From Candidatus Kapaibacterium sp. (GTDB lineage: Bacteria > Bacteroidota > Ignavibacteria > Kapaibacteriales > UBA2268): 64,000 nt of DNA. The notes beneath the pieces were generated by a model that did no database searches, was not told the origin of the DNA, and saw only the letters and a list, made by a program, of their open reading frames with translations. The position numbers and the translations under genes are program-made. The stretch covers positions 2,496,001 to 2,560,000 of the forward strand of contig OY762428.1 of assembly GCA_963665665.1 (NCBI GenBank), written 5' to 3'. This document shows positions 1 through 64,000 of this stretch, piece after piece. The stretch's first letter is position 1. The number at the start of each line of letters is the position of its first letter.

Positions 1-1
1 C

Positions 2-232
2 GCAGCAGCTGAAGAAGAACAGACTGAATTTGACGTTGAACTTACAGAATTCGGCGGCCAGAAGCTTCAGGTTATTAAAGCTGTTCGCGAAATTACAGGC
101 GTTGGCCTTAAAGAAGCGAAAGACATGGTAGAAGGCGCTCCTAATGTAGTTAAAGAACAGGTTTCTAAAGAAGAAGCAGAAGAAATTAAGAAGAAACTTG
201 AAGAAGCAGGCGCTAAAGTTACTCTTAAGTAA
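2..232 (+). CDS. rplL: 50S ribosomal protein L7/L12, 3' part (5' end outside window)
   Basis: Read by hand: [47 protein letters not shown]...[10 protein letters not shown]; lies directly upstream of rpoB. Confidence 0.97.
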
Positions 233-254
233 TCCAATAGATTATGATGAATCC

Positions 255-281
255 GGGAAAGTGGCTTAAAGCCGCTTTCCC
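255..281 (+). terminator. Hairpin after rplL (attenuator/terminator-like)
   Basis: GGGAAAGTGGC-ttaaa-GCCGCTTTCCC followed by a weak T-rich tail. Confidence 0.5.
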
Positions 282-370
282 AATTGTTCTTTATTTACGG
301 GGCTTTTAGTTCAGATATATTTTGTACAGGACAGCTTCTTTGAAACTTGACCAGATAAAAATATTTAACG

Positions 371-421
371 GGGTTTTCTGAGTTTTTCATTTGGGATTAA
401 TTCAGGAAGTCCTTTTTTTTT
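371..421 (+). terminator. G-U-rich hairpin plus T9 run in the rpoB leader
   Basis: 371-384 can pair with 399-412 (several G-U pairs); T run at 413-421. Confidence 0.4.
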
Positions 422-452
422 CGTTTCGAAAAACCATATCAGGAGGTGTTCA

Positions 453-3400
453 GTGGACGCCAACACAACTCCAACTCAAGAACTCAAGATAATGACGAGC
501 GATGATGGAATTGTCAGACTTAGAGAAAGAGTAAATTTTGCCAAAACAAAACAGTATGCGGGTTACCCTGACCTGCTGAATGTTCAGATAGAATCATTCA
601 AGGATTTTCTGCAGGAACACGTGCATCCGACCTACAGGAGGCCTATTGGCCTTCAGGGCGCTTTCCAGAATAATTTTCCTATCGAAGATGCAACAGCAGT
701 ATTCCAACTTGAATTTATTGAATATTATATAGAAAAACCAAAGTACTCGGAAGAAGAATGCCGCGAAAGGGAGCTTACATTTTCCAAGCCTCTGAAGGCT
801 AAACTAAGGCTTTCCAGCAAGGCCGATAAAGAATCCGAAGATTATATTGATGCCGTGGAGCAGGAAGTATATCTCGGTAACGTTCCTTCGATGACCCCGA
901 GAGGTACTTTTATTATTAATGGCGCCGAGAGAATTATCGTTAGCCAGATACACCGCTCACCTGGCGTATTTTTTGACGATGCTCTCCACCCAAACGGAAC
1001 CAGAATTTATACTGCAAGAATTATCCCGTTCAGGGGTTCATGGGTGGAATTCACTACCGACATACATGATGTAATGTATGCATATATTGACAGGAAGAAG
1101 AAATTCCCTGTTACTACTTTGCTCAGGGCTCTCGGATTTTCTTCAGATGAAGAATTACTCAACCTCTTTGAACTGGCCGAGGATATAGACCAGGCAGATT
1201 TGAACGAAGATATGATAGGCCGCAGGATTGCCTCTGATGTAATTGATATGAATACCGGCGAGATTATTGCCACAAGGGATAACATACTTGAAAAAGAATT
1301 GTATGAAAAAATGGCCGAAACAGAAATTTTCGGTTTAAGGCTGTTTAAATACTCAGATCCCAATGACGAACCGGTTATAGCAAAAACTTTATTAAAAGAT
1401 GCATCCCGTACAAGGGAAGATGCACTTGAAGCAATATACAGGCAGCTACGTTCATCCGAGCCGCCGGATATTGAAACAGCCGAGGGATTACTTGATAAAT
1501 TATTCTTCAATCCTAAGAGATATGACCTTGGTGTTGTTGGACGCTTCAGGATCAATCAAAAACTTAAACTTGAAATCCCGGTAGAAAATACCACACTTAC
1601 TACTGATGATATAGTAGCAATTATAAAAAGACTTATTGAACTGCACGATAAAAAGCAGGCCGGCGATGATATTGATCACCTTGGTAACAGGCGTGTGCGT
1701 ACCGTGGGCGAGCAGCTTACGGCGCAGCTTAACGTGGGCCTTGCAAGAATGGCCAGAACTATCAGGGAAAGGCTTTCAATTCACGATGGAGAAAATCTTA
1801 CTCCGAGTGAACTCGTGAATGCCAGAACAATAAGTTCTGTTATTAATCAGTTCTTTGGAACTAACCAGCTGTCGCAGTTCATGGACCAGACAAACCCGCT
1901 GGCAGAGCTTACTCATAAAAGAAGAACTTCTGCTTTGGGCCCCGGTGGTCTGACAAGGGAGAGGGCAGGATTCGAGGTACGTGACGTTCACTATACTCAT
2001 TACGGAAGGCTTTGCCCGATTGAAACTCCTGAAGGCCCGAATATCGGCCTTATTTCGTCATTGGCTATTCACTCTAAAATAAACGAGTTAGGGTTTATCG
2101 AAACTCCATACCGGGTTGTTAAGGACGGTATAGTTACTGATGACGTTATATATATTACAGCCGAAAAAGAAGACGGGAAGCTGATTATACCTGCTTCAAC
2201 ACCCCTGGATGAAAATGGAAAAATTATCGGGGAAAGAGTTAAGGCCCGTGTATCAGGTGACTACCAGATGCCGAGCCCCGAAATGGTGGATTATATGGAT
2301 GTTTCCACCGATCAGATAACAAGTGCAGCCGCATCGCTGATACCCTTCCTGGAACATGATGATGCCAACCGTGCTCTTATGGGCTCTAATATGCAACGTC
2401 AGGCAGTTCCGCTTCTCAAACCTAAAGCCCCTGTTGTGGGTACAGGTATGGAAGCCCGTGTAGGTAAAGATTCACGTTCGATGATCCTTGCCGAAGGAAA
2501 AGGCGTGGTTGATTATGTATGCGCTGATTATATAAGAGTAAGATATGAAGATACAAGGTCGCAGGATGAAAGGCTCACTTCATTCGAGCGTAAAGATATT
2601 GTAACTTATCCTTTAACAAAATTCTTCCGTTCGAATCAGGATACATGCCTGAATCAGAGGCCTATCGTAAGGGCCGGACAGCCGGTTGTAAAAGGTATGC
2701 CACTGGCCGACGGTGCTTCTACGGAAACAGGCGAACTTGCTCTGGGGCAAAATATTCTTTGTGCGTTCATGCCCTGGCGCGGTTATAACTTCGAGGATGC
2801 TATTATCCTGAGCCAGAGACTTGTAGCGGAAGATATATTTACTTCAATACATATCGAAGAATTTACACTTCAGGTAAGGGATACTAAGAGAGGCGAAGAG
2901 GAATTTACAAGAGAAATTCCTAACGTTAGTGAAGAAGCTACAAAAGATCTGGATGAAGACGGTATTATCCGTACAGGAGCAAAAGTAAGGGAAGGCGATA
3001 TCCTTATTGGTAAGATCACTCCTAAGGGTGAAACCGATCCGACGCCTGAAGAAAAACTTCTCAGGGCTATTTTTGGTGATAAAGCCGGTGATGTTAAAGA
3101 TGTATCTCTTAAAGCAACTCCGGGCCTGAAAGGTGTTGTAATTAATACAAAACTTTTCACAAGACGCCTGCTTACAATGGATAAGGAACAAAGAGCCCTT
3201 GAGAAAAAACGCCAGGAAGAAGTTGAGATCAGGGAAAGGCATGCAATTAAGAAAATTGATGCTGACTTTGTTAACCGCCTTGGTAAGATACTTGACGGCG
3301 AGAAAGTTCTCGGGCTGAAACTGAAGAACGGTGTTACCGTGTTCCGCGGGGGCGCCCAGGTAACTGTTGATATGGTTATCGCAAAGCAAAGAGAAAAACT

Positions 3401-4295
3401 TCTTAAACCAGAACTTATTGATGTATCCGAAGATATAGTTGAAGATCAGCATAAAATGGAACTTATAAGGGAAATGACAAAGAATTTCCTTTTCCAGCGT
3501 TCCGATATGCAGGCCGATTATCATGCGGAAAAAAATAAATTAGCATCAGGCGATGAACTTCAGCCTGGTATCCTTCAGATGGCTAAAGTTTATATCGCTA
3601 AGAAGCGCAAGCTTCAGGTAGGTGATAAAATGGCCGGCCGCCACGGTAACAAAGGTATTGTTTCAAAAATCGTTCCTAACGAGGACATGCCATTCCTTCC
3701 GGATGGTACACCTGTTGATATAGTTTTGAATCCGCTTGGCGTGCCTTCCCGTATGAACCTCGGGCAGCTTTTCGAAACAGCTCTTGGCTGGGCAAGCGGC
3801 AAATTGAACAATCACTATGCTACACCGATTTTCGATGGTGCTTCATGGGAGCAGGTGGGCGACCAGCTTGAAAAAGCAGGGCTTCCACGCGAAGGTAAGA
3901 TACAGCTCCGCGACGGATATACCGGAGAGCCTTTCCATGAAAAAGTAACTGTCGGGGTGATATATATGCTTAAGTTATCTCACCTTGTTGAAGATAAGAT
4001 TCACGCCCGTTCCATTGGGCCATACTCTCTGATTACACAGCAGCCCCTTGGCGGTAAAGCTCAGTTTGGCGGCCAAAGGCTCGGAGAGATGGAGGTTTGG
4101 GCACTTGAAGCTTATGGAGCTGCTCATACCCTGCAGGAAATGATCACTATGAAATCCGATGATGTTCAGGGCAGAGCCAAAATGTATGAAACCATCGTGA
4201 AAGGTGAGAATATGCCGAACCCGAATATTCCCGAATCGTTTAACGTGCTTGTAAGGGAATTGCAGGGCTTATGCCTTGACCTTAATATTGAATAA
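453..4295 (+). CDS. rpoB: DNA-directed RNA polymerase subunit beta
   Basis: 1280 aa; motifs RVRTVGE, SQFMDQTNPL, GDKMAGRHGNKG, GGQRLGEMEVWALEAYGAA; GTG start with AGGAGG RBS. Confidence 0.99.
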   Translation: MDANTTPTQELKIMTSDDGIVRLRERVNFAKTKQYAGYPDLLNVQIESFKDFLQEHVHPTYRRPIGLQGAFQNNFPIEDATAVFQLEFIEYYIEKPKYSEEECRERELTFSKPLKAKLRLSSKADKESEDYIDAVEQEVYLGNVPSMTPRGTFIINGAERIIVSQIHRSPGVFFDDALHPNGTRIYTARIIPFRGSWVEFTTDIHDVMYAYIDRKKKFPVTTLLRALGFSSDEELLNLFELAEDIDQADLNEDMIGRRIASDVIDMNTGEIIATRDNILEKELYEKMAETEIFGLRLFKYSDPNDEPVIAKTLLKDASRTREDALEAIYRQLRSSEPPDIETAEGLLDKLFFNPKRYDLGVVGRFRINQKLKLEIPVENTTLTTDDIVAIIKRLIELHDKKQAGDDIDHLGNRRVRTVGEQLTAQLNVGLARMARTIRERLSIHDGENLTPSELVNARTISSVINQFFGTNQLSQFMDQTNPLAELTHKRRTSALGPGGLTRERAGFEVRDVHYTHYGRLCPIETPEGPNIGLISSLAIHSKINELGFIETPYRVVKDGIVTDDVIYITAEKEDGKLIIPASTPLDENGKIIGERVKARVSGDYQMPSPEMVDYMDVSTDQITSAAASLIPFLEHDDANRALMGSNMQRQAVPLLKPKAPVVGTGMEARVGKDSRSMILAEGKGVVDYVCADYIRVRYEDTRSQDERLTSFERKDIVTYPLTKFFRSNQDTCLNQRPIVRAGQPVVKGMPLADGASTETGELALGQNILCAFMPWRGYNFEDAIILSQRLVAEDIFTSIHIEEFTLQVRDTKRGEEEFTREIPNVSEEATKDLDEDGIIRTGAKVREGDILIGKITPKGETDPTPEEKLLRAIFGDKAGDVKDVSLKATPGLKGVVINTKLFTRRLLTMDKEQRALEKKRQEEVEIRERHAIKKIDADFVNRLGKILDGEKVLGLKLKNGVTVFRGGAQVTVDMVIAKQREKLLKPELIDVSEDIVEDQHKMELIREMTKNFLFQRSDMQADYHAEKNKLASGDELQPGILQMAKVYIAKKRKLQVGDKMAGRHGNKGIVSKIVPNEDMPFLPDGTPVDIVLNPLGVPSRMNLGQLFETALGWASGKLNNHYATPIFDGASWEQVGDQLEKAGLPREGKIQLRDGYTGEPFHEKVTVGVIYMLKLSHLVEDKIHARSIGPYSLITQQPLGGKAQFGGQRLGEMEVWALEAYGAAHTLQEMITMKSDDVQGRAKMYETIVKGENMPNPNIPESFNVLVRELQGLCLDLNIE

Positions 4296-4361
4296 GCGTC
4301 CCGGTATAGTGATTTTGATGATTGAGAATAAATTTTAACATAGATCGAGGAGTTTTATCTT

Positions 4362-7300
4362 ATGCAGTCACATTCAATTCCAAGAAAGGGATTTAGCAGC
4401 ATATCGATAAAAATCGCTTCTCCGGATGATATCCTTAACCGCTCACACGGCGAGGTAACAAAACCGGAAACAATCAATTACAGGTCTTTCAGGCCTGAAA
4501 AAGACGGGCTTTTTTGCGAAAAAATATTCGGCCCGATACGCGATTGGGAATGCGCCTGTGGAAAATATAAAAGAATCAGGTACAAAGGTATCGTCTGTGA
4601 CAGATGTGGTGTTGAAGTAACACAAAAATCCGTTCGCCGCGAACGCATGGGGCATATTATGCTTGCCGTGCCGGTGGTTCATATCTGGTTTCTCCGTACT
4701 CTTCCCAGCAAAATTAGTGCTGTTCTGGGTATGCCGACCAAGGATATTGAAAGAATAGTATATTATGAATCTTATATAGTTGTTCAGCCGGGAAAAACCG
4801 GCCTTCAGCAGAAGGATCTTTTAACTGAAGAGCAATATCTAGAAGTAATGGATACTCTTCCGCCGGAGCAATTTGAAATGGATGTTGATGATCCTAACAA
4901 ATTTATTGCTCTTATTGGCGGTGAGGCTATTAAAGAAATGCTGAAAAGAGTTCAGCCGGAAAAAGATTATCATGAGCTGAAAGAATTACTTAAAGAAGAA
5001 ACCTCGCAGCAGAAAAAAGCTGATCTTCTGAAACGCCTTAGAATACTCGATGCTTTCAAACAGAGTATGAGAGAAGGAATGGAAAACAGGCCCGAGTGGA
5101 TGGTACTGGATGTTATTCCTGTTACTCCGCCGGATTTGCGTCCGCTTGTTCCACTGGAAGGCGGAAGGTTTGCCACTTCTGATCTTAATGACCTTTACAG
5201 AAGGGTTATTATCAGGAATAACAGGCTGAAAAGGCTTATTGATATTAAAGCACCGGAAGTTATCCTCAGGAATGAAAAAAGGATGCTCCAGGAATCAGTT
5301 GACGCCCTGTTCGACAATAGCCGTCGTGCAGTTAGAAGTGAATCGCAGAGAGCATTGAAATCTCTGGCAGATACGCTTAAAGGTAAAACAGGACGTTTTC
5401 GTCAGAACCTGCTTGGTAAACGTGTGGATTATTCCGGCCGTTCTGTTATTGTTGTGGGTCCGGAACTTAAACTTCACGAATGCGGCCTTCCGAAAGATAT
5501 GGCCGTTGAGCTGTTCAAACCATTTATTATCCGCAAACTGATAGAACGCGGACACGTGAAAACAGTGAAAAGTGCTAAGAAGATGGTTGAGCGTAAAACA
5601 AATGAAGTTTGGGATATTCTTGAAAAAGTGATTGAAGGACACCCGGTTATGCTTAACCGTGCTCCAACTCTTCACAGGCTTGGTATCCAGGCATTCCAGC
5701 CGAGGCTTATCGAGGGTAAAGCTATTCAGCTTCATCCGCTTGTATGTACGGCCTTCAACGCTGACTTTGACGGTGACCAGATGGCTGTTCACCTTCCGAT
5801 AAGTTACGAAGCTCAGCTTGAATCACTTCTTCTGATGCTGGCACCGCACAATATCGTGCACACTCAGAATGGCGACCCGATTGCTGTTCCCTCGCAGGAT
5901 ATGGTTCTTGGTGTATATTATATGACTAAGGTTAAGCGCGGCGCTCTTGGCGAAGGAAAAGTATTTTCTTCGACAGAGGAAGTTATTATTGCTTATAATT
6001 CAGAAGCAGTTGAACTTCATGCAAAAATCAGAGTACGTATGAACAAAGCCATGATCGAGACAACTGTTGGCAGGATTATTCTTAACCAGGTTGTTCCGGA
6101 AGAGCTTGGCTTTATCAACGAGCTTTTAACAAAGAAACGCTTGCGTCAGATTATTGGTATTTGCTTCCGTAATGCTGGTTTGGACAAAACTGTCAACTTC
6201 CTTGATGCCCTGAAGCAAACCGGATTTACTCTCGCTACACGTGGAGGCTTATCTGTTAGTGTTGCTGATGTTGTTATTCCGCAGGATAAAGTTACGATTA
6301 TCAATCGGTCGCAGAAAAAAGTTGATGATATATCAATGGCTTATGCCAGTGGTGTTATCAGCTCCGGTGAGCGCTATAATAAAATAATTGATAATTGGTC
6401 TACAGCTACAAATAAAGTAGCCGATCAGTTGTACTCACAATTATCACGGGACAAACAGGGATTCAATACATTCTGGATGATGCTTGACTCCCAGGCCAGG
6501 GGTTCAAAAGAGCAGATCAGACAGCTTGCCGGTATGCGTGGTTTGATGGCTAAACCTAAAAAATCTCTTTCCGGTTCAACCGGTGAATTGATCGAGAACC
6601 CGATTATCTCGAACTTTAAGGAAGGCCTTTCAATCCTTGAATACTTTATTTCAACTCACGGTGCTCGTAAAGGTCTGGCTGATACAGCTCTTAAAACTGC
6701 TGATGCCGGTTACCTTACAAGGAGGCTCCATGACGTTGCCCAGGATGTTATCATTTCAGAATCAGACTGCGGTACTATTCGCGGTGTGGAAATGACAGCC
6801 CTGAAGGAAGGTGAAGAAGTAAAAGAAAGCCTTTACGAACGTATTCTTGGCAGGGTAACTCTTCTTGATGTGGTAGATCCTCTTACAAACGAGATGATAG
6901 CTCGTGCCGGTGATGTTGTTGACGAAAAAATTGCCAGGAGAATTGAACAGACCTCCATTGAAACTGTCACAATTCGTTCAGTACTTACATGCGAATCACG
7001 TCGCGGTGTTTGTGCAAAATGCTATGGCAGGAATATGGCTACTTCCAAACTTGTTGATACAGGCGAGGCTGTTGGAACCATAGCATCACAGTCAATTGGT
7101 GAGCCAGGTACTCAGCTTACTCTTCGTACTTTCCATACCGGTGGTACTGCAATGCTTGTTGCATCCCAGTCTTCTGTTGTTGCGAAGTTTGATGGCCTTA
7201 TCGAATTTGATAATATCAGAACTGTAACCACCCAGGGCGATGAAGAAGAAGTAACTTATGCAATAAGCCGCTCGGGTGTTATTAATATCAAGGATGTTGA

Positions 7301-8642
7301 TTCCGACAGGATATTGACAAAATATGATGTTACCTACGGAGCAGTCCTGAAAGTTAAAGAAGGCGAGGAAATTAAGAAGGGTACTATTATATACGAATGG
7401 GATCCGTACAACTCTACAATTATTACCGAGGTTTCCGGACGTATCAGGTATAAAGACTTGTTGCCAAATATTACATACCGCGAGGTAAATGATGAAACAA
7501 CAGGCCACCAGACAAAAGAAGTTATTGATTCTAAAGATAAAACAAAATCACCTGCTATCGAAGTTGTAGATGACAATGACGAAGTATTGAAAACATACAA
7601 CGTACCTTCAAGGGCTCAGCTTCGTGTGGATGACGGAGATATGATAGGCATGGGTTCCTCTTTGGTTAAAATCCCACGTGACCTTGGCCGTACAAGGGAT
7701 ATTACCGGTGGTTTGCCGAGGGTTACAGAGCTGTTTGAAGCCAGGGCGCCACAAAATCCGGCTGTTGTATCCGATATTGACGGTATTGTTACATTCGGAA
7801 AACCGAAACGAGGCCAGAGAGTGATTGTTGTCACCAGTTTCGATGAAAAAACTGTCCTTGAATACAGTGTTCCGGTTGGTAAATATATCCTTGTTCTTGA
7901 ATCAGATCTTGTACGTGCAGGCGACAGGCTGACTGAAGGCTCGATTAACCCGCATGATATTCTGAGAATAAAAGGCGCAAATGCAGTTCAGGAATATCTT
8001 GTGAACGAGATTCAGGAAGTTTATCGTATGCAGGGTGTGAAGATAAATGATAAACATATCGAAGTTATTGTAAGGCAGATGCTCCAGAAAATTAAGATCA
8101 TCGAATCAGGTGATTCAATATTCCTGGAAAACGATAACGTAGACAGAATCAAGTTTATTGATGAAAATCAGAAACTGAAAAATATGGTTGTGATTACGGA
8201 CAAAGGCGATTCTAAATTCCGTCCGAACCAGCTGCTTCCAAAACGCCAGGTAAGGGAAGTTAATAACGACCTGAAACGCAAAGATAAAGAAATTGCTGCG
8301 TTCAGGCCGGCCGAACCTGCTATTGCCGAACCAATTCTGCTTGGAATCACACAGGCATCATTAACTACTGAGAGCTGGCTCTCGGCTGCTTCCTTCCAGG
8401 AAACAACCAGGGTTCTTTCCGATGCTTCCGTTGCTGCAAAGATTGACGGTCTGATCGGACTAAAAGAGAATATTATTCTTGGCCAGCTTATTCCTGCAGG
8501 TACAGGCCTGCGGCATTATCAGACAATGAATGTCCAAAGTGAGATAGGTAACATTTTTGGAAAGGTGGCAGAAACTCAATCCGAACCTGCTGAAGAAAAA
8601 CAGGAAGATGCAGGTAAAGAAAAAGAGTCAGTTTCAATATAG
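4362..8642 (+). CDS. rpoC: DNA-directed RNA polymerase subunit beta'
   Basis: 1426 aa; NADFDGDQM catalytic motif, N-terminal Zn finger, [12 protein letters not shown]. Confidence 0.99.
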
Positions 8643-8657
8643 AATTAAATATAATTT

Positions 8658-8686
8658 AAAGCCGCTCTGACGGGCGGCTTTTTTTT
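8658..8686 (+). terminator. Rho-independent terminator after rpoC
   Basis: AAAGCCGCTC-tgac-GGGCGGCTTT plus T tract. Confidence 0.85.
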
Positions 8687-8778
8687 GCTCGGGCAATGAT
8701 CGAAATGATAAGGGAGATGACTGAGAAGTCACAAATTGAAATCACACAAATTTTTATTAATTTTTTATCGAGTTTCAA

Positions 8779-10869
8779 ATGGAGCAGATAAAGCAGATTA
8801 GAAACATTGGTATCGCTGCACACATTGATTCAGGAAAAACGACACTTAGCGAAAGAATATTATTTTACACAGGTAAAATACACAGGATTACAGAAGTAAG
8901 GAGTAAAGACGGGGCTGGCCCGACAATGGATTCGATGGACCTTGAAAGAGAAAAAGGTATCACTATCCAGTCGGCGGCCACTTATTGTACATGGGGGGAT
9001 ACCAATATCAATTTGATTGATACTCCCGGTCATATTGATTTTACAGTAGAAGTTGAAAGAGCATTAAGAGTTCTGGATGGCGCGGTTCTTGTTCTTTGCG
9101 GCGTTGCCGGTGTTCAGAGCCAGTCTCTGACTGTTGACAGGCAGATGAAGAGATACAATGTTCCGAGAATTGCCTTTATAAATAAGGTTGACAGGTCCGG
9201 TGCCAACCCGGATAAAGTTGTTTTCCAGTTGGAAGATAAATTGAAACACAGGCCTGTTTTACTTACAATGCCCATAGGCCTGGAGGATCAGTTCCAGGGT
9301 GTTGTTGACCTGCTGAAAATGAAAGCTGTTTATTACAAGGGCGAACAGGGTGAAAAAGTGGAGTATGAAGATATCCCCGCGCACCTGCAGGCCGAGGCTG
9401 AAAAAAGAAGAAAACAGATGATAGAAATTATAGCCGACTATGATGATGTAGTGGCTGAGAAATTCCTGGAAGATGTGGAGCCGGAATATGATGAATTGAT
9501 AGATGCAATCAGGCGTCATACAATCAATCTTCACCTTACACCCGTTCTGGTGGGAACAGCCAAGCAAAATAAAGGAATTCAGACACTTCTTGATGCCGTT
9601 GTCAGTTTCCTTCCTTCACCACTTGATATTGACAATCACGCTCTTGACCTTGACGAGAATGAAGAAAAAGTTGATTTGGAATCTGATCCAAACAAAAAAC
9701 TTGTTGCCAATGCCTTCAAACTTGAGGACGGAAAATACGGACAGCTTACATATATGAGAATTTACCAGGGATCAGTTAAAAAAGGTGACTTTATCGTTAA
9801 CATGAGCAATAAGAAAAAAATAAAAGTTCCAAGGCTTATCAGAATGCATGCAAGCGATATGCATGAAATCGAAGAAGCCGGAGCAGGTGATATTGTTGCT
9901 ATGTTCGGTGTGGATTGTTCATCAGGTGATACTTTTACAGACGGAAGTGTTAATTATTCAATGACTTCCATGTTTGTACCCACCCCTGTTATTGAGCTTA
10001 CAGTGGCCCCGAAGGAAAAATCCTCTCAGGCAAACTTCTCGAAAGCGCTTAACCGCTTCATGAAAGAAGACCCAACCTTCCAGGTAAAAAGAGATGAAGA
10101 AACAGGCGATACTATTATAAGCGGTATGGGTGAACTTCACCTGGATATTTATATTGAAAGGATAAAAAGGGAATATAATTGCGAGATAGTAGTGGGAAGG
10201 CCTAAAGTGGCATACCGCGAAGCAATTTCCAGAAAAGCCGAATTCAATTATACACATAAAAAACAGACCGGCGGTGCCGGACAGTTTGCCCGTGTTGCAG
10301 GGTTTATCGAACCAATCGAAGCTGTTGCCGGTGAAGATTATATGTTTGATAACAAAATTGTGGGCGGCGTTATCCCGAGAGAATACATTCCATCCTGCGA
10401 TAAGGGTTTCAAGGAGCAGCTGAAGGATGGTATTATAATCGAGCAGCCGGTTGTTGGCGTTAAAGTAACAATCAACGACGGGCAGTACCATGCCGTGGAT
10501 TCGTCTGAAATGGCCTTTAAAACAGCTGCAAAATTTGCCATGCGCGAAGCAATTTCCAAAGCCGGGCCGATAATTCTTGAACCTATAATGAAGCTGGAAA
10601 CTGCTGCACCTGAAGAATTCCAGGGTATAGTTATCGGACAGCTTAACCAGCGCAGGGGTATAATTGTTAATACCACTGTGGAAATGGGCTATGTTACGGT
10701 TGAAGCTGAAGTGCCATTGAAAGAGATGTTCGGATATTCTACCGACCTGAGAAGTTCAACACAAGGCAAGGGTGAATTCTCTATGGAGTTCCTCAAATAT
10801 TCACAGGTGCCCAAGGCAGTTCAGGAAGAATTGATAGAAGATTACAGGAAAAATAAAGAAGAGAAGTAA
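8779..10869 (+). CDS. fusA: Elongation factor G, spirochaete/mitochondrial EF-G1 type
   Basis: 696 aa; [50 protein letters not shown]; intact domain IV loops KQTGGAGQF and YHAVDSS; GKGEFSMEF. Confidence 0.95.
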
Positions 10870-10906
10870 AATATTCGCAATAATTTAAAATATTTTTTAA
10901 AATTTA

Positions 10907-10937
10907 TTTGAAAAAATAAAAACATTGTGTATATTTG
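10907..10937 (+). promoter_or_regulatory. Bacteroidota-type primary-sigma promoter of the str operon
   Basis: TTTG-N19-TATATTTG matches the -33/-7 consensus TTTG/TAnnTTTG, about 70 bp upstream of rpsL. Confidence 0.6.
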
Positions 10938-11009
10938 TAAGCTCTGTTACCTTTTGTTTGTTTATTGTTTATTTTATTTGATGTTATATTATAAAATTGG
11001 AGTTTTTGA

Positions 11010-11384
11010 GTGCCTACAATAAGTCAGTTAATACGAAAAGGTCGTAAAGCGACAAAGGCTAAGAGTAAATCGGCTGCCCTGAAATCATGCCCGCAAAGGC
11101 GCGGGGTGTGCACACGTGTTTACACAACTACTCCCAAGAAGCCTAACTCGGCACTTAGAAAAGTGGCTCGCGTGAGGTTAACCTCCGGTTTTGAGGTTAC
11201 TGCGTACATTCCGGGTGAAGGCCATAACCTTCAGGAGCACTCCATTGTATATATCAGGGGTGGCAGGGTTAAAGACCTTCCTGGTGTCCGCTATCACGTA
11301 ATCCGCGGTACAGCTGATACTCAGGGCGTTGACGGGAGAAACCAGGGACGTTCGAAATACGGAACTAAGAGACCAAAAAAATAA
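11010..11384 (+). CDS. rpsL: 30S ribosomal protein S12
   Basis: [29 protein letters not shown]. Confidence 0.99.
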
Positions 11385-11417
11385 GATTTAGTTAATCATA
11401 AATACAGATGACTTGAG

Positions 11418-11885
11418 ATGAGAAAACGCAGAGCAGAAAAAAGAAAAATCGTTCCGGATCCAAAATATCGTGATGTCCTTATTACAAGGTTCATCAACAA
11501 TATTATGCTGGACGGTAAGAAAAATACTGCAAGGAGACTTCTCTACGATGCATTTGATATCGTTGAGGAAAAAACCAAACAGCCTCCTCTGGAAGTTTTC
11601 AAGCAGGCTATCAACAATGTAGCTCCTGTGCTTGAAGTACGCTCACGCCGAGTGGGTGGCGCAACTTACCAGGTGCCGGTGGAAGTACGCGAGGAAAGAA
11701 GAATCGCCCTTGCTATCCGCTGGATGAAAACATACGCCAAAGCAAGACGCGACAAAACTATGGCTCAGCGCTTAGCTGCTGAATTCATGGCTGCGTCCAA
11801 AGGCGAAGGTTCTTCAGTGAAGAAACGTGATGATACTCACCGCATGGCTGAAGCTAACAAAGCTTTCGCGCATTTCAAGTGGTAG
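11418..11885 (+). CDS. rpsG: 30S ribosomal protein S7
   Basis: [23 protein letters not shown]. Confidence 0.99.
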
Positions 11886-11934
11886 TAACTAATGAAATTG
11901 TTCTTTGTCAACAAAATAGCCTGACACTCGGATT

Positions 11935-13983
11935 ATGCCAAAAGAAATTGCCATATCAAAGATCAGGAACATCGGGATAGCCGCTCATATCGATGCAGGT
12001 AAGACTACGACAACCGAGAGAATCCTTTTCTACAGCGGAAAACTTCACAAAATAGGTGAAGTGGACGACGGAACAGCATTCATGGACTACATGGATCAGG
12101 AAAAAGAAAGAGGTATTACAATCGTATCGGCAGCAACTACCTGCGAATGGCGAGACCATCAGGTGAATATAATCGATACACCCGGACACGTTGACTTCAC
12201 TGCTGAAGTTCAAAGGTCGCTCAGGGTGCTCGACGGAGCCATTGCGATATTTTGCGGAGTAGGGGGTGTTGAACCACAATCAGAAGCTGTCTGGCACCAG
12301 GCAGATATGTATAAGGTTCCGAGAATTGCCTTTATTAATAAAATGGACAGGATCGGAGCTGACTTCTACAGGGTGCTGGATATGATGAGGGAAAGGTTGA
12401 AAGCCAACCCGATACCGGTAGCGATACCAATCGGCGCGACTGAAACCTTTAAAGGTACAATCGACCTTGTCAAAATGAAAGCATTATACTTCGATGTGGA
12501 GAAACAAGGCATTGAGTATAAGGAAGAAGAAATACCCGATGAATACAGAGATGTAGCCGAGGAATACAGGGCAAAAATGATTGAAGCGGTAGCTGAGACC
12601 GATGATGAACTTCTTGATAAATTTTTCGCTGGCGAAGAATTTAACGAAGAAGAGATCAAAACAGGAATAAGAACAGCTGTGATAGAGTTGAAATTTGTTC
12701 CCGTTCTTGTAGGATCTTCGCTAAAAAACGTAGGGGTGCAGCCACTTATGGATGCAATAGTTGATTATCTCCCCTCGCCGAAAGAAGTTAAATATATGCC
12801 CGGGTATGACGTAAATGATCTCGAGAAACAGCTAACCCGCGAGCCAAGGAATAAAGAAAAATTCTCGGCTCTGGCTTTCAAAGCCATAACGGATCAGTTT
12901 GTAGGACGCATAACTTTTATCAGGATTTACTCCGGGAAACTGGAGCTTGGAAAACCGGTTTTCAACCCGGTTGAAAATAAGAAAGAAAAAGTTCTTAAAA
13001 TTCTGAAAATGCATGCAAACAAACGTGAAGAAATAACATCAGCGGGCGCTGGCGAGATTGTGGCGATTTCAGGACTGCGGTTTACAAAAACCGGTGACAC
13101 ACTTTGCGATATTGATGCTCCCATTATTTATGAGAAGATCAATTTCTCGGACCCGGTAATAAACATGGCAGTTGAAGTAAAAACACTGGCAGATCAGGAC
13201 AGGCTGATTGAAGCTCTCGGAAAACTGGCCGAAGAAGATCCGACCTTCAAGTACAATATAGATAAAGAAAGTGGCCAGACTATTATCAGCGGTGTAGGTG
13301 AACTACACTTAGAAGTACTTGTTGAACGCCTTAAAAGGGAGTTCAAAATACCTACCAGAGCGGGTAAACCCCAGGTAGCCTACAGAGAATCAATCAGCAA
13401 TAAAATTAAATGCCAGGGTGAGTTTGACAAAACCACCAGCGGCAAACATCAGTTCGGCAGAATCACATTAGAGATTTCGCCTGCTGAAACGGGTAGCGGG
13501 ATTAGCATTGAAAATGAAATTCCCGATTCCGTGCTTGCCACCGAGTTCGTCGAAGCAGCTAAGAAAGGCGTCATGGACGGCCTGCTTGTCGGCCCTCAGG
13601 GATATCCTATGATAGATGTTCACGTTAAACTTCTAAAAGCAGATTTTAACGATGAATTCTCTACCGAACTGGGATACCAGGTTGCAGCCACAATAGCAGT
13701 AAAGGATGCTTCGAGATCAGCCGCTCCGGTTTTATTAGAACCGATCGTTGACCTTGAAATTGTCAGCCCCGAAGAATATACCGGTGATATTATCGCCGAA
13801 CTTAATGCAAAAAGGGGCAGGATTGACGGGATAGAACAAAGGGGTGCGCTGCAGGTGATAAAAGGAAAATCACCACTTTCAGAGATGTTCGGTTATGTAA
13901 CAAGATTGCGGTCCGTAAGCCAGGGAAGAGCTTCATACACGATGGTCTTCTCACATTACGAACCTGCGATGAACAAGAGATAA
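11935..13983 (+). CDS. fusA: Elongation factor G paralog in the str operon, divergent (EF-G2-like)
   Basis: 682 aa; G motifs [18 protein letters not shown] and NKMD intact; domain IV loops degenerate; between rpsG and tuf. Confidence 0.9.
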
Positions 13984-14059
13984 ATTGAAAATTTAAAACA
14001 ATATATACATTGTAATTATCAAACTATTTTTTTAATTAGCAAAATTAGGAGTTTATCCA

Positions 14060-15271
14060 ATGGCTAAGGAAAAATTTGATCGTACCAAACCCCACGTGAA
14101 TGTGGGAACAATCGGTCACGTTGACCACGGTAAGACTACTTTGACAGCAGCTATCACAATGGCTCTCGCAAAGAGAACTGCGGGTGCAGAGATTCGTTCA
14201 TTCGACTCAATCGATAACGCGCCTGAAGAAAAAGCACGTGGTATAACAATTGCTACAGCTCACGTGGAATACGAAACAGACACGCGTCACTATGCACACG
14301 TTGACTGCCCGGGCCACGCTGACTACATTAAAAACATGATCACTGGTGCAGCCCAGATGGACGGTGCAATACTTGTTTGTGCTGCTACAGACGGCCCTAT
14401 GCCCCAGACTCGTGAACACATCCTTCTCGCCCGCCAGGTTGGCGTGCCGAGCCTTGTTGTTTTCATGAACAAAGTTGATATTGCTGATCCGGAACTTCTT
14501 GAACTTATAGATATGGAACTTCGTGAGCTTCTTTCTTCTTACGAATTCCCGGGTGATGATATTCCGATCATTATGGGTTCAGCTCTTCAGGCACTTGAAG
14601 CCGGTTCAACAGATGGTGTTGGCCCTGATGACGAACGTCTGAAATGTATCTATGATCTTATGGACGAAGTTGACAGGTATGTACCGACTCCGATTCGCGA
14701 TACAGAAAAACCATTCCTGATGCCGGTTGAGGACGTATTCTCAATCACAGGCCGCGGAACAGTTGCTACAGGTCGTGTAGAGCGCGGTATTATCAAAGTT
14801 ACTGAAGAAGTTGAAATCGTTGGTTTCGGCCTTCAGAAGAAAACAACTTGTACAGGTGTTGAAATGTTCCGTAAACTTCTTGACGAAGGCCAGGCAGGCG
14901 ACAACGTTGGTCTCCTTCTTCGCGGTATCGACAAGAAAGAAATCGAACGCGGTATGGTTATTGCCAAACCGGGATCAATTACACCTCACCACAAATTCCA
15001 CGCACAGGTTTATGTTCTGAAAAAAGAAGAAGGCGGACGCCATACACCGTTCTTTAGCGGATATCGTCCTCAGTTCTACTTCCGTACAACAGACGTTACC
15101 GGCAACCTTAACCTTCCCGAAGGTGTAGAAATGGTTATGCCTGGTGACAACCTTGACGAACTTTACATTGAACTGATTACACCAGTTGCTATGGAAGAAG
15201 GTCTTCGTTTCGCTATCCGCGAAGGTGGCCGTACAGTGGGCGCCGGTGTTGTAACAAAAATTGACGAATAA
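14060..15271 (+). CDS. tuf: Elongation factor Tu
   Basis: [27 protein letters not shown]. Confidence 0.99.
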
Positions 15272-15285
15272 TATATTCTTTTATA

Positions 15286-15309
15286 ATTCGCGGGCAATAG
15301 CCCGCGAAT
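15286..15309 (+). other. Stem-loop between tuf and rpsJ, no U tract
   Basis: ATTCGCGGGC-aata-GCCCGCGAAT perfect 10-bp stem; possible processing or stability element. Confidence 0.5.
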
Positions 15310-15346
15310 ATAAATTATCCGAAATAAAAGCTTAAGGAACTTAAAA

Positions 15347-15655
15347 GTGGCTACACAAAGGATAAGAATAAAGTTAAAATCGTACGACCATAAACTGATT
15401 GACAAGTCATCAGAGCGAATAGTCCGTACAGTTAAGCAAACGGGCGCTGTAGTATCAGGGCCAATACCCCTGCCTACAAGACGCACAGTATATACTGTAA
15501 ACCGTTCGCCTCACGTTGACAAGAAATCCCGTGAGCAATTTGAAGCCAGGGTACATAAAAGGCTAATAGATATCTTCAGTTCAACACAGAAGACCATAGA
15601 TGCCCTAATGAGACTGGAATTACCGGCGGGCGTAGATGTTGAAGTAAAAGTCTAA
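15347..15655 (+). CDS. rpsJ: 30S ribosomal protein S10
   Basis: [29 protein letters not shown]. Confidence 0.99.
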
Positions 15656-15671
15656 ATAAGGAGTTAATTAA

Positions 15672-16292
15672 ATGACAGGCGCGATTCTTGGTAAAAAAAT
15701 CGGCATGACAAGTTTCTTCGATAATGAAGGAGTTAAGATTCCCTGCACGGTAGTTGAAGCCGGGCCATGTCCGGTGGTTCAGGTTAAATCCAATGAAACT
15801 GACGGATATACATCAGTCCAGATCGGTTTCGGAGAAATCAGGGAAAAGAATGTCAACAAGCCTTTAAAGGGTCACTTCGCCAAAGCGAGCGTTAATCCCA
15901 CTCGTTATTTGAAAGAATTCCGGGCTCCAGGTAAAGATTATAAGGTCGGCGAAGAATTAACAGTTGAACAATTTGAGATCGGGGACAAAGTAAGAGTTTC
16001 CGGTAAATCAAAAGGAAAAGGTTTCCAGGGTGTTATGAAACGCCACAATTTTGGCGGTGTTGGTATGGCCACTCACGGCCAGTCCGACAGGCAGCGCCAC
16101 CCCGGTTCAATTGGTCAGTCTTCATATCCTTCAAGGGTTATGAAAGGGCTCAAAATGGCCGGGCGAATGGGCGGAAAACGAGTAACAGTCAGGAATATTG
16201 AGGTTTTGGAAATTATTCCGGAACAGAATTTGCTGATTCTTAAAGGGTGCGTACCCGGAGCTTCAAATTCACTAATTGAAATAGTAAAGTAA
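15672..16292 (+). CDS. rplC: 50S ribosomal protein L3
   Basis: GKKIGMT, KGKGFQGVMKRH, MAGRMGG. Confidence 0.99.
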   Translation: MTGAILGKKIGMTSFFDNEGVKIPCTVVEAGPCPVVQVKSNETDGYTSVQIGFGEIREKNVNKPLKGHFAKASVNPTRYLKEFRAPGKDYKVGEELTVEQFEIGDKVRVSGKSKGKGFQGVMKRHNFGGVGMATHGQSDRQRHPGSIGQSSYPSRVMKGLKMAGRMGGKRVTVRNIEVLEIIPEQNLLILKGCVPGASNSLIEIVK

Positions 16293-16304
16293 TAAGGCGA
16301 AAAA

Positions 16305-16931
16305 ATGCAGATAGATGTATATACTAAGGACGGACAGCAAAACGGGCAGACAGAGCTGCGCGATGATATTTTTGCTATAGAGCCTAACGAGCATGCCATG
16401 CATCTGGCAGTTGTTTCTTACCTTGCAGCCAAAAGGCAGGGCACGCATAAAACAAAAACGCGTGACGAGGTAAGAGGCGGCGGCAAGAAGCCATGGAGGC
16501 AAAAAGGCAGGGGTACTGCCCGTGCCGGTTCTACACGTTCTCCTCTTTGGGTAGGCGGCGGTACCATTCATGGTCCAAAACCACACAAATATCATGTAGC
16601 ATTACCCAAGAAGCTTAAAAGGCTTGCCAGAAAATCAGCATTTTCCCTCAGATGCTCTGAAAATAATCTGATGATCGTTGAAGATTTCAATCTGGATGCG
16701 ATAAAAACAAAAAGCATGGCCGAAATTTTCGAAAATTTGAAAATCGGCGGGGAAAAAGTACTGGTACTCTTGCCTGGGGAAAACAACAATATCTGGCTTT
16801 CGGCAAGAAATATCCCGAAAGTAAGCGTTCATCCTGCAGACAGGATTTCAACTTATGAAATTCTGAATCATAAGAAAATTCTGCTTTTCAAGAGTGCTAT
16901 AGATACTATAGAGAAAACATTTGGTAACTAA
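16305..16931 (+). CDS. rplD: 50S ribosomal protein L4
   Basis: KPWRQKGRGTARAGS, SPLWVGGG. Confidence 0.99.
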   Translation: MQIDVYTKDGQQNGQTELRDDIFAIEPNEHAMHLAVVSYLAAKRQGTHKTKTRDEVRGGGKKPWRQKGRGTARAGSTRSPLWVGGGTIHGPKPHKYHVALPKKLKRLARKSAFSLRCSENNLMIVEDFNLDAIKTKSMAEIFENLKIGGEKVLVLLPGENNNIWLSARNIPKVSVHPADRISTYEILNHKKILLFKSAIDTIEKTFGN

Positions 16932-16939
16932 TACTCTAA

Positions 16940-17239
16940 GTGATAACAATGATTATTAAAAAGCCCGTTATAACAGAGAAGGCGATGCGACTTACCGAAC
17001 AGAACCAGTATGTTTTCGAAGTCGATCCTAGATCTAACAAGATAGAGATCAAAAAAGAAATCGAAGAGATGTTCGAAGTCAAGGTGAAAAGTGTTCGTAC
17101 AGCCCGTATTAAAGGCAAAAGGAAAGTGCGTATGACTCGCAACGGGTTAATGAGAGGTCACACTCCATTGAAAAAGAAGGCATACGTAACTCTTCATGAA
17201 GGCCACACGATTGAACTGGTTTCAGGGGCTGCGGGCTAA
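16940..17239 (+). CDS. rplW: 50S ribosomal protein L23
   Basis: KPVITEK, KKAYVTL; start is GTG 16940 or ATG 16949. Confidence 0.97.
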   Translation: MITMIIKKPVITEKAMRLTEQNQYVFEVDPRSNKIEIKKEIEEMFEVKVKSVRTARIKGKRKVRMTRNGLMRGHTPLKKKAYVTLHEGHTIELVSGAAG

Positions 17240-17284
17240 TTCAAGTTAGAATTTGTTAATTAAAAATAGATACGGCACGAGAAG

Positions 17285-18124
17285 ATGGCACTAAGAATAT
17301 TAAAACCAATTACACCCGGTACGAGGTTCTACTCGGTAAGCTCTTTTGACGAGATCACTACCGATAAACCTTACAAGAAACTTGTGGCTCCGCTCAAGAA
17401 ATCCGGCGGTAGGAATAATACCGGAAGGATTACTTCACGCCACCGTGGCGGCGGGCACAAGAGAAGGTACAGGATCATTGATTTCAAAAGGAAAAAAATC
17501 GGCATGAAAGCCGTTATTGAAACTATTGAATACGATCCTAACCGCTCTGCAAGGATTGCCCTTCTGAAATATGAAGATGGTGAATATACTTATATCCTCG
17601 CACCGGATAAAGTAAAAGTTGGTGATGTACTTATGTCCGGGCCCGACGCGGAATATCATGACGGGAATTGCCTCCCGCTGAAAAGTATCCCCGTTGGCCT
17701 TACGATACACAACATCGAATTGAAGCCCGGAAAGGGCGGCCAGATAGCAAGAAGCGCGGGCACAAGCGCCCAGCTTGTTGCAGTTGACGAAAAGTTTGCG
17801 CATATTAAAATGCCTTCAGGCGAGATAAGGCTTATTCCGTCGAATTGCTATGCAACTCTCGGCGTTGTTTCCAACCATGACCACGAAAATATCATGCTTG
17901 GTAAAGCCGGACGTACTCGCTGGCTCGGTATCAGGCCCCAGACACGCGGTATGGCTATGAACCCGATAGATCACCCCATGGGCGGTGGCGAGGGTACATC
18001 CAAATCCGGTGGTGGACGCCAGCATCCGACAACACCTTGGGGTAAATACACCAAGGGCCTGAAGACGCGTAAGAAACGCAAGCATTCAAACAAATATATT
18101 GTTCGTGGAAGAAAATCAAAATAG
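17285..18124 (+). CDS. rplB: 50S ribosomal protein L2
   Basis: [28 protein letters not shown]. Confidence 0.99.
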
Positions 18125-18139
18125 AGTGAAGGAAACGTT

Positions 18140-18412
18140 ATGGCCCGCTCACTGAAAAAAGGTTATTTCGTACACTACAAGCTTCAGAAAAAGATAGATA
18201 AACAAAATGAAGCTAATAAGAAAGATGTTATAAAAACGTGGTCGCGAGCCTCCATGATCACTCCTGATTTCGTGGGGCACACGGTTGCGATTCATAACGG
18301 TAAGAATTTTATCCCGGTATATATTACCGAGAACATGGTTGGCCATAAATTCGGAGAATTTTCGCCAACAAGAGTTTACAGAGGACACGCCGGTCACAGA
18401 AAAGGCGGATAA
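18140..18412 (+). CDS. rpsS: 30S ribosomal protein S19
   Basis: [26 protein letters not shown]. Confidence 0.99.
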
Positions 18413-18435
18413 TAGTTTTTTAAATGGAGATAAAA

Positions 18436-18810
18436 ATGGAAGCAAGGGCTCTCAAAAAATACATACGTTCTTCCCCGCGTAAAATGAGATTGGTAATCGA
18501 TCTTATCCGCGGCAAAAGCGCCGAGGAAGCCTTGTCTATTCTCAAGTTCGCCCCTAAACTGGCGGCCCGCGACGCGGAAATGGTCCTTAGGTCTGCAATC
18601 GCCAATTTGTCGAACAATGATGAAGACATAACGCCGGATATTGAAGAAGTTTTCGTTAAGGCAGCCTTCGTTAATCAAGGCCCCGCGATGAAAAGAATTC
18701 AGCCGGCCCCGATGGGCAGAGCGTACAGGATTAGGAAGAGAACTAATCATTTGACTATAGTTGTTTCAACTCAAGAATCACAAGGAGAAGAAATTGGGAC
18801 AGAAAACTAA
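18436..18810 (+). CDS. rplV: 50S ribosomal protein L22
   Basis: SSPRKMRLV, APMGRAYRIRKRTNH; ATG 18436 has a GGAGA RBS. Confidence 0.98.
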   Translation: MEARALKKYIRSSPRKMRLVIDLIRGKSAEEALSILKFAPKLAARDAEMVLRSAIANLSNNDEDITPDIEEVFVKAAFVNQGPAMKRIQPAPMGRAYRIRKRTNHLTIVVSTQESQGEEIGTEN

Positions 18811-19426
18811 TCCGATCGGGCTTCGCTTGGGAATAATCAGGAACTGGGATGCTAACTGGTTCGACGAATCTAACGTTGCTACTAAACTTTCTGAAGATAT
18901 TAAAGTAAGAAATTACATTAGAAACAGGAAGAAAAAAGCAGGCATCGCCAGGATTATCGTTGAAAGAACAGCAAAACAGCTCAGGATTACAATCAATACG
19001 TCAAGGCCCGGCGTTATTATCGGAAAATCAGGTAAAGACATTACCCAATTGGAAGAAGAGTTGAAAAAACTTACGGGCAAGGATGTAAAAATTCTTATAA
19101 GCGAAGTGAAACGCCCCGAATTGGACGCGTTACTTGTTGCCGATAATATTGCACAGCAGCTCGAAGGCAGAATTTCATTCCGCCGCGCCATGAAGCAGTC
19201 AGTTTCAGCAGCCATGAGAATGGGAGCAGTTGGTATTCGTGTGATGTGCGCAGGCAGGCTCGGCGGTGCCGAGATGGCCAGGACTGAACAGTACAAGGAC
19301 GGCAGGATCCCACTGCATACCCTTCGTGCGGACATCGATTACGGGACGGCAACAGCGCAGACAATTTACGGATCCATTGGAATAAAAGTATGGATCTGTA
19401 AGGGTGAGATAATCGGTAAACAGTAA
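18794..19426 (+). CDS. rpsC: 30S ribosomal protein S3
   Basis: TTG start gives MGQKTNPIGLRLG with an AGGAG RBS inside rplV; GRLGGAEMAR, PLHTLRADIDY. Confidence 0.98.
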   Translation: MGQKTNPIGLRLGIIRNWDANWFDESNVATKLSEDIKVRNYIRNRKKKAGIARIIVERTAKQLRITINTSRPGVIIGKSGKDITQLEEELKKLTGKDVKILISEVKRPELDALLVADNIAQQLEGRISFRRAMKQSVSAAMRMGAVGIRVMCAGRLGGAEMARTEQYKDGRIPLHTLRADIDYGTATAQTIYGSIGIKVWICKGEIIGKQ

Positions 19427-19463
19427 GAAGCAAAATTCGAAATAATATCATTGGGAAATTCTC

Positions 19464-19880
19464 ATGTTAATGCCGAAAAGAGTAAAAAGAAGAAAACCCC
19501 ATCGCGGTAGAATGAGGGGTAAAGCCTGGCGCGGTTCGACTGTCGATTTCGGCGCTTACGGACTGAAGGCACTTGAATGCTGCTGGATGACTAATCGCCA
19601 GATTGAAGCAGCCAGGATCGCTATCAACCGTTATCTGAAACGCGACGGTAAAGTCTGGATCAGGATATTTCCTGATAAAGCTTTTACCAAAAAACCCGCC
19701 GAAACAAGGCAGGGATCAGGTAAAGGAACGCCGGAAGGCTGGGTAGCGGTAATCAAACCGGGCAGGGTACTATTCGAAGTGGATGGTGTAAGCAAAGAGC
19801 GTGCTCAGGAAGCTCTCAGGCTTGCATCCCATAAACTGCCAATTAAGACCAAATTTGTAACACGTATAGATTTGATGTAA
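19464..19880 (+). CDS. rplP: 50S ribosomal protein L16
   Basis: [29 protein letters not shown]. Confidence 0.99.
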
Positions 19881-19881
19881 A

Positions 19882-20094
19882 ATGAAGCCACGTAAAGCAA
19901 GCGATCTTAGGGAATTGACCCAGGCCGAACTGGAGCATTTGTTGCAGGAATCTGAGGAAACTCTGGCAACACAGAACTTCCAGCACGCCCTGAAACAATT
20001 GCAGGATACTTCATATCTTCATATCCTTAAAAAAGATATCGCTAGAATGAAAACTATTTTGAATGAAAGAAAACGTGCACAGCAAAATGGATAA
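19882..20094 (+). CDS. rpmC: 50S ribosomal protein L29
   Basis: Position after rplP; [13 protein letters not shown]. Confidence 0.95.
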
Positions 20095-20437
20095 TAATAT
20101 GGAAGATATTAAAGAATTAGAAACGCAGGAAACCCCGGCGGCCGAGACAACAACTGCTGAACCCACACCTGCACCAGTTGCTGAACGTAAAGCTCAGAAA
20201 AGAGTGCTCACGGGAAAGGTTGTTTCCAATAAAAGCGACAAAACTGTTGTCGTTTTGATTGAACGCCAGGTAAAGCATCCTCTTTATAAGAAATATTATA
20301 AAGAAAGCAAAAAAGTCATGGCACACGACGAGGCAAACGACTGCGGAATCGGCGATACCGTCAGGATTCGCGAGTGCCGTCCGCTCAGCGCCAAAAAGCG
20401 TTGGGAAATGATCGATGTTGTTGAGCGAGCCAAGTAA
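20087..20437 (+). CDS. rpsQ: 30S ribosomal protein S17 with acidic N-terminal extension
   Basis: [31 protein letters not shown]; start uncertain (20087 or 20099). Confidence 0.97.
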
Positions 20438-20450
20438 GAAGGAGATAATA

Positions 20451-20819
20451 ATGGTACAAGAAGAAACAAATTTGATTGTAGCAGATAACTCCGGCGCACG
20501 CAGGATAAGAGTAATCCGAATTCTTGGCGGCCACGGCAAGAAATACGCGAGTGTTGGTGATATTATTGTTGCTTCAGTGAAAGCTGCGATTCCTAATTCG
20601 GAGGTAAAGAAAGGCACTGTGGTTAAAGCAGTTGTTGTTCGTACGAAAAAAGAAGTAGGACGCCGTGACGGCTCTTTCATCAGATTCGACGATAACGCGG
20701 CTGTTATTCTTAACGCGCAGGGCGAGCCAAGAGGCACTCGTATTTTCGGTCCCGTTGCTAGGGAACTAAGAGAAAAGAATTACATGAAAATCGTGTCGCT
20801 GGCGCCGGAAGTTTTATAA
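20451..20819 (+). CDS. rplN: 50S ribosomal protein L14
   Basis: [30 protein letters not shown]; AGGAG RBS. Confidence 0.99.
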
Positions 20820-20857
20820 GGTATATTTTTGTTAATTCAATTGATTGGTTATCAAAG

Positions 20858-21178
20858 ATGAAATTGAAGATTAAAAAAGGTGACATAGTTCAGGTAATAG
20901 CCGGCGCAAACAAAGGCGAGCAAGGCCGCGTCCTGGAAGTGTACCCGGATAAAATGAAGATTCTGGTTGAAAGAGTCAACGAGCGATCAAAACATGAGAG
21001 GCCTAACCCTAAAAATGAAAAGGGCGGCATTGTGAAGAGGGAAATGCCTATTCACTACTCTAATGTTCTGCTCCTTGATAGCGACAAGAATCCTACTAGG
21101 ATCGGTATCAGGCGCGAGGAAAAAGGCGGAAAAATTGCCGCCGTCAGGTACGCGAAGACAAATAACAATGATTTATAA
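20858..21178 (+). CDS. rplX: 50S ribosomal protein L24
   Basis: KKGDIVQVIAG KOW motif, EMPIHYSNV. Confidence 0.98.
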   Translation: MKLKIKKGDIVQVIAGANKGEQGRVLEVYPDKMKILVERVNERSKHERPNPKNEKGGIVKREMPIHYSNVLLLDSDKNPTRIGIRREEKGGKIAAVRYAKTNNNDL

Positions 21179-21204
21179 TAAAATAACACAGTTGGCATAA
21201 AATT

Positions 21205-21855
21205 ATGGCAAAGACAAAATCATCAACTAAAGGACAATCGGCATCGAAGAAACTTAAGTTTCAGCCGGAAGGAAAACGTCTGGAAGACGTAAAGGACAAA
21301 ACAGTCCCACCTGCAAGGCTCGTAAGTTTCTATCACGAGAAAGTCGTGCCGGCTATGATGAAGAAATTTGGCTATAAATCAATAATGCAGGTACCTAAAC
21401 TCGAGAAAATATGCATGAATATGGGTATGGGAGATTCCGTTCAGGATCAGAAAGTGCTTCATGGCGCTATCAACGAACTTGAACTGATCTCAGGGCAAAG
21501 GCCTGCTATTTCGAAAGCCAAGAAAGCTATTTCAAACTTCAAGCTCCGCCAGGGCATGCCCATAGGCTGCCATGTAACACTGCGCCGGGCAAGAATGTTT
21601 GAATTTCTTGACAGGTTCATCAATATTGCTTCACCTCGTATCCGTGACTTCAGGGGACTGAGCGACAAAGGATTCGACGGCAGAGGTAATTATAGCGTGG
21701 GCATTAAGGAACAGATCATATTTCCGGAAATTGACGTTGATAAAGTTAACAAAATATCCGGTCTTGATATTACATTTGTAATTAAATGCGAAAATGATGA
21801 AGAAGCTCATGCTCTTCTATCAGAATTCGGATTTCCTTTTCGTAAAAAAGATTGA
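21205..21855 (+). CDS. rplE: 50S ribosomal protein L5 with basic N-terminal extension
   Basis: [30 protein letters not shown]. Confidence 0.98.
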
Positions 21856-21863
21856 GTTTAAAA

Positions 21864-22133
21864 ATGGCTAAAATCTGTATAGTAGCACGCAACGATAAAA
21901 GAAAAAGGATGGCGGAAAAATACGCCGCCAAGCGAGAAGAACTTAAAGCAGCCGGCGACTGGGAAGGGCTGCAGAAACTCCCGCGCAACAGCGCCCCGGT
22001 TCGTATTCAGAACAGGTGCAATGTTACAGGAAGAGCCCGTAGCGTTTACCGCAAATATGGTCTTTGCAGGAACGTTTTCAGGCAGATGGCTTTAGAAGGG
22101 AAAATACCCGGAATTAAAAAAGCCAGTTGGTAA
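21864..22133 (+). CDS. rpsN: 30S ribosomal protein S14 (89-aa form)
   Basis: MAKIC..., [27 protein letters not shown]. Confidence 0.98.
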
Positions 22134-22206
22134 AAAAATAAAAACAACGTAAATTGCTATTTTTTTGACACCCGTGACTGTGGGACAAGATTAACAGAGA
22201 TAAATT

Positions 22207-22602
22207 ATGCCAGTAACAGATCAGATTTCAGATTTCCTAACGCGTATTAGAAACGCGGGAAAAGCAAATCACAAAACTTTAGAGTTACCACACTCTAAAT
22301 TGAAGTTCGCGATCGCCCGGATCCTCAAGGAGCAGGGGTACATCGCGGATTGTGAAGAAACACAGGATAAAGTTCAGGGTACTATTAAAATTACCCTACG
22401 ATATTACAAGAGAAAACCGGCCTTCAGGGAAATGGTGAAAATAAGCAAGCCGGGCCGTCGCGTTTACGCGCCGGTGGACAAGCTGCCGAGAATTAAAAAC
22501 GGCCTTGGAGTAGCTATCATATCCACCTCTAAAGGTGTGATGACAGACAAACAGGCAAAGAAAGCCAATGTCGGCGGCGAAGTTCTATGTTCAGTTTGGT
22601 AG
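22207..22602 (+). CDS. rpsH: 30S ribosomal protein S8
   Basis: DQISDFLTRIRNA, SKPGRRVY, STSKGVMT. Confidence 0.99.
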   Translation: MPVTDQISDFLTRIRNAGKANHKTLELPHSKLKFAIARILKEQGYIADCEETQDKVQGTIKITLRYYKRKPAFREMVKISKPGRRVYAPVDKLPRIKNGLGVAIISTSKGVMTDKQAKKANVGGEVLCSVW

Positions 22603-22623
22603 AATTATAATTAGGAGCTTAAA

Positions 22624-23163
22624 GTGTCAAGGATAGGAAAAAATCCGATAGAAATCCCTGACAAGGTTCAGGTAACAATTAGCGACGAAGGCCTTCTGAC
22701 AGCAAAAGGCCCCAAGGGTGAGCTGACTTACCAGCTGCCCGAAGCTATTAATTACAACCTTGAAGGCAATACATTAACTTTTGGAAGAGACAACGAAGAC
22801 CGTAAAGTCAGAGCTCAGCACGGTTTGGCGAGGGCATTGAGCGCAAACTTGATAGAAGGTGTGGTCAATGGATTCGCCAAGACACTTCTTATTGAAGGTG
22901 TGGGCTATAAAGCTGAAATGCGCGGTAACCGTTTGTTCCTTTCCTTAGGTTTTTCACACCCGGTTCTGATCATTCCTCCTGACGGTATCGAGTTCGAAAC
23001 ACCGAAACCTACGATAATAATAATCAAAGGTATCGATAAACAACTCGTCGGCCAGGTGGCCGCTACAGTGCGCAAATTGCGTAAACCCGAACCGTACAAG
23101 GGCAAAGGTATCAGGTACGAGGGTGAGTATATCAGACGTAAAGCTGGTAAGACAGCTGCTTAA
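22624..23163 (+). CDS. rplF: 50S ribosomal protein L6
   Basis: MSRIGK, PEPYKGKGIRY. Confidence 0.99.
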   Translation: MSRIGKNPIEIPDKVQVTISDEGLLTAKGPKGELTYQLPEAINYNLEGNTLTFGRDNEDRKVRAQHGLARALSANLIEGVVNGFAKTLLIEGVGYKAEMRGNRLFLSLGFSHPVLIIPPDGIEFETPKPTIIIIKGIDKQLVGQVAATVRKLRKPEPYKGKGIRYEGEYIRRKAGKTAA

Positions 23164-23192
23164 TTTTTTAAAAAAAATTTGCAGAAGAAAAG

Positions 23193-23564
23193 ATGAAAAA
23201 GCTGAAGATAAGAGCAAAAAGGCAAACTCGCAGAAAGCATCATATAAGGAAACGTATTTTTGGAACTTCCGAGCGTTTAAGGCTGACTGTTTTCAGAAGC
23301 TCGAAGCACATTTACGCACAGATCATCAATGATGATGAATCCCGTACCCTTGTTTCTGCATCAACACTCGACAAAGATGTGATTGAAAAAATCACACCTG
23401 AGATGAAGAAAAAAGAACAAAGCAGGATTGTTGGCGAAATTCTCGGGCAGAAAGCTGTATCCGCCGAAATAAAAAGGGTTGCATTCGACAGGAATGGTTT
23501 CCTTTTTCACGGCAGGATTAAAGAATTAGCTGATGCCGCCAGGAAAGCCGGACTTGAATTTTAA
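23193..23564 (+). CDS. rplR: 50S ribosomal protein L18
   Basis: RLTVFRSSKHIYAQ, FDRNGFLFHGR. Confidence 0.99.
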   Translation: MKKLKIRAKRQTRRKHHIRKRIFGTSERLRLTVFRSSKHIYAQIINDDESRTLVSASTLDKDVIEKITPEMKKKEQSRIVGEILGQKAVSAEIKRVAFDRNGFLFHGRIKELADAARKAGLEF

Positions 23565-23611
23565 AAAGAAAAGAAATTGTATAACGCCAATATTGGCTAA
23601 AGGAGATTATC

Positions 23612-24115
23612 GTGGCAAAAATTAGAGCATCAGAGCTTGAACTTAATGATAAGCTAGTTTATGTCGGAAGGACCGCGAAAGTTGTAAAGGGCGGTCGCCG
23701 TTTTAATTTCTCGGCTATCGTGGTAGTAGGCGACGGGCAGGGCCATGTCGGTTACGGGCTTGGTAAAGCCGGTGAAGTTGTTGACGCGGTAACAAAAGCA
23801 ACGGAATCAGCTAAAAAGAATATTGTAAAAATCAGGCTTCAGGAAAATACCCTGCCTCATGAGGCAATAGGTAAATTCGGCGCTGCAAGAGTTATGATCA
23901 GGCCTGCTACTCCGGGTACAGGTGTGATTGCAGCCGGTGGCGTTCGTGCCATCCTTGAGCTTGCCGGGGTAAAAGACGTTCTTACCAAGAACCTTGGTTC
24001 TTCGAACCCGCACAATACAGTTAAAGCTACAATGGTCGCACTTACTTCAATGGAAGATGCAACAGCAGTAGCTGCACGCAGGGGTATCCCGATTGAGCAG
24101 GTTCTAAACGGTTGA
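23612..24115 (+). CDS. rpsE: 30S ribosomal protein S5
   Basis: KVVKGGRRF, GTGVIAAG. Confidence 0.99.
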   Translation: MAKIRASELELNDKLVYVGRTAKVVKGGRRFNFSAIVVVGDGQGHVGYGLGKAGEVVDAVTKATESAKKNIVKIRLQENTLPHEAIGKFGAARVMIRPATPGTGVIAAGGVRAILELAGVKDVLTKNLGSSNPHNTVKATMVALTSMEDATAVAARRGIPIEQVLNG

Positions 24116-24159
24116 TCACGTGAATAAAGTTCAGACTTAATAGAATAACAGGTATTAAA

Positions 24160-24345
24160 ATGAGCAAACTAAAAATAACGCAGTTACGCAGCGTGATTAA
24201 AAGAAAGAAAAAGCAAAAGCTTACTATCGAAGCCATGGGGCTGGGCCGCCCGAATAATTCCGCTGTTCTGCCGGATAATCCGCAGACAAGGGGAATGATC
24301 GAAGTGGTTAAGCACCTTGTGAAAGTAGAAGAAATTTCAGAATAA
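24160..24345 (+). CDS. rpmD: 50S ribosomal protein L30
   Basis: KITQLRSVI, RGMIEVVKHLV; position in spc operon. Confidence 0.97.
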   Translation: MSKLKITQLRSVIKRKKKQKLTIEAMGLGRPNNSAVLPDNPQTRGMIEVVKHLVKVEEISE

Positions 24346-24363
24346 TATAAAAGATCGTAACAA

Positions 24364-24822
24364 ATGAAGCATATTGGTAATCTTCAGTTTGCAGATGGGG
24401 CTAAGAAAAAAAGAAAGCGCATTGCCAGGGGCCAGGGCTCCGGCCATGGTGGGACTTCTACCAAAGGCCATAAAGGCCAGAAGTCGCGTGCGGGCGCTAC
24501 TATTCCCCGAGGGTTCGAAGGCGGACAGATGCCATTGAACCGTAGAGTGCCAAAATTTGGGTTTAACAACAGGTTCCGCGTGGAATACCATGTTGTTAAC
24601 GTGGCAAGGCTACAAGAGCTTGTTGACGACAACAAAATTCAGGATAGTGTTGATAATCAGACACTTCTTGACCTTGGTGTTGTTCGCAATGCTAATAAGC
24701 CCGTGAAAATTCTCGGTCAGGGAGACCTTACCGCTAAGTTAAATGTAACAGTTGATAAAGTATCTGAATCAGCTAAACAAAAAATTGAAGCAGCCGGAGG
24801 GACGGTAACTGTAAATGGCTAA
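24364..24822 (+). CDS. rplO: 50S ribosomal protein L15
   Basis: RGQGSGHGGT, GFEGGQMPL. Confidence 0.99.
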   Translation: MKHIGNLQFADGAKKKRKRIARGQGSGHGGTSTKGHKGQKSRAGATIPRGFEGGQMPLNRRVPKFGFNNRFRVEYHVVNVARLQELVDDNKIQDSVDNQTLLDLGVVRNANKPVKILGQGDLTAKLNVTVDKVSESAKQKIEAAGGTVTVNG

Positions 24823-26134
24823 ATTTGTGGATACGGTTCTAAATATTTTTAAAATAGACGAGCTAAGAGAGAGAATCCTTTTCACTCTCTTGGTTCTTCT
24901 TGTTGTTCGTATCGGCGCCCATATCACGCTACCGGGTATAGACGTTGTTGCTCTAAAGGCAACATCAGGCTCGGACAGCAATACATTATTCGGGCTGTTC
25001 GATATGTTTGTTGGCGGCGCGTTTTCCAATGCCGCTATTTTCGCGCTTGGAATCATGCCTTACATTACTTCTTCAATCGTATTTCAGCTTGCAGGAATTA
25101 TTATTCCTGAAATTCAGAAACTTCAGAAAGAAGGAGAAGAAGGCCGCAAGAAAATTAATAATTATACCAGGATCGGTACGGTTCTTATTTCTGCACTGCA
25201 GGGCTGGGCTGTTAGTATCAAATTGATGAGCCAGCCGGGAGTTGTTCCTGATCCGGGATTCCTTTTCTCGATAACTACTGTATCCATGCTTACTGCCGGA
25301 ACAATATTCCTTATGTGGCTTGGAGAGCAGATTACAGATAAAGGAATTGGTAACGGTATATCACTTATTATCTTTATTGGTATTATTGCAAGGCTGCCTG
25401 CCTCGCTTTACCAGGAATATCAGTTAGTTGTAGTTGGTTCGCGCCACTGGATGGTTGAACTGATAGTACTGGCATTGCTCGTGGGTATTATTGCACTGGT
25501 AATAATGATTACACAGGGCGCCAGAAGAGTTCCTGTGCAATATGCCAAGAGAGTTGTAGGAAGAAAAGTATTTGGCGGAACTACACAGTATATCCCTATC
25601 AAAGTGAATACTGCCAATGTGATGCCTATTATCTTTGCGCAGTCCTTAATGTTCATTCCGAACACGATTGCACAGTTCTTCCCCGAAAGCGATTCAGTTC
25701 GCTGGTTTGCTGAATTATTCAGCCAGCAGTCCTTTGTTTATGCAATTATTTTTGGTGGTATAATTATATTCTTTACATATTTTTATACTGCAATTATTTT
25801 CAATCCAAGGGATATTGCTGACAATATGAAAAAACAGGGCGGTTTTATTCCGGGCATCAGGCCTGGTAAAGCCACAACAGAATATATAGACGGTATTCTT
25901 ACACGCATCACATTGCCGGGATCAATATTCCTTGCAATCGTTGCAGTTCTTCCGGTATTTATCGGTAAGATTTTCTCGGTTACAACATCATTTGCATCAT
26001 TCTTTGGCGGTACAAGTTTGCTGATTATTGTGGGCGTTGCCCTTGATACTTTGCAGCAAATTGAATCATACCTGTTGATGAGGCATTATGACGGGTTTAT
26101 GAAGAGCGGTAAGATGAAAGGCCGTCACTTATAA
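24815..26134 (+). CDS. secY: Preprotein translocase subunit SecY
   Basis: LGIMPYI, WLGEQIT, GIGNGISL, FIPGIRPG; multiple hydrophobic segments. Confidence 0.99.
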   Translation: MAKFVDTVLNIFKIDELRERILFTLLVLLVVRIGAHITLPGIDVVALKATSGSDSNTLFGLFDMFVGGAFSNAAIFALGIMPYITSSIVFQLAGIIIPEIQKLQKEGEEGRKKINNYTRIGTVLISALQGWAVSIKLMSQPGVVPDPGFLFSITTVSMLTAGTIFLMWLGEQITDKGIGNGISLIIFIGIIARLPASLYQEYQLVVVGSRHWMVELIVLALLVGIIALVIMITQGARRVPVQYAKRVVGRKVFGGTTQYIPIKVNTANVMPIIFAQSLMFIPNTIAQFFPESDSVRWFAELFSQQSFVYAIIFGGIIIFFTYFYTAIIFNPRDIADNMKKQGGFIPGIRPGKATTEYIDGILTRITLPGSIFLAIVAVLPVFIGKIFSVTTSFASFFGGTSLLIIVGVALDTLQQIESYLLMRHYDGFMKSGKMKGRHL

Positions 26135-26136
26135 CT

Positions 26137-26940
26137 ATGAGTAACAAGAGAAATAAATATCCGACTTTGATAAAGACGGAAAACGAAATAGACCTTATTG
26201 AAAAATCATGCAGAATTGTTGCTGATACCCTGTCGCTTATGAAAAAATACGTTAAGCCGGGAGTCAAAACAATTGAACTTGACAAAATTGCCGAAGACTA
26301 TATCAGATCCCAGGGAGCTGTTCCGGCATTTAAAGGGTATAAGGTTGATAATAAGTTCTTTCCAAGTACATTGTGCATATCGATCAACGAGCAGGTAGTG
26401 CATGGCATACCTTCGGACCAGGAACTGGTTGAAGGAATGATCGTTTCGATCGATTGCGGAGCTGAGAAAAACGGTTACTTCGGTGACAGCGCCGTTACTT
26501 ATGCAGTAGGTGAAATATCCGAAGAAAACAAAAAGCTGATGAAAGTTACAGAAGAATCATTAATGCTCGGATTAGAGCAGGGTGTTGATGGAAACAAACT
26601 ATATGATATCTCCAGGGCTGTTCAGCAGCATGTTGAAAAAAACGGTTTTTCGGTAACCAGGGAACTGGTTGGGCACGGAATCGGAAGTCACCTTCATGAA
26701 GAGCCTCCGGTACCAAATTTTGTACCCCCGCTTCTTCACAGGGATCAATATCCAAACGTGAAATTGCACAAAGGCATGACAATGGCCATCGAGCCTATGG
26801 TTCATGCTGGTAAGAAGAATATTATCACAGGAAATGACGGCTGGACAATCATAACTGCTGACCGGAAACCGGCGGCACACTTTGAACATACGATTGTAAT
26901 TGACAAAAATAAACCAATAATATTAACTTTAAGAGATTAA
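26137..26940 (+). CDS. map: Methionine aminopeptidase type I
   Basis: VVHGIP, IDCG..GDSA, GHGIG..LHEEP, AIEPM, AHFEHT. Confidence 0.97.
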
Positions 26941-26951
26941 ATAAAGGTATT

Positions 26952-27170
26952 ATGTCAAAACAAGAACAAATCAGATTAGACGGTATTGTAGAAGAAACAC
27001 TGCCAAACACCCAGTTTATCGTGAAATTCGAGAACGGACACACGGTGCTGGCACATATTTCCGGGAAAATGAGGATGAATTTTATCAAAATTCTCCAGGG
27101 TGATAAAGTTACCGTTGAACTTTCACCTTATGATTTGTCAAAAGGCCGGATTGTATACAGATATAAATAA
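26952..27170 (+). CDS. infA: Translation initiation factor IF-1
   Basis: [19 protein letters not shown]. Confidence 0.99.
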
Positions 27171-27198
27171 TTACTAATTTTTTCTTACGGGGAAAAAA

Positions 27199-27315
27199 AT
27201 GAAAGTTCAGGCATCAGTAAAGAAAAGAACAGCAGACGACAAGATCGTTAAAAGAAAAGGTCGTATTTACATAATAAACAAGAAAAACCCTAAAATGAAA
27301 CAGAGGCAGGGATAA
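27199..27315 (+). CDS. rpmJ: 50S ribosomal protein L36 (cysteine-free form; absent from ORF track)
   Basis: Read by hand: [38 protein letters not shown]. Confidence 0.97.
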
Positions 27316-27388
27316 AGTTTTCCTTTGCCAAACGGGTTTAGAAAAGAAAGTTAATTAAAGAATTACATAATAAATCAGGTGGACTAAA

Positions 27389-27766
27389 GTGGCACGTATT
27401 GCAGGTATAGACCTTCCTAAAAATAAACGTGGAATAATAGGCCTGACGTATATTTTCGGGATTGGAAGAACTACATCCCGGGAGATACTCAGCAGAGCCG
27501 GCATCGATGAATCAAAGAGGGTAAACCAGTGGACAGACGACGAAGTGGCAGCTATTCGCCAGATCGTTGATGAATATAAAACAGAGGGCCAGTTAAGAAC
27601 CGAAGTTCAGATGAATATCAAACGTCTTATGGATGTAGGATGTTATCGTGGCCTGAGACACAGGAGAGGCCTTCCGGCTCACGGGCAGAGAACAAGAACA
27701 AACGCCCGCACAAGAAAAGGCCGTAAGAAAACTGTTGCCGGCAAGAAAAAAGCTATTAAAAAATAA
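27389..27766 (+). CDS. rpsM: 30S ribosomal protein S13
   Basis: [30 protein letters not shown]. Confidence 0.99.
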
Positions 27767-27838
27767 GCTTTGCTTGCAGAATTTACTTAATAAGATTTTT
27801 AGCTTTTATTACGAACATATTTATCAAGGTAAAAAGCT

Positions 27839-28219
27839 GTGGCAAAAAAGAGACAAAAAAAGAGAGTTATTGCTGACATACATGGTAAAGCATTTATCCG
27901 TGCAACCTTCAACAATGTGATGGTAACAATTACTGATATGTACGGCAATGCGCTTTGCTGGTCCTCAGCAGGCAGGAATGGTTTCAGGGGTTCCAAGAAA
28001 AACACTCCCTACGCATCACAGGTATCTGCTGAAAAAGCAGCAAAAGAAGCTTACGATATGGGCCTCAGGAAAGTTGATGTTGTTGTGAAAGGCCCGGGTT
28101 CCGGACGTGAAGCAGCAATCAGGGCTTTAACCCAGGCCGGACTTGAAGTGCACAGTATCGTGGATAAAACACCTATTCCTCATAATGGCTGCAGGCCTCC
28201 GAAGAGAAGAAGGGTGTAA
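27839..28219 (+). CDS. rpsK: 30S ribosomal protein S11
   Basis: [25 protein letters not shown]. Confidence 0.99.
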
Positions 28220-28312
28220 TTACCTGGCACGTTTTTGGCCTTAGGGCTGTTATCAAATTAACCCGGACGGGTGTAGTTAAGCAGATTTTTTCAAAAAATT
28301 GCTGTAAGAGAT

Positions 28313-29323
28313 ATGAATACACAAATGCAGATGCCAGACAGGGTTCAGATTGAAGAATCTTCTTCGGACTTTCATGGAAAATTTATTCTTCAGCCACTGG
28401 AACAGGGCTATGGAGTAACTATTGGTAATGCACTTCGCAGAGTGCTTCTTTCGTCAATACCCGGATCGGCTATTGTCGGTTTGAAAATTACTGATGTTCT
28501 ACATGAATTCCAGACTATTCAGGGCGTTATTGAAGATGTTTCCGAAATTATCTTAAACCTGAAAGAAGTCAGAATTAAAAATCTGGATAAGAAAAACCAG
28601 AGAGTTTTATTGCACCTGAAAGGTCCGAAAGAATGGACTGCAAAAGAAATTCAGGATGCAGCCGAGAGCCTGGAGATTCTGGATCCTGATCACCACATAG
28701 CAACTTTGGCCGAAGACGCTGAATTTGACGTGGAATTAAGAATTGGCAGGGGCAAGGGATATATCCCGGCCGAAGAGCAGCAAATAGTAGATTACCCGAT
28801 CGGGATGCTGCCGATAGATGCCATTTACACACCGATTAAAAATGTTATATACACCGTTGAGCCTTATCGTGTTGGGCAGAGAACCGATTACGAAAGGCTT
28901 ATCCTTGATGTAAGAACCGACGGTACTATTTCAGCTCAGGAAGCTGTTCACCATGCCGCGAAGATTTTAAACGACCATATTAAATTCTTCATAAACTTCG
29001 ATGAATTCGAAGAAGAACAGCAGCAACAGGAATTAGTGGAAGAAGAAGTAAAACTTGCAGAAAGAAAAAGGCTGCAGAAGATACTGCTTACACCTGTTGA
29101 TGAGCTTGAACTTTCCGTTCGTGCACATAACTGCCTTAAGGCAGCAAGCATCAAGAACCTTGCCGAGCTTGTTCAGCTTCAGGAATCAGAACTCCTGAAA
29201 TTCCGTAACTTCGGAAGAAAATCACTTGCTGAGCTCTCGGATGTAGTTCAAAACTTTGGCCTCGAATTCGGTATGAGCGTAGAGCAATACCTGAAGGATG
29301 ACAAGGCCGGCGGCATGGAATAA
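28313..29323 (+). CDS. rpoA: DNA-directed RNA polymerase subunit alpha
   Basis: GNALRRVLLSS, LSVRAHNCL, RNFGRKS. Confidence 0.99.
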   Translation: MNTQMQMPDRVQIEESSSDFHGKFILQPLEQGYGVTIGNALRRVLLSSIPGSAIVGLKITDVLHEFQTIQGVIEDVSEIILNLKEVRIKNLDKKNQRVLLHLKGPKEWTAKEIQDAAESLEILDPDHHIATLAEDAEFDVELRIGRGKGYIPAEEQQIVDYPIGMLPIDAIYTPIKNVIYTVEPYRVGQRTDYERLILDVRTDGTISAQEAVHHAAKILNDHIKFFINFDEFEEEQQQQELVEEEVKLAERKRLQKILLTPVDELELSVRAHNCLKAASIKNLAELVQLQESELLKFRNFGRKSLAELSDVVQNFGLEFGMSVEQYLKDDKAGGME

Positions 29324-29367
29324 AAATAAAAGAGTTAACGAAAATAAAATATTTCAGGTAAAAAGAA

Positions 29368-30027
29368 ATGAGACACAGAAAAAGCGGTAGAAAGCTAAAA
29401 CGTACAAGCAGCCACAAGAAGGCTCTTATGCGCAATTTGGCCACGGCTTTATTTGAGCATAAAAAAATCGAAACTACTGAAGCCAAGGCTAAGGAACTCA
29501 GGCCCTACGCTGAAAGACTTATTACAAAAGCAAAAAAAGCTCTTGCAAGGGAACAGCAGGGACTACTTCCAGAAGGTCAGAAAATTGACATCCACAATCG
29601 CAGGATCGTTGCCAAACATATTAAAACTAAAGCCGTACTCGAAGAATTATTCGATGCTATTGCCCCCGTTGTTGAAAACAGGGCTGGCGGCTATACAAGA
29701 ATAGTTAAAACAGGTTTCCGCAGGGGAGACGCCGGCAGAACTGCAATTATTGAATTAGTTGACTGGTCGGCACCCGTTGACGGAGCCACCGGTTCGAAGA
29801 AAAAGAAATCAACTCCTAAAAAAGCTGCAAAACCTAAAGTAGAAGAGGTTGTTGAGCCTAAAGAAGAAGTTGTTGAAGAAGTAGTAGAAGAAACTCCGGT
29901 TGACGAAGTTGCTACTGAAGAAGCTCCGGCAGAAGTAGTAGAAGAAACTCCGGCAGAAGAAGCAAAAGATGAAGCTCCTGCTGAAGATAAAGCCGAGGGC
30001 GAAGAAGAAGAAAAAAAAGCTGAATAA
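29368..30027 (+). CDS. rplQ: 50S ribosomal protein L17 with long Lys- then Glu-rich tail
   Basis: MRHRK, GGYTRI, RRGD; about 80-aa low-complexity C-terminus. Confidence 0.98.
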   Translation: MRHRKSGRKLKRTSSHKKALMRNLATALFEHKKIETTEAKAKELRPYAERLITKAKKALAREQQGLLPEGQKIDIHNRRIVAKHIKTKAVLEELFDAIAPVVENRAGGYTRIVKTGFRRGDAGRTAIIELVDWSAPVDGATGSKKKKSTPKKAAKPKVEEVVEPKEEVVEEVVEETPVDEVATEEAPAEVVEETPAEEAKDEAPAEDKAEGEEEEKKAE

Positions 30028-30049
30028 TATTTAGCAAAAGAATAGATTT

Positions 30050-30075
30050 AAGGCGGCAGATTGCCGCCTTTTTTT
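30050..30075 (+). terminator. Rho-independent terminator of the alpha operon
   Basis: AAGGCGGCA-gat-TGCCGCCTT plus T tract. Confidence 0.9.
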
Positions 30076-30115
30076 ATTATTTTTGGATTAAGTATTCACT
30101 AACAGGTTTGAACTT

Positions 30116-30808
30116 ATGAATGAAAAACTGATCCTGAAAGCGGAAAAAATTTATAAATCATATAAAACCGGTGATAAACGTGATGTTCCGGTGCTGAAGG
30201 GAATTGATATAGAGATTTTCTCTGGTGATTTTAAAACTGTCATGGGGCCTTCCGGAGCAGGAAAAAGTACACTGCTACATTTACTTGGGCTGATAGATAA
30301 CCCTGACAAAGGAAAAATTTCAATTTTAAACGATAACGAATTCATAGACTATGATAACGTCAGCTCGAAGCGTGCCTCTATGATCAGAAACAGAAAGATT
30401 GGCTTTATATTTCAGTATTTCCAGCTTTTGCCTGAATTTACCGCACTGGAAAATGTGGCTATTCCGGGCATGATTAGTGGGAAATCTATTAAGGAGCTCA
30501 GGCCTGATGGAATGGAACTTCTTAATATGGTAGGAATGGCAGACCGCGCAGAACATAAACCTGCCGAACTTTCCGGAGGTGAGCAGCAAAGAGTTGCAAT
30601 CGCAAGGGCTTTGATAAACAAACCAATGATTGTATTTGCCGACGAGCCAACAGGAAGCCTTGATGCGGCAAACTCTGAGTCGGTTCTGGAATTAATTTCC
30701 ACATTAAGAAAAGATCTTAAGCTGACTTTTCTGGTAGCTACACATAATAAGGATGTTGCAGAAATAGCTGAAAATACCTTATATATCAGGGACGGGAAAT
30801 TTGATTAA
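30116..30808 (+). CDS. ABC transporter ATP-binding protein, LolD-like
   Basis: Walker A GPSGAGKS, signature LSGGEQQRV, Walker B FADEPTG, H-loop VATH; no adjacent permease. Confidence 0.9.
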   Translation: MNEKLILKAEKIYKSYKTGDKRDVPVLKGIDIEIFSGDFKTVMGPSGAGKSTLLHLLGLIDNPDKGKISILNDNEFIDYDNVSSKRASMIRNRKIGFIFQYFQLLPEFTALENVAIPGMISGKSIKELRPDGMELLNMVGMADRAEHKPAELSGGEQQRVAIARALINKPMIVFADEPTGSLDAANSESVLELISTLRKDLKLTFLVATHNKDVAEIAENTLYIRDGKFD

Positions 30809-31367
30809 GTTTTGATTCCGGTAAAAATCTTTTAGGAACAGTGTATTTGATAATGATTTGAAATACGAACGCTACCAGCAGGCCGAAAATGGCTCCTGCA
30901 AGAATATCACCCGGATAGTGAACGCCACAGTATGTCCTGCTGAATGCAATCATTGCGGCAAGTATCCAGAAAATCCATTGCCTTTTGGGATAGAAAAAAG
31001 CAAGCAAGGCTGCCATAGTAAAACTGTTCGATGAATGAGAAGAGGGAAATGAAAACCCCGGCCCGCAACTTATCAGCAATCTTACATCAGCAAGTTCCCG
31101 GCAGGGCCGCAGGCGTTCGAAAATTTCTTTAAGAACAGAACTGCTTAAATAATCGTTTAGCCCGACAGCAACAATTACTGCTAAAACAGCAATTCTTCCT
31201 TTTGCACCACCCTTCCACAGGCCAAGAATGATAAAAATAATATATACGGGAACCCAGTGCTTAAAATTAGTTATAAACGGCATAATAATATCGAATACAG
31301 GATTGGCCAGTGTCTGGTTAAAAAAGTAAAATATCTGTAAATCTATATTGAGAAAAAGCTCTTGCAT
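30786..31367 (-). CDS. PAP2-family membrane phosphatase
   Basis: KEIFERLRP, SFPSSH, SRTYCGVHYPGD; hydrophobic segments. Confidence 0.93.
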   Translation of the reverse strand: MQELFLNIDLQIFYFFNQTLANPVFDIIMPFITNFKHWVPVYIIFIILGLWKGGAKGRIAVLAVIVAVGLNDYLSSSVLKEIFERLRPCRELADVRLLISCGPGFSFPSSHSSNSFTMAALLAFFYPKRQWIFWILAAMIAFSRTYCGVHYPGDILAGAIFGLLVAFVFQIIIKYTVPKRFLPESKLNQISRP

Positions 31368-31454
31368 GTGGAAAACTATTGAATTTTGAACAAAATAAAT
31401 TGTAAGTACATGTATAGTAATGTTGATATTTAAATATTAATTATTTATTAATAA

Positions 31455-31475
31455 TTTTCCACAAGATGTGGAAAA
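31455..31475. promoter_or_regulatory. Palindromic operator upstream of nrdJ (inverted DnaA-box pair and/or NrdR box)
   Basis: TTTTCCACA-AGA-TGTGGAAAA; each arm fits TTWTNCACA and the centre CAAGATGTGG resembles an NrdR box. Confidence 0.5.
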
Positions 31476-31720
31476 GAATGCAAATGATTTCGCCCTATTT
31501 TTTCGTAATTTTCGTGTTACAAAATAGCTGCATTTTAAAATATACGAGGCTGAAAAAACGTTTTATATTGACAGCATAAAATACTTTTTAGGAAGAAAAT
31601 AATAACATGAAACTGTCAAAAATACAATCGTCAGGGAAAAATACCCTCCTAATATTTCAGCAGCAAAAATATTTTCAAGATAGTAAAAAATATGTTACTA
31701 AATAAATAATTGAGGTAGAA

Positions 31721-34700
31721 ATGAAATTTACGCGGCGTTTCACCAGGGATGGCATCAGCCCTTATGATATGTTCGAATATAAGAAGAGGACCTCAGTACT
31801 CAGGAATACAGACGGCTCGGTTGTTTTCGAAATGGAAGATATTGAAGTACCCGTGCAGTGGTCACAGGTATCCACTGATATTCTCGCACAGAAATATTTT
31901 CGTAAAACAGGAGTACCACAGTTTGATGAAAATGGCGATGAACTTTTTGATGACGAAGGGAACAGGATTCTCGGAGCAGAAAATTCAATCAAACAGGTAG
32001 CACATCGTTTGGCAGGTACATGGCGTGACTGGGCTGAAAGATACGCGTACTTTGATACAGAGGATGATGCAAAGATATTTTATGATGAAACTGTTTACAT
32101 GATCATGAAACAGTATGCCGCACCAAATTCTCCTCAGTGGTTTAATACCGGCCTTGCAAATATATATGATATCAGGGGCCGTAAGCAGGGACACTTTTAT
32201 GTTGATCCCGACACAAAAAAACTTAATAAATCTCAGGATGCTTATACAAGGCCACAGCCTCATGCCTGCTTTATTCAGTCGATAGAAGACGACCTGGTAG
32301 GTGATGGTGGTATTTTTGACCTTGCCGCGAGGGAAGCAAGAATATTTAAATTCGGTTCCGGTTCCGGAACGAATTTCTCAAATATCAGGGCTGCCGGCGA
32401 AAAACTTTCCGGGGGGGGAGTTAGTTCCGGACTTATGAGTTTCCTTAAAATTTTCGACCGCGCAGCCGGCGCGATAAAATCCGGTGGAACAACAAGGCGT
32501 GCAGCAAAAATGGTGGTTATAAATATTGATCACCCGGACGTGGAAGAGTTCATTGAGTGGAAAGCCCGGGAAGAAGAAAAAGTTGCGGCTCTTGTTACTG
32601 GTTCCAGGATTAACAAAGCATTCCTTAGCGCTATAATGGATGAAGCGCTCGCCAACGGTACTAACCGGGCTGAAAACTCAACCCTGAATAATCTGATAGT
32701 GAAAGCTACTGACAGGGGTATGCCGATATCTATTATCGACAGGGTATTGAACCTTGTTGGGCAGGGATTCACCGACCTCAATTTTGAAGAATTCGATACC
32801 CACTACGAGGGTGAAGGATATAACACTGTCAGCGGTCAGAATTCAAATAATTCGGTAAGAATAAGCAATGATTTTATTAAAGCTGTTGAAGAAGATGCTG
32901 ATTGGGAATTGAAATGGAGAACTTCTGATCAGCCTGCCAAAGTTGTACGGGCACGTGATCTCTGGAATAAGATTAATATGAGCGCATGGAAGAGTGCCGA
33001 TCCCGGTGTTCAGTTTGATACTACTATTAACGAATGGCATACATGCCCCAATTCCGGCAGGATCAATGCAAGTAACCCCTGCAGCGAGTACATGTTCCTG
33101 GATAATACAGCATGCAACCTTGCCAGCCTTAACCTGATGAAATTTCTTGATGAGAAAAACTATGAGTTCCTTGTTGACGATTTTCGTCATGCCGTAAGGA
33201 TATGGACGGTAATACTGGAAACATCAGTACTAATGGCTCAGTTCCCGTCAAAAGTAATGGCGCAGCTTAGCTATGATTTTCGTACACTCGGGCTGGGATA
33301 TGCCAATCTTGGCAGTTTGCTTATGGTAAACGGCATTCCTTACGATTCTCCGGAAGCTTTGGCGTGGACAGGTGCCATTACCGCAATAATGACAGGCACA
33401 TCTTATGAAACATCAGCAGAGCTGGCAAAGGAACTTGGAACATTTGCCAAGTATGAGATGAATAAAGATGATATGCTCCGGGTTATCAGGAATCACCGAA
33501 AAGCTGCTTATAATGCTCCTGCAGCGGAGTACGAGGGACTAACCGTTCGCCCCATGGGTATTGATCCGCGTTTTGCTCCTCTTTATATGGTTGATGCCGC
33601 GAGGGAAAGCTGGGACAAGGCCCTTGAACTTGGAGAACAGCACGGCTTCAGGAATGCACAGGTAACTGTTCTGGCTCCAACCGGAACTATCGGCCTTGTG
33701 ATGGATTGCGATACTACCGGAATCGAGCCCGACTTTGCAGTTGTGAAGTATAAAAAACTTGCCGGCGGGGGATATTTTAAAATTGTTAACCAGTCAGTTC
33801 AGAAAGCTTTGGTTAAACTTGGATATTCTGATAAACAAATTGATGAAATCGAAAAATATAGTAAGGGACACGGAACTCTTATCGGTTGTCCTGCAATTAA
33901 TCAGAAAACGTTGAGTGAAAAGGGATTTGGTACAGAGAAAATAGATATTATTGAGAAACAGCTTGATAATGTTTTCGATATCAGGTTTGCTTTTAATAAA
34001 TGGCAGCTTGGCGAAGAATTTTGCAGGCAGCTTGGTTTTACCCAGGAGCAGATAGACGATCCTTCATTTGATATGCTTTCTGCTCTCGGATTTTCCGAAT
34101 CCGAAATAGATAAAGCTAATGATTTTATTTGTGGTACAATGATGCTGGAAGGCGCTCCTAATCTTAAAGATGAGCATCTGTCTATTTTTGATACTGCGAA
34201 TAAATGCGGTAAAAAAGGCCAAAGGTATATCGAGCACATGGGGCATGTCAGGATTATGGCTGCTGCTCAGCCCTTTATTTCCGGAGCTATCTCTAAAACA
34301 GTTAACATGACTGCCGAGGCAAGCGTTGATGATATCGGCGATGTTTATATGCAGTCATGGAAATATATGCTCAAGGCTATTGCTCTGTACAGGGATGGTT
34401 CAAAACTCTCGCAGCCGCTTAATACAAAATCATTCGACGAGCTTGATGAAGTTGTTATGCTTGGTGACAGAGAGACTCTTGATGAAACTCTCGGAGCTAA
34501 GGAACTTCAGGAAAGAATACAGGAAAAACTACAGAAACCTATCAGGAAAAAATTACCCGGCAAACGTCACGGACATATCCGCGAGGCTTCAGTTGGCGGA
34601 CACAAAGTTTACCTTCGTACCGGCGAGTATGAAGATGGCGCTCTTGGCGAGATTTTTATTGATATGTACAAGGAAGGTGCTTCATTCAGGGGGCTGCTGA

Positions 34701-35263
34701 ACAGCTTTGCAATTCTCGCATCCAAGGCATTGCAGTACGGAGTTCCGCTGGAAGAGCTGGTAGATTCATTTATATATACCAGGTTTGAACCGGCAGGCTA
34801 TGTTTCCGGCCACGAGGCCATAAAGTCTGTTTATTCCGTTCTTGACTACGTATTCCGTTCACTTGGCTATGACTACCTTCACAGGGAAGATTTCGTTCAT
34901 GTACACGCTGTGGATGAGATAAGGCATGAGGCCAAAACAACTGATAAAAAGGATGATAAGCCCAAAGGCGGTGATGGTAAAAGTTCGAAGAATGATGAAA
35001 AGGACAAATCAAACAATAATGATAGTCCTGCAAATCAAATTGAGAGCAAACAAAAAAGCGAGCCTGCAATGGTATCTCAGGAAAGCTCTCCGGCTGAAGG
35101 TAAACCTCTAAACGGAAGTGCACCTAAAAGAAATGCAAGTATGGATGCAAAAACATTCGGCTACACCGGCGAGCAATGCGTTTATTGCGGTTCAATGCGC
35201 GTGCGCAGGAACGGCAGCTGCACGGTTTGCGAAGATTGCGGTGGCACAAGCGGCTGCTCGTAG
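31721..35263 (+). CDS. nrdJ: Class II (adenosylcobalamin-dependent) ribonucleotide reductase
   Basis: 1180 aa; PNSPQWFN, HACFI, KSGGTTRRAA, SNPCSEY, APTGTI, SGAISKT; fused C-terminal TSCPD-like domain and CxxC..CxxC ribbon. Confidence 0.96.
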   Translation: MKFTRRFTRDGISPYDMFEYKKRTSVLRNTDGSVVFEMEDIEVPVQWSQVSTDILAQKYFRKTGVPQFDENGDELFDDEGNRILGAENSIKQVAHRLAGTWRDWAERYAYFDTEDDAKIFYDETVYMIMKQYAAPNSPQWFNTGLANIYDIRGRKQGHFYVDPDTKKLNKSQDAYTRPQPHACFIQSIEDDLVGDGGIFDLAAREARIFKFGSGSGTNFSNIRAAGEKLSGGGVSSGLMSFLKIFDRAAGAIKSGGTTRRAAKMVVINIDHPDVEEFIEWKAREEEKVAALVTGSRINKAFLSAIMDEALANGTNRAENSTLNNLIVKATDRGMPISIIDRVLNLVGQGFTDLNFEEFDTHYEGEGYNTVSGQNSNNSVRISNDFIKAVEEDADWELKWRTSDQPAKVVRARDLWNKINMSAWKSADPGVQFDTTINEWHTCPNSGRINASNPCSEYMFLDNTACNLASLNLMKFLDEKNYEFLVDDFRHAVRIWTVILETSVLMAQFPSKVMAQLSYDFRTLGLGYANLGSLLMVNGIPYDSPEALAWTGAITAIMTGTSYETSAELAKELGTFAKYEMNKDDMLRVIRNHRKAAYNAPAAEYEGLTVRPMGIDPRFAPLYMVDAARESWDKALELGEQHGFRNAQVTVLAPTGTIGLVMDCDTTGIEPDFAVVKYKKLAGGGYFKIVNQSVQKALVKLGYSDKQIDEIEKYSKGHGTLIGCPAINQKTLSEKGFGTEKIDIIEKQLDNVFDIRFAFNKWQLGEEFCRQLGFTQEQIDDPSFDMLSALGFSESEIDKANDFICGTMMLEGAPNLKDEHLSIFDTANKCGKKGQRYIEHMGHVRIMAAAQPFISGAISKTVNMTAEASVDDIGDVYMQSWKYMLKAIALYRDGSKLSQPLNTKSFDELDEVVMLGDRETLDETLGAKELQERIQEKLQKPIRKKLPGKRHGHIREASVGGHKVYLRTGEYEDGALGEIFIDMYKEGASFRGLLNSFAILASKALQYGVPLEELVDSFIYTRFEPAGYVSGHEAIKSVYSVLDYVFRSLGYDYLHREDFVHVHAVDEIRHEAKTTDKKDDKPKGGDGKSSKNDEKDKSNNNDSPANQIESKQKSEPAMVSQESSPAEGKPLNGSAPKRNASMDAKTFGYTGEQCVYCGSMRVRRNGSCTVCEDCGGTSGCS

Positions 35264-35291
35264 AAATTGTAAAATATTAGCTAATATATAT

Positions 35292-35323
35292 GGCTCCCCG
35301 GATTTTGTTCGGGGAGTTTTTTT
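35292..35323 (+). terminator. Rho-independent terminator after nrdJ
   Basis: GGCTCCCCGGA...TTCGGGGAGTT plus T tract. Confidence 0.85.
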
Positions 35324-35431
35324 ATATCCGGTTTTGCAAATGTAGTTACTATATAAATAATATTGAGCTATTAAGTTTGTGAAAATTCGTATTTTAAGTT
35401 AGATGTACAAATTAATATTAATTGAAATCAA

Positions 35432-35638
35432 ATGAGCGAGATAATTTTTTTAATCGAAGAAGCTGCTGAAGGTGGATATTCTGCAAAAGCTATGGGTTAC
35501 AGCATTTTTACCGATGCCGGAACAATTGAAGAAATTAAGGAAAATATTAAAGATGCAATCAAATGTCATTTTGATGATGGGGAATTACCAAAATTGGTTA
35601 GAATGCATTTTGTTCATGATGAAGTATTTGCATTATAA
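35432..35638 (+). CDS. Short HicB-like antitoxin
   Basis: 68 aa, EEAAEGGYSAKAMGYSIFT..TIEEIKENIKDAI pattern; TAATG coupling to a HicA-like gene. Confidence 0.75.
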   Translation: MSEIIFLIEEAAEGGYSAKAMGYSIFTDAGTIEEIKENIKDAIKCHFDDGELPKLVRMHFVHDEVFAL

Positions 35639-35880
35639 TGAAATTATCCAGAGATATTGATGGGTTGATACTGGTAAAAAAACTAGATAAGTTGGGATAC
35701 AATATTACACGCCAGACTGGAAGTCATATCAGATTGACTACGTCAAGAAATTGAGAACATCATATTACTATCCCGTCTCATATTCCGATAAAGGTTGGAA
35801 CTCTATCTTCAATTTTGAATGATATAGCTAAACATTTTTCAATAACAAAAGAAGACTTGATCAATAAATTAAAAATATAA
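35638..35880 (+). pseudogene. HicA-family toxin with in-frame TGA at codon 39
   Basis: MKLSRDIDG..LGYNITRQTGSHIRLTTSRN*EHHITIPSH.PIKVGTLSSIL...; stop at 35752-35754. Confidence 0.85.
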
Positions 35881-35977
35881 TATTCCCAATTGCTATAAAT
35901 TACTTAAATTATTGCAACTATTTTCAAATCAGATTGTTTAACATATACCGTCGGAATTGAATATTAAGGAGTATGTT

Positions 35978-37654
35978 ATGAAATCAGGTAGGATTTTATT
36001 TGTGGCAAACATTATCATTATGATCGCTGCCCAAATCAGTCTATATTCCGCAGAAAAGCAATGGGTGAAGATTGATATATATTCGGAAGAATCCGGGCAT
36101 ACTGTTTATTCCAGGATATATAATGAAAAGGGGCTTATATCACAATTTGATACCGAACGCTACATGGGGGAAAGTGATTATGATATTGAAAGATATACTT
36201 ATGAATATGATTCGGGGGATTCATTATCTGAACGTATCCGGATGAGGCTACAGGGCGGAAATATTGTTCCCTATTACAAAAGCATTTACGAGTATTACGA
36301 AAACGGCCCGAGAAAAAAATATGAAAGCTGGTACTGGACTGGCAGCGAATATATTATAATGAACAGCGCCGAATGGAAATATGACGAAGACAATTATCTG
36401 ACTGAAAGCCTGAGTTCCTCGTTTGATTCGGATACTGTTGACCAGAAGGTCAGGATAATCTATGAATATGACGATGACCATCATATAATTATGGAGAAAA
36501 AAGAAGAGTGGCGTTATGATGAATGGGTTAATAAATATATATATTTTTACCAATATCTGAATGGATACAAAATTCAGGAATATAAGGAAAAATGGAGTAG
36601 CCCGGATGTTTCAACGATCGAAATAAAAGAATGGGAATATGAAGATACATTATTAATAAAACAAACATATAGAAAGATAAATAACTCTTTGGAGGAATAT
36701 ACATACAATTATGATGAAAGAAACAGAATTGTTGAAGAAAATTATAGATTTTCAGAACATTATACTGGAGAATTGAAAAACGTTGGTAAGATGAAATACG
36801 ATTATCCGGAAGAGAATAAATGTATAGAAACCCAATTGAAATTTTCAGACGGTAACTGGATTGGATTGACCAAAAGACATACAATTAAAAATACTTACGG
36901 AAAAATTATTGAATATCTTATAGAGAGATATGAAACTGGTGTATGGATCCCGGATTATAAATATATTGTTACTTTTAATCAGATGCAGCTGGAGCTGACT
37001 GAATTTCATTTTATATATAATGACAATGGATGGCAACCGTTTAGGAACGTATTTTGGGAATACACATCAAACGGTAATCTAAAATCACGTAAAATTGAAA
37101 ATTATGATAATGAGGAATTGCTTAGTACCATTATATATGAATGGATTTATGAAAACAACCTGCCCGTTTTAATTGAGATGTTCAGCCAAAAGGAGAATGA
37201 TTTACCCGTTATTAAGCGTGTTATTATGAAATATGACGACGGTTTGCTGACCGAAGAAATACACCAGGAAAAAAATGGCGATATATGGGAGAATACACAA
37301 CTCTATTTTGAATTCCGGGAAAGATATCTTGATATATATCCAGGCTATAAACTTCAAATAGAATGGCAGGAAATTACATCTACTGATGAAGATGATGAAA
37401 AGGAAAATGTTCCATTTGTTATCTATCCCCAGCCAAGTAGCGGCATAATAAATCTGAATTATATTGCTCAGTCTCCCGGCGCTGTTGCAGTACGTGTAAT
37501 TGATATGAGTGGCAATGTTGTTTATACTCAATCTAAAGTCAACACAGCATCATTATATAGATTTGACCTTAGCGGCCTTGCCAACGGTGTTTACATTTTT
37601 GAAATTAACGACGGCGGAGTGATCCGAAGCAGGGAGATTGTGATAGCGAGGTAG
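35978..37654 (+). CDS. Secreted Tyr/Glu/Trp-rich repeat protein with T9SS type A C-terminal domain
   Basis: Signal peptide; repeated YxYxYD...E...W units; IYPQP...GVYIFEI CTD; AGGAG RBS before ATG 35978. Confidence 0.85.
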   Translation: MKSGRILFVANIIIMIAAQISLYSAEKQWVKIDIYSEESGHTVYSRIYNEKGLISQFDTERYMGESDYDIERYTYEYDSGDSLSERIRMRLQGGNIVPYYKSIYEYYENGPRKKYESWYWTGSEYIIMNSAEWKYDEDNYLTESLSSSFDSDTVDQKVRIIYEYDDDHHIIMEKKEEWRYDEWVNKYIYFYQYLNGYKIQEYKEKWSSPDVSTIEIKEWEYEDTLLIKQTYRKINNSLEEYTYNYDERNRIVEENYRFSEHYTGELKNVGKMKYDYPEENKCIETQLKFSDGNWIGLTKRHTIKNTYGKIIEYLIERYETGVWIPDYKYIVTFNQMQLELTEFHFIYNDNGWQPFRNVFWEYTSNGNLKSRKIENYDNEELLSTIIYEWIYENNLPVLIEMFSQKENDLPVIKRVIMKYDDGLLTEEIHQEKNGDIWENTQLYFEFRERYLDIYPGYKLQIEWQEITSTDEDDEKENVPFVIYPQPSSGIINLNYIAQSPGAVAVRVIDMSGNVVYTQSKVNTASLYRFDLSGLANGVYIFEINDGGVIRSREIVIAR

Positions 37655-37658
37655 GGGG
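37475..37658 (+). repeat. Direct repeat copy 1 (CTD-coding 3' end)
   Basis: About 89% identical to 39455-39638 (20 mismatches in 180 nt, counted by hand). Confidence 0.95.
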
Positions 37659-37697
37659 GAGTTTATAATAGCTTTTTATTTAATTGTTTTGTATATT

Positions 37698-37715
37698 TAG
37701 TAGATTATAATATTT
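37698..37715 (+). repeat. 18-bp direct repeat, left flank of RM cassette
   Basis: TAGTAGATTATAATATTT versus TAGTAGATTACAATATTT at 39394-39411. Confidence 0.75.
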
Positions 37716-37820
37716 GTTGTTTCAATTGTCGCTACTGTGTTAGTTGACAAATTTTCAAAAAGAATTTTATTCTAACCATTTAAAAAAGTAGTTTTGTATT
37801 ATTTTTTTCAGAATTGTTAA

Positions 37821-38771
37821 ATGAAAGATAAAGTACAAATAAACGAGTTTAGAGATTTTATGTACCCAAATACATGTGAAATAATACTTGGCGATACATT
37901 GAGCCATCTCAAAAAAATGGAGAATGAAAGGTTTGATCTGGTGATTACATCACCACCTTATAATATTGGTAAAGAATATGAAACCAAGACTTCAATAGAG
38001 AAGTATTTAGAACTTCAAGAGCAAATAATCAATGAGCTTGTAAGGGTTACAAATAATAAAGGTAGTATTTGTTGGCAAGTTGGTAATTATGTTGAAAAAG
38101 GAGAGATTTTTCCTCTTGATATTTTTTATTATCAAATATTCAAAAAATTTAATTTAAAGTTAAGAAATAGAATAGTTTGGCATTTTGGACATGGATTACA
38201 TGCAAGGAATAGATTTTCTGGACGTTATGAAACCTTACTTTGGTTTTCAAAAACAGATGATTATATTTTTAATTTGGATGACGTTCGTATCCCTTCAAAA
38301 TATCCTGGCAAAAGGTATTTTAAAGGACCAAAAAAAGGTCAAATATCTGGCAATCCAAAAGGAAAGAATCCATCGGACATTTGGGAGATTATTGTTAAAG
38401 ATTGGGAATCCGGATTGTGGGATATACCAAATGTAAAATCTAATCATCCGGAAAAAACAGCCCATCCAGCTCAATTCCCTGTCGAATTAGTTGAAAGGTG
38501 TGTTTTGGCTCTAACAGATAAAAATAGTTGGGTATTAGACCCTTTTGCAGGTGTTGGTTCGACAGCAATCGCTTCATTAAAAAATTATAGAAATTCTGTA
38601 AGTATCGAAAAAGAGAAAGAATATGTTAAAGTAGCTAATGATAGAATTGAAAAATTAAAAGAGGGTAATTTAAAACTAAGACCCATAAATAAGCCAATTC
38701 ACAAGCCAAAAGCAAACGATAAAATAGCTAAAATTCCAGAAGAATGGATAAATTTATATAAAGAATTATGA
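37821..38771 (+). CDS. Site-specific DNA methyltransferase, beta-class amino-MTase (probably N4-cytosine)
   Basis: TSPPY precedes HPAQFP and DPFAGVGST (FxGxG); AT-rich. Confidence 0.93.
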   Translation: MKDKVQINEFRDFMYPNTCEIILGDTLSHLKKMENERFDLVITSPPYNIGKEYETKTSIEKYLELQEQIINELVRVTNNKGSICWQVGNYVEKGEIFPLDIFYYQIFKKFNLKLRNRIVWHFGHGLHARNRFSGRYETLLWFSKTDDYIFNLDDVRIPSKYPGKRYFKGPKKGQISGNPKGKNPSDIWEIIVKDWESGLWDIPNVKSNHPEKTAHPAQFPVELVERCVLALTDKNSWVLDPFAGVGSTAIASLKNYRNSVSIEKEKEYVKVANDRIEKLKEGNLKLRPINKPIHKPKANDKIAKIPEEWINLYKEL

Positions 38772-39382
38772 AAATTGCACAAAAATATTCGCATTTGAAT
38801 GGTGAGGAATATTTAATTGTTCATCACAAAAAATTATATCAAGAAATTAAAAACGTTATTAAAAATATTGATGCAAATGAATACAGAACTAAAATTAGCA
38901 AGGAGAAGAGAAAAATTGGAAATAAACTTTTTAGTCCGGTTGATTTAAATAAAGCTTTTGAAAAAGAATTCACAAAAAAAGGCTGGTCAGAAAGTAGATA
39001 TAATTACTATATTACCCTCAATAGAGAATTAATGGAAAAAAGTATTCTTATGAAAGCAGCGTCTCAAAAGAAATTTCTTATCGAGAATGGAGAAAAAGAA
39101 CCTATTTATAGCTACAACCAAACAGACTTTGTAAAAGATAAACTTGCTGTTGAAGTTCAATTTGGCAAGTATTCATTTGTTGCTTATGACTTATTTGTAA
39201 AACATATGCTGTTTTATTCTGGAGGAGTTATCAATTTAGGAATTGAAATATTGCCTACTAAGAAAATGCAATCCGAAATGTCATCTGGAGTAGCATATTA
39301 TGAAGGCGAAGTTTATAATGTAATGAGGCAAGGTAGAAATAATCCTCCTGTGCCACTTTTAATTCTTGGAATTGAATCATAA
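38768..39382 (+). CDS. Type II restriction endonuclease, BglII/BstYI family
   Basis: 204 aa; TDFVKD..AVEVQFGK (D...ExQ catalytic motif), YSHLNG N-terminus; overlaps the MTase gene. Confidence 0.85.
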   Translation: MKIAQKYSHLNGEEYLIVHHKKLYQEIKNVIKNIDANEYRTKISKEKRKIGNKLFSPVDLNKAFEKEFTKKGWSESRYNYYITLNRELMEKSILMKAASQKKFLIENGEKEPIYSYNQTDFVKDKLAVEVQFGKYSFVAYDLFVKHMLFYSGGVINLGIEILPTKKMQSEMSSGVAYYEGEVYNVMRQGRNNPPVPLLILGIES

Positions 39383-39393
39383 AAAAAAGATAA

Positions 39394-39411
39394 TAGTAGA
39401 TTACAATATTT
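39394..39411 (+). repeat. 18-bp direct repeat, right flank of RM cassette
   Basis: 17/18 identical to 37698-37715; begins 11 bp after the REase stop. Confidence 0.75.
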
Positions 39412-39451
39412 ACAAGTAATAATTGGCGAAAAAGTGTAGGCTGCGGCCTAG

Positions 39452-39634
39452 AATCCTGGCGATGTTGCAGTACGGGTAATAGATATGAGCGGAAATGTCG
39501 TTTTTAAACAATCAAAAGTCAACACAGTATCATCATATAAATTTGACCTTAGCGGCCTTGCCAACGGTGTTTACATCATCGAAATTAACGACGGCGGAGT
39601 GATCCGAAGCAGGGAGATAGTAATTGCGAGGTAG
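39452..39634 (+). pseudogene. Orphan T9SS C-terminal-domain fragment (direct repeat copy 2)
   Basis: NPGDVAVRVIDMSGNVVFKQSKVNTVSSYKFDLSGLANGVYIIEINDGGVIRSREIVIAR*; in-frame TAG directly upstream, no 5' part. Confidence 0.88.
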
Positions 39635-39721
39635 GGGGTGATATCATAGAGAAGACTGATATCTGCGTATATGGCTGTAAACCCTGAATTGGCAGGTGAA
39701 AAGAAAAAATATCAGACTGAT

Positions 39722-39760
39722 AAAAAAAGTGTTTTCCCCGTTAAGAGAAAACACTTTTTT
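39722..39760. terminator. Bidirectional terminator
   Basis: AAAAAAGTGTTTTC...GAAAACACTTTTTT between convergent units. Confidence 0.85.
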
Positions 39761-39780
39761 AAAATTTCATGTAATATTAA

Positions 39781-41688
39781 TTATCTTGCTACAACTAATC
39801 TTGCAACGAGTACATCATTACCATTCTGAATTCTTACGAAATACAAACCGGGAACAATATCATTTACTTCAAGTGTACCTGTATATGAACCAGCCATAAG
39901 GTTTTGTGAATTAAGTGACTGAACCATTCTGCCCATTGAATCATAAAGTTCAACTTTTGTAGGAGCTGATCTCGGGATACTGTATTCAATATTTACAATA
40001 TCGCTGGCTGGATTAGGGCTGACATTGACAGACATCCCTTTTGATGCGCCGCTATACTGGTCTTCGTAAACACCATTCGGTTCGCCTTCACCGCTTAGTG
40101 CAATATTGAAGTCACCACCGCAAAGGGCTGGTTCTACTTCAATTTTAAGCTCAGCATTTTTTGTACCGGTTGATGTTGGTGCAAAACTAACCTGAACATT
40201 GATCGATGCTCCGGGATTTACAGTCATGTTAACTCCGCCCTGGATAACGAACATATCAGCATCAGTACCTTCAATGCTTAGTTTTACATCCAGGGGAATG
40301 ACAGTAGTATTGGTAAATGCATCGTTTATAGTATAATCACCTGAGAAATCAACCATAACTGTTTCAAAATCGACAGATTCATCAGTAATTTCACTTGAAC
40401 AGAGACTGATTAGTTTCAAAGTCGGGAATTCGCAGAGGAAATCTCCGTTGAAAGTCATTTCCACTTCTTTTGATACAGTTGGTTTTTCTTCGGGGTAAGT
40501 GATCTTCAATATCCTTGATTCCCCGTCAGCCATTTCGAACGGTGGAGTGGAACCACCCCAGTCAGAAACAACAAAATCCGGGCTGTCAAAGCTGACACCT
40601 TCAAAATTAAAAGCAGGGCCATTGTTTGTAATTGTTATTTGTTTCAGGGTATCAGCGCCGCCAACAGCTCCGAATACAAGTTCTTCTTCAGACATATTGA
40701 AAATAGCAAGGCTGTTATCAGGAGCCAAATATGAAGTATTGTGGTCAGTTTCCAATTCAGCTTTTGTTGCGCTTCCATACCATTTTATATTCACTGATCT
40801 GTTTTTTGAAGCTTCATCACAGCCATAAGGAGAAGTCCATACCAGCTGGTAATATTCTTTATTCTGTATATGTCCGGCCAGGTAGCGGAATTTAGCCCTG
40901 TTATCGGCAATTGATTCAGTTTCAAAAAGTATGCCGCCGGTACCTTTTATCAGCCAGTCAGTCTGCATATCGGGGCCTTCGTCCATCATGATACAATTAA
41001 TCGCAACCCTTGCAGCCTGAGCTCTTTCAATAGCGAGATCAGCGTCATCATAATCAAACATGATATTAGCCTGGGGACCGTCGGATATGAATACCATTTG
41101 TCTGGCTTTGTTGCCGTCTGTTTGATTAATCAGGTCGAAAGGATTTGGATTGGATGTAAGGAAAGCCTTTTTATAGTTAGTTGCTCCTGCCTGGAGTGTG
41201 ATCTGATCGATATTGTCGTGAAGCAGAGCCGGATCGTTGAGCCATCCCGGATGCTTTGGATTGAACGTTCCGTTGCAGAAATAAAGCATTGCAACTTCAG
41301 TACCGTTTTTCCATTTTACTGAGTCGATAAAAGCATGCAGGCCGGCTTTAAGCCAGTCAAATTTTCTTTTTCCGTCCTGAGCATTTTCAAGCATGGAATT
41401 ACTGATATCAACAAATAGTAATATTGATACACCTGGTGTGTCCGCTTTCCTGGAACTATCTATACGAACAGTTGAAGTCAGATCAATTCCGTTTTCCTCA
41501 ACTTCAAAAAATTCTGCCTGGATGTTCATTTTTTGTCCCATCCTGTTCCTGGCAAGTAGCGTAGCCTTTACCGTAGGAAATTCCGAGGCATCTATGCCAT
41601 AAACGTGCCTTGATTCAGCTTGCGCGTCCAGCGAAAAAGTTGTGGCAAAGATCATTAAAGCAAGCAGTAACCTAATATGTTTCATCAT
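39781..41688 (-). CDS. Secreted VWA-domain protein with Ig-like domains and T9SS CTD
   Basis: Signal peptide; MIDAS motif DISNSM...T...ISDG; two Ig-like (ASH/choice-of-anchor D-like) units; VSPNPASD...GLYFVRI CTD. Confidence 0.87.
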   Translation of the reverse strand: MMKHIRLLLALMIFATTFSLDAQAESRHVYGIDASEFPTVKATLLARNRMGQKMNIQAEFFEVEENGIDLTSTVRIDSSRKADTPGVSILLFVDISNSMLENAQDGKRKFDWLKAGLHAFIDSVKWKNGTEVAMLYFCNGTFNPKHPGWLNDPALLHDNIDQITLQAGATNYKKAFLTSNPNPFDLINQTDGNKARQMVFISDGPQANIMFDYDDADLAIERAQAARVAINCIMMDEGPDMQTDWLIKGTGGILFETESIADNRAKFRYLAGHIQNKEYYQLVWTSPYGCDEASKNRSVNIKWYGSATKAELETDHNTSYLAPDNSLAIFNMSEEELVFGAVGGADTLKQITITNNGPAFNFEGVSFDSPDFVVSDWGGSTPPFEMADGESRILKITYPEEKPTVSKEVEMTFNGDFLCEFPTLKLISLCSSEITDESVDFETVMVDFSGDYTINDAFTNTTVIPLDVKLSIEGTDADMFVIQGGVNMTVNPGASINVQVSFAPTSTGTKNAELKIEVEPALCGGDFNIALSGEGEPNGVYEDQYSGASKGMSVNVSPNPASDIVNIEYSIPRSAPTKVELYDSMGRMVQSLNSQNLMAGSYTGTLEVNDIVPGLYFVRIQNGNDVLVARLVVAR

Positions 41689-41753
41689 ATCTCCTGTATA
41701 TAAAAACAATAAATAATACTCCGCGATAAAGCAGGGAAAGCTTGGGTATAAAT

Positions 41754-41783
41754 CAAAGATACTAATTTTTTATTTTTTTCAAA
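41754..41783 (-). promoter_or_regulatory. Bacteroidota-type promoter for the VWA gene
   Basis: Minus strand TTTG-N18-TATCTTTG. Confidence 0.45.
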
Positions 41784-41816
41784 CATATTTTTTTGAAAAT
41801 ATTTCAAAATTTGAAT

Positions 41817-41846
41817 AAAAAATCCGGAATTAATTAAATTCCGGAT
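41817..41846 (-). terminator. Terminator after ferritin-like gene
   Basis: ATCCGGAATT-N5-AATTCCGGAT with T tract on the minus strand. Confidence 0.7.
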
Positions 41847-41880
41847 ATTTATGCAATTATTGGTTTTGGGAATTCAGGTT

Positions 41881-42366
41881 TTAATCCCAGCTGTCTTCAA
41901 GGCCCCTGAACTTACTGTCAGTTATTAAATATTGCATTACTTTCCTGACATGTTCTTTTTCTTTGTCAATAATTGAGTCAATAGTATCATTAGCGCCAAC
42001 CATGTCCCTTATATGATTGTAATACAGAACGGATTCTTTTTCAAATTCAAGAACAATGTTCATTACTTCTACGGGATTCAGATTGTCGTCCAAACTGTCC
42101 ATTTGATTGAAGTGTTTGGAAATATCAACTCCTTTAAGATATATCATGTCATCTTCATTCAGTTCAACATCTCCGTCGGCAAGGGTGCTTGCCAGCCCTG
42201 AAAAATTGCGTTTATGTTCAACTTCATCTTTGGCAAGAAGTTCAAACATTTCCTTTATATCAGGCCTTTTTGTAAATTTTCTTGCCAGCCCGGAATAAAA
42301 ATTAATGCCGAGTTCTTCAGCACGAATGGCAATTTCAATTACTTCTTTGATAGTTATTCTTTTCAT
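41881..42366 (-). CDS. Rubrerythrin/ferritin-like diiron four-helix protein
   Basis: AIRAEE..FY...DEVEH and LEFEKES..Y...KEKEH di-iron ligand pattern. Confidence 0.88.
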   Translation of the reverse strand: MKRITIKEVIEIAIRAEELGINFYSGLARKFTKRPDIKEMFELLAKDEVEHKRNFSGLASTLADGDVELNEDDMIYLKGVDISKHFNQMDSLDDNLNPVEVMNIVLEFEKESVLYYNHIRDMVGANDTIDSIIDKEKEHVRKVMQYLITDSKFRGLEDSWD

Positions 42367-42564
42367 TCAGCTACCTCGATATTGAATATATTAATAAATT
42401 AATGTTTCTTCTAATATAAACGCTGAACGATCACTTTTCCTTATACAAAAATCTGAATTTTTCAATTATTTCTAAGCGTTTATCAAAATTAAGATACAAA
42501 AGTAGAATCAAACAAACAATTGGAAAAATCTTTTCTGTGTATTCCGTGTTTGTAAAATAAATTT

Positions 42565-42756
42565 CTAATAGGTTTTAATCCTGCCGCTCTTGTATTTATC
42601 TATTCCAATCTGAATATTCCCCCTGAAAGAATGTGGTGCCGGCCGTCCACACTGGCCCTTGCCGTCTTTATCTATCTTACACATCCTGAAGCACCAGGGT
42701 GTCCTGTTCTTCGTCATGGGGCATCCAAGGTAAGTATAATCCGGTAATTTTCTCAT
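42565..42756 (-). CDS. Small four-cysteine hypothetical protein (63 aa)
   Basis: MRKLPDYTYLGCPMTKNRTPWCFRMCKIDKDGKGQCGRPAPH...; GGAGA RBS before ATG 42756. Confidence 0.7.
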   Translation of the reverse strand: MRKLPDYTYLGCPMTKNRTPWCFRMCKIDKDGKGQCGRPAPHSFRGNIQIGIDKYKSGRIKTY

Positions 42757-42988
42757 CTTATCTCCTGAAAAATTATATAATATTAAAAAGGACGATAATG
42801 GTCGTATATGATTGTTAATAACCATTACCAGATATAATATCACAATATTTGCCAATTTTTTTTCAGAACTCCTTAGCACGGAACAAGAAATCAACGAGTT
42901 ATTAGGACAACGCGTAAAATAATATGTTGTGTATATTAAAAAATTACCACATCAATATATCTGGACAATGAAATATTGTCATGCCTGA

Positions 42989-43100
42989 CCTCCACAAACC
43001 CGTCCCGTCCACGATTTGTCGGGATCCGAAGGAGGGACTTACTGCAAAGCCCTACCCTTCGGGGAGACGCGGCCCCATACGAGTTTTTTTGGGGGTTGGG
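42989..43100. repeat. Degenerate GC-rich palindromic (REP/MITE-like) element with nested palindrome
   Basis: GC-rich patch in AT-rich intergenic DNA; CCGAAGG...CCTTCGG arms; CCGTCCACGATTTGTCGGG matches 60362-60380 at 18/19. Confidence 0.55.
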
Positions 43101-43226
43101 AACTGAATGGGAATAATCAATAACCGGGACTTCAAAAAATATATGGATTCCGGATGTCTGAATTTTTTTGTAAGGTTAATACTCAACCTGGCAGGTTGGA
43201 TTATTTCATTAATATTAGTCCGGGAT

Positions 43227-43256
43227 AAAAAAAAGCTCCTGCACTTGGAGGAGCTT
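43227..43256 (-). terminator. Terminator after lipoprotein gene
   Basis: Minus strand AAGCTCCT-N8-AGGAGCTT plus T tract. Confidence 0.8.
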
Positions 43257-43280
43257 ATTAAGTAAATATTTTAAAAATTA

Positions 43281-43928
43281 TTACAATTTCGCAAGTTCTT
43301 TTATGTTCATGCCAGCCAGTACTTTTCTTGCAAGGTCGGTATTTTTCTGGAATGTGGCTGTAACTTCAACAATAAAACGATATGCCACCGAATAAGTAAC
43401 TTCTACCCTGCCGTTTTTATTATTGAACTTCTCGAAAGCGAAAACATCGTCTATGCCGGTATCGAAGGTTCTTTCAAAGCCGCTATCATCTTCCCTGGAG
43501 TATCCGTTCATCCAGAAAGCCATTGCCATCAATCCTGCTGCATGCTGGTTGAAGTCAATTACTTTAACGTTCATAACAGACTCACCGTCAGCTGTTTGAA
43601 ATTGAACTTTTGCTTCGGAAAGGGAAAACATCATCATGTTGGTTGTTTCTCCGCCAGGCTTGCCGGCTGTGTAGCCCGGGATTTCAGTTGGCAGATATTT
43701 CTGGAGGTCTTTATAGTTCATTGCCAGAGTATCGCCACGTTCCTTTCGGGCCATGATAATTTCTTCTGAACGGTCAACTCTTTTTTCAAGTTCTTCTGCT
43801 TTTTCGGGCAGGTCTTTCATTGTTTCGGCGAACTGCTTAAGTTCCTCAACTTCACTGTTTTCACCGCCACCGCAGGAAATAAAGCCAATAAATGATAAGC
43901 ACATAAGCATGGCAAGTACCTTCTTCAT
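43281..43928 (-). CDS. Hypothetical lipoprotein
   Basis: MKK, hydrophobic stretch and FISC lipobox followed by GGG linker; GAGG RBS. Confidence 0.8.
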   Translation of the reverse strand: MKKVLAMLMCLSFIGFISCGGGENSEVEELKQFAETMKDLPEKAEELEKRVDRSEEIIMARKERGDTLAMNYKDLQKYLPTEIPGYTAGKPGGETTNMMMFSLSEAKVQFQTADGESVMNVKVIDFNQHAAGLMAMAFWMNGYSREDDSGFERTFDTGIDDVFAFEKFNNKNGRVEVTYSVAYRFIVEVTATFQKNTDLARKVLAGMNIKELAKL

Positions 43929-44229
43929 AAATTACCTCGATAAATATGTGTAAAACAAAGTATTTTCATCACTATAATCTAACACATTTTTTTGAAATTT
44001 TCAATTTTATTAAACTATTCAAAAATTTTTATTTCAGTGGAGGTGAAATTTTTACTTACAGAATATTTATTCTAATAGCAACAACTAATAAAATAATCAA
44101 TGGTAAAATCGTCTGAAAATTATTGATAGTTATAAAAAATTTCATTTTGCATTAATATATATTTCATAAACATGCGTGATTCAGAAATGATATAAACAGT
44201 CCCATATTATGCCACATAAAGGAAACTGA

Positions 44230-47200
44230 ATGAAATATATTAAGTTACTTTCTTTGTTGATAACACTTTTGATTTTTACAAACGATGATGCTTTTTCTTG
44301 GCAGGAATGCGACTCAATCCGATCCTGTCTTGGCAGGGCTCTTACCCTTACCGTTAATGAAGGCAAAGGAGCCCACTATGTGGATATTGTTAAAACATCA
44401 TCATGGAATAAATTTGATAAAGAACTAACATTCCAGGCATGGATTAACCCCGAGAAACAGGAAGGCAAAACGGTATTTCTTGCCGGTCTGTGGGGCCCTG
44501 CTTACGATAAAAATGATGTCTGGAGAATTTATTTTACTCCCGACGACCGCCTGATATTTGAAGTGAACGGCCCGGAAACCGATATGAGATATGCGGATAA
44601 TACTTTCGCGGAATTTGAAGCGGCAGGTCTATATGATAAATGGTCGCATATTAGCGCTGTATTTGACGGCTATACTGAGCAGGTATATCTTTATATTGAC
44701 GGTATTGTGGTTGATTCATCCCGAAATGCATCCTACCCGGCAGACAGGCTCCGAAAACAGACCAACCCGGAGTTGCCAGTTCAGCTTGGCTCTACTTCTT
44801 CTCTATCGGATAATCCCGATAATCGTACATTCCGGGGGCAGATAGACGAAGTGAAAATCTGGGCAAGGTCGCTGCCACCCGATGAAATCCTATGCCAGAA
44901 AGACAAAGCCCACTACGGAACCGAAGACAGCCTTATGGTTTATTACAGAATGAACGAAACTCCTGTGGTATATAATCTGTGCGATGCTACCGGGCACGGA
45001 AACTTCGGGAAAGCCCGCAGCGGGGCCTCCTGCCAGTACTCGGACAGAAAATTTATTACAACCGTGATCGGATCACCATTAAAAATCACGGATACATTAA
45101 AATGTGACACTGAAAAAAGCTGGACATTTACCGTGGTTGATACCGGTGTTTGTCAGAACAGGATATGGATGCGTGTTCTTGATGAACGAAAATCTGAATA
45201 TACTATCACTCCTTCGAATACATATCTTGAACCGGGCATACCTACCCAATTCACACTGACATTGAATACAGAATATGTCGGTAATATTAAAAGCCGCCTT
45301 CAGATAATTCCATATAACTGGTGCAGGCAGGTTATTACCGTACCGCTTGATTTAACCAGGATAACTGAACTCCAATACGACAAAGATACAGTTGAGTTCG
45401 GAGAGTTGCTGGCACACTGTACCGAGAAGCCCTGGGTTGACAGTACAATAAGGATTTGCAACCGTAGCGACCTGCTCGGAACACCGGAGGATATAACAAT
45501 AAATTCCATAACATCACAAATGCCTGACGTTTTCAGGCCTATTCACGGCGCTTTGCCTGTAACACTGAAACCCGGAGACTGCTATGAATTTGACGTCAGA
45601 TTTATTTCGGGTGATACAACTGCATTATATCTTGATACGCTAATGATCAATTCCACTGATAAATGTGTCGGATCCGGAAAAATTCCTTTGTCTGGCTCTG
45701 TGATGGATGTGCTGGCAATTACCGGTAAGGATGGCAGTACAAGGATGGACAGCATTGATTTCGGGACAGTCTGCGTGGATTATGCTTCAAATGCTGTTAA
45801 CTGGCTGTGGACAAACCTTAGCGATGAAGATATTTTTATTGATTCTATTATCGTACCCGGGCATTTTATTGTAAAAAAATTCAAATATCCCGTTATGCTT
45901 GAACCGGCTACCGGGTATAAGGATAATTATTTCAGATTTACGCCCGAAGCTCCCGGCGTATTTATGGATTCAATTGTTTTTGTTGTCCGCGCAGGGGGCT
46001 GTACTATTATGAAGCCAGTATATGTTCAGGGACGAGGCTTTTTCGCTGACGTTAGGTTTACAGTTGATTCGGCTGATTTCGGCGATGTGATTATAGGGCA
46101 GGAACTATCGCAAAATATTTCTGTAAAAAATCACAGCGATGATACTCTTACGCTTGCATTTTATCTGCGAACGGGTGAATCTTTCTTCCTGACTGGCACA
46201 AGGCAATTCAGCCTTACACCGGGTCAGACGAAATCGCTGCCCGTTACTTTCCGCCCGGTTGATGAAGAAATTTATTACGACGAAATATGCCTTTTTGAAC
46301 AGAGATGCTATACCTCGGCATGTATAAATATAAAAGGCAGGGGAGTTCTGGAACGCTTCGATTTCGAACCCCTGGTAATGAGAACAGACAATGTTCTGGC
46401 GTGCAGCAATATGGACGACACATTGAATATTATTAACCGTTCGGGCGTTACTCAGGAATTGAGCGATTTTGTGCTGAACGATCCTTCAGGCAGGTTCAGC
46501 TTTGTCGATCCTCCGACGCCGCCCTCCAGCGTGATGTTGTCGCCTGGCGAATCTCAGAGATTTATTTTCAACTATGACCCCAATGACCTGACTACCGACC
46601 GGGCTGACAGAGCCTTCCTGGATTACAGGACATCCGACGGCGTGGAATGGTCTGCAAAGCTTTTCGGAACATCGATAGTGCCTAAAATATTTGTTACGGA
46701 TCAGACGCTTTACGGCATACTTGAAGTAGGAGACAGCAAACGCGATACTATTACAATTGAAAATTCCTCGCCGCTTGATATTCAAATTGATTCCATATAT
46801 GTTCCAAACGGTTTTACGCTGATATGGCCGGGAACTAATCCAAATATTGTTCTTGGCCCGAGGGATTCCATTCAGGCGATAATAGATTTTACTCCCGCCG
46901 TTCCCGGCGAATATTCGGACACTATTGAAGTATTTTCCACTTCTCCATGCCTGGTTCGCGGAACAGGAATTCTTGCCGGTACTGCAGTTATTGTACCGCT
47001 TGAAGCGCCGTTGTCGGTTATCAGTTTTGGCTTTGTTCGTCCCTGTGATTGCGAAACAAGGACTGTTCCCCTGGTGAACGGTTCAAAGGTATTTGATATG
47101 AGTATAGACAGTATCTGGATTGACGATAATAATATTCCTGTGGCAAATCCGGAATTTTTCTCATGGACATCTTTCTATTCTCCTGACGGTACTACGCCTT

Positions 47201-49218
47201 ATTCAATACCTCCATGGTCCAGAGATACGGTTAAGATAACATATTGCCCGAGAACAACTTCCGAAAGGCAGAAAGTTGATAACGCCGCGAGGCTGAATAT
47301 ACTTGCTTCAGGTTCGGGATGGGAAGGCGATTACGATGTATTTCTTGCAGGAAAAAGCCAGCTTATGTTCGAGCCATTGCCTGTTGAACATACATTCCCG
47401 CCCACCAGGGTCGATACTTTCTCTGTTCCGGGATATATAAAACTGAAAATTCCGGGCCTGGATATGAATCCTGACCAGTCGGATATAAAAATTGACAGCA
47501 TTACATTTGTTCCGAACGAGAGAGTTTTCTTTGCATCGGACAGCCTGGGGAATCCATTCCCTTTATCACTAATATCCCCTGATTCACTGATGATACAGGT
47601 AGATTTCAAACCGAGAGCTGTAAGGGCCTACTCGGCAAAGATGAAGATTCATGCATCCCGGCCATGCTCATTCAGCGATACAACTGTGCTTCTGAACGGC
47701 GTGGGCTTTGCTCCGGCATTCGGGCTTGATTTCGTATTCGAGAACGACAGGGTACCGCTGGATACTTTCAGGTTTATTAATTGCGATACTTTAACGATTC
47801 CGGTCTATTCTTCAAGGAATTTTCCCGCCGAGGTAGTTGATATTAAATGTCGCATCGGGTATGATACTACAAAGCTGATGTATATTTCATCCCAATCCGA
47901 TTACTTAGATGAAAGCTGCGGAGTACATGTTCCCAATATCAGCCATACAATATCCCAATACGGAGGCAGTGAATTCCTGCTGAAAAATTTCTGCAATGTA
48001 GATTCGCTCCGGCCAATCGTAACTGCAAAATATATTGCCCTGCAGCCGGACAGGGACACATTGCGAATAACCGTTGACAGCATATATTTCGATACGGAGG
48101 AAGTGATATTATATCATATAATAGCCGAGACGGACAGCGGCAGGGTGATAATCCTTGAGCCTGATTTCGAGATACTTTCTCCCGTGGTATTTGATTCAAC
48201 CATGGTACTGGATTGTCAGAGTAGAATCGCACAGATATTAAATACGGGCGACGTTCCATTGTCAGTTGACAATATACTTGAGCTACCGCCGGATGTAAAA
48301 GTAATATCATCCGTCCCGCCACCGGTTTCAATGTTCAATCCCGGAGAAATTGCAGAGATCACGCTTGAGTTCTGCCCGCGGCGCAAACAGGAATTTGATA
48401 CATTATATCTTGCTGAAAGCATCAATCCCTGCTTTATGGCAAATTCCAATACCATAAGGGGAATTGGATATGCGCCGGAATTTCCTTTTGTTAACGATGT
48501 GGCATTTAATTTCACCGTGCCGGATACGCTCAGCACGCAGATAGGCGATACTATCGCCATTCCTCTTGTTTTCGAGAAAGACTTTTCGGCAGTGAGGCAC
48601 GGGATTGAATACTGGCTGAACGGCCTGAGCTTTACGCTTGATATGGCTTATAATCCCAGGGCGTTGAAATATCTTGATATTCAAAACAACACGGGCGGAG
48701 ATATGGAAGTTGATTACTCCCACGGTTTCCTGAAACTGAATTTCTCCGGGGTGGATACCCTGAAAGCCGGGCCTGCCGCCGAGGCAAGATTCCTTGCAGC
48801 TGTGCCGGATTCCGTGATATCATTTATCTACACTGAATCATACGGTTTCGAAACCGACTCCATTTTCTTCCTTGACCTGATACCCTCGGGATCGGACGCA
48901 TTCTTCCTAAGCGGAGAGAAATGCAATATCAACAGCCTGCAATTTCCGGACGAGATAGTCGAAGGCATCAGGCATTATCCCCAGCCCTGGAATGATATGC
49001 TAAGGATAACCTTCCGCCTTTCAGAGAAATCGGAACTAAGCCTGAGAATACTGAATTCTCAGGGCGTTGAAGTTTTAGAACCGATAGCGCCGGAAACAAA
49101 AGAAAGCGGAATTTATAATATCAATATCCCGTCCCGGAACCTGAGCAGCGGACTGTACTATTATGTCCTGAAAGCAGGCGGTGAGATCAAAACAGGCAAG
49201 ATAGTTTTATTGAAGTAA
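44230..49218 (+). CDS. Large secreted protein: LamG-like domain, tandem Ig-like domains, possible cohesin-like domains, T9SS CTD
   Basis: 1662 aa; signal peptide; W.HI.AVFDG..YLYIDG and FRGQIDEVKIW (LamG); repeated DFG.V...N...L.PG...F.P; HYPQP...GLYYYVL..GKIVLLK. Confidence 0.87.
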   Translation: MKYIKLLSLLITLLIFTNDDAFSWQECDSIRSCLGRALTLTVNEGKGAHYVDIVKTSSWNKFDKELTFQAWINPEKQEGKTVFLAGLWGPAYDKNDVWRIYFTPDDRLIFEVNGPETDMRYADNTFAEFEAAGLYDKWSHISAVFDGYTEQVYLYIDGIVVDSSRNASYPADRLRKQTNPELPVQLGSTSSLSDNPDNRTFRGQIDEVKIWARSLPPDEILCQKDKAHYGTEDSLMVYYRMNETPVVYNLCDATGHGNFGKARSGASCQYSDRKFITTVIGSPLKITDTLKCDTEKSWTFTVVDTGVCQNRIWMRVLDERKSEYTITPSNTYLEPGIPTQFTLTLNTEYVGNIKSRLQIIPYNWCRQVITVPLDLTRITELQYDKDTVEFGELLAHCTEKPWVDSTIRICNRSDLLGTPEDITINSITSQMPDVFRPIHGALPVTLKPGDCYEFDVRFISGDTTALYLDTLMINSTDKCVGSGKIPLSGSVMDVLAITGKDGSTRMDSIDFGTVCVDYASNAVNWLWTNLSDEDIFIDSIIVPGHFIVKKFKYPVMLEPATGYKDNYFRFTPEAPGVFMDSIVFVVRAGGCTIMKPVYVQGRGFFADVRFTVDSADFGDVIIGQELSQNISVKNHSDDTLTLAFYLRTGESFFLTGTRQFSLTPGQTKSLPVTFRPVDEEIYYDEICLFEQRCYTSACINIKGRGVLERFDFEPLVMRTDNVLACSNMDDTLNIINRSGVTQELSDFVLNDPSGRFSFVDPPTPPSSVMLSPGESQRFIFNYDPNDLTTDRADRAFLDYRTSDGVEWSAKLFGTSIVPKIFVTDQTLYGILEVGDSKRDTITIENSSPLDIQIDSIYVPNGFTLIWPGTNPNIVLGPRDSIQAIIDFTPAVPGEYSDTIEVFSTSPCLVRGTGILAGTAVIVPLEAPLSVISFGFVRPCDCETRTVPLVNGSKVFDMSIDSIWIDDNNIPVANPEFFSWTSFYSPDGTTPYSIPPWSRDTVKITYCPRTTSERQKVDNAARLNILASGSGWEGDYDVFLAGKSQLMFEPLPVEHTFPPTRVDTFSVPGYIKLKIPGLDMNPDQSDIKIDSITFVPNERVFFASDSLGNPFPLSLISPDSLMIQVDFKPRAVRAYSAKMKIHASRPCSFSDTTVLLNGVGFAPAFGLDFVFENDRVPLDTFRFINCDTLTIPVYSSRNFPAEVVDIKCRIGYDTTKLMYISSQSDYLDESCGVHVPNISHTISQYGGSEFLLKNFCNVDSLRPIVTAKYIALQPDRDTLRITVDSIYFDTEEVILYHIIAETDSGRVIILEPDFEILSPVVFDSTMVLDCQSRIAQILNTGDVPLSVDNILELPPDVKVISSVPPPVSMFNPGEIAEITLEFCPRRKQEFDTLYLAESINPCFMANSNTIRGIGYAPEFPFVNDVAFNFTVPDTLSTQIGDTIAIPLVFEKDFSAVRHGIEYWLNGLSFTLDMAYNPRALKYLDIQNNTGGDMEVDYSHGFLKLNFSGVDTLKAGPAAEARFLAAVPDSVISFIYTESYGFETDSIFFLDLIPSGSDAFFLSGEKCNINSLQFPDEIVEGIRHYPQPWNDMLRITFRLSEKSELSLRILNSQGVEVLEPIAPETKESGIYNINIPSRNLSSGLYYYVLKAGGEIKTGKIVLLK

Positions 49219-49234
49219 TATTTCTTATATTAAA

Positions 49235-49263
49235 TCATCCGATCACTTCAAGTGATCGGATGA
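49235..49263. repeat. Perfect 14-bp inverted repeat between convergent genes (REP-like and/or terminator)
   Basis: TCATCCGATCACTT-C-AAGTGATCGGATGA. Confidence 0.8.
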
Positions 49264-49281
49264 GTTGTTTTTTATTCTTTC

Positions 49282-51774
49282 CTACTTCTCCACTACTATC
49301 GGAATACTATCCGTGATACCGTTGTGCCGGACGAGGATAAAGTAAATGCCCGAGGGAACTGCCGAACAGTTCCAGATGAATTCCGCCGAGGCTTTGTTCA
49401 GCCAATTTATTTCGATATTTTCTTTGTTTTGCACCTGTTCGCCGGATAGATCGTAAACGCCCATAATTGATTCTTCAAGATCGAAGCTCATATCGTAGGA
49501 TATCAGGGTTTTTATCAGGTTGCGGCCCGGCAAGGGATATGGATTCCCGGCATAGAAATGATTAGTGTAGTAAAGCTTTTCGGCCTGTATTTCAACCCCT
49601 ACCGGTGCGTGCTCTTCTGTCATCATGCGGTAGTAGTTGAAGGGGCGCAGGCTGTCACTTAGCCCGACGAGAGCCACATTGCCCTTGCAAATAACGGAAG
49701 AAAATGTCGGGCGGCCATAATCCCAGGGAGCGTCCTCCCATTTCGTCAGGTCGTTTCTGTCAGTATTTTCGAGGAAAAGCTCCTCGCCGAGAATGTAAAA
49801 CTTTCCGCTAAGCTCCATAAAGAAAATGCTGTCCAGCTCTGCATTTTCGTAAAGATTATCAAATGTATTGCGTTTCCTGTCGTACATCAGTATTCGTGCG
49901 GGATATGTAGCGGCAAAGAACACAGAATCCTTGTTCAGTTCGTATATCTGGCTGAACTCAAGCCATTCGTCAATTTTGTATATTGATTTCCTTACCCTGC
50001 CGCTGTCTGTGGCTTCTAACACTTCAAAAGCTGAAAAATAATTCTGGCTTTGCTCTTTTGTGGAGCAGAACTTCAAAAAAGAATCAAAATTATCGGCAAG
50101 AACATAATGAACATAGCATAATGAATCGGTTACAGCAATATCGCAGTTCAGCTTCACCTCCGGGTTGGTCTCCTCGAATATGTTCTCGTCAAAAATATAA
50201 GTATAATTCGTTGATAAGGGATTGTCAAGATAGGCGCAAAACAGGTATTTGCTTCCGGATTTGCATATATTAGTCATGTTTCTTTCGGCAGGATTTCCGC
50301 AGTGGTTAAATGGCGTTAATGTGTGTGGATAAAACGATCGACCGTAATTGTTTGTATAGAAAATATTTCCGCAAGGGTAGTTCATCCAGGACTTATAGCC
50401 AAGTATAAAGCCGCTTCCGTCTTTATTGAAATACTCACCGGATGGGTTTGTTAAGGCGTGATACGTTAATTCCGGAACAGAATCATGAATAATTGCAATT
50501 CTTTTTACTGGTTGGAATGTATTGCCGTAATCAAAGCTTGTATTGATTTCATTAAAATTATTATCGGAATAATTTTCTTTTTTCCTGAATGAATATGTGG
50601 AATCATTCCAGATAAAAGCAGGCTTACCGGAGTTGCTGGAAACAAGCTCCCAGGATTCCCCGAGATTTTCAGCTTTTAGCAATGTGTTTTCTATTCCGGC
50701 GCTTAGAACTGTTTTATTCCCGCACACGTAATTGCGTTCCCTTATTTTTTGATATATGCCGTTCTGAAAAACCGACGGCTGTCCGTAATTATTCAGGCTG
50801 TGGTAATGATTAATAAATTCATTTCCGATATTAACAAATGTGTCTGCAGGCGTAGAAAAATATTGAAACAAACCAAAATCCCACTGAAATTGAAATGTTG
50901 TATCATCTATATAATCATTAGCATAAAGCATTTTATCGAAAACATAATATGTATTTCCTAAAACATAATTATTCTTAAAATAATCCTTATCACTCCTGTT
51001 CATATAAAGCGTATCCGTGTAAAAATAAGTCCAGTTATCATAATCATCATCCGACATATATAGCTGACCGGCTATATTAAACACGTATTCTTCATTAATT
51101 TTCATTATGTCTCTTAGCCTGTATGTTGCCGGGTTAGTAATATACATTTTATCATTTAGCGTAATCACCCTGCTTTCTATAAGGTCCGGTGAAAGAACAA
51201 GGAATGAACTGTATTTATATGAAAGAGCAGCAATAATTTCGTCATTTCTTTCTCCAATAAAAGTGTTATCGTAATATTTAGGCAATTCATCAGGACTGAA
51301 AAAAGGATTTGAGCTTTCTTCCGAAATTATTAAAGTATCTATATATTCATTTATCAGGTTATAATTTTTATCGAATCGGAAAATACTTTGTTGGGTTCTG
51401 ATATAAACAAAATCGCCAAAAGATAGAATATTAACAAAAATATTATCCTCGCCTGTTTCGAATTTGGTTTTCAACCATGTTTTCCCTTTATCAACCGATT
51501 TGAGCAATATATCCGGGTTCAATATTCCAAACAAAGTATCGTTGGCATTAACAATTTTCCTGATTTCACCATATTCGTGAATATATCTGTGCTTCCAAGT
51601 TTTACCCCCGTCCATCGACTCCAGCCCCGAACCGTTCGTCCCGTAAGCAATAATATAATCCCCTGCGGCTACTGTACCCAAATAATGTATTTTCAGCGGC
51701 ATAAGGTTGAAGGTTTCGGCAGCAGTGATTTGAAAAGAAATACAAAGCAAGGTAAGTATCAAAAACTTTTTCAT
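49282..51774 (-). CDS. Secreted Asp-box/BNR-repeat protein with T9SS CTD
   Basis: Signal peptide; SMDGGKTW, SVDKGKTW, SFDYGNTF, TNNYGRSF; PYPLP...GIYFILV CTD. Confidence 0.82.
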   Translation of the reverse strand: MKKFLILTLLCISFQITAAETFNLMPLKIHYLGTVAAGDYIIAYGTNGSGLESMDGGKTWKHRYIHEYGEIRKIVNANDTLFGILNPDILLKSVDKGKTWLKTKFETGEDNIFVNILSFGDFVYIRTQQSIFRFDKNYNLINEYIDTLIISEESSNPFFSPDELPKYYDNTFIGERNDEIIAALSYKYSSFLVLSPDLIESRVITLNDKMYITNPATYRLRDIMKINEEYVFNIAGQLYMSDDDYDNWTYFYTDTLYMNRSDKDYFKNNYVLGNTYYVFDKMLYANDYIDDTTFQFQWDFGLFQYFSTPADTFVNIGNEFINHYHSLNNYGQPSVFQNGIYQKIRERNYVCGNKTVLSAGIENTLLKAENLGESWELVSSNSGKPAFIWNDSTYSFRKKENYSDNNFNEINTSFDYGNTFQPVKRIAIIHDSVPELTYHALTNPSGEYFNKDGSGFILGYKSWMNYPCGNIFYTNNYGRSFYPHTLTPFNHCGNPAERNMTNICKSGSKYLFCAYLDNPLSTNYTYIFDENIFEETNPEVKLNCDIAVTDSLCYVHYVLADNFDSFLKFCSTKEQSQNYFSAFEVLEATDSGRVRKSIYKIDEWLEFSQIYELNKDSVFFAATYPARILMYDRKRNTFDNLYENAELDSIFFMELSGKFYILGEELFLENTDRNDLTKWEDAPWDYGRPTFSSVICKGNVALVGLSDSLRPFNYYRMMTEEHAPVGVEIQAEKLYYTNHFYAGNPYPLPGRNLIKTLISYDMSFDLEESIMGVYDLSGEQVQNKENIEINWLNKASAEFIWNCSAVPSGIYFILVRHNGITDSIPIVVEK

Positions 51775-52085
51775 CTCCAATCCTTTATAATTATGGATAA
51801 TTATTTCCCCGAATATTTAATATCTAAATCTGATTCTTTATTAATGTAGGAAATATTTTATATATAAGCAAGAAAAAAACAAATAATCTTAATTATTTTT
51901 CACAAGTATTTATGTTTTTATAACTATATTACTCATCAGAACTTTGCAGTATAGAATTAAGACTGAGGATGTGATGTATTATGGTAACATTTCTGAAATT
52001 TTGCATTCCCAACAAAATTTATTAATTTTAAAAACTTGGAACTTGTACTATTAGTATTTATTTGTTTATTAATTAAGGTTGGGTT

Positions 52086-54440
52086 ATGAAAAAACTTACC
52101 ATTATTCTTTTATCCGTTTTTCTTTGTTTTTCCTCTGCAAGTGCCGTGGAATGGGATTATTATTTTAATACAAAATGGACATATTCAATTTTTGACCTTG
52201 GTGATTCCTTCCTTGCCTCCACCTGGAGCGGTATAATTAAATATGATAAGGCAACAGGCGAATATTACAGGTTCACTGAAAAAGACGGACTGACATTTGA
52301 TACCATGAAGAACGCCAGGCTAAGCGAAAATGAAGACGGTAATGCCGAATTTACTTACAGAAGCACAAAATATGAATTCGTTGATGATGAGTGGGTTGCA
52401 ACTGAAATTCCGGCAAACCAGCCATTTCTATTTGGTTCCGATACAATATCAGTTTATAATCTTCTTGCTGAAAAGCCGGACACATGCAGGTGGGTTCAAT
52501 TTACCTTGAGGGATACTTCCTATATCCTTGCTATGTACCCTGATACAACATACCGTTATACGATGACTGATACGCTCCCTTTGAATAAAGTCTATTACTC
52601 AGGCATATATCTTGACGGAGACCGCCTGTGGATGACTACTTATGTTGATATTGATAATGATAGAATTTACGCTCTTGTCAGCCTTGAATCAGGTGACAGT
52701 AAAGTATGGTGGAACAGTATGGGCGATATTCCCGATATTTCAGGTACTAAGGCAGCATTTTATAAATTCGGGGATCAGCTATGGCTAATGGGGAAAGAGG
52801 AAATCGGCTATTTTGAAAATGGCCAGTGGATAAAATATAGCCCCGATGCTGCCGAACCGGTTGTGGAATCAAAAAGGGTTAAAGTAAAAGTAACCGAAGA
52901 CAAGCTTTACATGTTGTTTTACGGTTCTTTATCAATTTGGGACGGAACTTCCTGGGAAGTAATAAAATTTGATCATCTGGCCAATCACAATGCAATTTCA
53001 TTCGATATTATTTCCGAAGGACATTACTGGATCAGTTGTTTCAGTGATATTTTAGAATATAAAGATGAAGTTTTCACTTATGTAGGCAATAACCAACTAC
53101 CCGGCAGAAGTATCTGGGGTATCCAAAAAGGCCTGAATGACGATATATTTGTTTTCGGGGCTGGCGGCATTGCAATTTATAATAACGGAAACTGGACAAA
53201 ATACATGCAGGCAGTAACGCTGAACACCCATTTGCCACTCAATCCGTATATAGATAATAAGGGTCGGGTATGGGTTCCCGGCAATAATGATATTAACTAT
53301 GAAACATTTTCCGGATATGAAATAATTGACGGAAATAAAATTACCAGGTCGGACCAGTTAGGATCGAAAAGCGGGAATGCTAGCGTTATCAAAGGAGATA
53401 AAAACGGTGATGTCTGGGTGGCTCTTGAAGATAATGGTTTCGATAAATGGGCTGATAACGACCTGGAAGAGTTCTACCTGGAGCCTGATGGTGACTATTC
53501 ATACCGATATATAGATTTCGATTTCAGGCAAAACAATGATATGATTGCCGTTATATCAACATTAACCGGACAGGATGGTTATTATACAACTTCAGCTAAT
53601 ATCTGGAAGCTTGACGCTGAGACAAAAGAATGGGAAATTTTTGTTGATAAAAGTGTTGAACCGGGAATTAACGGTTTCTTTTACCAGGTAAAAATTAATT
53701 CATGGGATGAAATATTTATACAGAGAGACGACGATGTCTTTTTTATTGATTTCAATTATGTTATGCCATTGGATTTTAATTTTCCGGGCGAAGAAGATTC
53801 CAAGGCAGTGGGGATTGATATTAATGAAAATGACAACCTGATCGTTTATATTGATGATCTGTATCCGTCGAAAGAAGGCGAAACGCCTGGCTATGCTATA
53901 TTAATCGATGGCGAATTTGAGCATTACGAATCAGATACTGATTTGATCAGCGCCAAAAAAGACAACTACGGAAATGAGTGGAAAATGACTGTTGACGGAA
54001 TAAGTAAAGTATCCACAACAGGCGAAGAAACATTTTATCCTTACTCCGAGTTTGGCCTTGGCACCCCTGTTAACCTATATTTCGATATTGATAACAACCT
54101 TTGGCTTTTCATGTATCCGGGTTTTATTCGCCTTGACGCCAAATATACTTCCGTTCCGGAATTTTCAACCAATTCAGCTAATACGAATCTGGCTATCTCT
54201 CCAAATCCGGCGAAAGATGATATAAACATTTCATTTAATCTTGAGACTATATCAGAAATATCACTCAGGGTATGTGATATTCAAGGAAACATTCTGTTTG
54301 AGGAAAACAGTTTATCGTATTCAACCGGGCAGAATGAAACCGTATTATCTCTTGACGGCCTTGCCCGGGGAGCTTACTATGTTGCGCTTATCCAAAACGG
54401 CAAAATAATCGGCAAAGCAAATTTCGTAAAAGTTGACTGA
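52086..54440 (+). CDS. Secreted beta-propeller repeat protein with T9SS CTD
   Basis: Signal peptide; DNKGRVWV, DKNGDVWV, DNYGNEW repeats; ISPNPAKD...GAYYV CTD. Confidence 0.85.
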   Translation: MKKLTIILLSVFLCFSSASAVEWDYYFNTKWTYSIFDLGDSFLASTWSGIIKYDKATGEYYRFTEKDGLTFDTMKNARLSENEDGNAEFTYRSTKYEFVDDEWVATEIPANQPFLFGSDTISVYNLLAEKPDTCRWVQFTLRDTSYILAMYPDTTYRYTMTDTLPLNKVYYSGIYLDGDRLWMTTYVDIDNDRIYALVSLESGDSKVWWNSMGDIPDISGTKAAFYKFGDQLWLMGKEEIGYFENGQWIKYSPDAAEPVVESKRVKVKVTEDKLYMLFYGSLSIWDGTSWEVIKFDHLANHNAISFDIISEGHYWISCFSDILEYKDEVFTYVGNNQLPGRSIWGIQKGLNDDIFVFGAGGIAIYNNGNWTKYMQAVTLNTHLPLNPYIDNKGRVWVPGNNDINYETFSGYEIIDGNKITRSDQLGSKSGNASVIKGDKNGDVWVALEDNGFDKWADNDLEEFYLEPDGDYSYRYIDFDFRQNNDMIAVISTLTGQDGYYTTSANIWKLDAETKEWEIFVDKSVEPGINGFFYQVKINSWDEIFIQRDDDVFFIDFNYVMPLDFNFPGEEDSKAVGIDINENDNLIVYIDDLYPSKEGETPGYAILIDGEFEHYESDTDLISAKKDNYGNEWKMTVDGISKVSTTGEETFYPYSEFGLGTPVNLYFDIDNNLWLFMYPGFIRLDAKYTSVPEFSTNSANTNLAISPNPAKDDINISFNLETISEISLRVCDIQGNILFEENSLSYSTGQNETVLSLDGLARGAYYVALIQNGKIIGKANFVKVD

Positions 54441-54447
54441 TAATAAT

Positions 54448-54485
54448 AAAAAAATCCGGCTGAAAAGAATCTTCGGCCGGATTTT
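54448..54485. terminator. Bidirectional terminator
   Basis: AAAATCCGGCTGAA...TTCGGCCGGATTTT between convergent genes. Confidence 0.8.
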
Positions 54486-54503
54486 AGTTAAAATCGTCTT
54501 TTG

Positions 54504-55190
54504 TTACATTCTTCGGTTCATCGCGTCAACTACTTCGGAAATCTCAATCTTTGTATCGTTTGCAGAGCTTCCGCTTGTGCCGGTCGAGATTGAAATTTTA
54601 TCGCCAAGCCTTCCCCATTTAGCAATTACATCGCTAAGGGCTTTTACTCTCTGCTGAACCAGTTCCTGCTTTTTAGCAGCATATTTTTTGCCCTTTTTGT
54701 TATATGAGTCATCAGCGTTAACTTTTATCACAAGTTTCACTGACCTGTTGAACCTGAGCATAAGTTTTACTTTATTCATGTAGGCCTGGCTGCTTGCATT
54801 AAGCGTTGCCGATTCCGGCGAGAAAATATCAAAGTCAAATATTTCAGCGCCAACCCTGATTTTATTAACTTTGAAATCAAGTTTCTGCTCAACATATTTA
54901 TCAGTATCTTCAGTGCGGAAAGTTTCCGTCTGGCGCAGAATATCTTTAGAATTGAAAGTAATTTCATATTCTTCGCCGGATGTCAGTACCTGCTGAAATT
55001 CACCTGTAGTAGTCGTTTTCAGCTTCATTTTCTTTCCCTTGCTGTCTTTTATCAGGATATCAACTTCCATTGGTGTTCCTGACTGTTTGTCAGTAATTTT
55101 TGCCTTTACCAACATCGGAATGCCTGCAGAAGCAATATTTATCGAAAATAATGCTGCTATTATACATACAATCAAAGTTTTCATTTTCAT
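54504..55190 (-). CDS. Exported protein with a beta-sandwich domain and degenerate OmpA-like domain
   Basis: Signal peptide ending ASA; layout resembles the C-terminal half of 58187-60220. Confidence 0.6.
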   Translation of the reverse strand: MKMKTLIVCIIAALFSINIASAGIPMLVKAKITDKQSGTPMEVDILIKDSKGKKMKLKTTTTGEFQQVLTSGEEYEITFNSKDILRQTETFRTEDTDKYVEQKLDFKVNKIRVGAEIFDFDIFSPESATLNASSQAYMNKVKLMLRFNRSVKLVIKVNADDSYNKKGKKYAAKKQELVQQRVKALSDVIAKWGRLGDKISISTGTSGSSANDTKIEISEVVDAMNRRM

Positions 55191-55262
55191 TTCAAGTCTC
55201 CATATTATGAAATTAATTATTCGGCAAGTACTAAATTAGTAAAAATTATATCATTATCAAAA

Positions 55263-58091
55263 TCATCTCGTTATACCGAATAAAAGATTTTCTTCTTTAC
55301 CATTAAGACGAAATCTGAGAAAATAAGTTCCCGAAGAAATATCGTCCAGATTAATCCTGTTTGTATTACGAATTTGGTTACGATCAATTTTTTTAATTTC
55401 TTTGCCTGTTATATCAATAATTTCAAGACTTCCGGGCAGCTGATCATAAAAATCAAGGTATATATAATCATCAGCCGGATTTGGGTACAAAGTGTAATCA
55501 CGGCTTTTTACCGGCTTAATACAATTATCTGTTATAATCCCTTCTGCACAGACCTTCAAATTTTCAATTAGTTCAGAATCATTCTCCGAGGCGCAATAGC
55601 ATATAGAAAATTTAAGCAAATCGCCGTTATTGACCGGGGCATTGAACTTTATCCCGGCAGCTGATGCAATTTCGTCAGGCTCGGAAAGTATTTCTTTAAT
55701 TCCTTTCCTGAGTAGTTCAATCACTTCTTCTTTGCTGAATCCTTCAGCGAGAAAATCTGTTGTAAAAGATGAGAAATAAATCTCTGCATCGGGCTGAAAT
55801 GTTTTAACGACAACCCCTGCACTGATACTTGCGTCGGGATTAAATATTTTTGCGGCGAAGGCGCTTTCATCAACCGAAGGTAATGGCAGAATATAAGATA
55901 TATCTTCTGTTAGATTATTCTTATAATCATCGCTTATGTCCCAATCCATAAATTGTGCTATCGCCAGGCTGTCAAGTATCCCGCCTGATTTGTTTTCTAT
56001 GGTGAAGTCAAACCGTATACAAGGCTTATCGCCAAGAGGGAAGGATACATCCTGGATTATTTTAATACCGATTTTTTCAGTAAATGTCAGGGATTCATCA
56101 CTCAGTATCAGTGTTGAATCCTCAGGCAGAGAGAATTTCTTATCTGTCTCAAGTTCAAAGTTCCCGCCATATACATTGGCATAAGCTTTATCATTTCCGT
56201 TCGAAACAATCAGGCCGCCTGCATATATCAGCGAGCAATAGTTTTCGAAATTAAATCCTTCTCCGTAATTGTTTTCCGGCGGGTCGGTAAAAGCAATGGT
56301 GCCGTTATTACCTACAGTTACTGAAAGCCTGCTGTTCTCGAATTGTTCATAATCAAGATGCGAACGAATTCTGACTAACCTGAAATATTTTGTATCCCCG
56401 GCATCCATATCCAGCCGTACAAACCATTCCGGGTTAACATCTCTTATTGCTGTGAACCAAATACCTTCAAGCATAAATTGTGACTCGCGGGGAATATCAA
56501 TTCCATTAATCTGTTCAGTTAACAATTCCACGGAGTGAAGTTTGTTGCTGTCGGCATCACGAACCGTATCGGCGAGAACTGAAATACTGAAATCAACATT
56601 TTTGGCTGCGCCAAGTTCGTTGCTGAAAAGTATCCTGAGTTCAATTGTATCACCCTTTTGAATATGCTTTACTTCATTTCCGTCCTTATCATAAAGTCCG
56701 GATTCAATCACCAGGATGCCCGGGATAGAGAACGGTTCGGTTTCAAGGGCTTTTAGCAGGTTCAGCCTTCCCTGTACCCAGCCTTCGCGGTTGGGATTAC
56801 GATGCTGAATATCATCGGATGCAGCTTTCATCAATTCCTGTATCTGTAGGGGCCCGAGTTCAGGGCGATATGCCTTTATAATGCCGGCAGCACCTGCAGC
56901 AATCGGCGAAGCTCCGGAAGTATAGCCCATTCTTCCGTAAACACCGCCATTGTAAGTAGTATAATTGTCATTTGCAGGAGTAAAAATATGTACGCCTTCA
57001 CCAAAGTTATTCATATCATCAACAATATCATTAGCATTTGAAACTCCTACCGCCAGTACTCCCGGATAAGTAGCAGGATAAAACCTTCTGGTATTTGAAC
57101 TGTTACCGGCTCCGGCCACAACACAAACACCGGATTCGACGGCATATCGTATTATCGATTCGTTTATACAGGAATAATTAAATCCTCCCCAGGAAACATT
57201 CACTACTTCAAAACCCATATTGGCTGCATATATTATTGATTCATACCCGTAAGGAATCCCGCTTCTGCCAATTATTGCCGTTTTCATCGGAAATATTTTA
57301 CAATTGAAACCAACGCCGCATACACCAATTTCATTATCCGATGTTGCACCGGCAATACCCGCCACTGCCGTTCCGTGACCGTTGAAATCATTATTTACAT
57401 CGTCGGCGGAACTGCTATCATCCATGAAGGAGAAGTTATTCCCATGATAATCATCAATATAACCGTTATTATCATCATCAATATCGTTCGATGGGATTTC
57501 TCCCTTGTTCAGCCAGAATGCATTTACAAAATCCTCATGGTCCTGCATCACGCCAACATCGCTGACAGCAATCACAACCTCACTGTCTCCCCTGCTGATA
57601 TCCCATGCTTCGAAAGCCTTAATAGTATTAAGCATTTTTTGTCTGCCAAGGTGTTCGTCATTTGGGATATATTCGCCGCATACCTTTGGAATATAAAAAG
57701 GTTCGGCTACTTCCACAAAATCGCAATGCGCTCTAATTCTTTTGCAAAACTGTTCAGGGCTTATATCATCGAAGTATTCTACTCTGTATGTCCTTTGTAA
57801 TTCTCTGCCTGTTGAAGTTTGCTTCATACTGCCGTTCTTTTGATTAAAATCTTCTTCGGGCAGAAGAGGCCTCCCGGCACGTGAATGATGCTGATCCAGA
57901 ATTCTGTTGATTTCAGAAATATTATTCTCTGAAAACCTGATATAAACCACTCCCTGGAAAACATTGTCATATCTGCCAATATCAGGGTCCGGCGGCAGTA
58001 TTTCTTTGCTGCCAAAATTGATACGATCGTTAGAATAAAGGGCTGGTATTATTGATAAGAATATTAGAGAAATATAAATAAGAAACTTCAT
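55263..58091 (-). CDS. S8 (subtilisin-like) serine peptidase with T9SS CTD
   Basis: VSDVG (Asp), GHGTAVAG (His), GAGN (oxyanion), YTSGASP (Ser); DDDNNGYIDD; LYPNPADD CTD. Confidence 0.92.
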   Translation of the reverse strand: MKFLIYISLIFLSIIPALYSNDRINFGSKEILPPDPDIGRYDNVFQGVVYIRFSENNISEINRILDQHHSRAGRPLLPEEDFNQKNGSMKQTSTGRELQRTYRVEYFDDISPEQFCKRIRAHCDFVEVAEPFYIPKVCGEYIPNDEHLGRQKMLNTIKAFEAWDISRGDSEVVIAVSDVGVMQDHEDFVNAFWLNKGEIPSNDIDDDNNGYIDDYHGNNFSFMDDSSSADDVNNDFNGHGTAVAGIAGATSDNEIGVCGVGFNCKIFPMKTAIIGRSGIPYGYESIIYAANMGFEVVNVSWGGFNYSCINESIIRYAVESGVCVVAGAGNSSNTRRFYPATYPGVLAVGVSNANDIVDDMNNFGEGVHIFTPANDNYTTYNGGVYGRMGYTSGASPIAAGAAGIIKAYRPELGPLQIQELMKAASDDIQHRNPNREGWVQGRLNLLKALETEPFSIPGILVIESGLYDKDGNEVKHIQKGDTIELRILFSNELGAAKNVDFSISVLADTVRDADSNKLHSVELLTEQINGIDIPRESQFMLEGIWFTAIRDVNPEWFVRLDMDAGDTKYFRLVRIRSHLDYEQFENSRLSVTVGNNGTIAFTDPPENNYGEGFNFENYCSLIYAGGLIVSNGNDKAYANVYGGNFELETDKKFSLPEDSTLILSDESLTFTEKIGIKIIQDVSFPLGDKPCIRFDFTIENKSGGILDSLAIAQFMDWDISDDYKNNLTEDISYILPLPSVDESAFAAKIFNPDASISAGVVVKTFQPDAEIYFSSFTTDFLAEGFSKEEVIELLRKGIKEILSEPDEIASAAGIKFNAPVNNGDLLKFSICYCASENDSELIENLKVCAEGIITDNCIKPVKSRDYTLYPNPADDYIYLDFYDQLPGSLEIIDITGKEIKKIDRNQIRNTNRINLDDISSGTYFLRFRLNGKEENLLFGITR

Positions 58092-58186
58092 TTTGTTCTG
58101 TCCGTAATTATTACCATGTTTGCTTTATTAAAATTATTATTTTAATACTATCGTATTTATTAATACTCATTAATGACCATATTATT

Positions 58187-60220
58187 ATGAAAAAGTTACA
58201 TTCATTGCTATCAACACTATTATTAATCACTTTTATGTCTGTCCCGGTATTTTCGCAATCAGTAAAGCTCGGTATTCCGCTAACAAGACGAAACCTTATC
58301 GAAGCAGATAACTTCATAAAGAAATATGCTCCGGCAGACAGCGCATTCCGCCTTCTGAACCAAATGGCCAATATCAATAATTATATCGGCAGGCCGGATA
58401 TCGGCAGAACACTTTTAAAAATATATATGGGCTATTTCCCCAACAGGCAGGAATATATCCTAAGGCAGATAGACATCAAAACCAACCAGATGCTGCTTAC
58501 GCAAAACCCCGAGTTAATGAAGGACTCCTATGATACATTTATAAATGAGGAGGCTCCGTCACGAGAGGCCTTCGTGGCAGTTCAGAAAATTGCCGAACCT
58601 TACGTTAAAAGAAGGTCATGGGATTCTGCCATAAAAATTTATCAATTGTATAAACCCCTGTTTTTTAATATGTCCGACTATTTTAACGAAACCATATCTA
58701 TTCTCGAAGCTAAGGAAGAAGGCCTTGAGGTTCACAACCTGGGTTCTATTATCAACTCCTACACATCGGAATGGGATCCGAACCCGACTCCCGACGGCCG
58801 CTTTCTGTACTTTTCATGCAGGGGCAGACGCGGCGGGCTGGGTAAGAGCGACGTTTGGTACTCGGAAATGAAGAACGGCAAATGGAAAGCTCCGGTAAAT
58901 GCCGGAAAAAGTATTAACGGTAAGAATGAAGAGACAATAGACAACGTAACTACGGACGGAAACGGGCTTTTCCTTTCAGGTACTTTTGAAGGAACTCTCG
59001 GGAACTTTGATATATTTTACGCGGAAAGGGTAAAAAACGGCTGGGGCAAACTGAAACATTTCGATCCGCCAATAAATAGCGAACATACTGACGAAGCCGC
59101 AGGATTCAGTTCAGATGGCAAAGCGTTGATTTTTTCTTCCGACAGGCCGGGCGGAATAGGAGACTTCCACCCGCACAATTCTATGTATGAAGGGAACGAC
59201 CAGGGCAACATGGATATTTATGTTTCAATTATGTCTGATACCGGCTGGACCGAGCCGATAAATATCGGACCGACGATAAATACTCCCTGGGCTGAACGTT
59301 CACCTTATCTTCACCCGGACGGAAAAACCCTATATTTCAGTTCAAACGGTCATCCTTCGGTTGGCGGCATGGACGTATTTAAAACTACCCGGCTCAGGGA
59401 AGATTCCTGGACTGAATGGAGCAAGCCCGTAAACCTTGGCAAGGAAATAAATACAGCCGACGATGATTGGGGATACACTATTGCTGCCCAGGGGGATAGT
59501 GCATTCTTTGCCGGAATGGGCCGCGAGGGAGGCATGGGCCAATGGGATATTTATACCGTGAAACTGCCCGAAGATGCAAGGCCTGATCCGGTTGTAATAA
59601 TAAAGGGATGGGTTACTGATACCGAAGGCAATCCTCTGTCGGTGGATATAAAATGGGAAGACCTTGCCAGCGGAAGAAATATAGGCCGGCTGAAAAGTAA
59701 TCCTGACGACGGAACTTATGTTATTGCCCTGCCGCTTGGCAAAAATGTAGGATATTACGCGGAGAAAGAAGGCTATTACCCCGCTGCAAAAAATATTGAC
59801 CTTCGCCAGCTTGTGTCGGAGCCTAATGTAAATGAGAATATCGTTATGGTATCTATTAAGGAAATGAAGGAAAACGGAACTAAAGTCAGGATCAACAATA
59901 TTTTCTTTGATTTTGATAAGGCAGAGATTAAATCCGAATCTTTTCCGGAGCTAAGGCGTCTTGCCTCGTTTATAAAGAAAAATCCCGGTTTTAAAATAGT
60001 TGTTGAAGGCCATACAGATAACGTCGGTGCTGAAAAATATAATAAGGAACTATCCCTGAAAAGGGCGGAGAATATTGTGAAGTATCTTGTTGACAGGGGC
60101 TGCCTTGCATCAAGGTTTGAAGCCAAGGGCCTGGGAACATCCAAACCTGTCGGAGATAATGTAACGGATTTCGGACGCTCACAGAATCGCCGCGTGGAGA
60201 TTTGGTTCCTGCCTGAATAG
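58187..60220 (+). CDS. OmpA-family protein with PD40 repeats (PorE-like architecture)
   Basis: PTPDGRFLYF, SSDGKALIFSS, HPDGKTLYFSS; NIFFDFDK, EGHTD, LSLKRA, NRRVE. Confidence 0.9.
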   Translation: MKKLHSLLSTLLLITFMSVPVFSQSVKLGIPLTRRNLIEADNFIKKYAPADSAFRLLNQMANINNYIGRPDIGRTLLKIYMGYFPNRQEYILRQIDIKTNQMLLTQNPELMKDSYDTFINEEAPSREAFVAVQKIAEPYVKRRSWDSAIKIYQLYKPLFFNMSDYFNETISILEAKEEGLEVHNLGSIINSYTSEWDPNPTPDGRFLYFSCRGRRGGLGKSDVWYSEMKNGKWKAPVNAGKSINGKNEETIDNVTTDGNGLFLSGTFEGTLGNFDIFYAERVKNGWGKLKHFDPPINSEHTDEAAGFSSDGKALIFSSDRPGGIGDFHPHNSMYEGNDQGNMDIYVSIMSDTGWTEPINIGPTINTPWAERSPYLHPDGKTLYFSSNGHPSVGGMDVFKTTRLREDSWTEWSKPVNLGKEINTADDDWGYTIAAQGDSAFFAGMGREGGMGQWDIYTVKLPEDARPDPVVIIKGWVTDTEGNPLSVDIKWEDLASGRNIGRLKSNPDDGTYVIALPLGKNVGYYAEKEGYYPAAKNIDLRQLVSEPNVNENIVMVSIKEMKENGTKVRINNIFFDFDKAEIKSESFPELRRLASFIKKNPGFKIVVEGHTDNVGAEKYNKELSLKRAENIVKYLVDRGCLASRFEAKGLGTSKPVGDNVTDFGRSQNRRVEIWFLPE

Positions 60221-60244
60221 GTGGAAATAGGATGAGAAAAAATG

Positions 60245-60387
60245 TCCACCTCTGGCCCCGACACGTCGGGACAGGCAGGGGGTGGCGGCGTAGCTGGCTG
60301 GGGTGGATTCTTTTTCTGGCAACCACAAGGGTTGCCCCTACATTTTGATTAATTTCCCCCACCGTCCCCGATTTGTCGGGGATTGAC
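60245..60387. repeat. Cluster of REP-like palindromes including a GTAG-headed REP
   Basis: CCCGACACGTCGGG; minus-strand GTAGGGGCAACCCTTGTGGTTGCC at 60318-60341; TCCCCGATTTGTCGGGGA. Confidence 0.7.
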
Positions 60388-60567
60388 AAAACGTAAATAA
60401 TTAGAATTAAGAGACATCGCTATCTAAGCCTGGAAATTGTATTCCCATTTGAAATACTATTATATTTGCTTTTTAAATACGCGTATATTATTTTAGCTGA
60501 ATTAGTGAAACGGCGGATTTTGCTGCCGATCAAGTCTGTATCTATTGAAAAGAATGCGGAGAAAAAT

Positions 60568-60798
60568 ATGAACCTGCAATATATCTCAGATAGCAATGGC
60601 CGGACAACAGGGGTTTTTATTCCCATAAATGACTGGAACGAGTTGAAAAAAAAATTCAAAGATATTGACCGGCTGGATATTGATATACCGGACTGGCACA
60701 AAGGGCTGGTTAGGGAACGTATGGAAGAATATAATGCCAATCCCGAGACTGAAATTGATCTGGATAAAGCAATGAACAATATCGAAAAAGAACTATAA
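60568..60798 (+). CDS. Addiction-module antitoxin
   Basis: 76 aa MNLQYISD..G..TGVFIPI.DW...IPDWHK..VRER; TAATG coupling to a RelE/ParE-like gene. Confidence 0.78.
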   Translation: MNLQYISDSNGRTTGVFIPINDWNELKKKFKDIDRLDIDIPDWHKGLVRERMEEYNANPETEIDLDKAMNNIEKEL

Positions 60799-61079
60799 TG
60801 TACAGATCAATAATATTGTCTTCTGCTGTGAATGATATCAAAGAAGCAGCGTTGTGGTATAATAAGAAAAAAGAAGGGCTTGGTAAAAAATTTACTGCTG
60901 TTATTCGTGAAAAAATACATTTCATCAGGGAAAATCCAGGAGCATGCCGTATAAGATATGACAATATCAGAACTGCCGTATTGAAGGTATATCCTTTTAT
61001 GATTCATTATTATATTGATGAAATTAATAAAAGAGTTGTGATAATAGCTGTGCTTCATACGTCTCGCTTAACGCCATGA
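60798..61079 (+). CDS. RelE/ParE-family toxin
   Basis: A..DI.EA..WY...GLG.KF, NP, R......YPF.IHY, IIAVLHTSR. Confidence 0.85.
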   Translation: MYRSIILSSAVNDIKEAALWYNKKKEGLGKKFTAVIREKIHFIRENPGACRIRYDNIRTAVLKVYPFMIHYYIDEINKRVVIIAVLHTSRLTP

Positions 61080-61113
61080 TAATCGACGCAAACAAGAGTT
61101 CTAATCCATATTG

Positions 61114-61136
61114 CTTTCGGATAAGATATCCGAAAG
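61114..61136. repeat. Perfect 10-bp inverted repeat after the toxin gene
   Basis: CTTTCGGATA-AGA-TATCCGAAAG. Confidence 0.65.
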
Positions 61137-61151
61137 AGCATCGAGAATACC

Positions 61152-61180
61152 CCTTCCCAAGCGGGGCTTGGGAAGGAGAA
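61152..61180. repeat. REP-like palindrome, copy 1
   Basis: CCTTCCCAAGC-GGG-GCTTGGGAAGG-AGAA; near-identical to 63320-63349. Confidence 0.85.
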
Positions 61181-61260
61181 AAAAAAACAATTTATCCTTC
61201 TCAATATTCACAAAAATACCTTATATTTGAATATGTATTTTCAAAATCAGAGGACAAGTT

Positions 61261-62562
61261 ATGAAAAAACTACTACTGCTGTTCATTCTATTTTCTGCGA
61301 CAAATATCTTTGCGCACAATGGCAAATGGACTCAAATGCATCCTGAAACTTCGCCACCACCAAGAGCTGATTATGGCATGGCATATATAGGTGATGATAA
61401 GGTTATGATATTTGGAGGTTATTCTTACTATCCTGATACACCTACTGAGACTGTCAATGATACATGGATTTATGATCTATCGGAAAATACCTGGACAGAA
61501 ATTCATACTGATATTAAACCTCAAAAAAGAAAGCTCTTTCAAATGTCAAAATTGGAAGACGGGAAGGTTTTAGTGTTTGGGGGGGACTATGAGTCTCATT
61601 TTTATGCTGACGATACATGGATATTTGATTTTGAAACACTTTCATGGAATGAGGTTAGTTGTTCATATCATCCGGGAATAAGAGACAGGGGAGTAATGGC
61701 TTATATTGGTGACGGGAAGGCTTTGCTCTATAGCGGTTGGCCCGGTCCTGTTGATTATTATAATGATGCATGGATTTTTGATTGTCAGTCAATGACATGG
61801 GACAGCGTTAATAGCACTTCGCCGCCTCCTACTAATTGCGGCATAGGTAGAGAAAGAGCACAAATGTGTAGATACAATGATAGCAGTGTATTAATGTACG
61901 GTGGATATGATGGATGCAAAAGTCAAAAAGACAATTGGTTTTTCGATAGAGAGTTTAATAAATGGATTGGTGATTTGCCGCAGCCAAATAATTATCGCCG
62001 AGACTCTGGCGATATGGGATATCTAACATCCGGAAAAATATTATTATTCGGTGGTTGCTCTATTGTTGATTCATTATATCCTTCCGTTACGGCATATAGC
62101 AATGATACGTGGATATTTGATATTTCAGATACATCATGGAATGAGTTATTTCTTGACGAGCATCCCAGTGGCCGAAGTTTTCATGAAATGGCAAATATTG
62201 GCGAAGGCAAAGTCCTATTATTTAGTGGCATTGTTGATGGAAACCTTGAAGAATATCCTACTACATGGCTTTTTGAATATGAGCCGAATGATGTTGAAGA
62301 AAATGAAAATAGTAAAACAGCAGGAATAATTCAAATTGCTGATAGGGTGAGTATTTCTATTCCATCTGATAATTCAATACACACCCCGGAATTAAAGATA
62401 GTTGATATTTGCGGCAGGGATATATTTGTTGATTATTCATCAGCAAATTCCGCAGTATCAACCAGAATTGAGTTTAGTACACTCGGCCTTGCGGCAGGAG
62501 TGTATTTTGCTACGGTGAAAGCAGGTGCGGAGATTTATTGGTTTAAGTTTTTCGCGGAGTAG
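61261..62562 (+). CDS. Secreted Kelch-repeat beta-propeller protein with T9SS-like CTD
   Basis: Six repeats of R...M..IG..KV.IFGG...DTWIFD....W; GLAAGVYFATV C-terminus; signal peptide. Confidence 0.88.
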   Translation: MKKLLLLFILFSATNIFAHNGKWTQMHPETSPPPRADYGMAYIGDDKVMIFGGYSYYPDTPTETVNDTWIYDLSENTWTEIHTDIKPQKRKLFQMSKLEDGKVLVFGGDYESHFYADDTWIFDFETLSWNEVSCSYHPGIRDRGVMAYIGDGKALLYSGWPGPVDYYNDAWIFDCQSMTWDSVNSTSPPPTNCGIGRERAQMCRYNDSSVLMYGGYDGCKSQKDNWFFDREFNKWIGDLPQPNNYRRDSGDMGYLTSGKILLFGGCSIVDSLYPSVTAYSNDTWIFDISDTSWNELFLDEHPSGRSFHEMANIGEGKVLLFSGIVDGNLEEYPTTWLFEYEPNDVEENENSKTAGIIQIADRVSISIPSDNSIHTPELKIVDICGRDIFVDYSSANSAVSTRIEFSTLGLAAGVYFATVKAGAEIYWFKFFAE

Positions 62563-62569
62563 GATTATC

Positions 62570-62602
62570 AGATGTTCAACACCTTGAAGGTGTTGAACAT
62601 CT
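62570..62602. repeat. Perfect 16-bp inverted repeat (REP-like)
   Basis: AGATGTTCAACACCTT-G-AAGGTGTTGAACATCT, no U tract. Confidence 0.85.
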
Positions 62603-62777
62603 AAGCCGGGAGGATCAAATAAAAAACAATTTGAATATCCTCATATTTCAGAATGATAGTTTTGTTCTTTGATCAGAAATAATACTCAAATATGTTGTTT
62701 ATTTGAAAAATTTAATAATAATGAAGTATAATCAAAATTTATTATCTTCGTTTTAATAACAAAAAGAAAAGGCAAAT

Positions 62778-62993
62778 ATGAAAAAAGAAATTGAATTCGA
62801 TTACATGATCTGGCGCGAGGGAAAATACTATGTATCAAGATGCCTTAATATTGAACTATCATCATTTGGCAATACCAGGGAAGAAGCGCTGAAAAATCTG
62901 AAAGAAGCCCTGGAACTTTATCTTGAAGATAATATATCAGAATTAATCAAGATAAGTGATTTTTCTTATGGCCGGGAAACTGTTAATGCCTAA
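62778..62993 (+). CDS. Short HicB-family antitoxin
   Basis: EGKYYVSRC..ELSSFG.TREEAL.NL.EALELY. Confidence 0.88.
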   Translation: MKKEIEFDYMIWREGKYYVSRCLNIELSSFGNTREEALKNLKEALELYLEDNISELIKISDFSYGRETVNA

Positions 62994-63213
62994 ATTATAT
63001 TCATCTGTTGAAATACAGAAAGTTCTTTTTATACTGGGATTTTCTTTTATAAGCCAAAAAGGCTCACATGCAAAATTCCGGGATGATACCGGAAATATTG
63101 TGATATTGCCGATGAATAAGAAAGAAATTCCTGAGGGCACGCTGCACAGTATTTTAAAGCAATCAAATATCAGCAAAACAAAATTCAAATCACTTCTAAA
63201 ATCTAAAAAATAA
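62986..63213 (+). CDS. HicA-family toxin
   Basis: MPKLYSS..I.K.L..LGF..ISQKGSH.KF...VILP..KEIP.GTL.SILKQS. Confidence 0.88.
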   Translation: MPKLYSSVEIQKVLFILGFSFISQKGSHAKFRDDTGNIVILPMNKKEIPEGTLHSILKQSNISKTKFKSLLKSKK

Positions 63214-63234
63214 TCATGATTTCCCCTCATTCCA

Positions 63235-63347
63235 CTTCTTACCAAGTTGTACTTGGTAATGTAGCTTTTCTGAGAAGCTGTGCTTCATAATTTCAAAGTA
63301 CAACTTTTTAGGAAATTTACCTTCTCAAGCAGGGGCTTGGGAAGGAG
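63235..63347. mobile_element. MITE/REPIN-like composite palindromic element
   Basis: Terminal hairpins TTACCAAGT-tgt-ACTTGGTAA and CCTTCTCAAGC-aggg-GCTTGGGAAGG; internal GAAGC-tgt-GCTTC and AAAGT-aca-ACTTT; imperfect terminal inverted repeats. Confidence 0.6.
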
Positions 63348-63424
63348 AAAAAATTATATTATTTTATTCTTTCAATCAGAATAATTATCTTACGTCAAAA
63401 ATTAGAAAAGGAGAATCAGGAACA

Positions 63425-63628
63425 ATGGAATCATTACTAATAACTCCCGGAAATAAAAAAGAAATGGCAATTATTCTGAATTTTATTGAGAAAATGAAAG
63501 TTCGTTCAAGACTTCTTTCTCAGGATGATTTGGAAGATATTGGAATGGCATATCTTATGAATCAGGCTGATAAAGACGATAAGGTTGCGGAAGAGGAAAT
63601 TCTCCGGGAACTAAATGATGGATGTTGA
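63425..63628 (+). CDS. Putative antitoxin
   Basis: 67 aa with acidic C-terminus (EDIGMAYLM..AD....V.EEEI); overlaps the relE-like gene. Confidence 0.7.
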   Translation: MESLLITPGNKKEMAIILNFIEKMKVRSRLLSQDDLEDIGMAYLMNQADKDDKVAEEEILRELNDGC

Positions 63629-63884
63629 ATTCCTCTCTGCATTTCATCGGGATATTAAAAAGATAAAATCCCGGGAAATTAAAAGAAGGCTGATTGAAAC
63701 AATTGCTATGATTAAATCGACAAAACATCCCCATGATATACCAAATTTGAAGAAAATGGCTATACTGCCAAACGCTTTCAGAATCCGAATAGGCGATTAT
63801 CGACTTGGTATTTTTATTGAATCAGAAAAAGTGATATTTGCAAGAATTGCTCACAGAAAAGATATTTATAAAATTTTCCCTTAA
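63615..63884 (+). CDS. RelE/StbE-family toxin
   Basis: F.RDIKK, LKKM, FRIRIGDYRLG, HRKDIY..FP. Confidence 0.9.
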   Translation: MMDVEFLSAFHRDIKKIKSREIKRRLIETIAMIKSTKHPHDIPNLKKMAILPNAFRIRIGDYRLGIFIESEKVIFARIAHRKDIYKIFP

Positions 63885-63915
63885 ATATTATTCCGCTAAT
63901 ATTATGGATATAAAC

Positions 63916-64000
63916 ATGAAAACAATATTACTGCTGTTCATTCTATTTTCTGCCACTAATATCTTTGCCCACAATGGCAAATGGACACGAATGCATCCTG
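63916..64000 (+). CDS. Second Kelch-repeat secreted protein, 5' end (truncated by window)
   Basis: MKTILLLFILFSATNIFAHNGKWTRMHP; 77/85 nt identical to the start of 61261-62562. Confidence 0.85.
   Translation, partial: MKTILLLFILFSATNIFAHNGKWTRMHP

Follow-up and report, generated by a model that had tools for sequence, protein, structure and literature searches.

The 3' end of the window (the whole 64,000-nt stretch of DNA analysed) alternates toxin-antitoxin (TA) pairs, palindromes and paralogous secreted Kelch genes, which raises the question of what kind of locus this is. The initial annotation saw an integrase-free cassette-like array of variable surface proteins, with addiction modules blocking its collapse. 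We found nearly all of the features that it listed (TA pairs, Kelch genes, hairpins and a shared 18-mer; Table 1); its observations were confirmed in part and its interpretation was supported in part. We consider the locus, with a probability of about three in four, to be a TA-rich, lineage-specific accessory island in which two variable surface-protein genes recombine, and not a cassette array.

Table 1. Features of the probable island in window coordinates
Feature	Position	Strand	Basis or remark
Accessory island, ~8 kb	60221 to ~68300 (genome 2556221-2564299)		between the conserved OmpA/PD40 gene and menA
Spacer 3' of the OmpA/PD40 gene	60221..60567		dispersed hairpin repeats (CCCCGA..TCGGGG type and others)
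Antitoxin 1, 76 aa	60568..60798	+	similar to RelB and Unstab_antitox; sub-cut-off Pfam scores
ParE-family toxin 1, 93 aa	60798..61079	+	PF05016 37.4 bits (cut-off 23)
Hairpin CTTTCGGATA-AGA-TATCCGAAAG	61114..61136		perfect 10-bp stem; dispersed family
Hairpin CCTTCCCAAGC-GGG-GCTTGGGAAGG with AGAAAAA tail	61152..61183		dispersed family; contains the shared 18-mer
Kelch beta-propeller gene K1, 433 aa	61261..62562	+	PF24681 E 7e-44
16-bp perfect palindrome	62570..62602		starts 8 nt past the K1 stop codon; essentially unique in the genome
HicB-like antitoxin, 71 aa	62778..62993	+	DUF7387 26.2 bits, sub-cut-off (27.9)
HicA toxin, 75 aa from ATG 62986	62986..63213	+	PF07927 52.6 bits (cut-off 27)
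Composite element, ~125 nt	63220..63350	+	four hairpins; MITE/REP-like; ends in GGGCTTGGGAAGGAGAAAAA
Antitoxin 3, 67 aa	63425..63628	+	no known family; position and conserved pairing
RelE/ParE-superfamily toxin 3, 89 aa	63615..63884	+	PF05016 29.7 bits (cut-off 23)
Kelch gene K2, 434 aa (5' end in window)	63916..64000	+	continues to genome 2561220 (window position 65220)

Gene content and limits of the probable island

Within the island we counted three type II TA pairs, two related Kelch genes and hairpins in most of the spacers, at a GC content of 36.5% as against 44-47% in the flanking genes. Past the window end the remainder of K2 was followed by two Rpn nuclease genes and then by menA. 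On the other side, the spacer 3' of the OmpA/PD40 gene contained a terminator-like hairpin (L001 4318-4336), had 63 nt covered by repeated 15-mers and gave 29 BLAST matches at other loci. Relatives of the OmpA/PD40 gene were compared at 80 loci (74 relatives passed the score filter as orthologs), and in none of the 80 was a TA, a Kelch or an Rpn gene present within 10 kb; at one of these loci (L050) the OmpA/PD40 gene had rfaE ~2 kb downstream.

The three TA pairs differed in how firmly their members could be assigned. Both Pfam scores of antitoxin 1 were below the cut-offs (PF09720, 22.6 bits against 23.3; PF18506, 19.8 against 27); its stop codon overlapped the start of the ParE gene by 1 nt (TAATG), and this ParE was one of eight ParE/RelE matches in the genome. 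For the annotated hicBA pair, HicA was clearly identified while its HicB partner was weakly supported, with a sub-cut-off DUF7387 score and a solved HicB structure (PDB) at E 0.022. A paralog of the HicB-like antitoxin was present upstream of another HicA gene at 3800996, and the pairing with HicA was kept in two relatives. The longest open reading frame of HicA starts at 62956; its true start is probably ~62986, as suggested by a relative in L015 and by the ATGCCTAA overlap. Similarly, the RelE-type toxin of the third pair held up, and antitoxin 3 had no match in Pfam, NCBIfam or PDB. We assigned it as an antitoxin because of its position and because the pair, whose genes overlap by 14 nt, was conserved in two relatives (L011 and L012). 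The TA pairs are presumably functional. K2 started 31 nt after the stop codon of toxin 3 and may be co-transcribed with TA pair 3 since the gap is this short; the TA pair 3-Kelch junction was preserved in a relative's protein.

Both K1 and K2 carried Kelch domains, as annotated; the assignment to type IX secretion (T9SS) was less direct. The C-terminal sorting domain (CTD) of K1 scored below the curated cut-offs (PF18962, 19.4 against 27; TIGR04183, 18.4 against 23), as did that of K2 (20.2 bits against 23), and a genome-specific profile, iterated on the 362 CTDs of this genome itself, detected both (K1, E 6.9e-10; K2, E 1.9e-11). The two proteins are graded as probable T9SS type A cargo. Their N-terminus (MKKLLLLFILFSATNIFA/HNG) resembled a signal peptide by eye, and the proteins are likely to be exposed at the surface.

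The two Rpn genes beyond the window fall outside the interval initially annotated. They scored 144.9 and 131.9 bits with TIGR01784 (cut-off 52.1), and the paralogs carried different numbers of four-residue EGxE repeats. They may be of the kind that carries the antitoxin inside the toxin gene. A differing repeat number is described for Rpn toxin/antitoxin defence genes, the RpnL/RpnS antiphage genes (PMC10400941). The genes here resemble that system in scoring well above the TIGR01784 cut-off, in differing by whole four-residue repeats of the C-terminal domain and in being tandemly duplicated. We propose that the island gathered selfish or defence-type modules, which would comprise these two Rpn genes and three unrelated type II TA operons (RelB-like/ParE, HicB/HicA, and an antitoxin of no known family with a RelE-type toxin).

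Hairpin repeats and the cassette-array question

The hairpin families differed between the spacers of the locus, and all but one were dispersed genome-wide. The two palindromes annotated behind the first TA pair (60568-61079) were both perfect hairpins. The core of the hairpin at 61114-61136 was common to nine perfect hairpins in the genome. The CCTTCCCAAGC hairpin, with a perfect 11-bp stem at 61152-61176, shared its core with perfect hairpins numbering 25 genome-wide, and the core GGGCTTGGGAAGGAG had 24 exact copies. At three other loci, too, a CTTTCGGATA hairpin adjoined a CCTTCCCAAGC hairpin. The 16-bp palindrome reported after K1 was found as described, with no T-run after it. The MITE-like element was a composite, matched by BLAST at 51 further places in the genome (72-95% identity, both strands); by a rough gene call its copies were nearly all in spacers, with no orientation bias relative to the neighbouring genes.

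The 18-mer GCTTGGGAAGGAGAAAAA, reported as shared between two junctions, was indeed present at 61166 and 63335, but it was the end of a dispersed repeat and not specific to junctions. A degenerate third junction at 62608-62632 did not hold beyond a similarity by eye; the spacer, which also holds the 16-bp palindrome, had a single BLAST match at another locus of the genome. Dispersed repeats were found in 6 of the 7 spacers of this locus, as against a genome rate of 28% (repeated 15-mers in 767 of 2708 spacers). A tie between palindromes and T9SS genes was not observed, since repeat-bearing spacers made up 32% (170/526) beside T9SS genes and 27% (597/2182) elsewhere. Short REP/MITE-like hairpin repeats of several families, found in intergenic DNA throughout the genome, fill the spacers of the island. 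The hairpin repeats of the island are not cassette boundaries.

These repeats are like REP/BIME sequences, REPIN-RAYT systems and MITEs in being short intergenic palindromes in tens of copies that join into composite mosaic elements. A search for a RAYT gene returned one RAYT-like Y1 transposase at 1821805, flanked, as in REPIN-RAYT systems, by its own REP hairpins or REP pairs; these hairpins, however, belong to another family than those of this locus. For the CCTTCCCAAGC and CTTTCGGATA families we identified no enzyme that would mobilise them.

Two readings give the hairpins an active role. One is the cassette-like array itself, with units of a TA pair and T9SS cargo bounded by palindromes (and added, lost or shuffled there, in the detail of the proposal). 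TA pairs and Kelch genes do alternate twice, most spacers hold hairpins, and the hairpin end GCTTGGGAAGGAGAAAAA lies upstream of K1 as well as of TA pair 3, while versions of it with 1-2 mismatches precede the two Rpn genes. Nevertheless, the reading is already refuted, and we give it next to no credence, because the array ends, the order is kept in a relative and the palindromes are about as common away from T9SS genes as beside them. The series stopped after K2, at only two Kelch units, with two Rpn genes and menA in place of further units beyond 64000. The hairpins were of different families, each dispersed genome-wide regardless of gene type, and the 31-nt spacer between toxin 3 and K2 had no hairpin. 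The similarity of K1 to K2 began at the ATG and extended 12 nt beyond the stop codon; neither bound was a hairpin. The one close strain compared (~98% identical; contigs) had the order flank, TA pair 1, Kelch, hicBA, repeat element, TA pair 3, Kelch, flank, with no gain, loss or change of order at the palindromes; it differed inside the Kelch genes and not at the junctions. No site-specific recombinase was found near the locus (2.56 Mb), all 10 tyrosine recombinase matches in the genome (PF00589) being >1 Mb away, the nearest at 1.54 Mb and 4.02 Mb. In the other reading, the Rpn (recombination-promoting nuclease) genes would form an active hotspot of recombination together with the hairpin repeats, and both the assembly of the island and the replacement of Kelch sequence would be due to it. 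It draws on the two Rpn genes that close the island, on the composite element that lies ~95-100 nt upstream of Rpn2 and likewise upstream of both Rpn genes of a second pair (3891367 and 3892662), and on a ParE, Rpn, T9SS series at 2837132. Most of the ~50 copies of the composite element, however, are nowhere near an Rpn gene, and the hairpins coincide with no Kelch breakpoint; we find this reading scarcely credible.

Sedentary chromosomal integrons such as the Vibrio superintegron are the source of the idea that TA loss punishes deletion (PMC13108822). The locus is like them in having TA operons among other genes and palindromes between genes. It differs in that it has neither an integrase nor a uniform attC-type site at gene ends, in its count of only two units, in palindromes that come from genome-wide families and in a related strain without cassette turnover.

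Mosaic structure of the Kelch genes

The annotated value of about 91% identity for the start of the second Kelch gene was reproduced, with 77 of the first 85 positions alike (90.6%). K1 and K2 are not directly adjacent, as two TA operons and the repeat element lie between them. Their dS was 0.31 for codons 1-30 and 0.44 for codons 331-433, and reached 2.7 (saturated) for codons 31-330. Their homology was confined to tracts of ~95 nt at 90% and ~310 nt at 83%, and in this comparison none of the breakpoints coincided with a hairpin. In runs of sample S4, the flanks and TA modules were 97-99% identical to the window, and contigs joined the K2 5' end to K1-like sequence (7987 to 5333) and also joined 6478 to 9161. 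Two Kelch proteins of relatives, from 103,248-nt contigs taken as one contig, matched K1 at 96-98% over residues 31-80 and at 51-53% over residues 81-330, and were 78% identical to each other. A marine-metagenome contig matched part of the K1 body at 97.5% and the flanks at 91-95%. Kelch bodies differed sharply between near-identical strains in a comparison of fragmented contigs from one sample and two database proteins.

The Kelch genes are real mosaics, shaped by recombination between paralogs or alleles, and the annotated view of them as variable secreted proteins agrees with both the dS pattern and the strain differences. We suggest that the two ends, one with the signal peptide and the other with the linker and sorting domain, remain alike, and that recombination exchanges the propeller body both from one copy to the other and from strain to strain. 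Conserved ends with a swapped body are the pattern expected of a surface protein under diversifying selection, and selection may well drive the variation.

Recombination has to be set against an alternative in which the genes duplicated long ago and strong purifying selection for export by itself has kept the two ends similar. Both the signal peptide and the T9SS sorting domain are under functional constraint, and dN was low at both ends (0.06 and 0.135). Synonymous divergence, however, was several-fold lower there too; K1 dropped from near-identity with the relative's proteins to about half over the next 250 residues; the relative's copies were closer to each other than to the same-position gene here; and the metagenome contig was closest within the K1 body. 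We regard selection acting without recombination as improbable. Accepting that the Kelch genes do recombine, one may ask if the TA pairs preserve the two-gene repertoire, as a K1-K2 crossover would delete hicBA and TA pair 3 and leave the cell poisoned. Two toxins lie exactly between the paralogs, the related strain has the same TA modules in the same places, and TA cassettes of chromosomal integrons kill cells when cassettes are excised too frequently (PMC13108822). Against this, 92 of the 93 neighbouring T9SS paralog pairs had no toxin of the five families between their members, the pair here being the only exception, and the toxin-free pairs included arrays of as many as 15 genes with 76-100% identity. 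Moreover, K1-K2 crossovers should be rare anyway because the homology tracts are short and diverged, and such a deletion would spare TA pair 1, which is not located between the paralogs. This role is unlikely here, and as a general rule it is at odds with the genome.

Clustering of the toxin-antitoxin genes

The preferred reading, an accessory island, agrees with the distribution of the TA genes. Of 26 toxins from five families in the whole genome, three lay inside 3,050 nt (P = 0.0024, simulation), and the clustering is real. The locus resembles the chromosomal type II TA clusters (ParDE/RelBE, HicAB) of accessory or defence islands in its small overlapping two-gene operons, its toxin domains above Pfam cut-offs, its low GC and its clustering beyond chance, and its modules occupy different contexts in related genera. 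It differs from them in that the hic pair is antitoxin-first, antitoxin 3 matches no described family, and two pairs sit between two paralogous secreted-protein genes.

A general enrichment of TA genes next to T9SS genes was not established. Eight of the 26 were within 500 nt of a T9SS gene; without this locus 5 of the remaining 23 were, where the null rate from other small genes was 9.7% (P = 0.066). There may be a weak real association, but it was not significant outside this locus. At 35432-37654, where the pairing of a TA module with a T9SS gene had also been annotated, the TA pair looks degraded because the HicA reading frame holds an in-frame TGA.

Gene content and limits of the island

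The locus sits in a single 5.46-Mb contig of 38.6% GC, of which the window covers 2496001-2560000, and we followed it past the window end in L001 (genome 2552001-2570000; L001 position plus 56,000 gives the window position). Genes were called with a simple caller of our own that did not pick up toxin 3. The initial annotation had read the region as an integrase-free, cassette-like array of units combining toxin-antitoxin (TA) genes with T9SS cargo, with palindromes at the junctions, that might run on past position 64000. We found that the series ends after K2, the second of two paralogous secreted Kelch genes (K1 and K2, probable T9SS cargo), and that Rpn genes come next, an ending that the annotation itself had named as counting against an array. 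The sequence features it described are real, but their interpretation as a cassette array found no support. A duplicated TA-plus-Kelch unit was likewise rejected, since ParE1 and toxin 3 have no BLAST similarity and the DNA upstream of K1 is unrelated to that upstream of K2. What we see is an unremarkable small accessory island in which TA-type modules and genome-wide hairpin repeats abound; it stands out only for its two secreted Kelch genes, which recombine and vary between strains.

Features of the island and its flanks, with profile scores where available
Feature	Window position	Score
OmpA/PD40 gene	58187-60220	
Antitoxin 1 (TA pair 1)	60568-60798	
ParE-type toxin (TA pair 1)	60798-61079	37.4 bits (cut-off 23)
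Kelch gene K1	61261-62562	
HicB-like gene (TA pair 2)	62778-62993	
HicA (TA pair 2)	62986-63213	52.6 bits (cut-off 27)
Composite repeat element	63220-63350	
Antitoxin 3 (TA pair 3)	63425-63628	
RelE/ParE-type toxin, toxin 3 (TA pair 3)	63615-63884	29.7 bits (cut-off 23)
Kelch gene K2	63916-65220 (end past window)	
Two Rpn-family genes	downstream of K2	TIGR01784, 144.9 and 131.9 bits (cut-off 52.1)
89-codon ORF	past the Rpn genes	
menA and rfaE genes	past the 89-codon ORF, opposite strand	

The GC content of the island was 36.5% (33-35% in the TA pairs) and that of the flanking genes 44-47%. We retrieved 80 loci around OmpA/PD40 relatives, 74 of which passed our score filter as orthologs; not one had TA, Kelch or Rpn genes, and in one locus rfaE lay 2 kb downstream. 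Among named relatives of the OmpA/PD40 protein, the nearest came from assemblies of Candidatus Kapaibacterium and Ignavibacteria (50-56% identity); the host is an uncultured organism related to the Kapaibacterium / Ignavibacteria group. Homologs of hicBA and TA pair 3 in other genera of the family stood in unrelated contexts. The operon structure of the locus was inferred; scans of the locus for promoters (40 sites versus 29.6 +/- 4.2 in shuffled sequence) and terminators (8 versus 5.6 +/- 2.3) were both near expectation.

A study of Rpn toxin/antitoxin antiphage genes (PMC10400941) describes paralogs that differ by whole four-residue repeats and an enrichment of these genes in defence islands. 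The Rpn paralogs found here also differ by whole four-residue EGxE repeats, one copy having a long EGRE run. PADLOC, run on the island proteins, matched no defence system apart from a weak 'putative invertase' call on the C-terminus of Rpn2. Tandem Rpn-family genes, 95% identical, occur at L001:9670-11886 (window 65670-67886) and at genome 3891367-3893558 and 388902-389882, and three of the four Rpn copies most alike are preceded, at a distance of ~95-100 nt, by the composite hairpin element.

Hairpins as dispersed repeats of the genome

The palindromes had been taken as marks of T9SS and TA junctions. We catalogued hairpins with a perfect stem of 9 bp or more throughout the genome and obtained 975, of which 616 were intergenic, intergenic DNA making up 13% of the genome. 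The core GGGCTTGGGAAGGAG had 24 exact copies, or 50 with up to two mismatches, where any 15-mer is expected ~0.01 times by our arithmetic. The catalogue held families with the cores CCTTCCCAAGC (n=25) and CTTTCGGATA (n=9) and others of 13 to 52 members. The 'MITE-like' element proved to be one of ~50 copies of a 125-nt composite with four hairpins each, found on both strands and, by our reading of the table, aimed at the start of the neighbouring gene in about half of the cases. When the locus was checked spacer by spacer, all hairpins belonged to dispersed families with the sole exception of the 16-bp palindrome after K1, and no repeat at all lay in the 31 nt that separate toxin 3 from K2. 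Since the families are dispersed genome-wide, the hairpins are a trait of the intergenic DNA of this genome and not of the junctions in the locus. Rfam scanning of the 18-kb locus gave two chance-level matches (SNORD44 and the R2 element), both under the gathering score; as Rfam recognises none of the hairpin elements, they fall outside described RNA families.

Repeats were scored as 15-mers with at least six copies in spacers of at least 40 nt, a 12-mer measure having been dropped when it scored 43% of the genome as repeat. Such 15-mers were present in 767 of 2708 spacers: 170/526 (32%) beside a T9SS gene versus 597/2182 (27%) elsewhere, a small excess (odds ratio 1.27, P = 0.027). Repeats are thus similarly frequent away from T9SS genes, and their role as junction marks was not borne out. 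The main value of the analysis is this correction: junction hairpins are usual in the Kapaibacterium genome and carry no cassette meaning.

The genome encodes one Y1 (IS200/RAYT-like) transposase of 153 aa (G000:C1:1821400-1822400, outside the window), but its REP hairpins are of another family than those of the locus. The same REP hairpin pair (CGCCCCTACGGGGC and CCGCAGCTACGCTGC types) stands on both sides of it, an arrangement resembling a classical REPIN-RAYT. None of the 10 tyrosine recombinase matches in the genome was less than 1 Mb from the locus. Two adjoining 84-codon GIY-YIG ORFs with equal scores at genome 1891413-1891992 could represent small Ssn-like nucleases acting on single strands. 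Outside the window, at genome 2593124-2594330, a probable tandem repeat array shows short spacers recurring every ~224 nt and two ORFs whose opening peptide is identical. Three 460-aa T9SS paralogs, 81-95% identical, lie at genome 2577162-2581594 (window 81162-85594), each with a hairpin 8 nt past the stop codon that is unique to these three sites.

Recombination within the Kelch pair

K1 and K2 are similar for ~95 nt from the ATG (77 of the first 85 nt identical) and over their last ~310 nt (~83%) plus 12 nt beyond the stop codon, while the middle 900 nt can barely be aligned. The dS between them was 0.31 for codons 1-30 and 0.44 for codons 331-433, as compared to 2.7 for codons 31-330. Selection on the protein alone was rejected as the cause of the similar ends since it is unable to cut synonymous divergence so far. 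The ancestry of the ends is more recent than that of the body.

We compared strains on the basis of short contigs from one sample and two proteins. Two sequencing runs from that sample, X6 and X7, contain a strain with contigs matching the locus. It differed from L001 at 91 positions in 1-5422, 8 in 6554-7276 (hicBA), 19 in 7263-7987 (repeat element, TA pair 3 and K2 start), 10 in 9212-9609 (flank after K2) and 47 in 11936-16336. Because the contigs keep every junction, gene order is fixed in this strain, and the gain, loss or reordering of units anticipated among relatives was not seen in this one strain and its short contigs. In both runs the first 72 nt of K2 continued into K1-like sequence (joint from L001 7987 to 5333), and 6478 was joined to 9161 with 24 other letters between. 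These joints indicate that the second Kelch gene of this strain has a K1-like and not a K2-like body, a reading that uses only contigs joining across the region, the K2 body having little or no contig cover in X6, X7 and X1. Joints in a further run, X3 (5139 to 9496, 5178 to 10712 and 7260 to 10789), were rejected as rearrangements, with foreign letters between the ends and sites at dispersed repeats; we read them as probable other genomic copies of the repeats.

Two Kelch proteins of relatives in the protein database, P0002 and P0003, are each recorded on a contig of 103,248 nt, taken here as one contig. P0003 starts with a read-through of the 3' end of the toxin 3 gene, as does the longest ORF of K2, which places it after TA pair 3. 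Over residues 31-80 the two were 96-98% identical to K1, while over residues 81-330 they were 51-53% identical to K1, 39% to K2 and 78% to each other. In the marine metagenome X1, one contig was 97.5% identical to a portion of the K1 body, and pieces of hicBA, TA pair 3 and OmpA matched the locus at 91-95%. The sharp breaks in identity, the greater likeness of copies within a genome than of positional counterparts, and allele likeness that does not track the flanks all argue for recombination of the Kelch genes. A search with the K1 and K2 alignment returned one 1.6-kb metagenome contig at 41% identity, without context, and no match among genome contigs. We also searched 40 related genomes at the DNA level, a collection that has no member of the same genus and is too distant for fine-scale synteny of the locus; the matches were confined to conserved genes of the flanks, Rpn genes and short pieces of TA modules.

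K1 and K2 are therefore a clear small case of a secreted beta-propeller pair in which the body is exchanged and the export signals are retained, with sharp differences between strains otherwise ~98% identical. If the proteins are surface-exposed, the locus would be one on which phages, grazers or competitors exert diversifying pressure.

TA modules beside T9SS genes

A whole-genome search for five toxin families yielded 26 loci (ParE/RelE 8, HicA 10, PIN 3, MazF 4, HigB 1). Three of them fall inside 3,050 nt in the island, and this cluster is real given a probability of 0.0024 under random placement. Iterating a CTD (T9SS C-terminal domain) profile over the proteins of this genome, we detected 362 T9SS cargo genes among 4170 rough-call genes, covering 16% of the bases. 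Eight of the 26 toxins had a T9SS gene no more than 500 nt away, and three of these eight were the toxins of the K1/K2 locus. With that locus excluded the count was 5/23 versus 9.7% of other small genes (P = 0.066), so the proposed genome-wide enrichment of TA pairs next to T9SS genes is reduced to a weak trend, close to chance expectation. The T9SS neighbours at the other sites were single, unrelated genes in either orientation, and spacers with repeats were no nearer to toxins than to other small genes (11/23 versus 320/652).

The TA pairs could still matter to the Kelch pair itself. The pair would then be a small diversity locus whose conserved 5' and 3' ends anchor swaps of the whole propeller body between positions and strains, and the two TA operons in the middle would be kept since a crossover fusing the two genes deletes them and brings death or arrest. 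If true, TA modules would safeguard a two-allele repertoire of surface proteins in a setting that is not an integron. We consider this explanation improbable. The genome has 93 neighbouring T9SS paralog pairs (up to six genes apart, paralogy scored without the last 90 residues, the CTD), in arrays of up to 15 genes with many pairs 76-100% identical, and only K1 and K2 have toxins of the five families between them. Tandem T9SS paralogs clearly persist without TA pairs in this genome, and on the genome-wide evidence the retention of paralog copies by TA pairs is unlikely to be a general rule. The locus does offer a simple natural setting in which to ask whether neighbouring repeats are shielded from deletion by chromosomal TA pairs.

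Tandem T9SS arrays were recorded at genome 1367310-1388554, 637175-653356, 3952312-3959300 and ~27 other loci, in none of which a toxin from the five families separates the members. At window 35432-35823, a HicA match with an in-frame TGA, and so probably a degraded toxin, comes after a HicB-like ORF, and a 565-aa T9SS cargo gene begins 134 nt further downstream. A further Kelch-TA adjacency was noted in another genus of the same family (genome G010, L013:4856-6858), where a Kelch gene that shares 31% identity with K1 and has a T9SS-like tail is arranged tail-to-tail with two genes resembling, by eye, a nucleotidyltransferase/HEPN TA pair, a type different from those of the K1/K2 locus.
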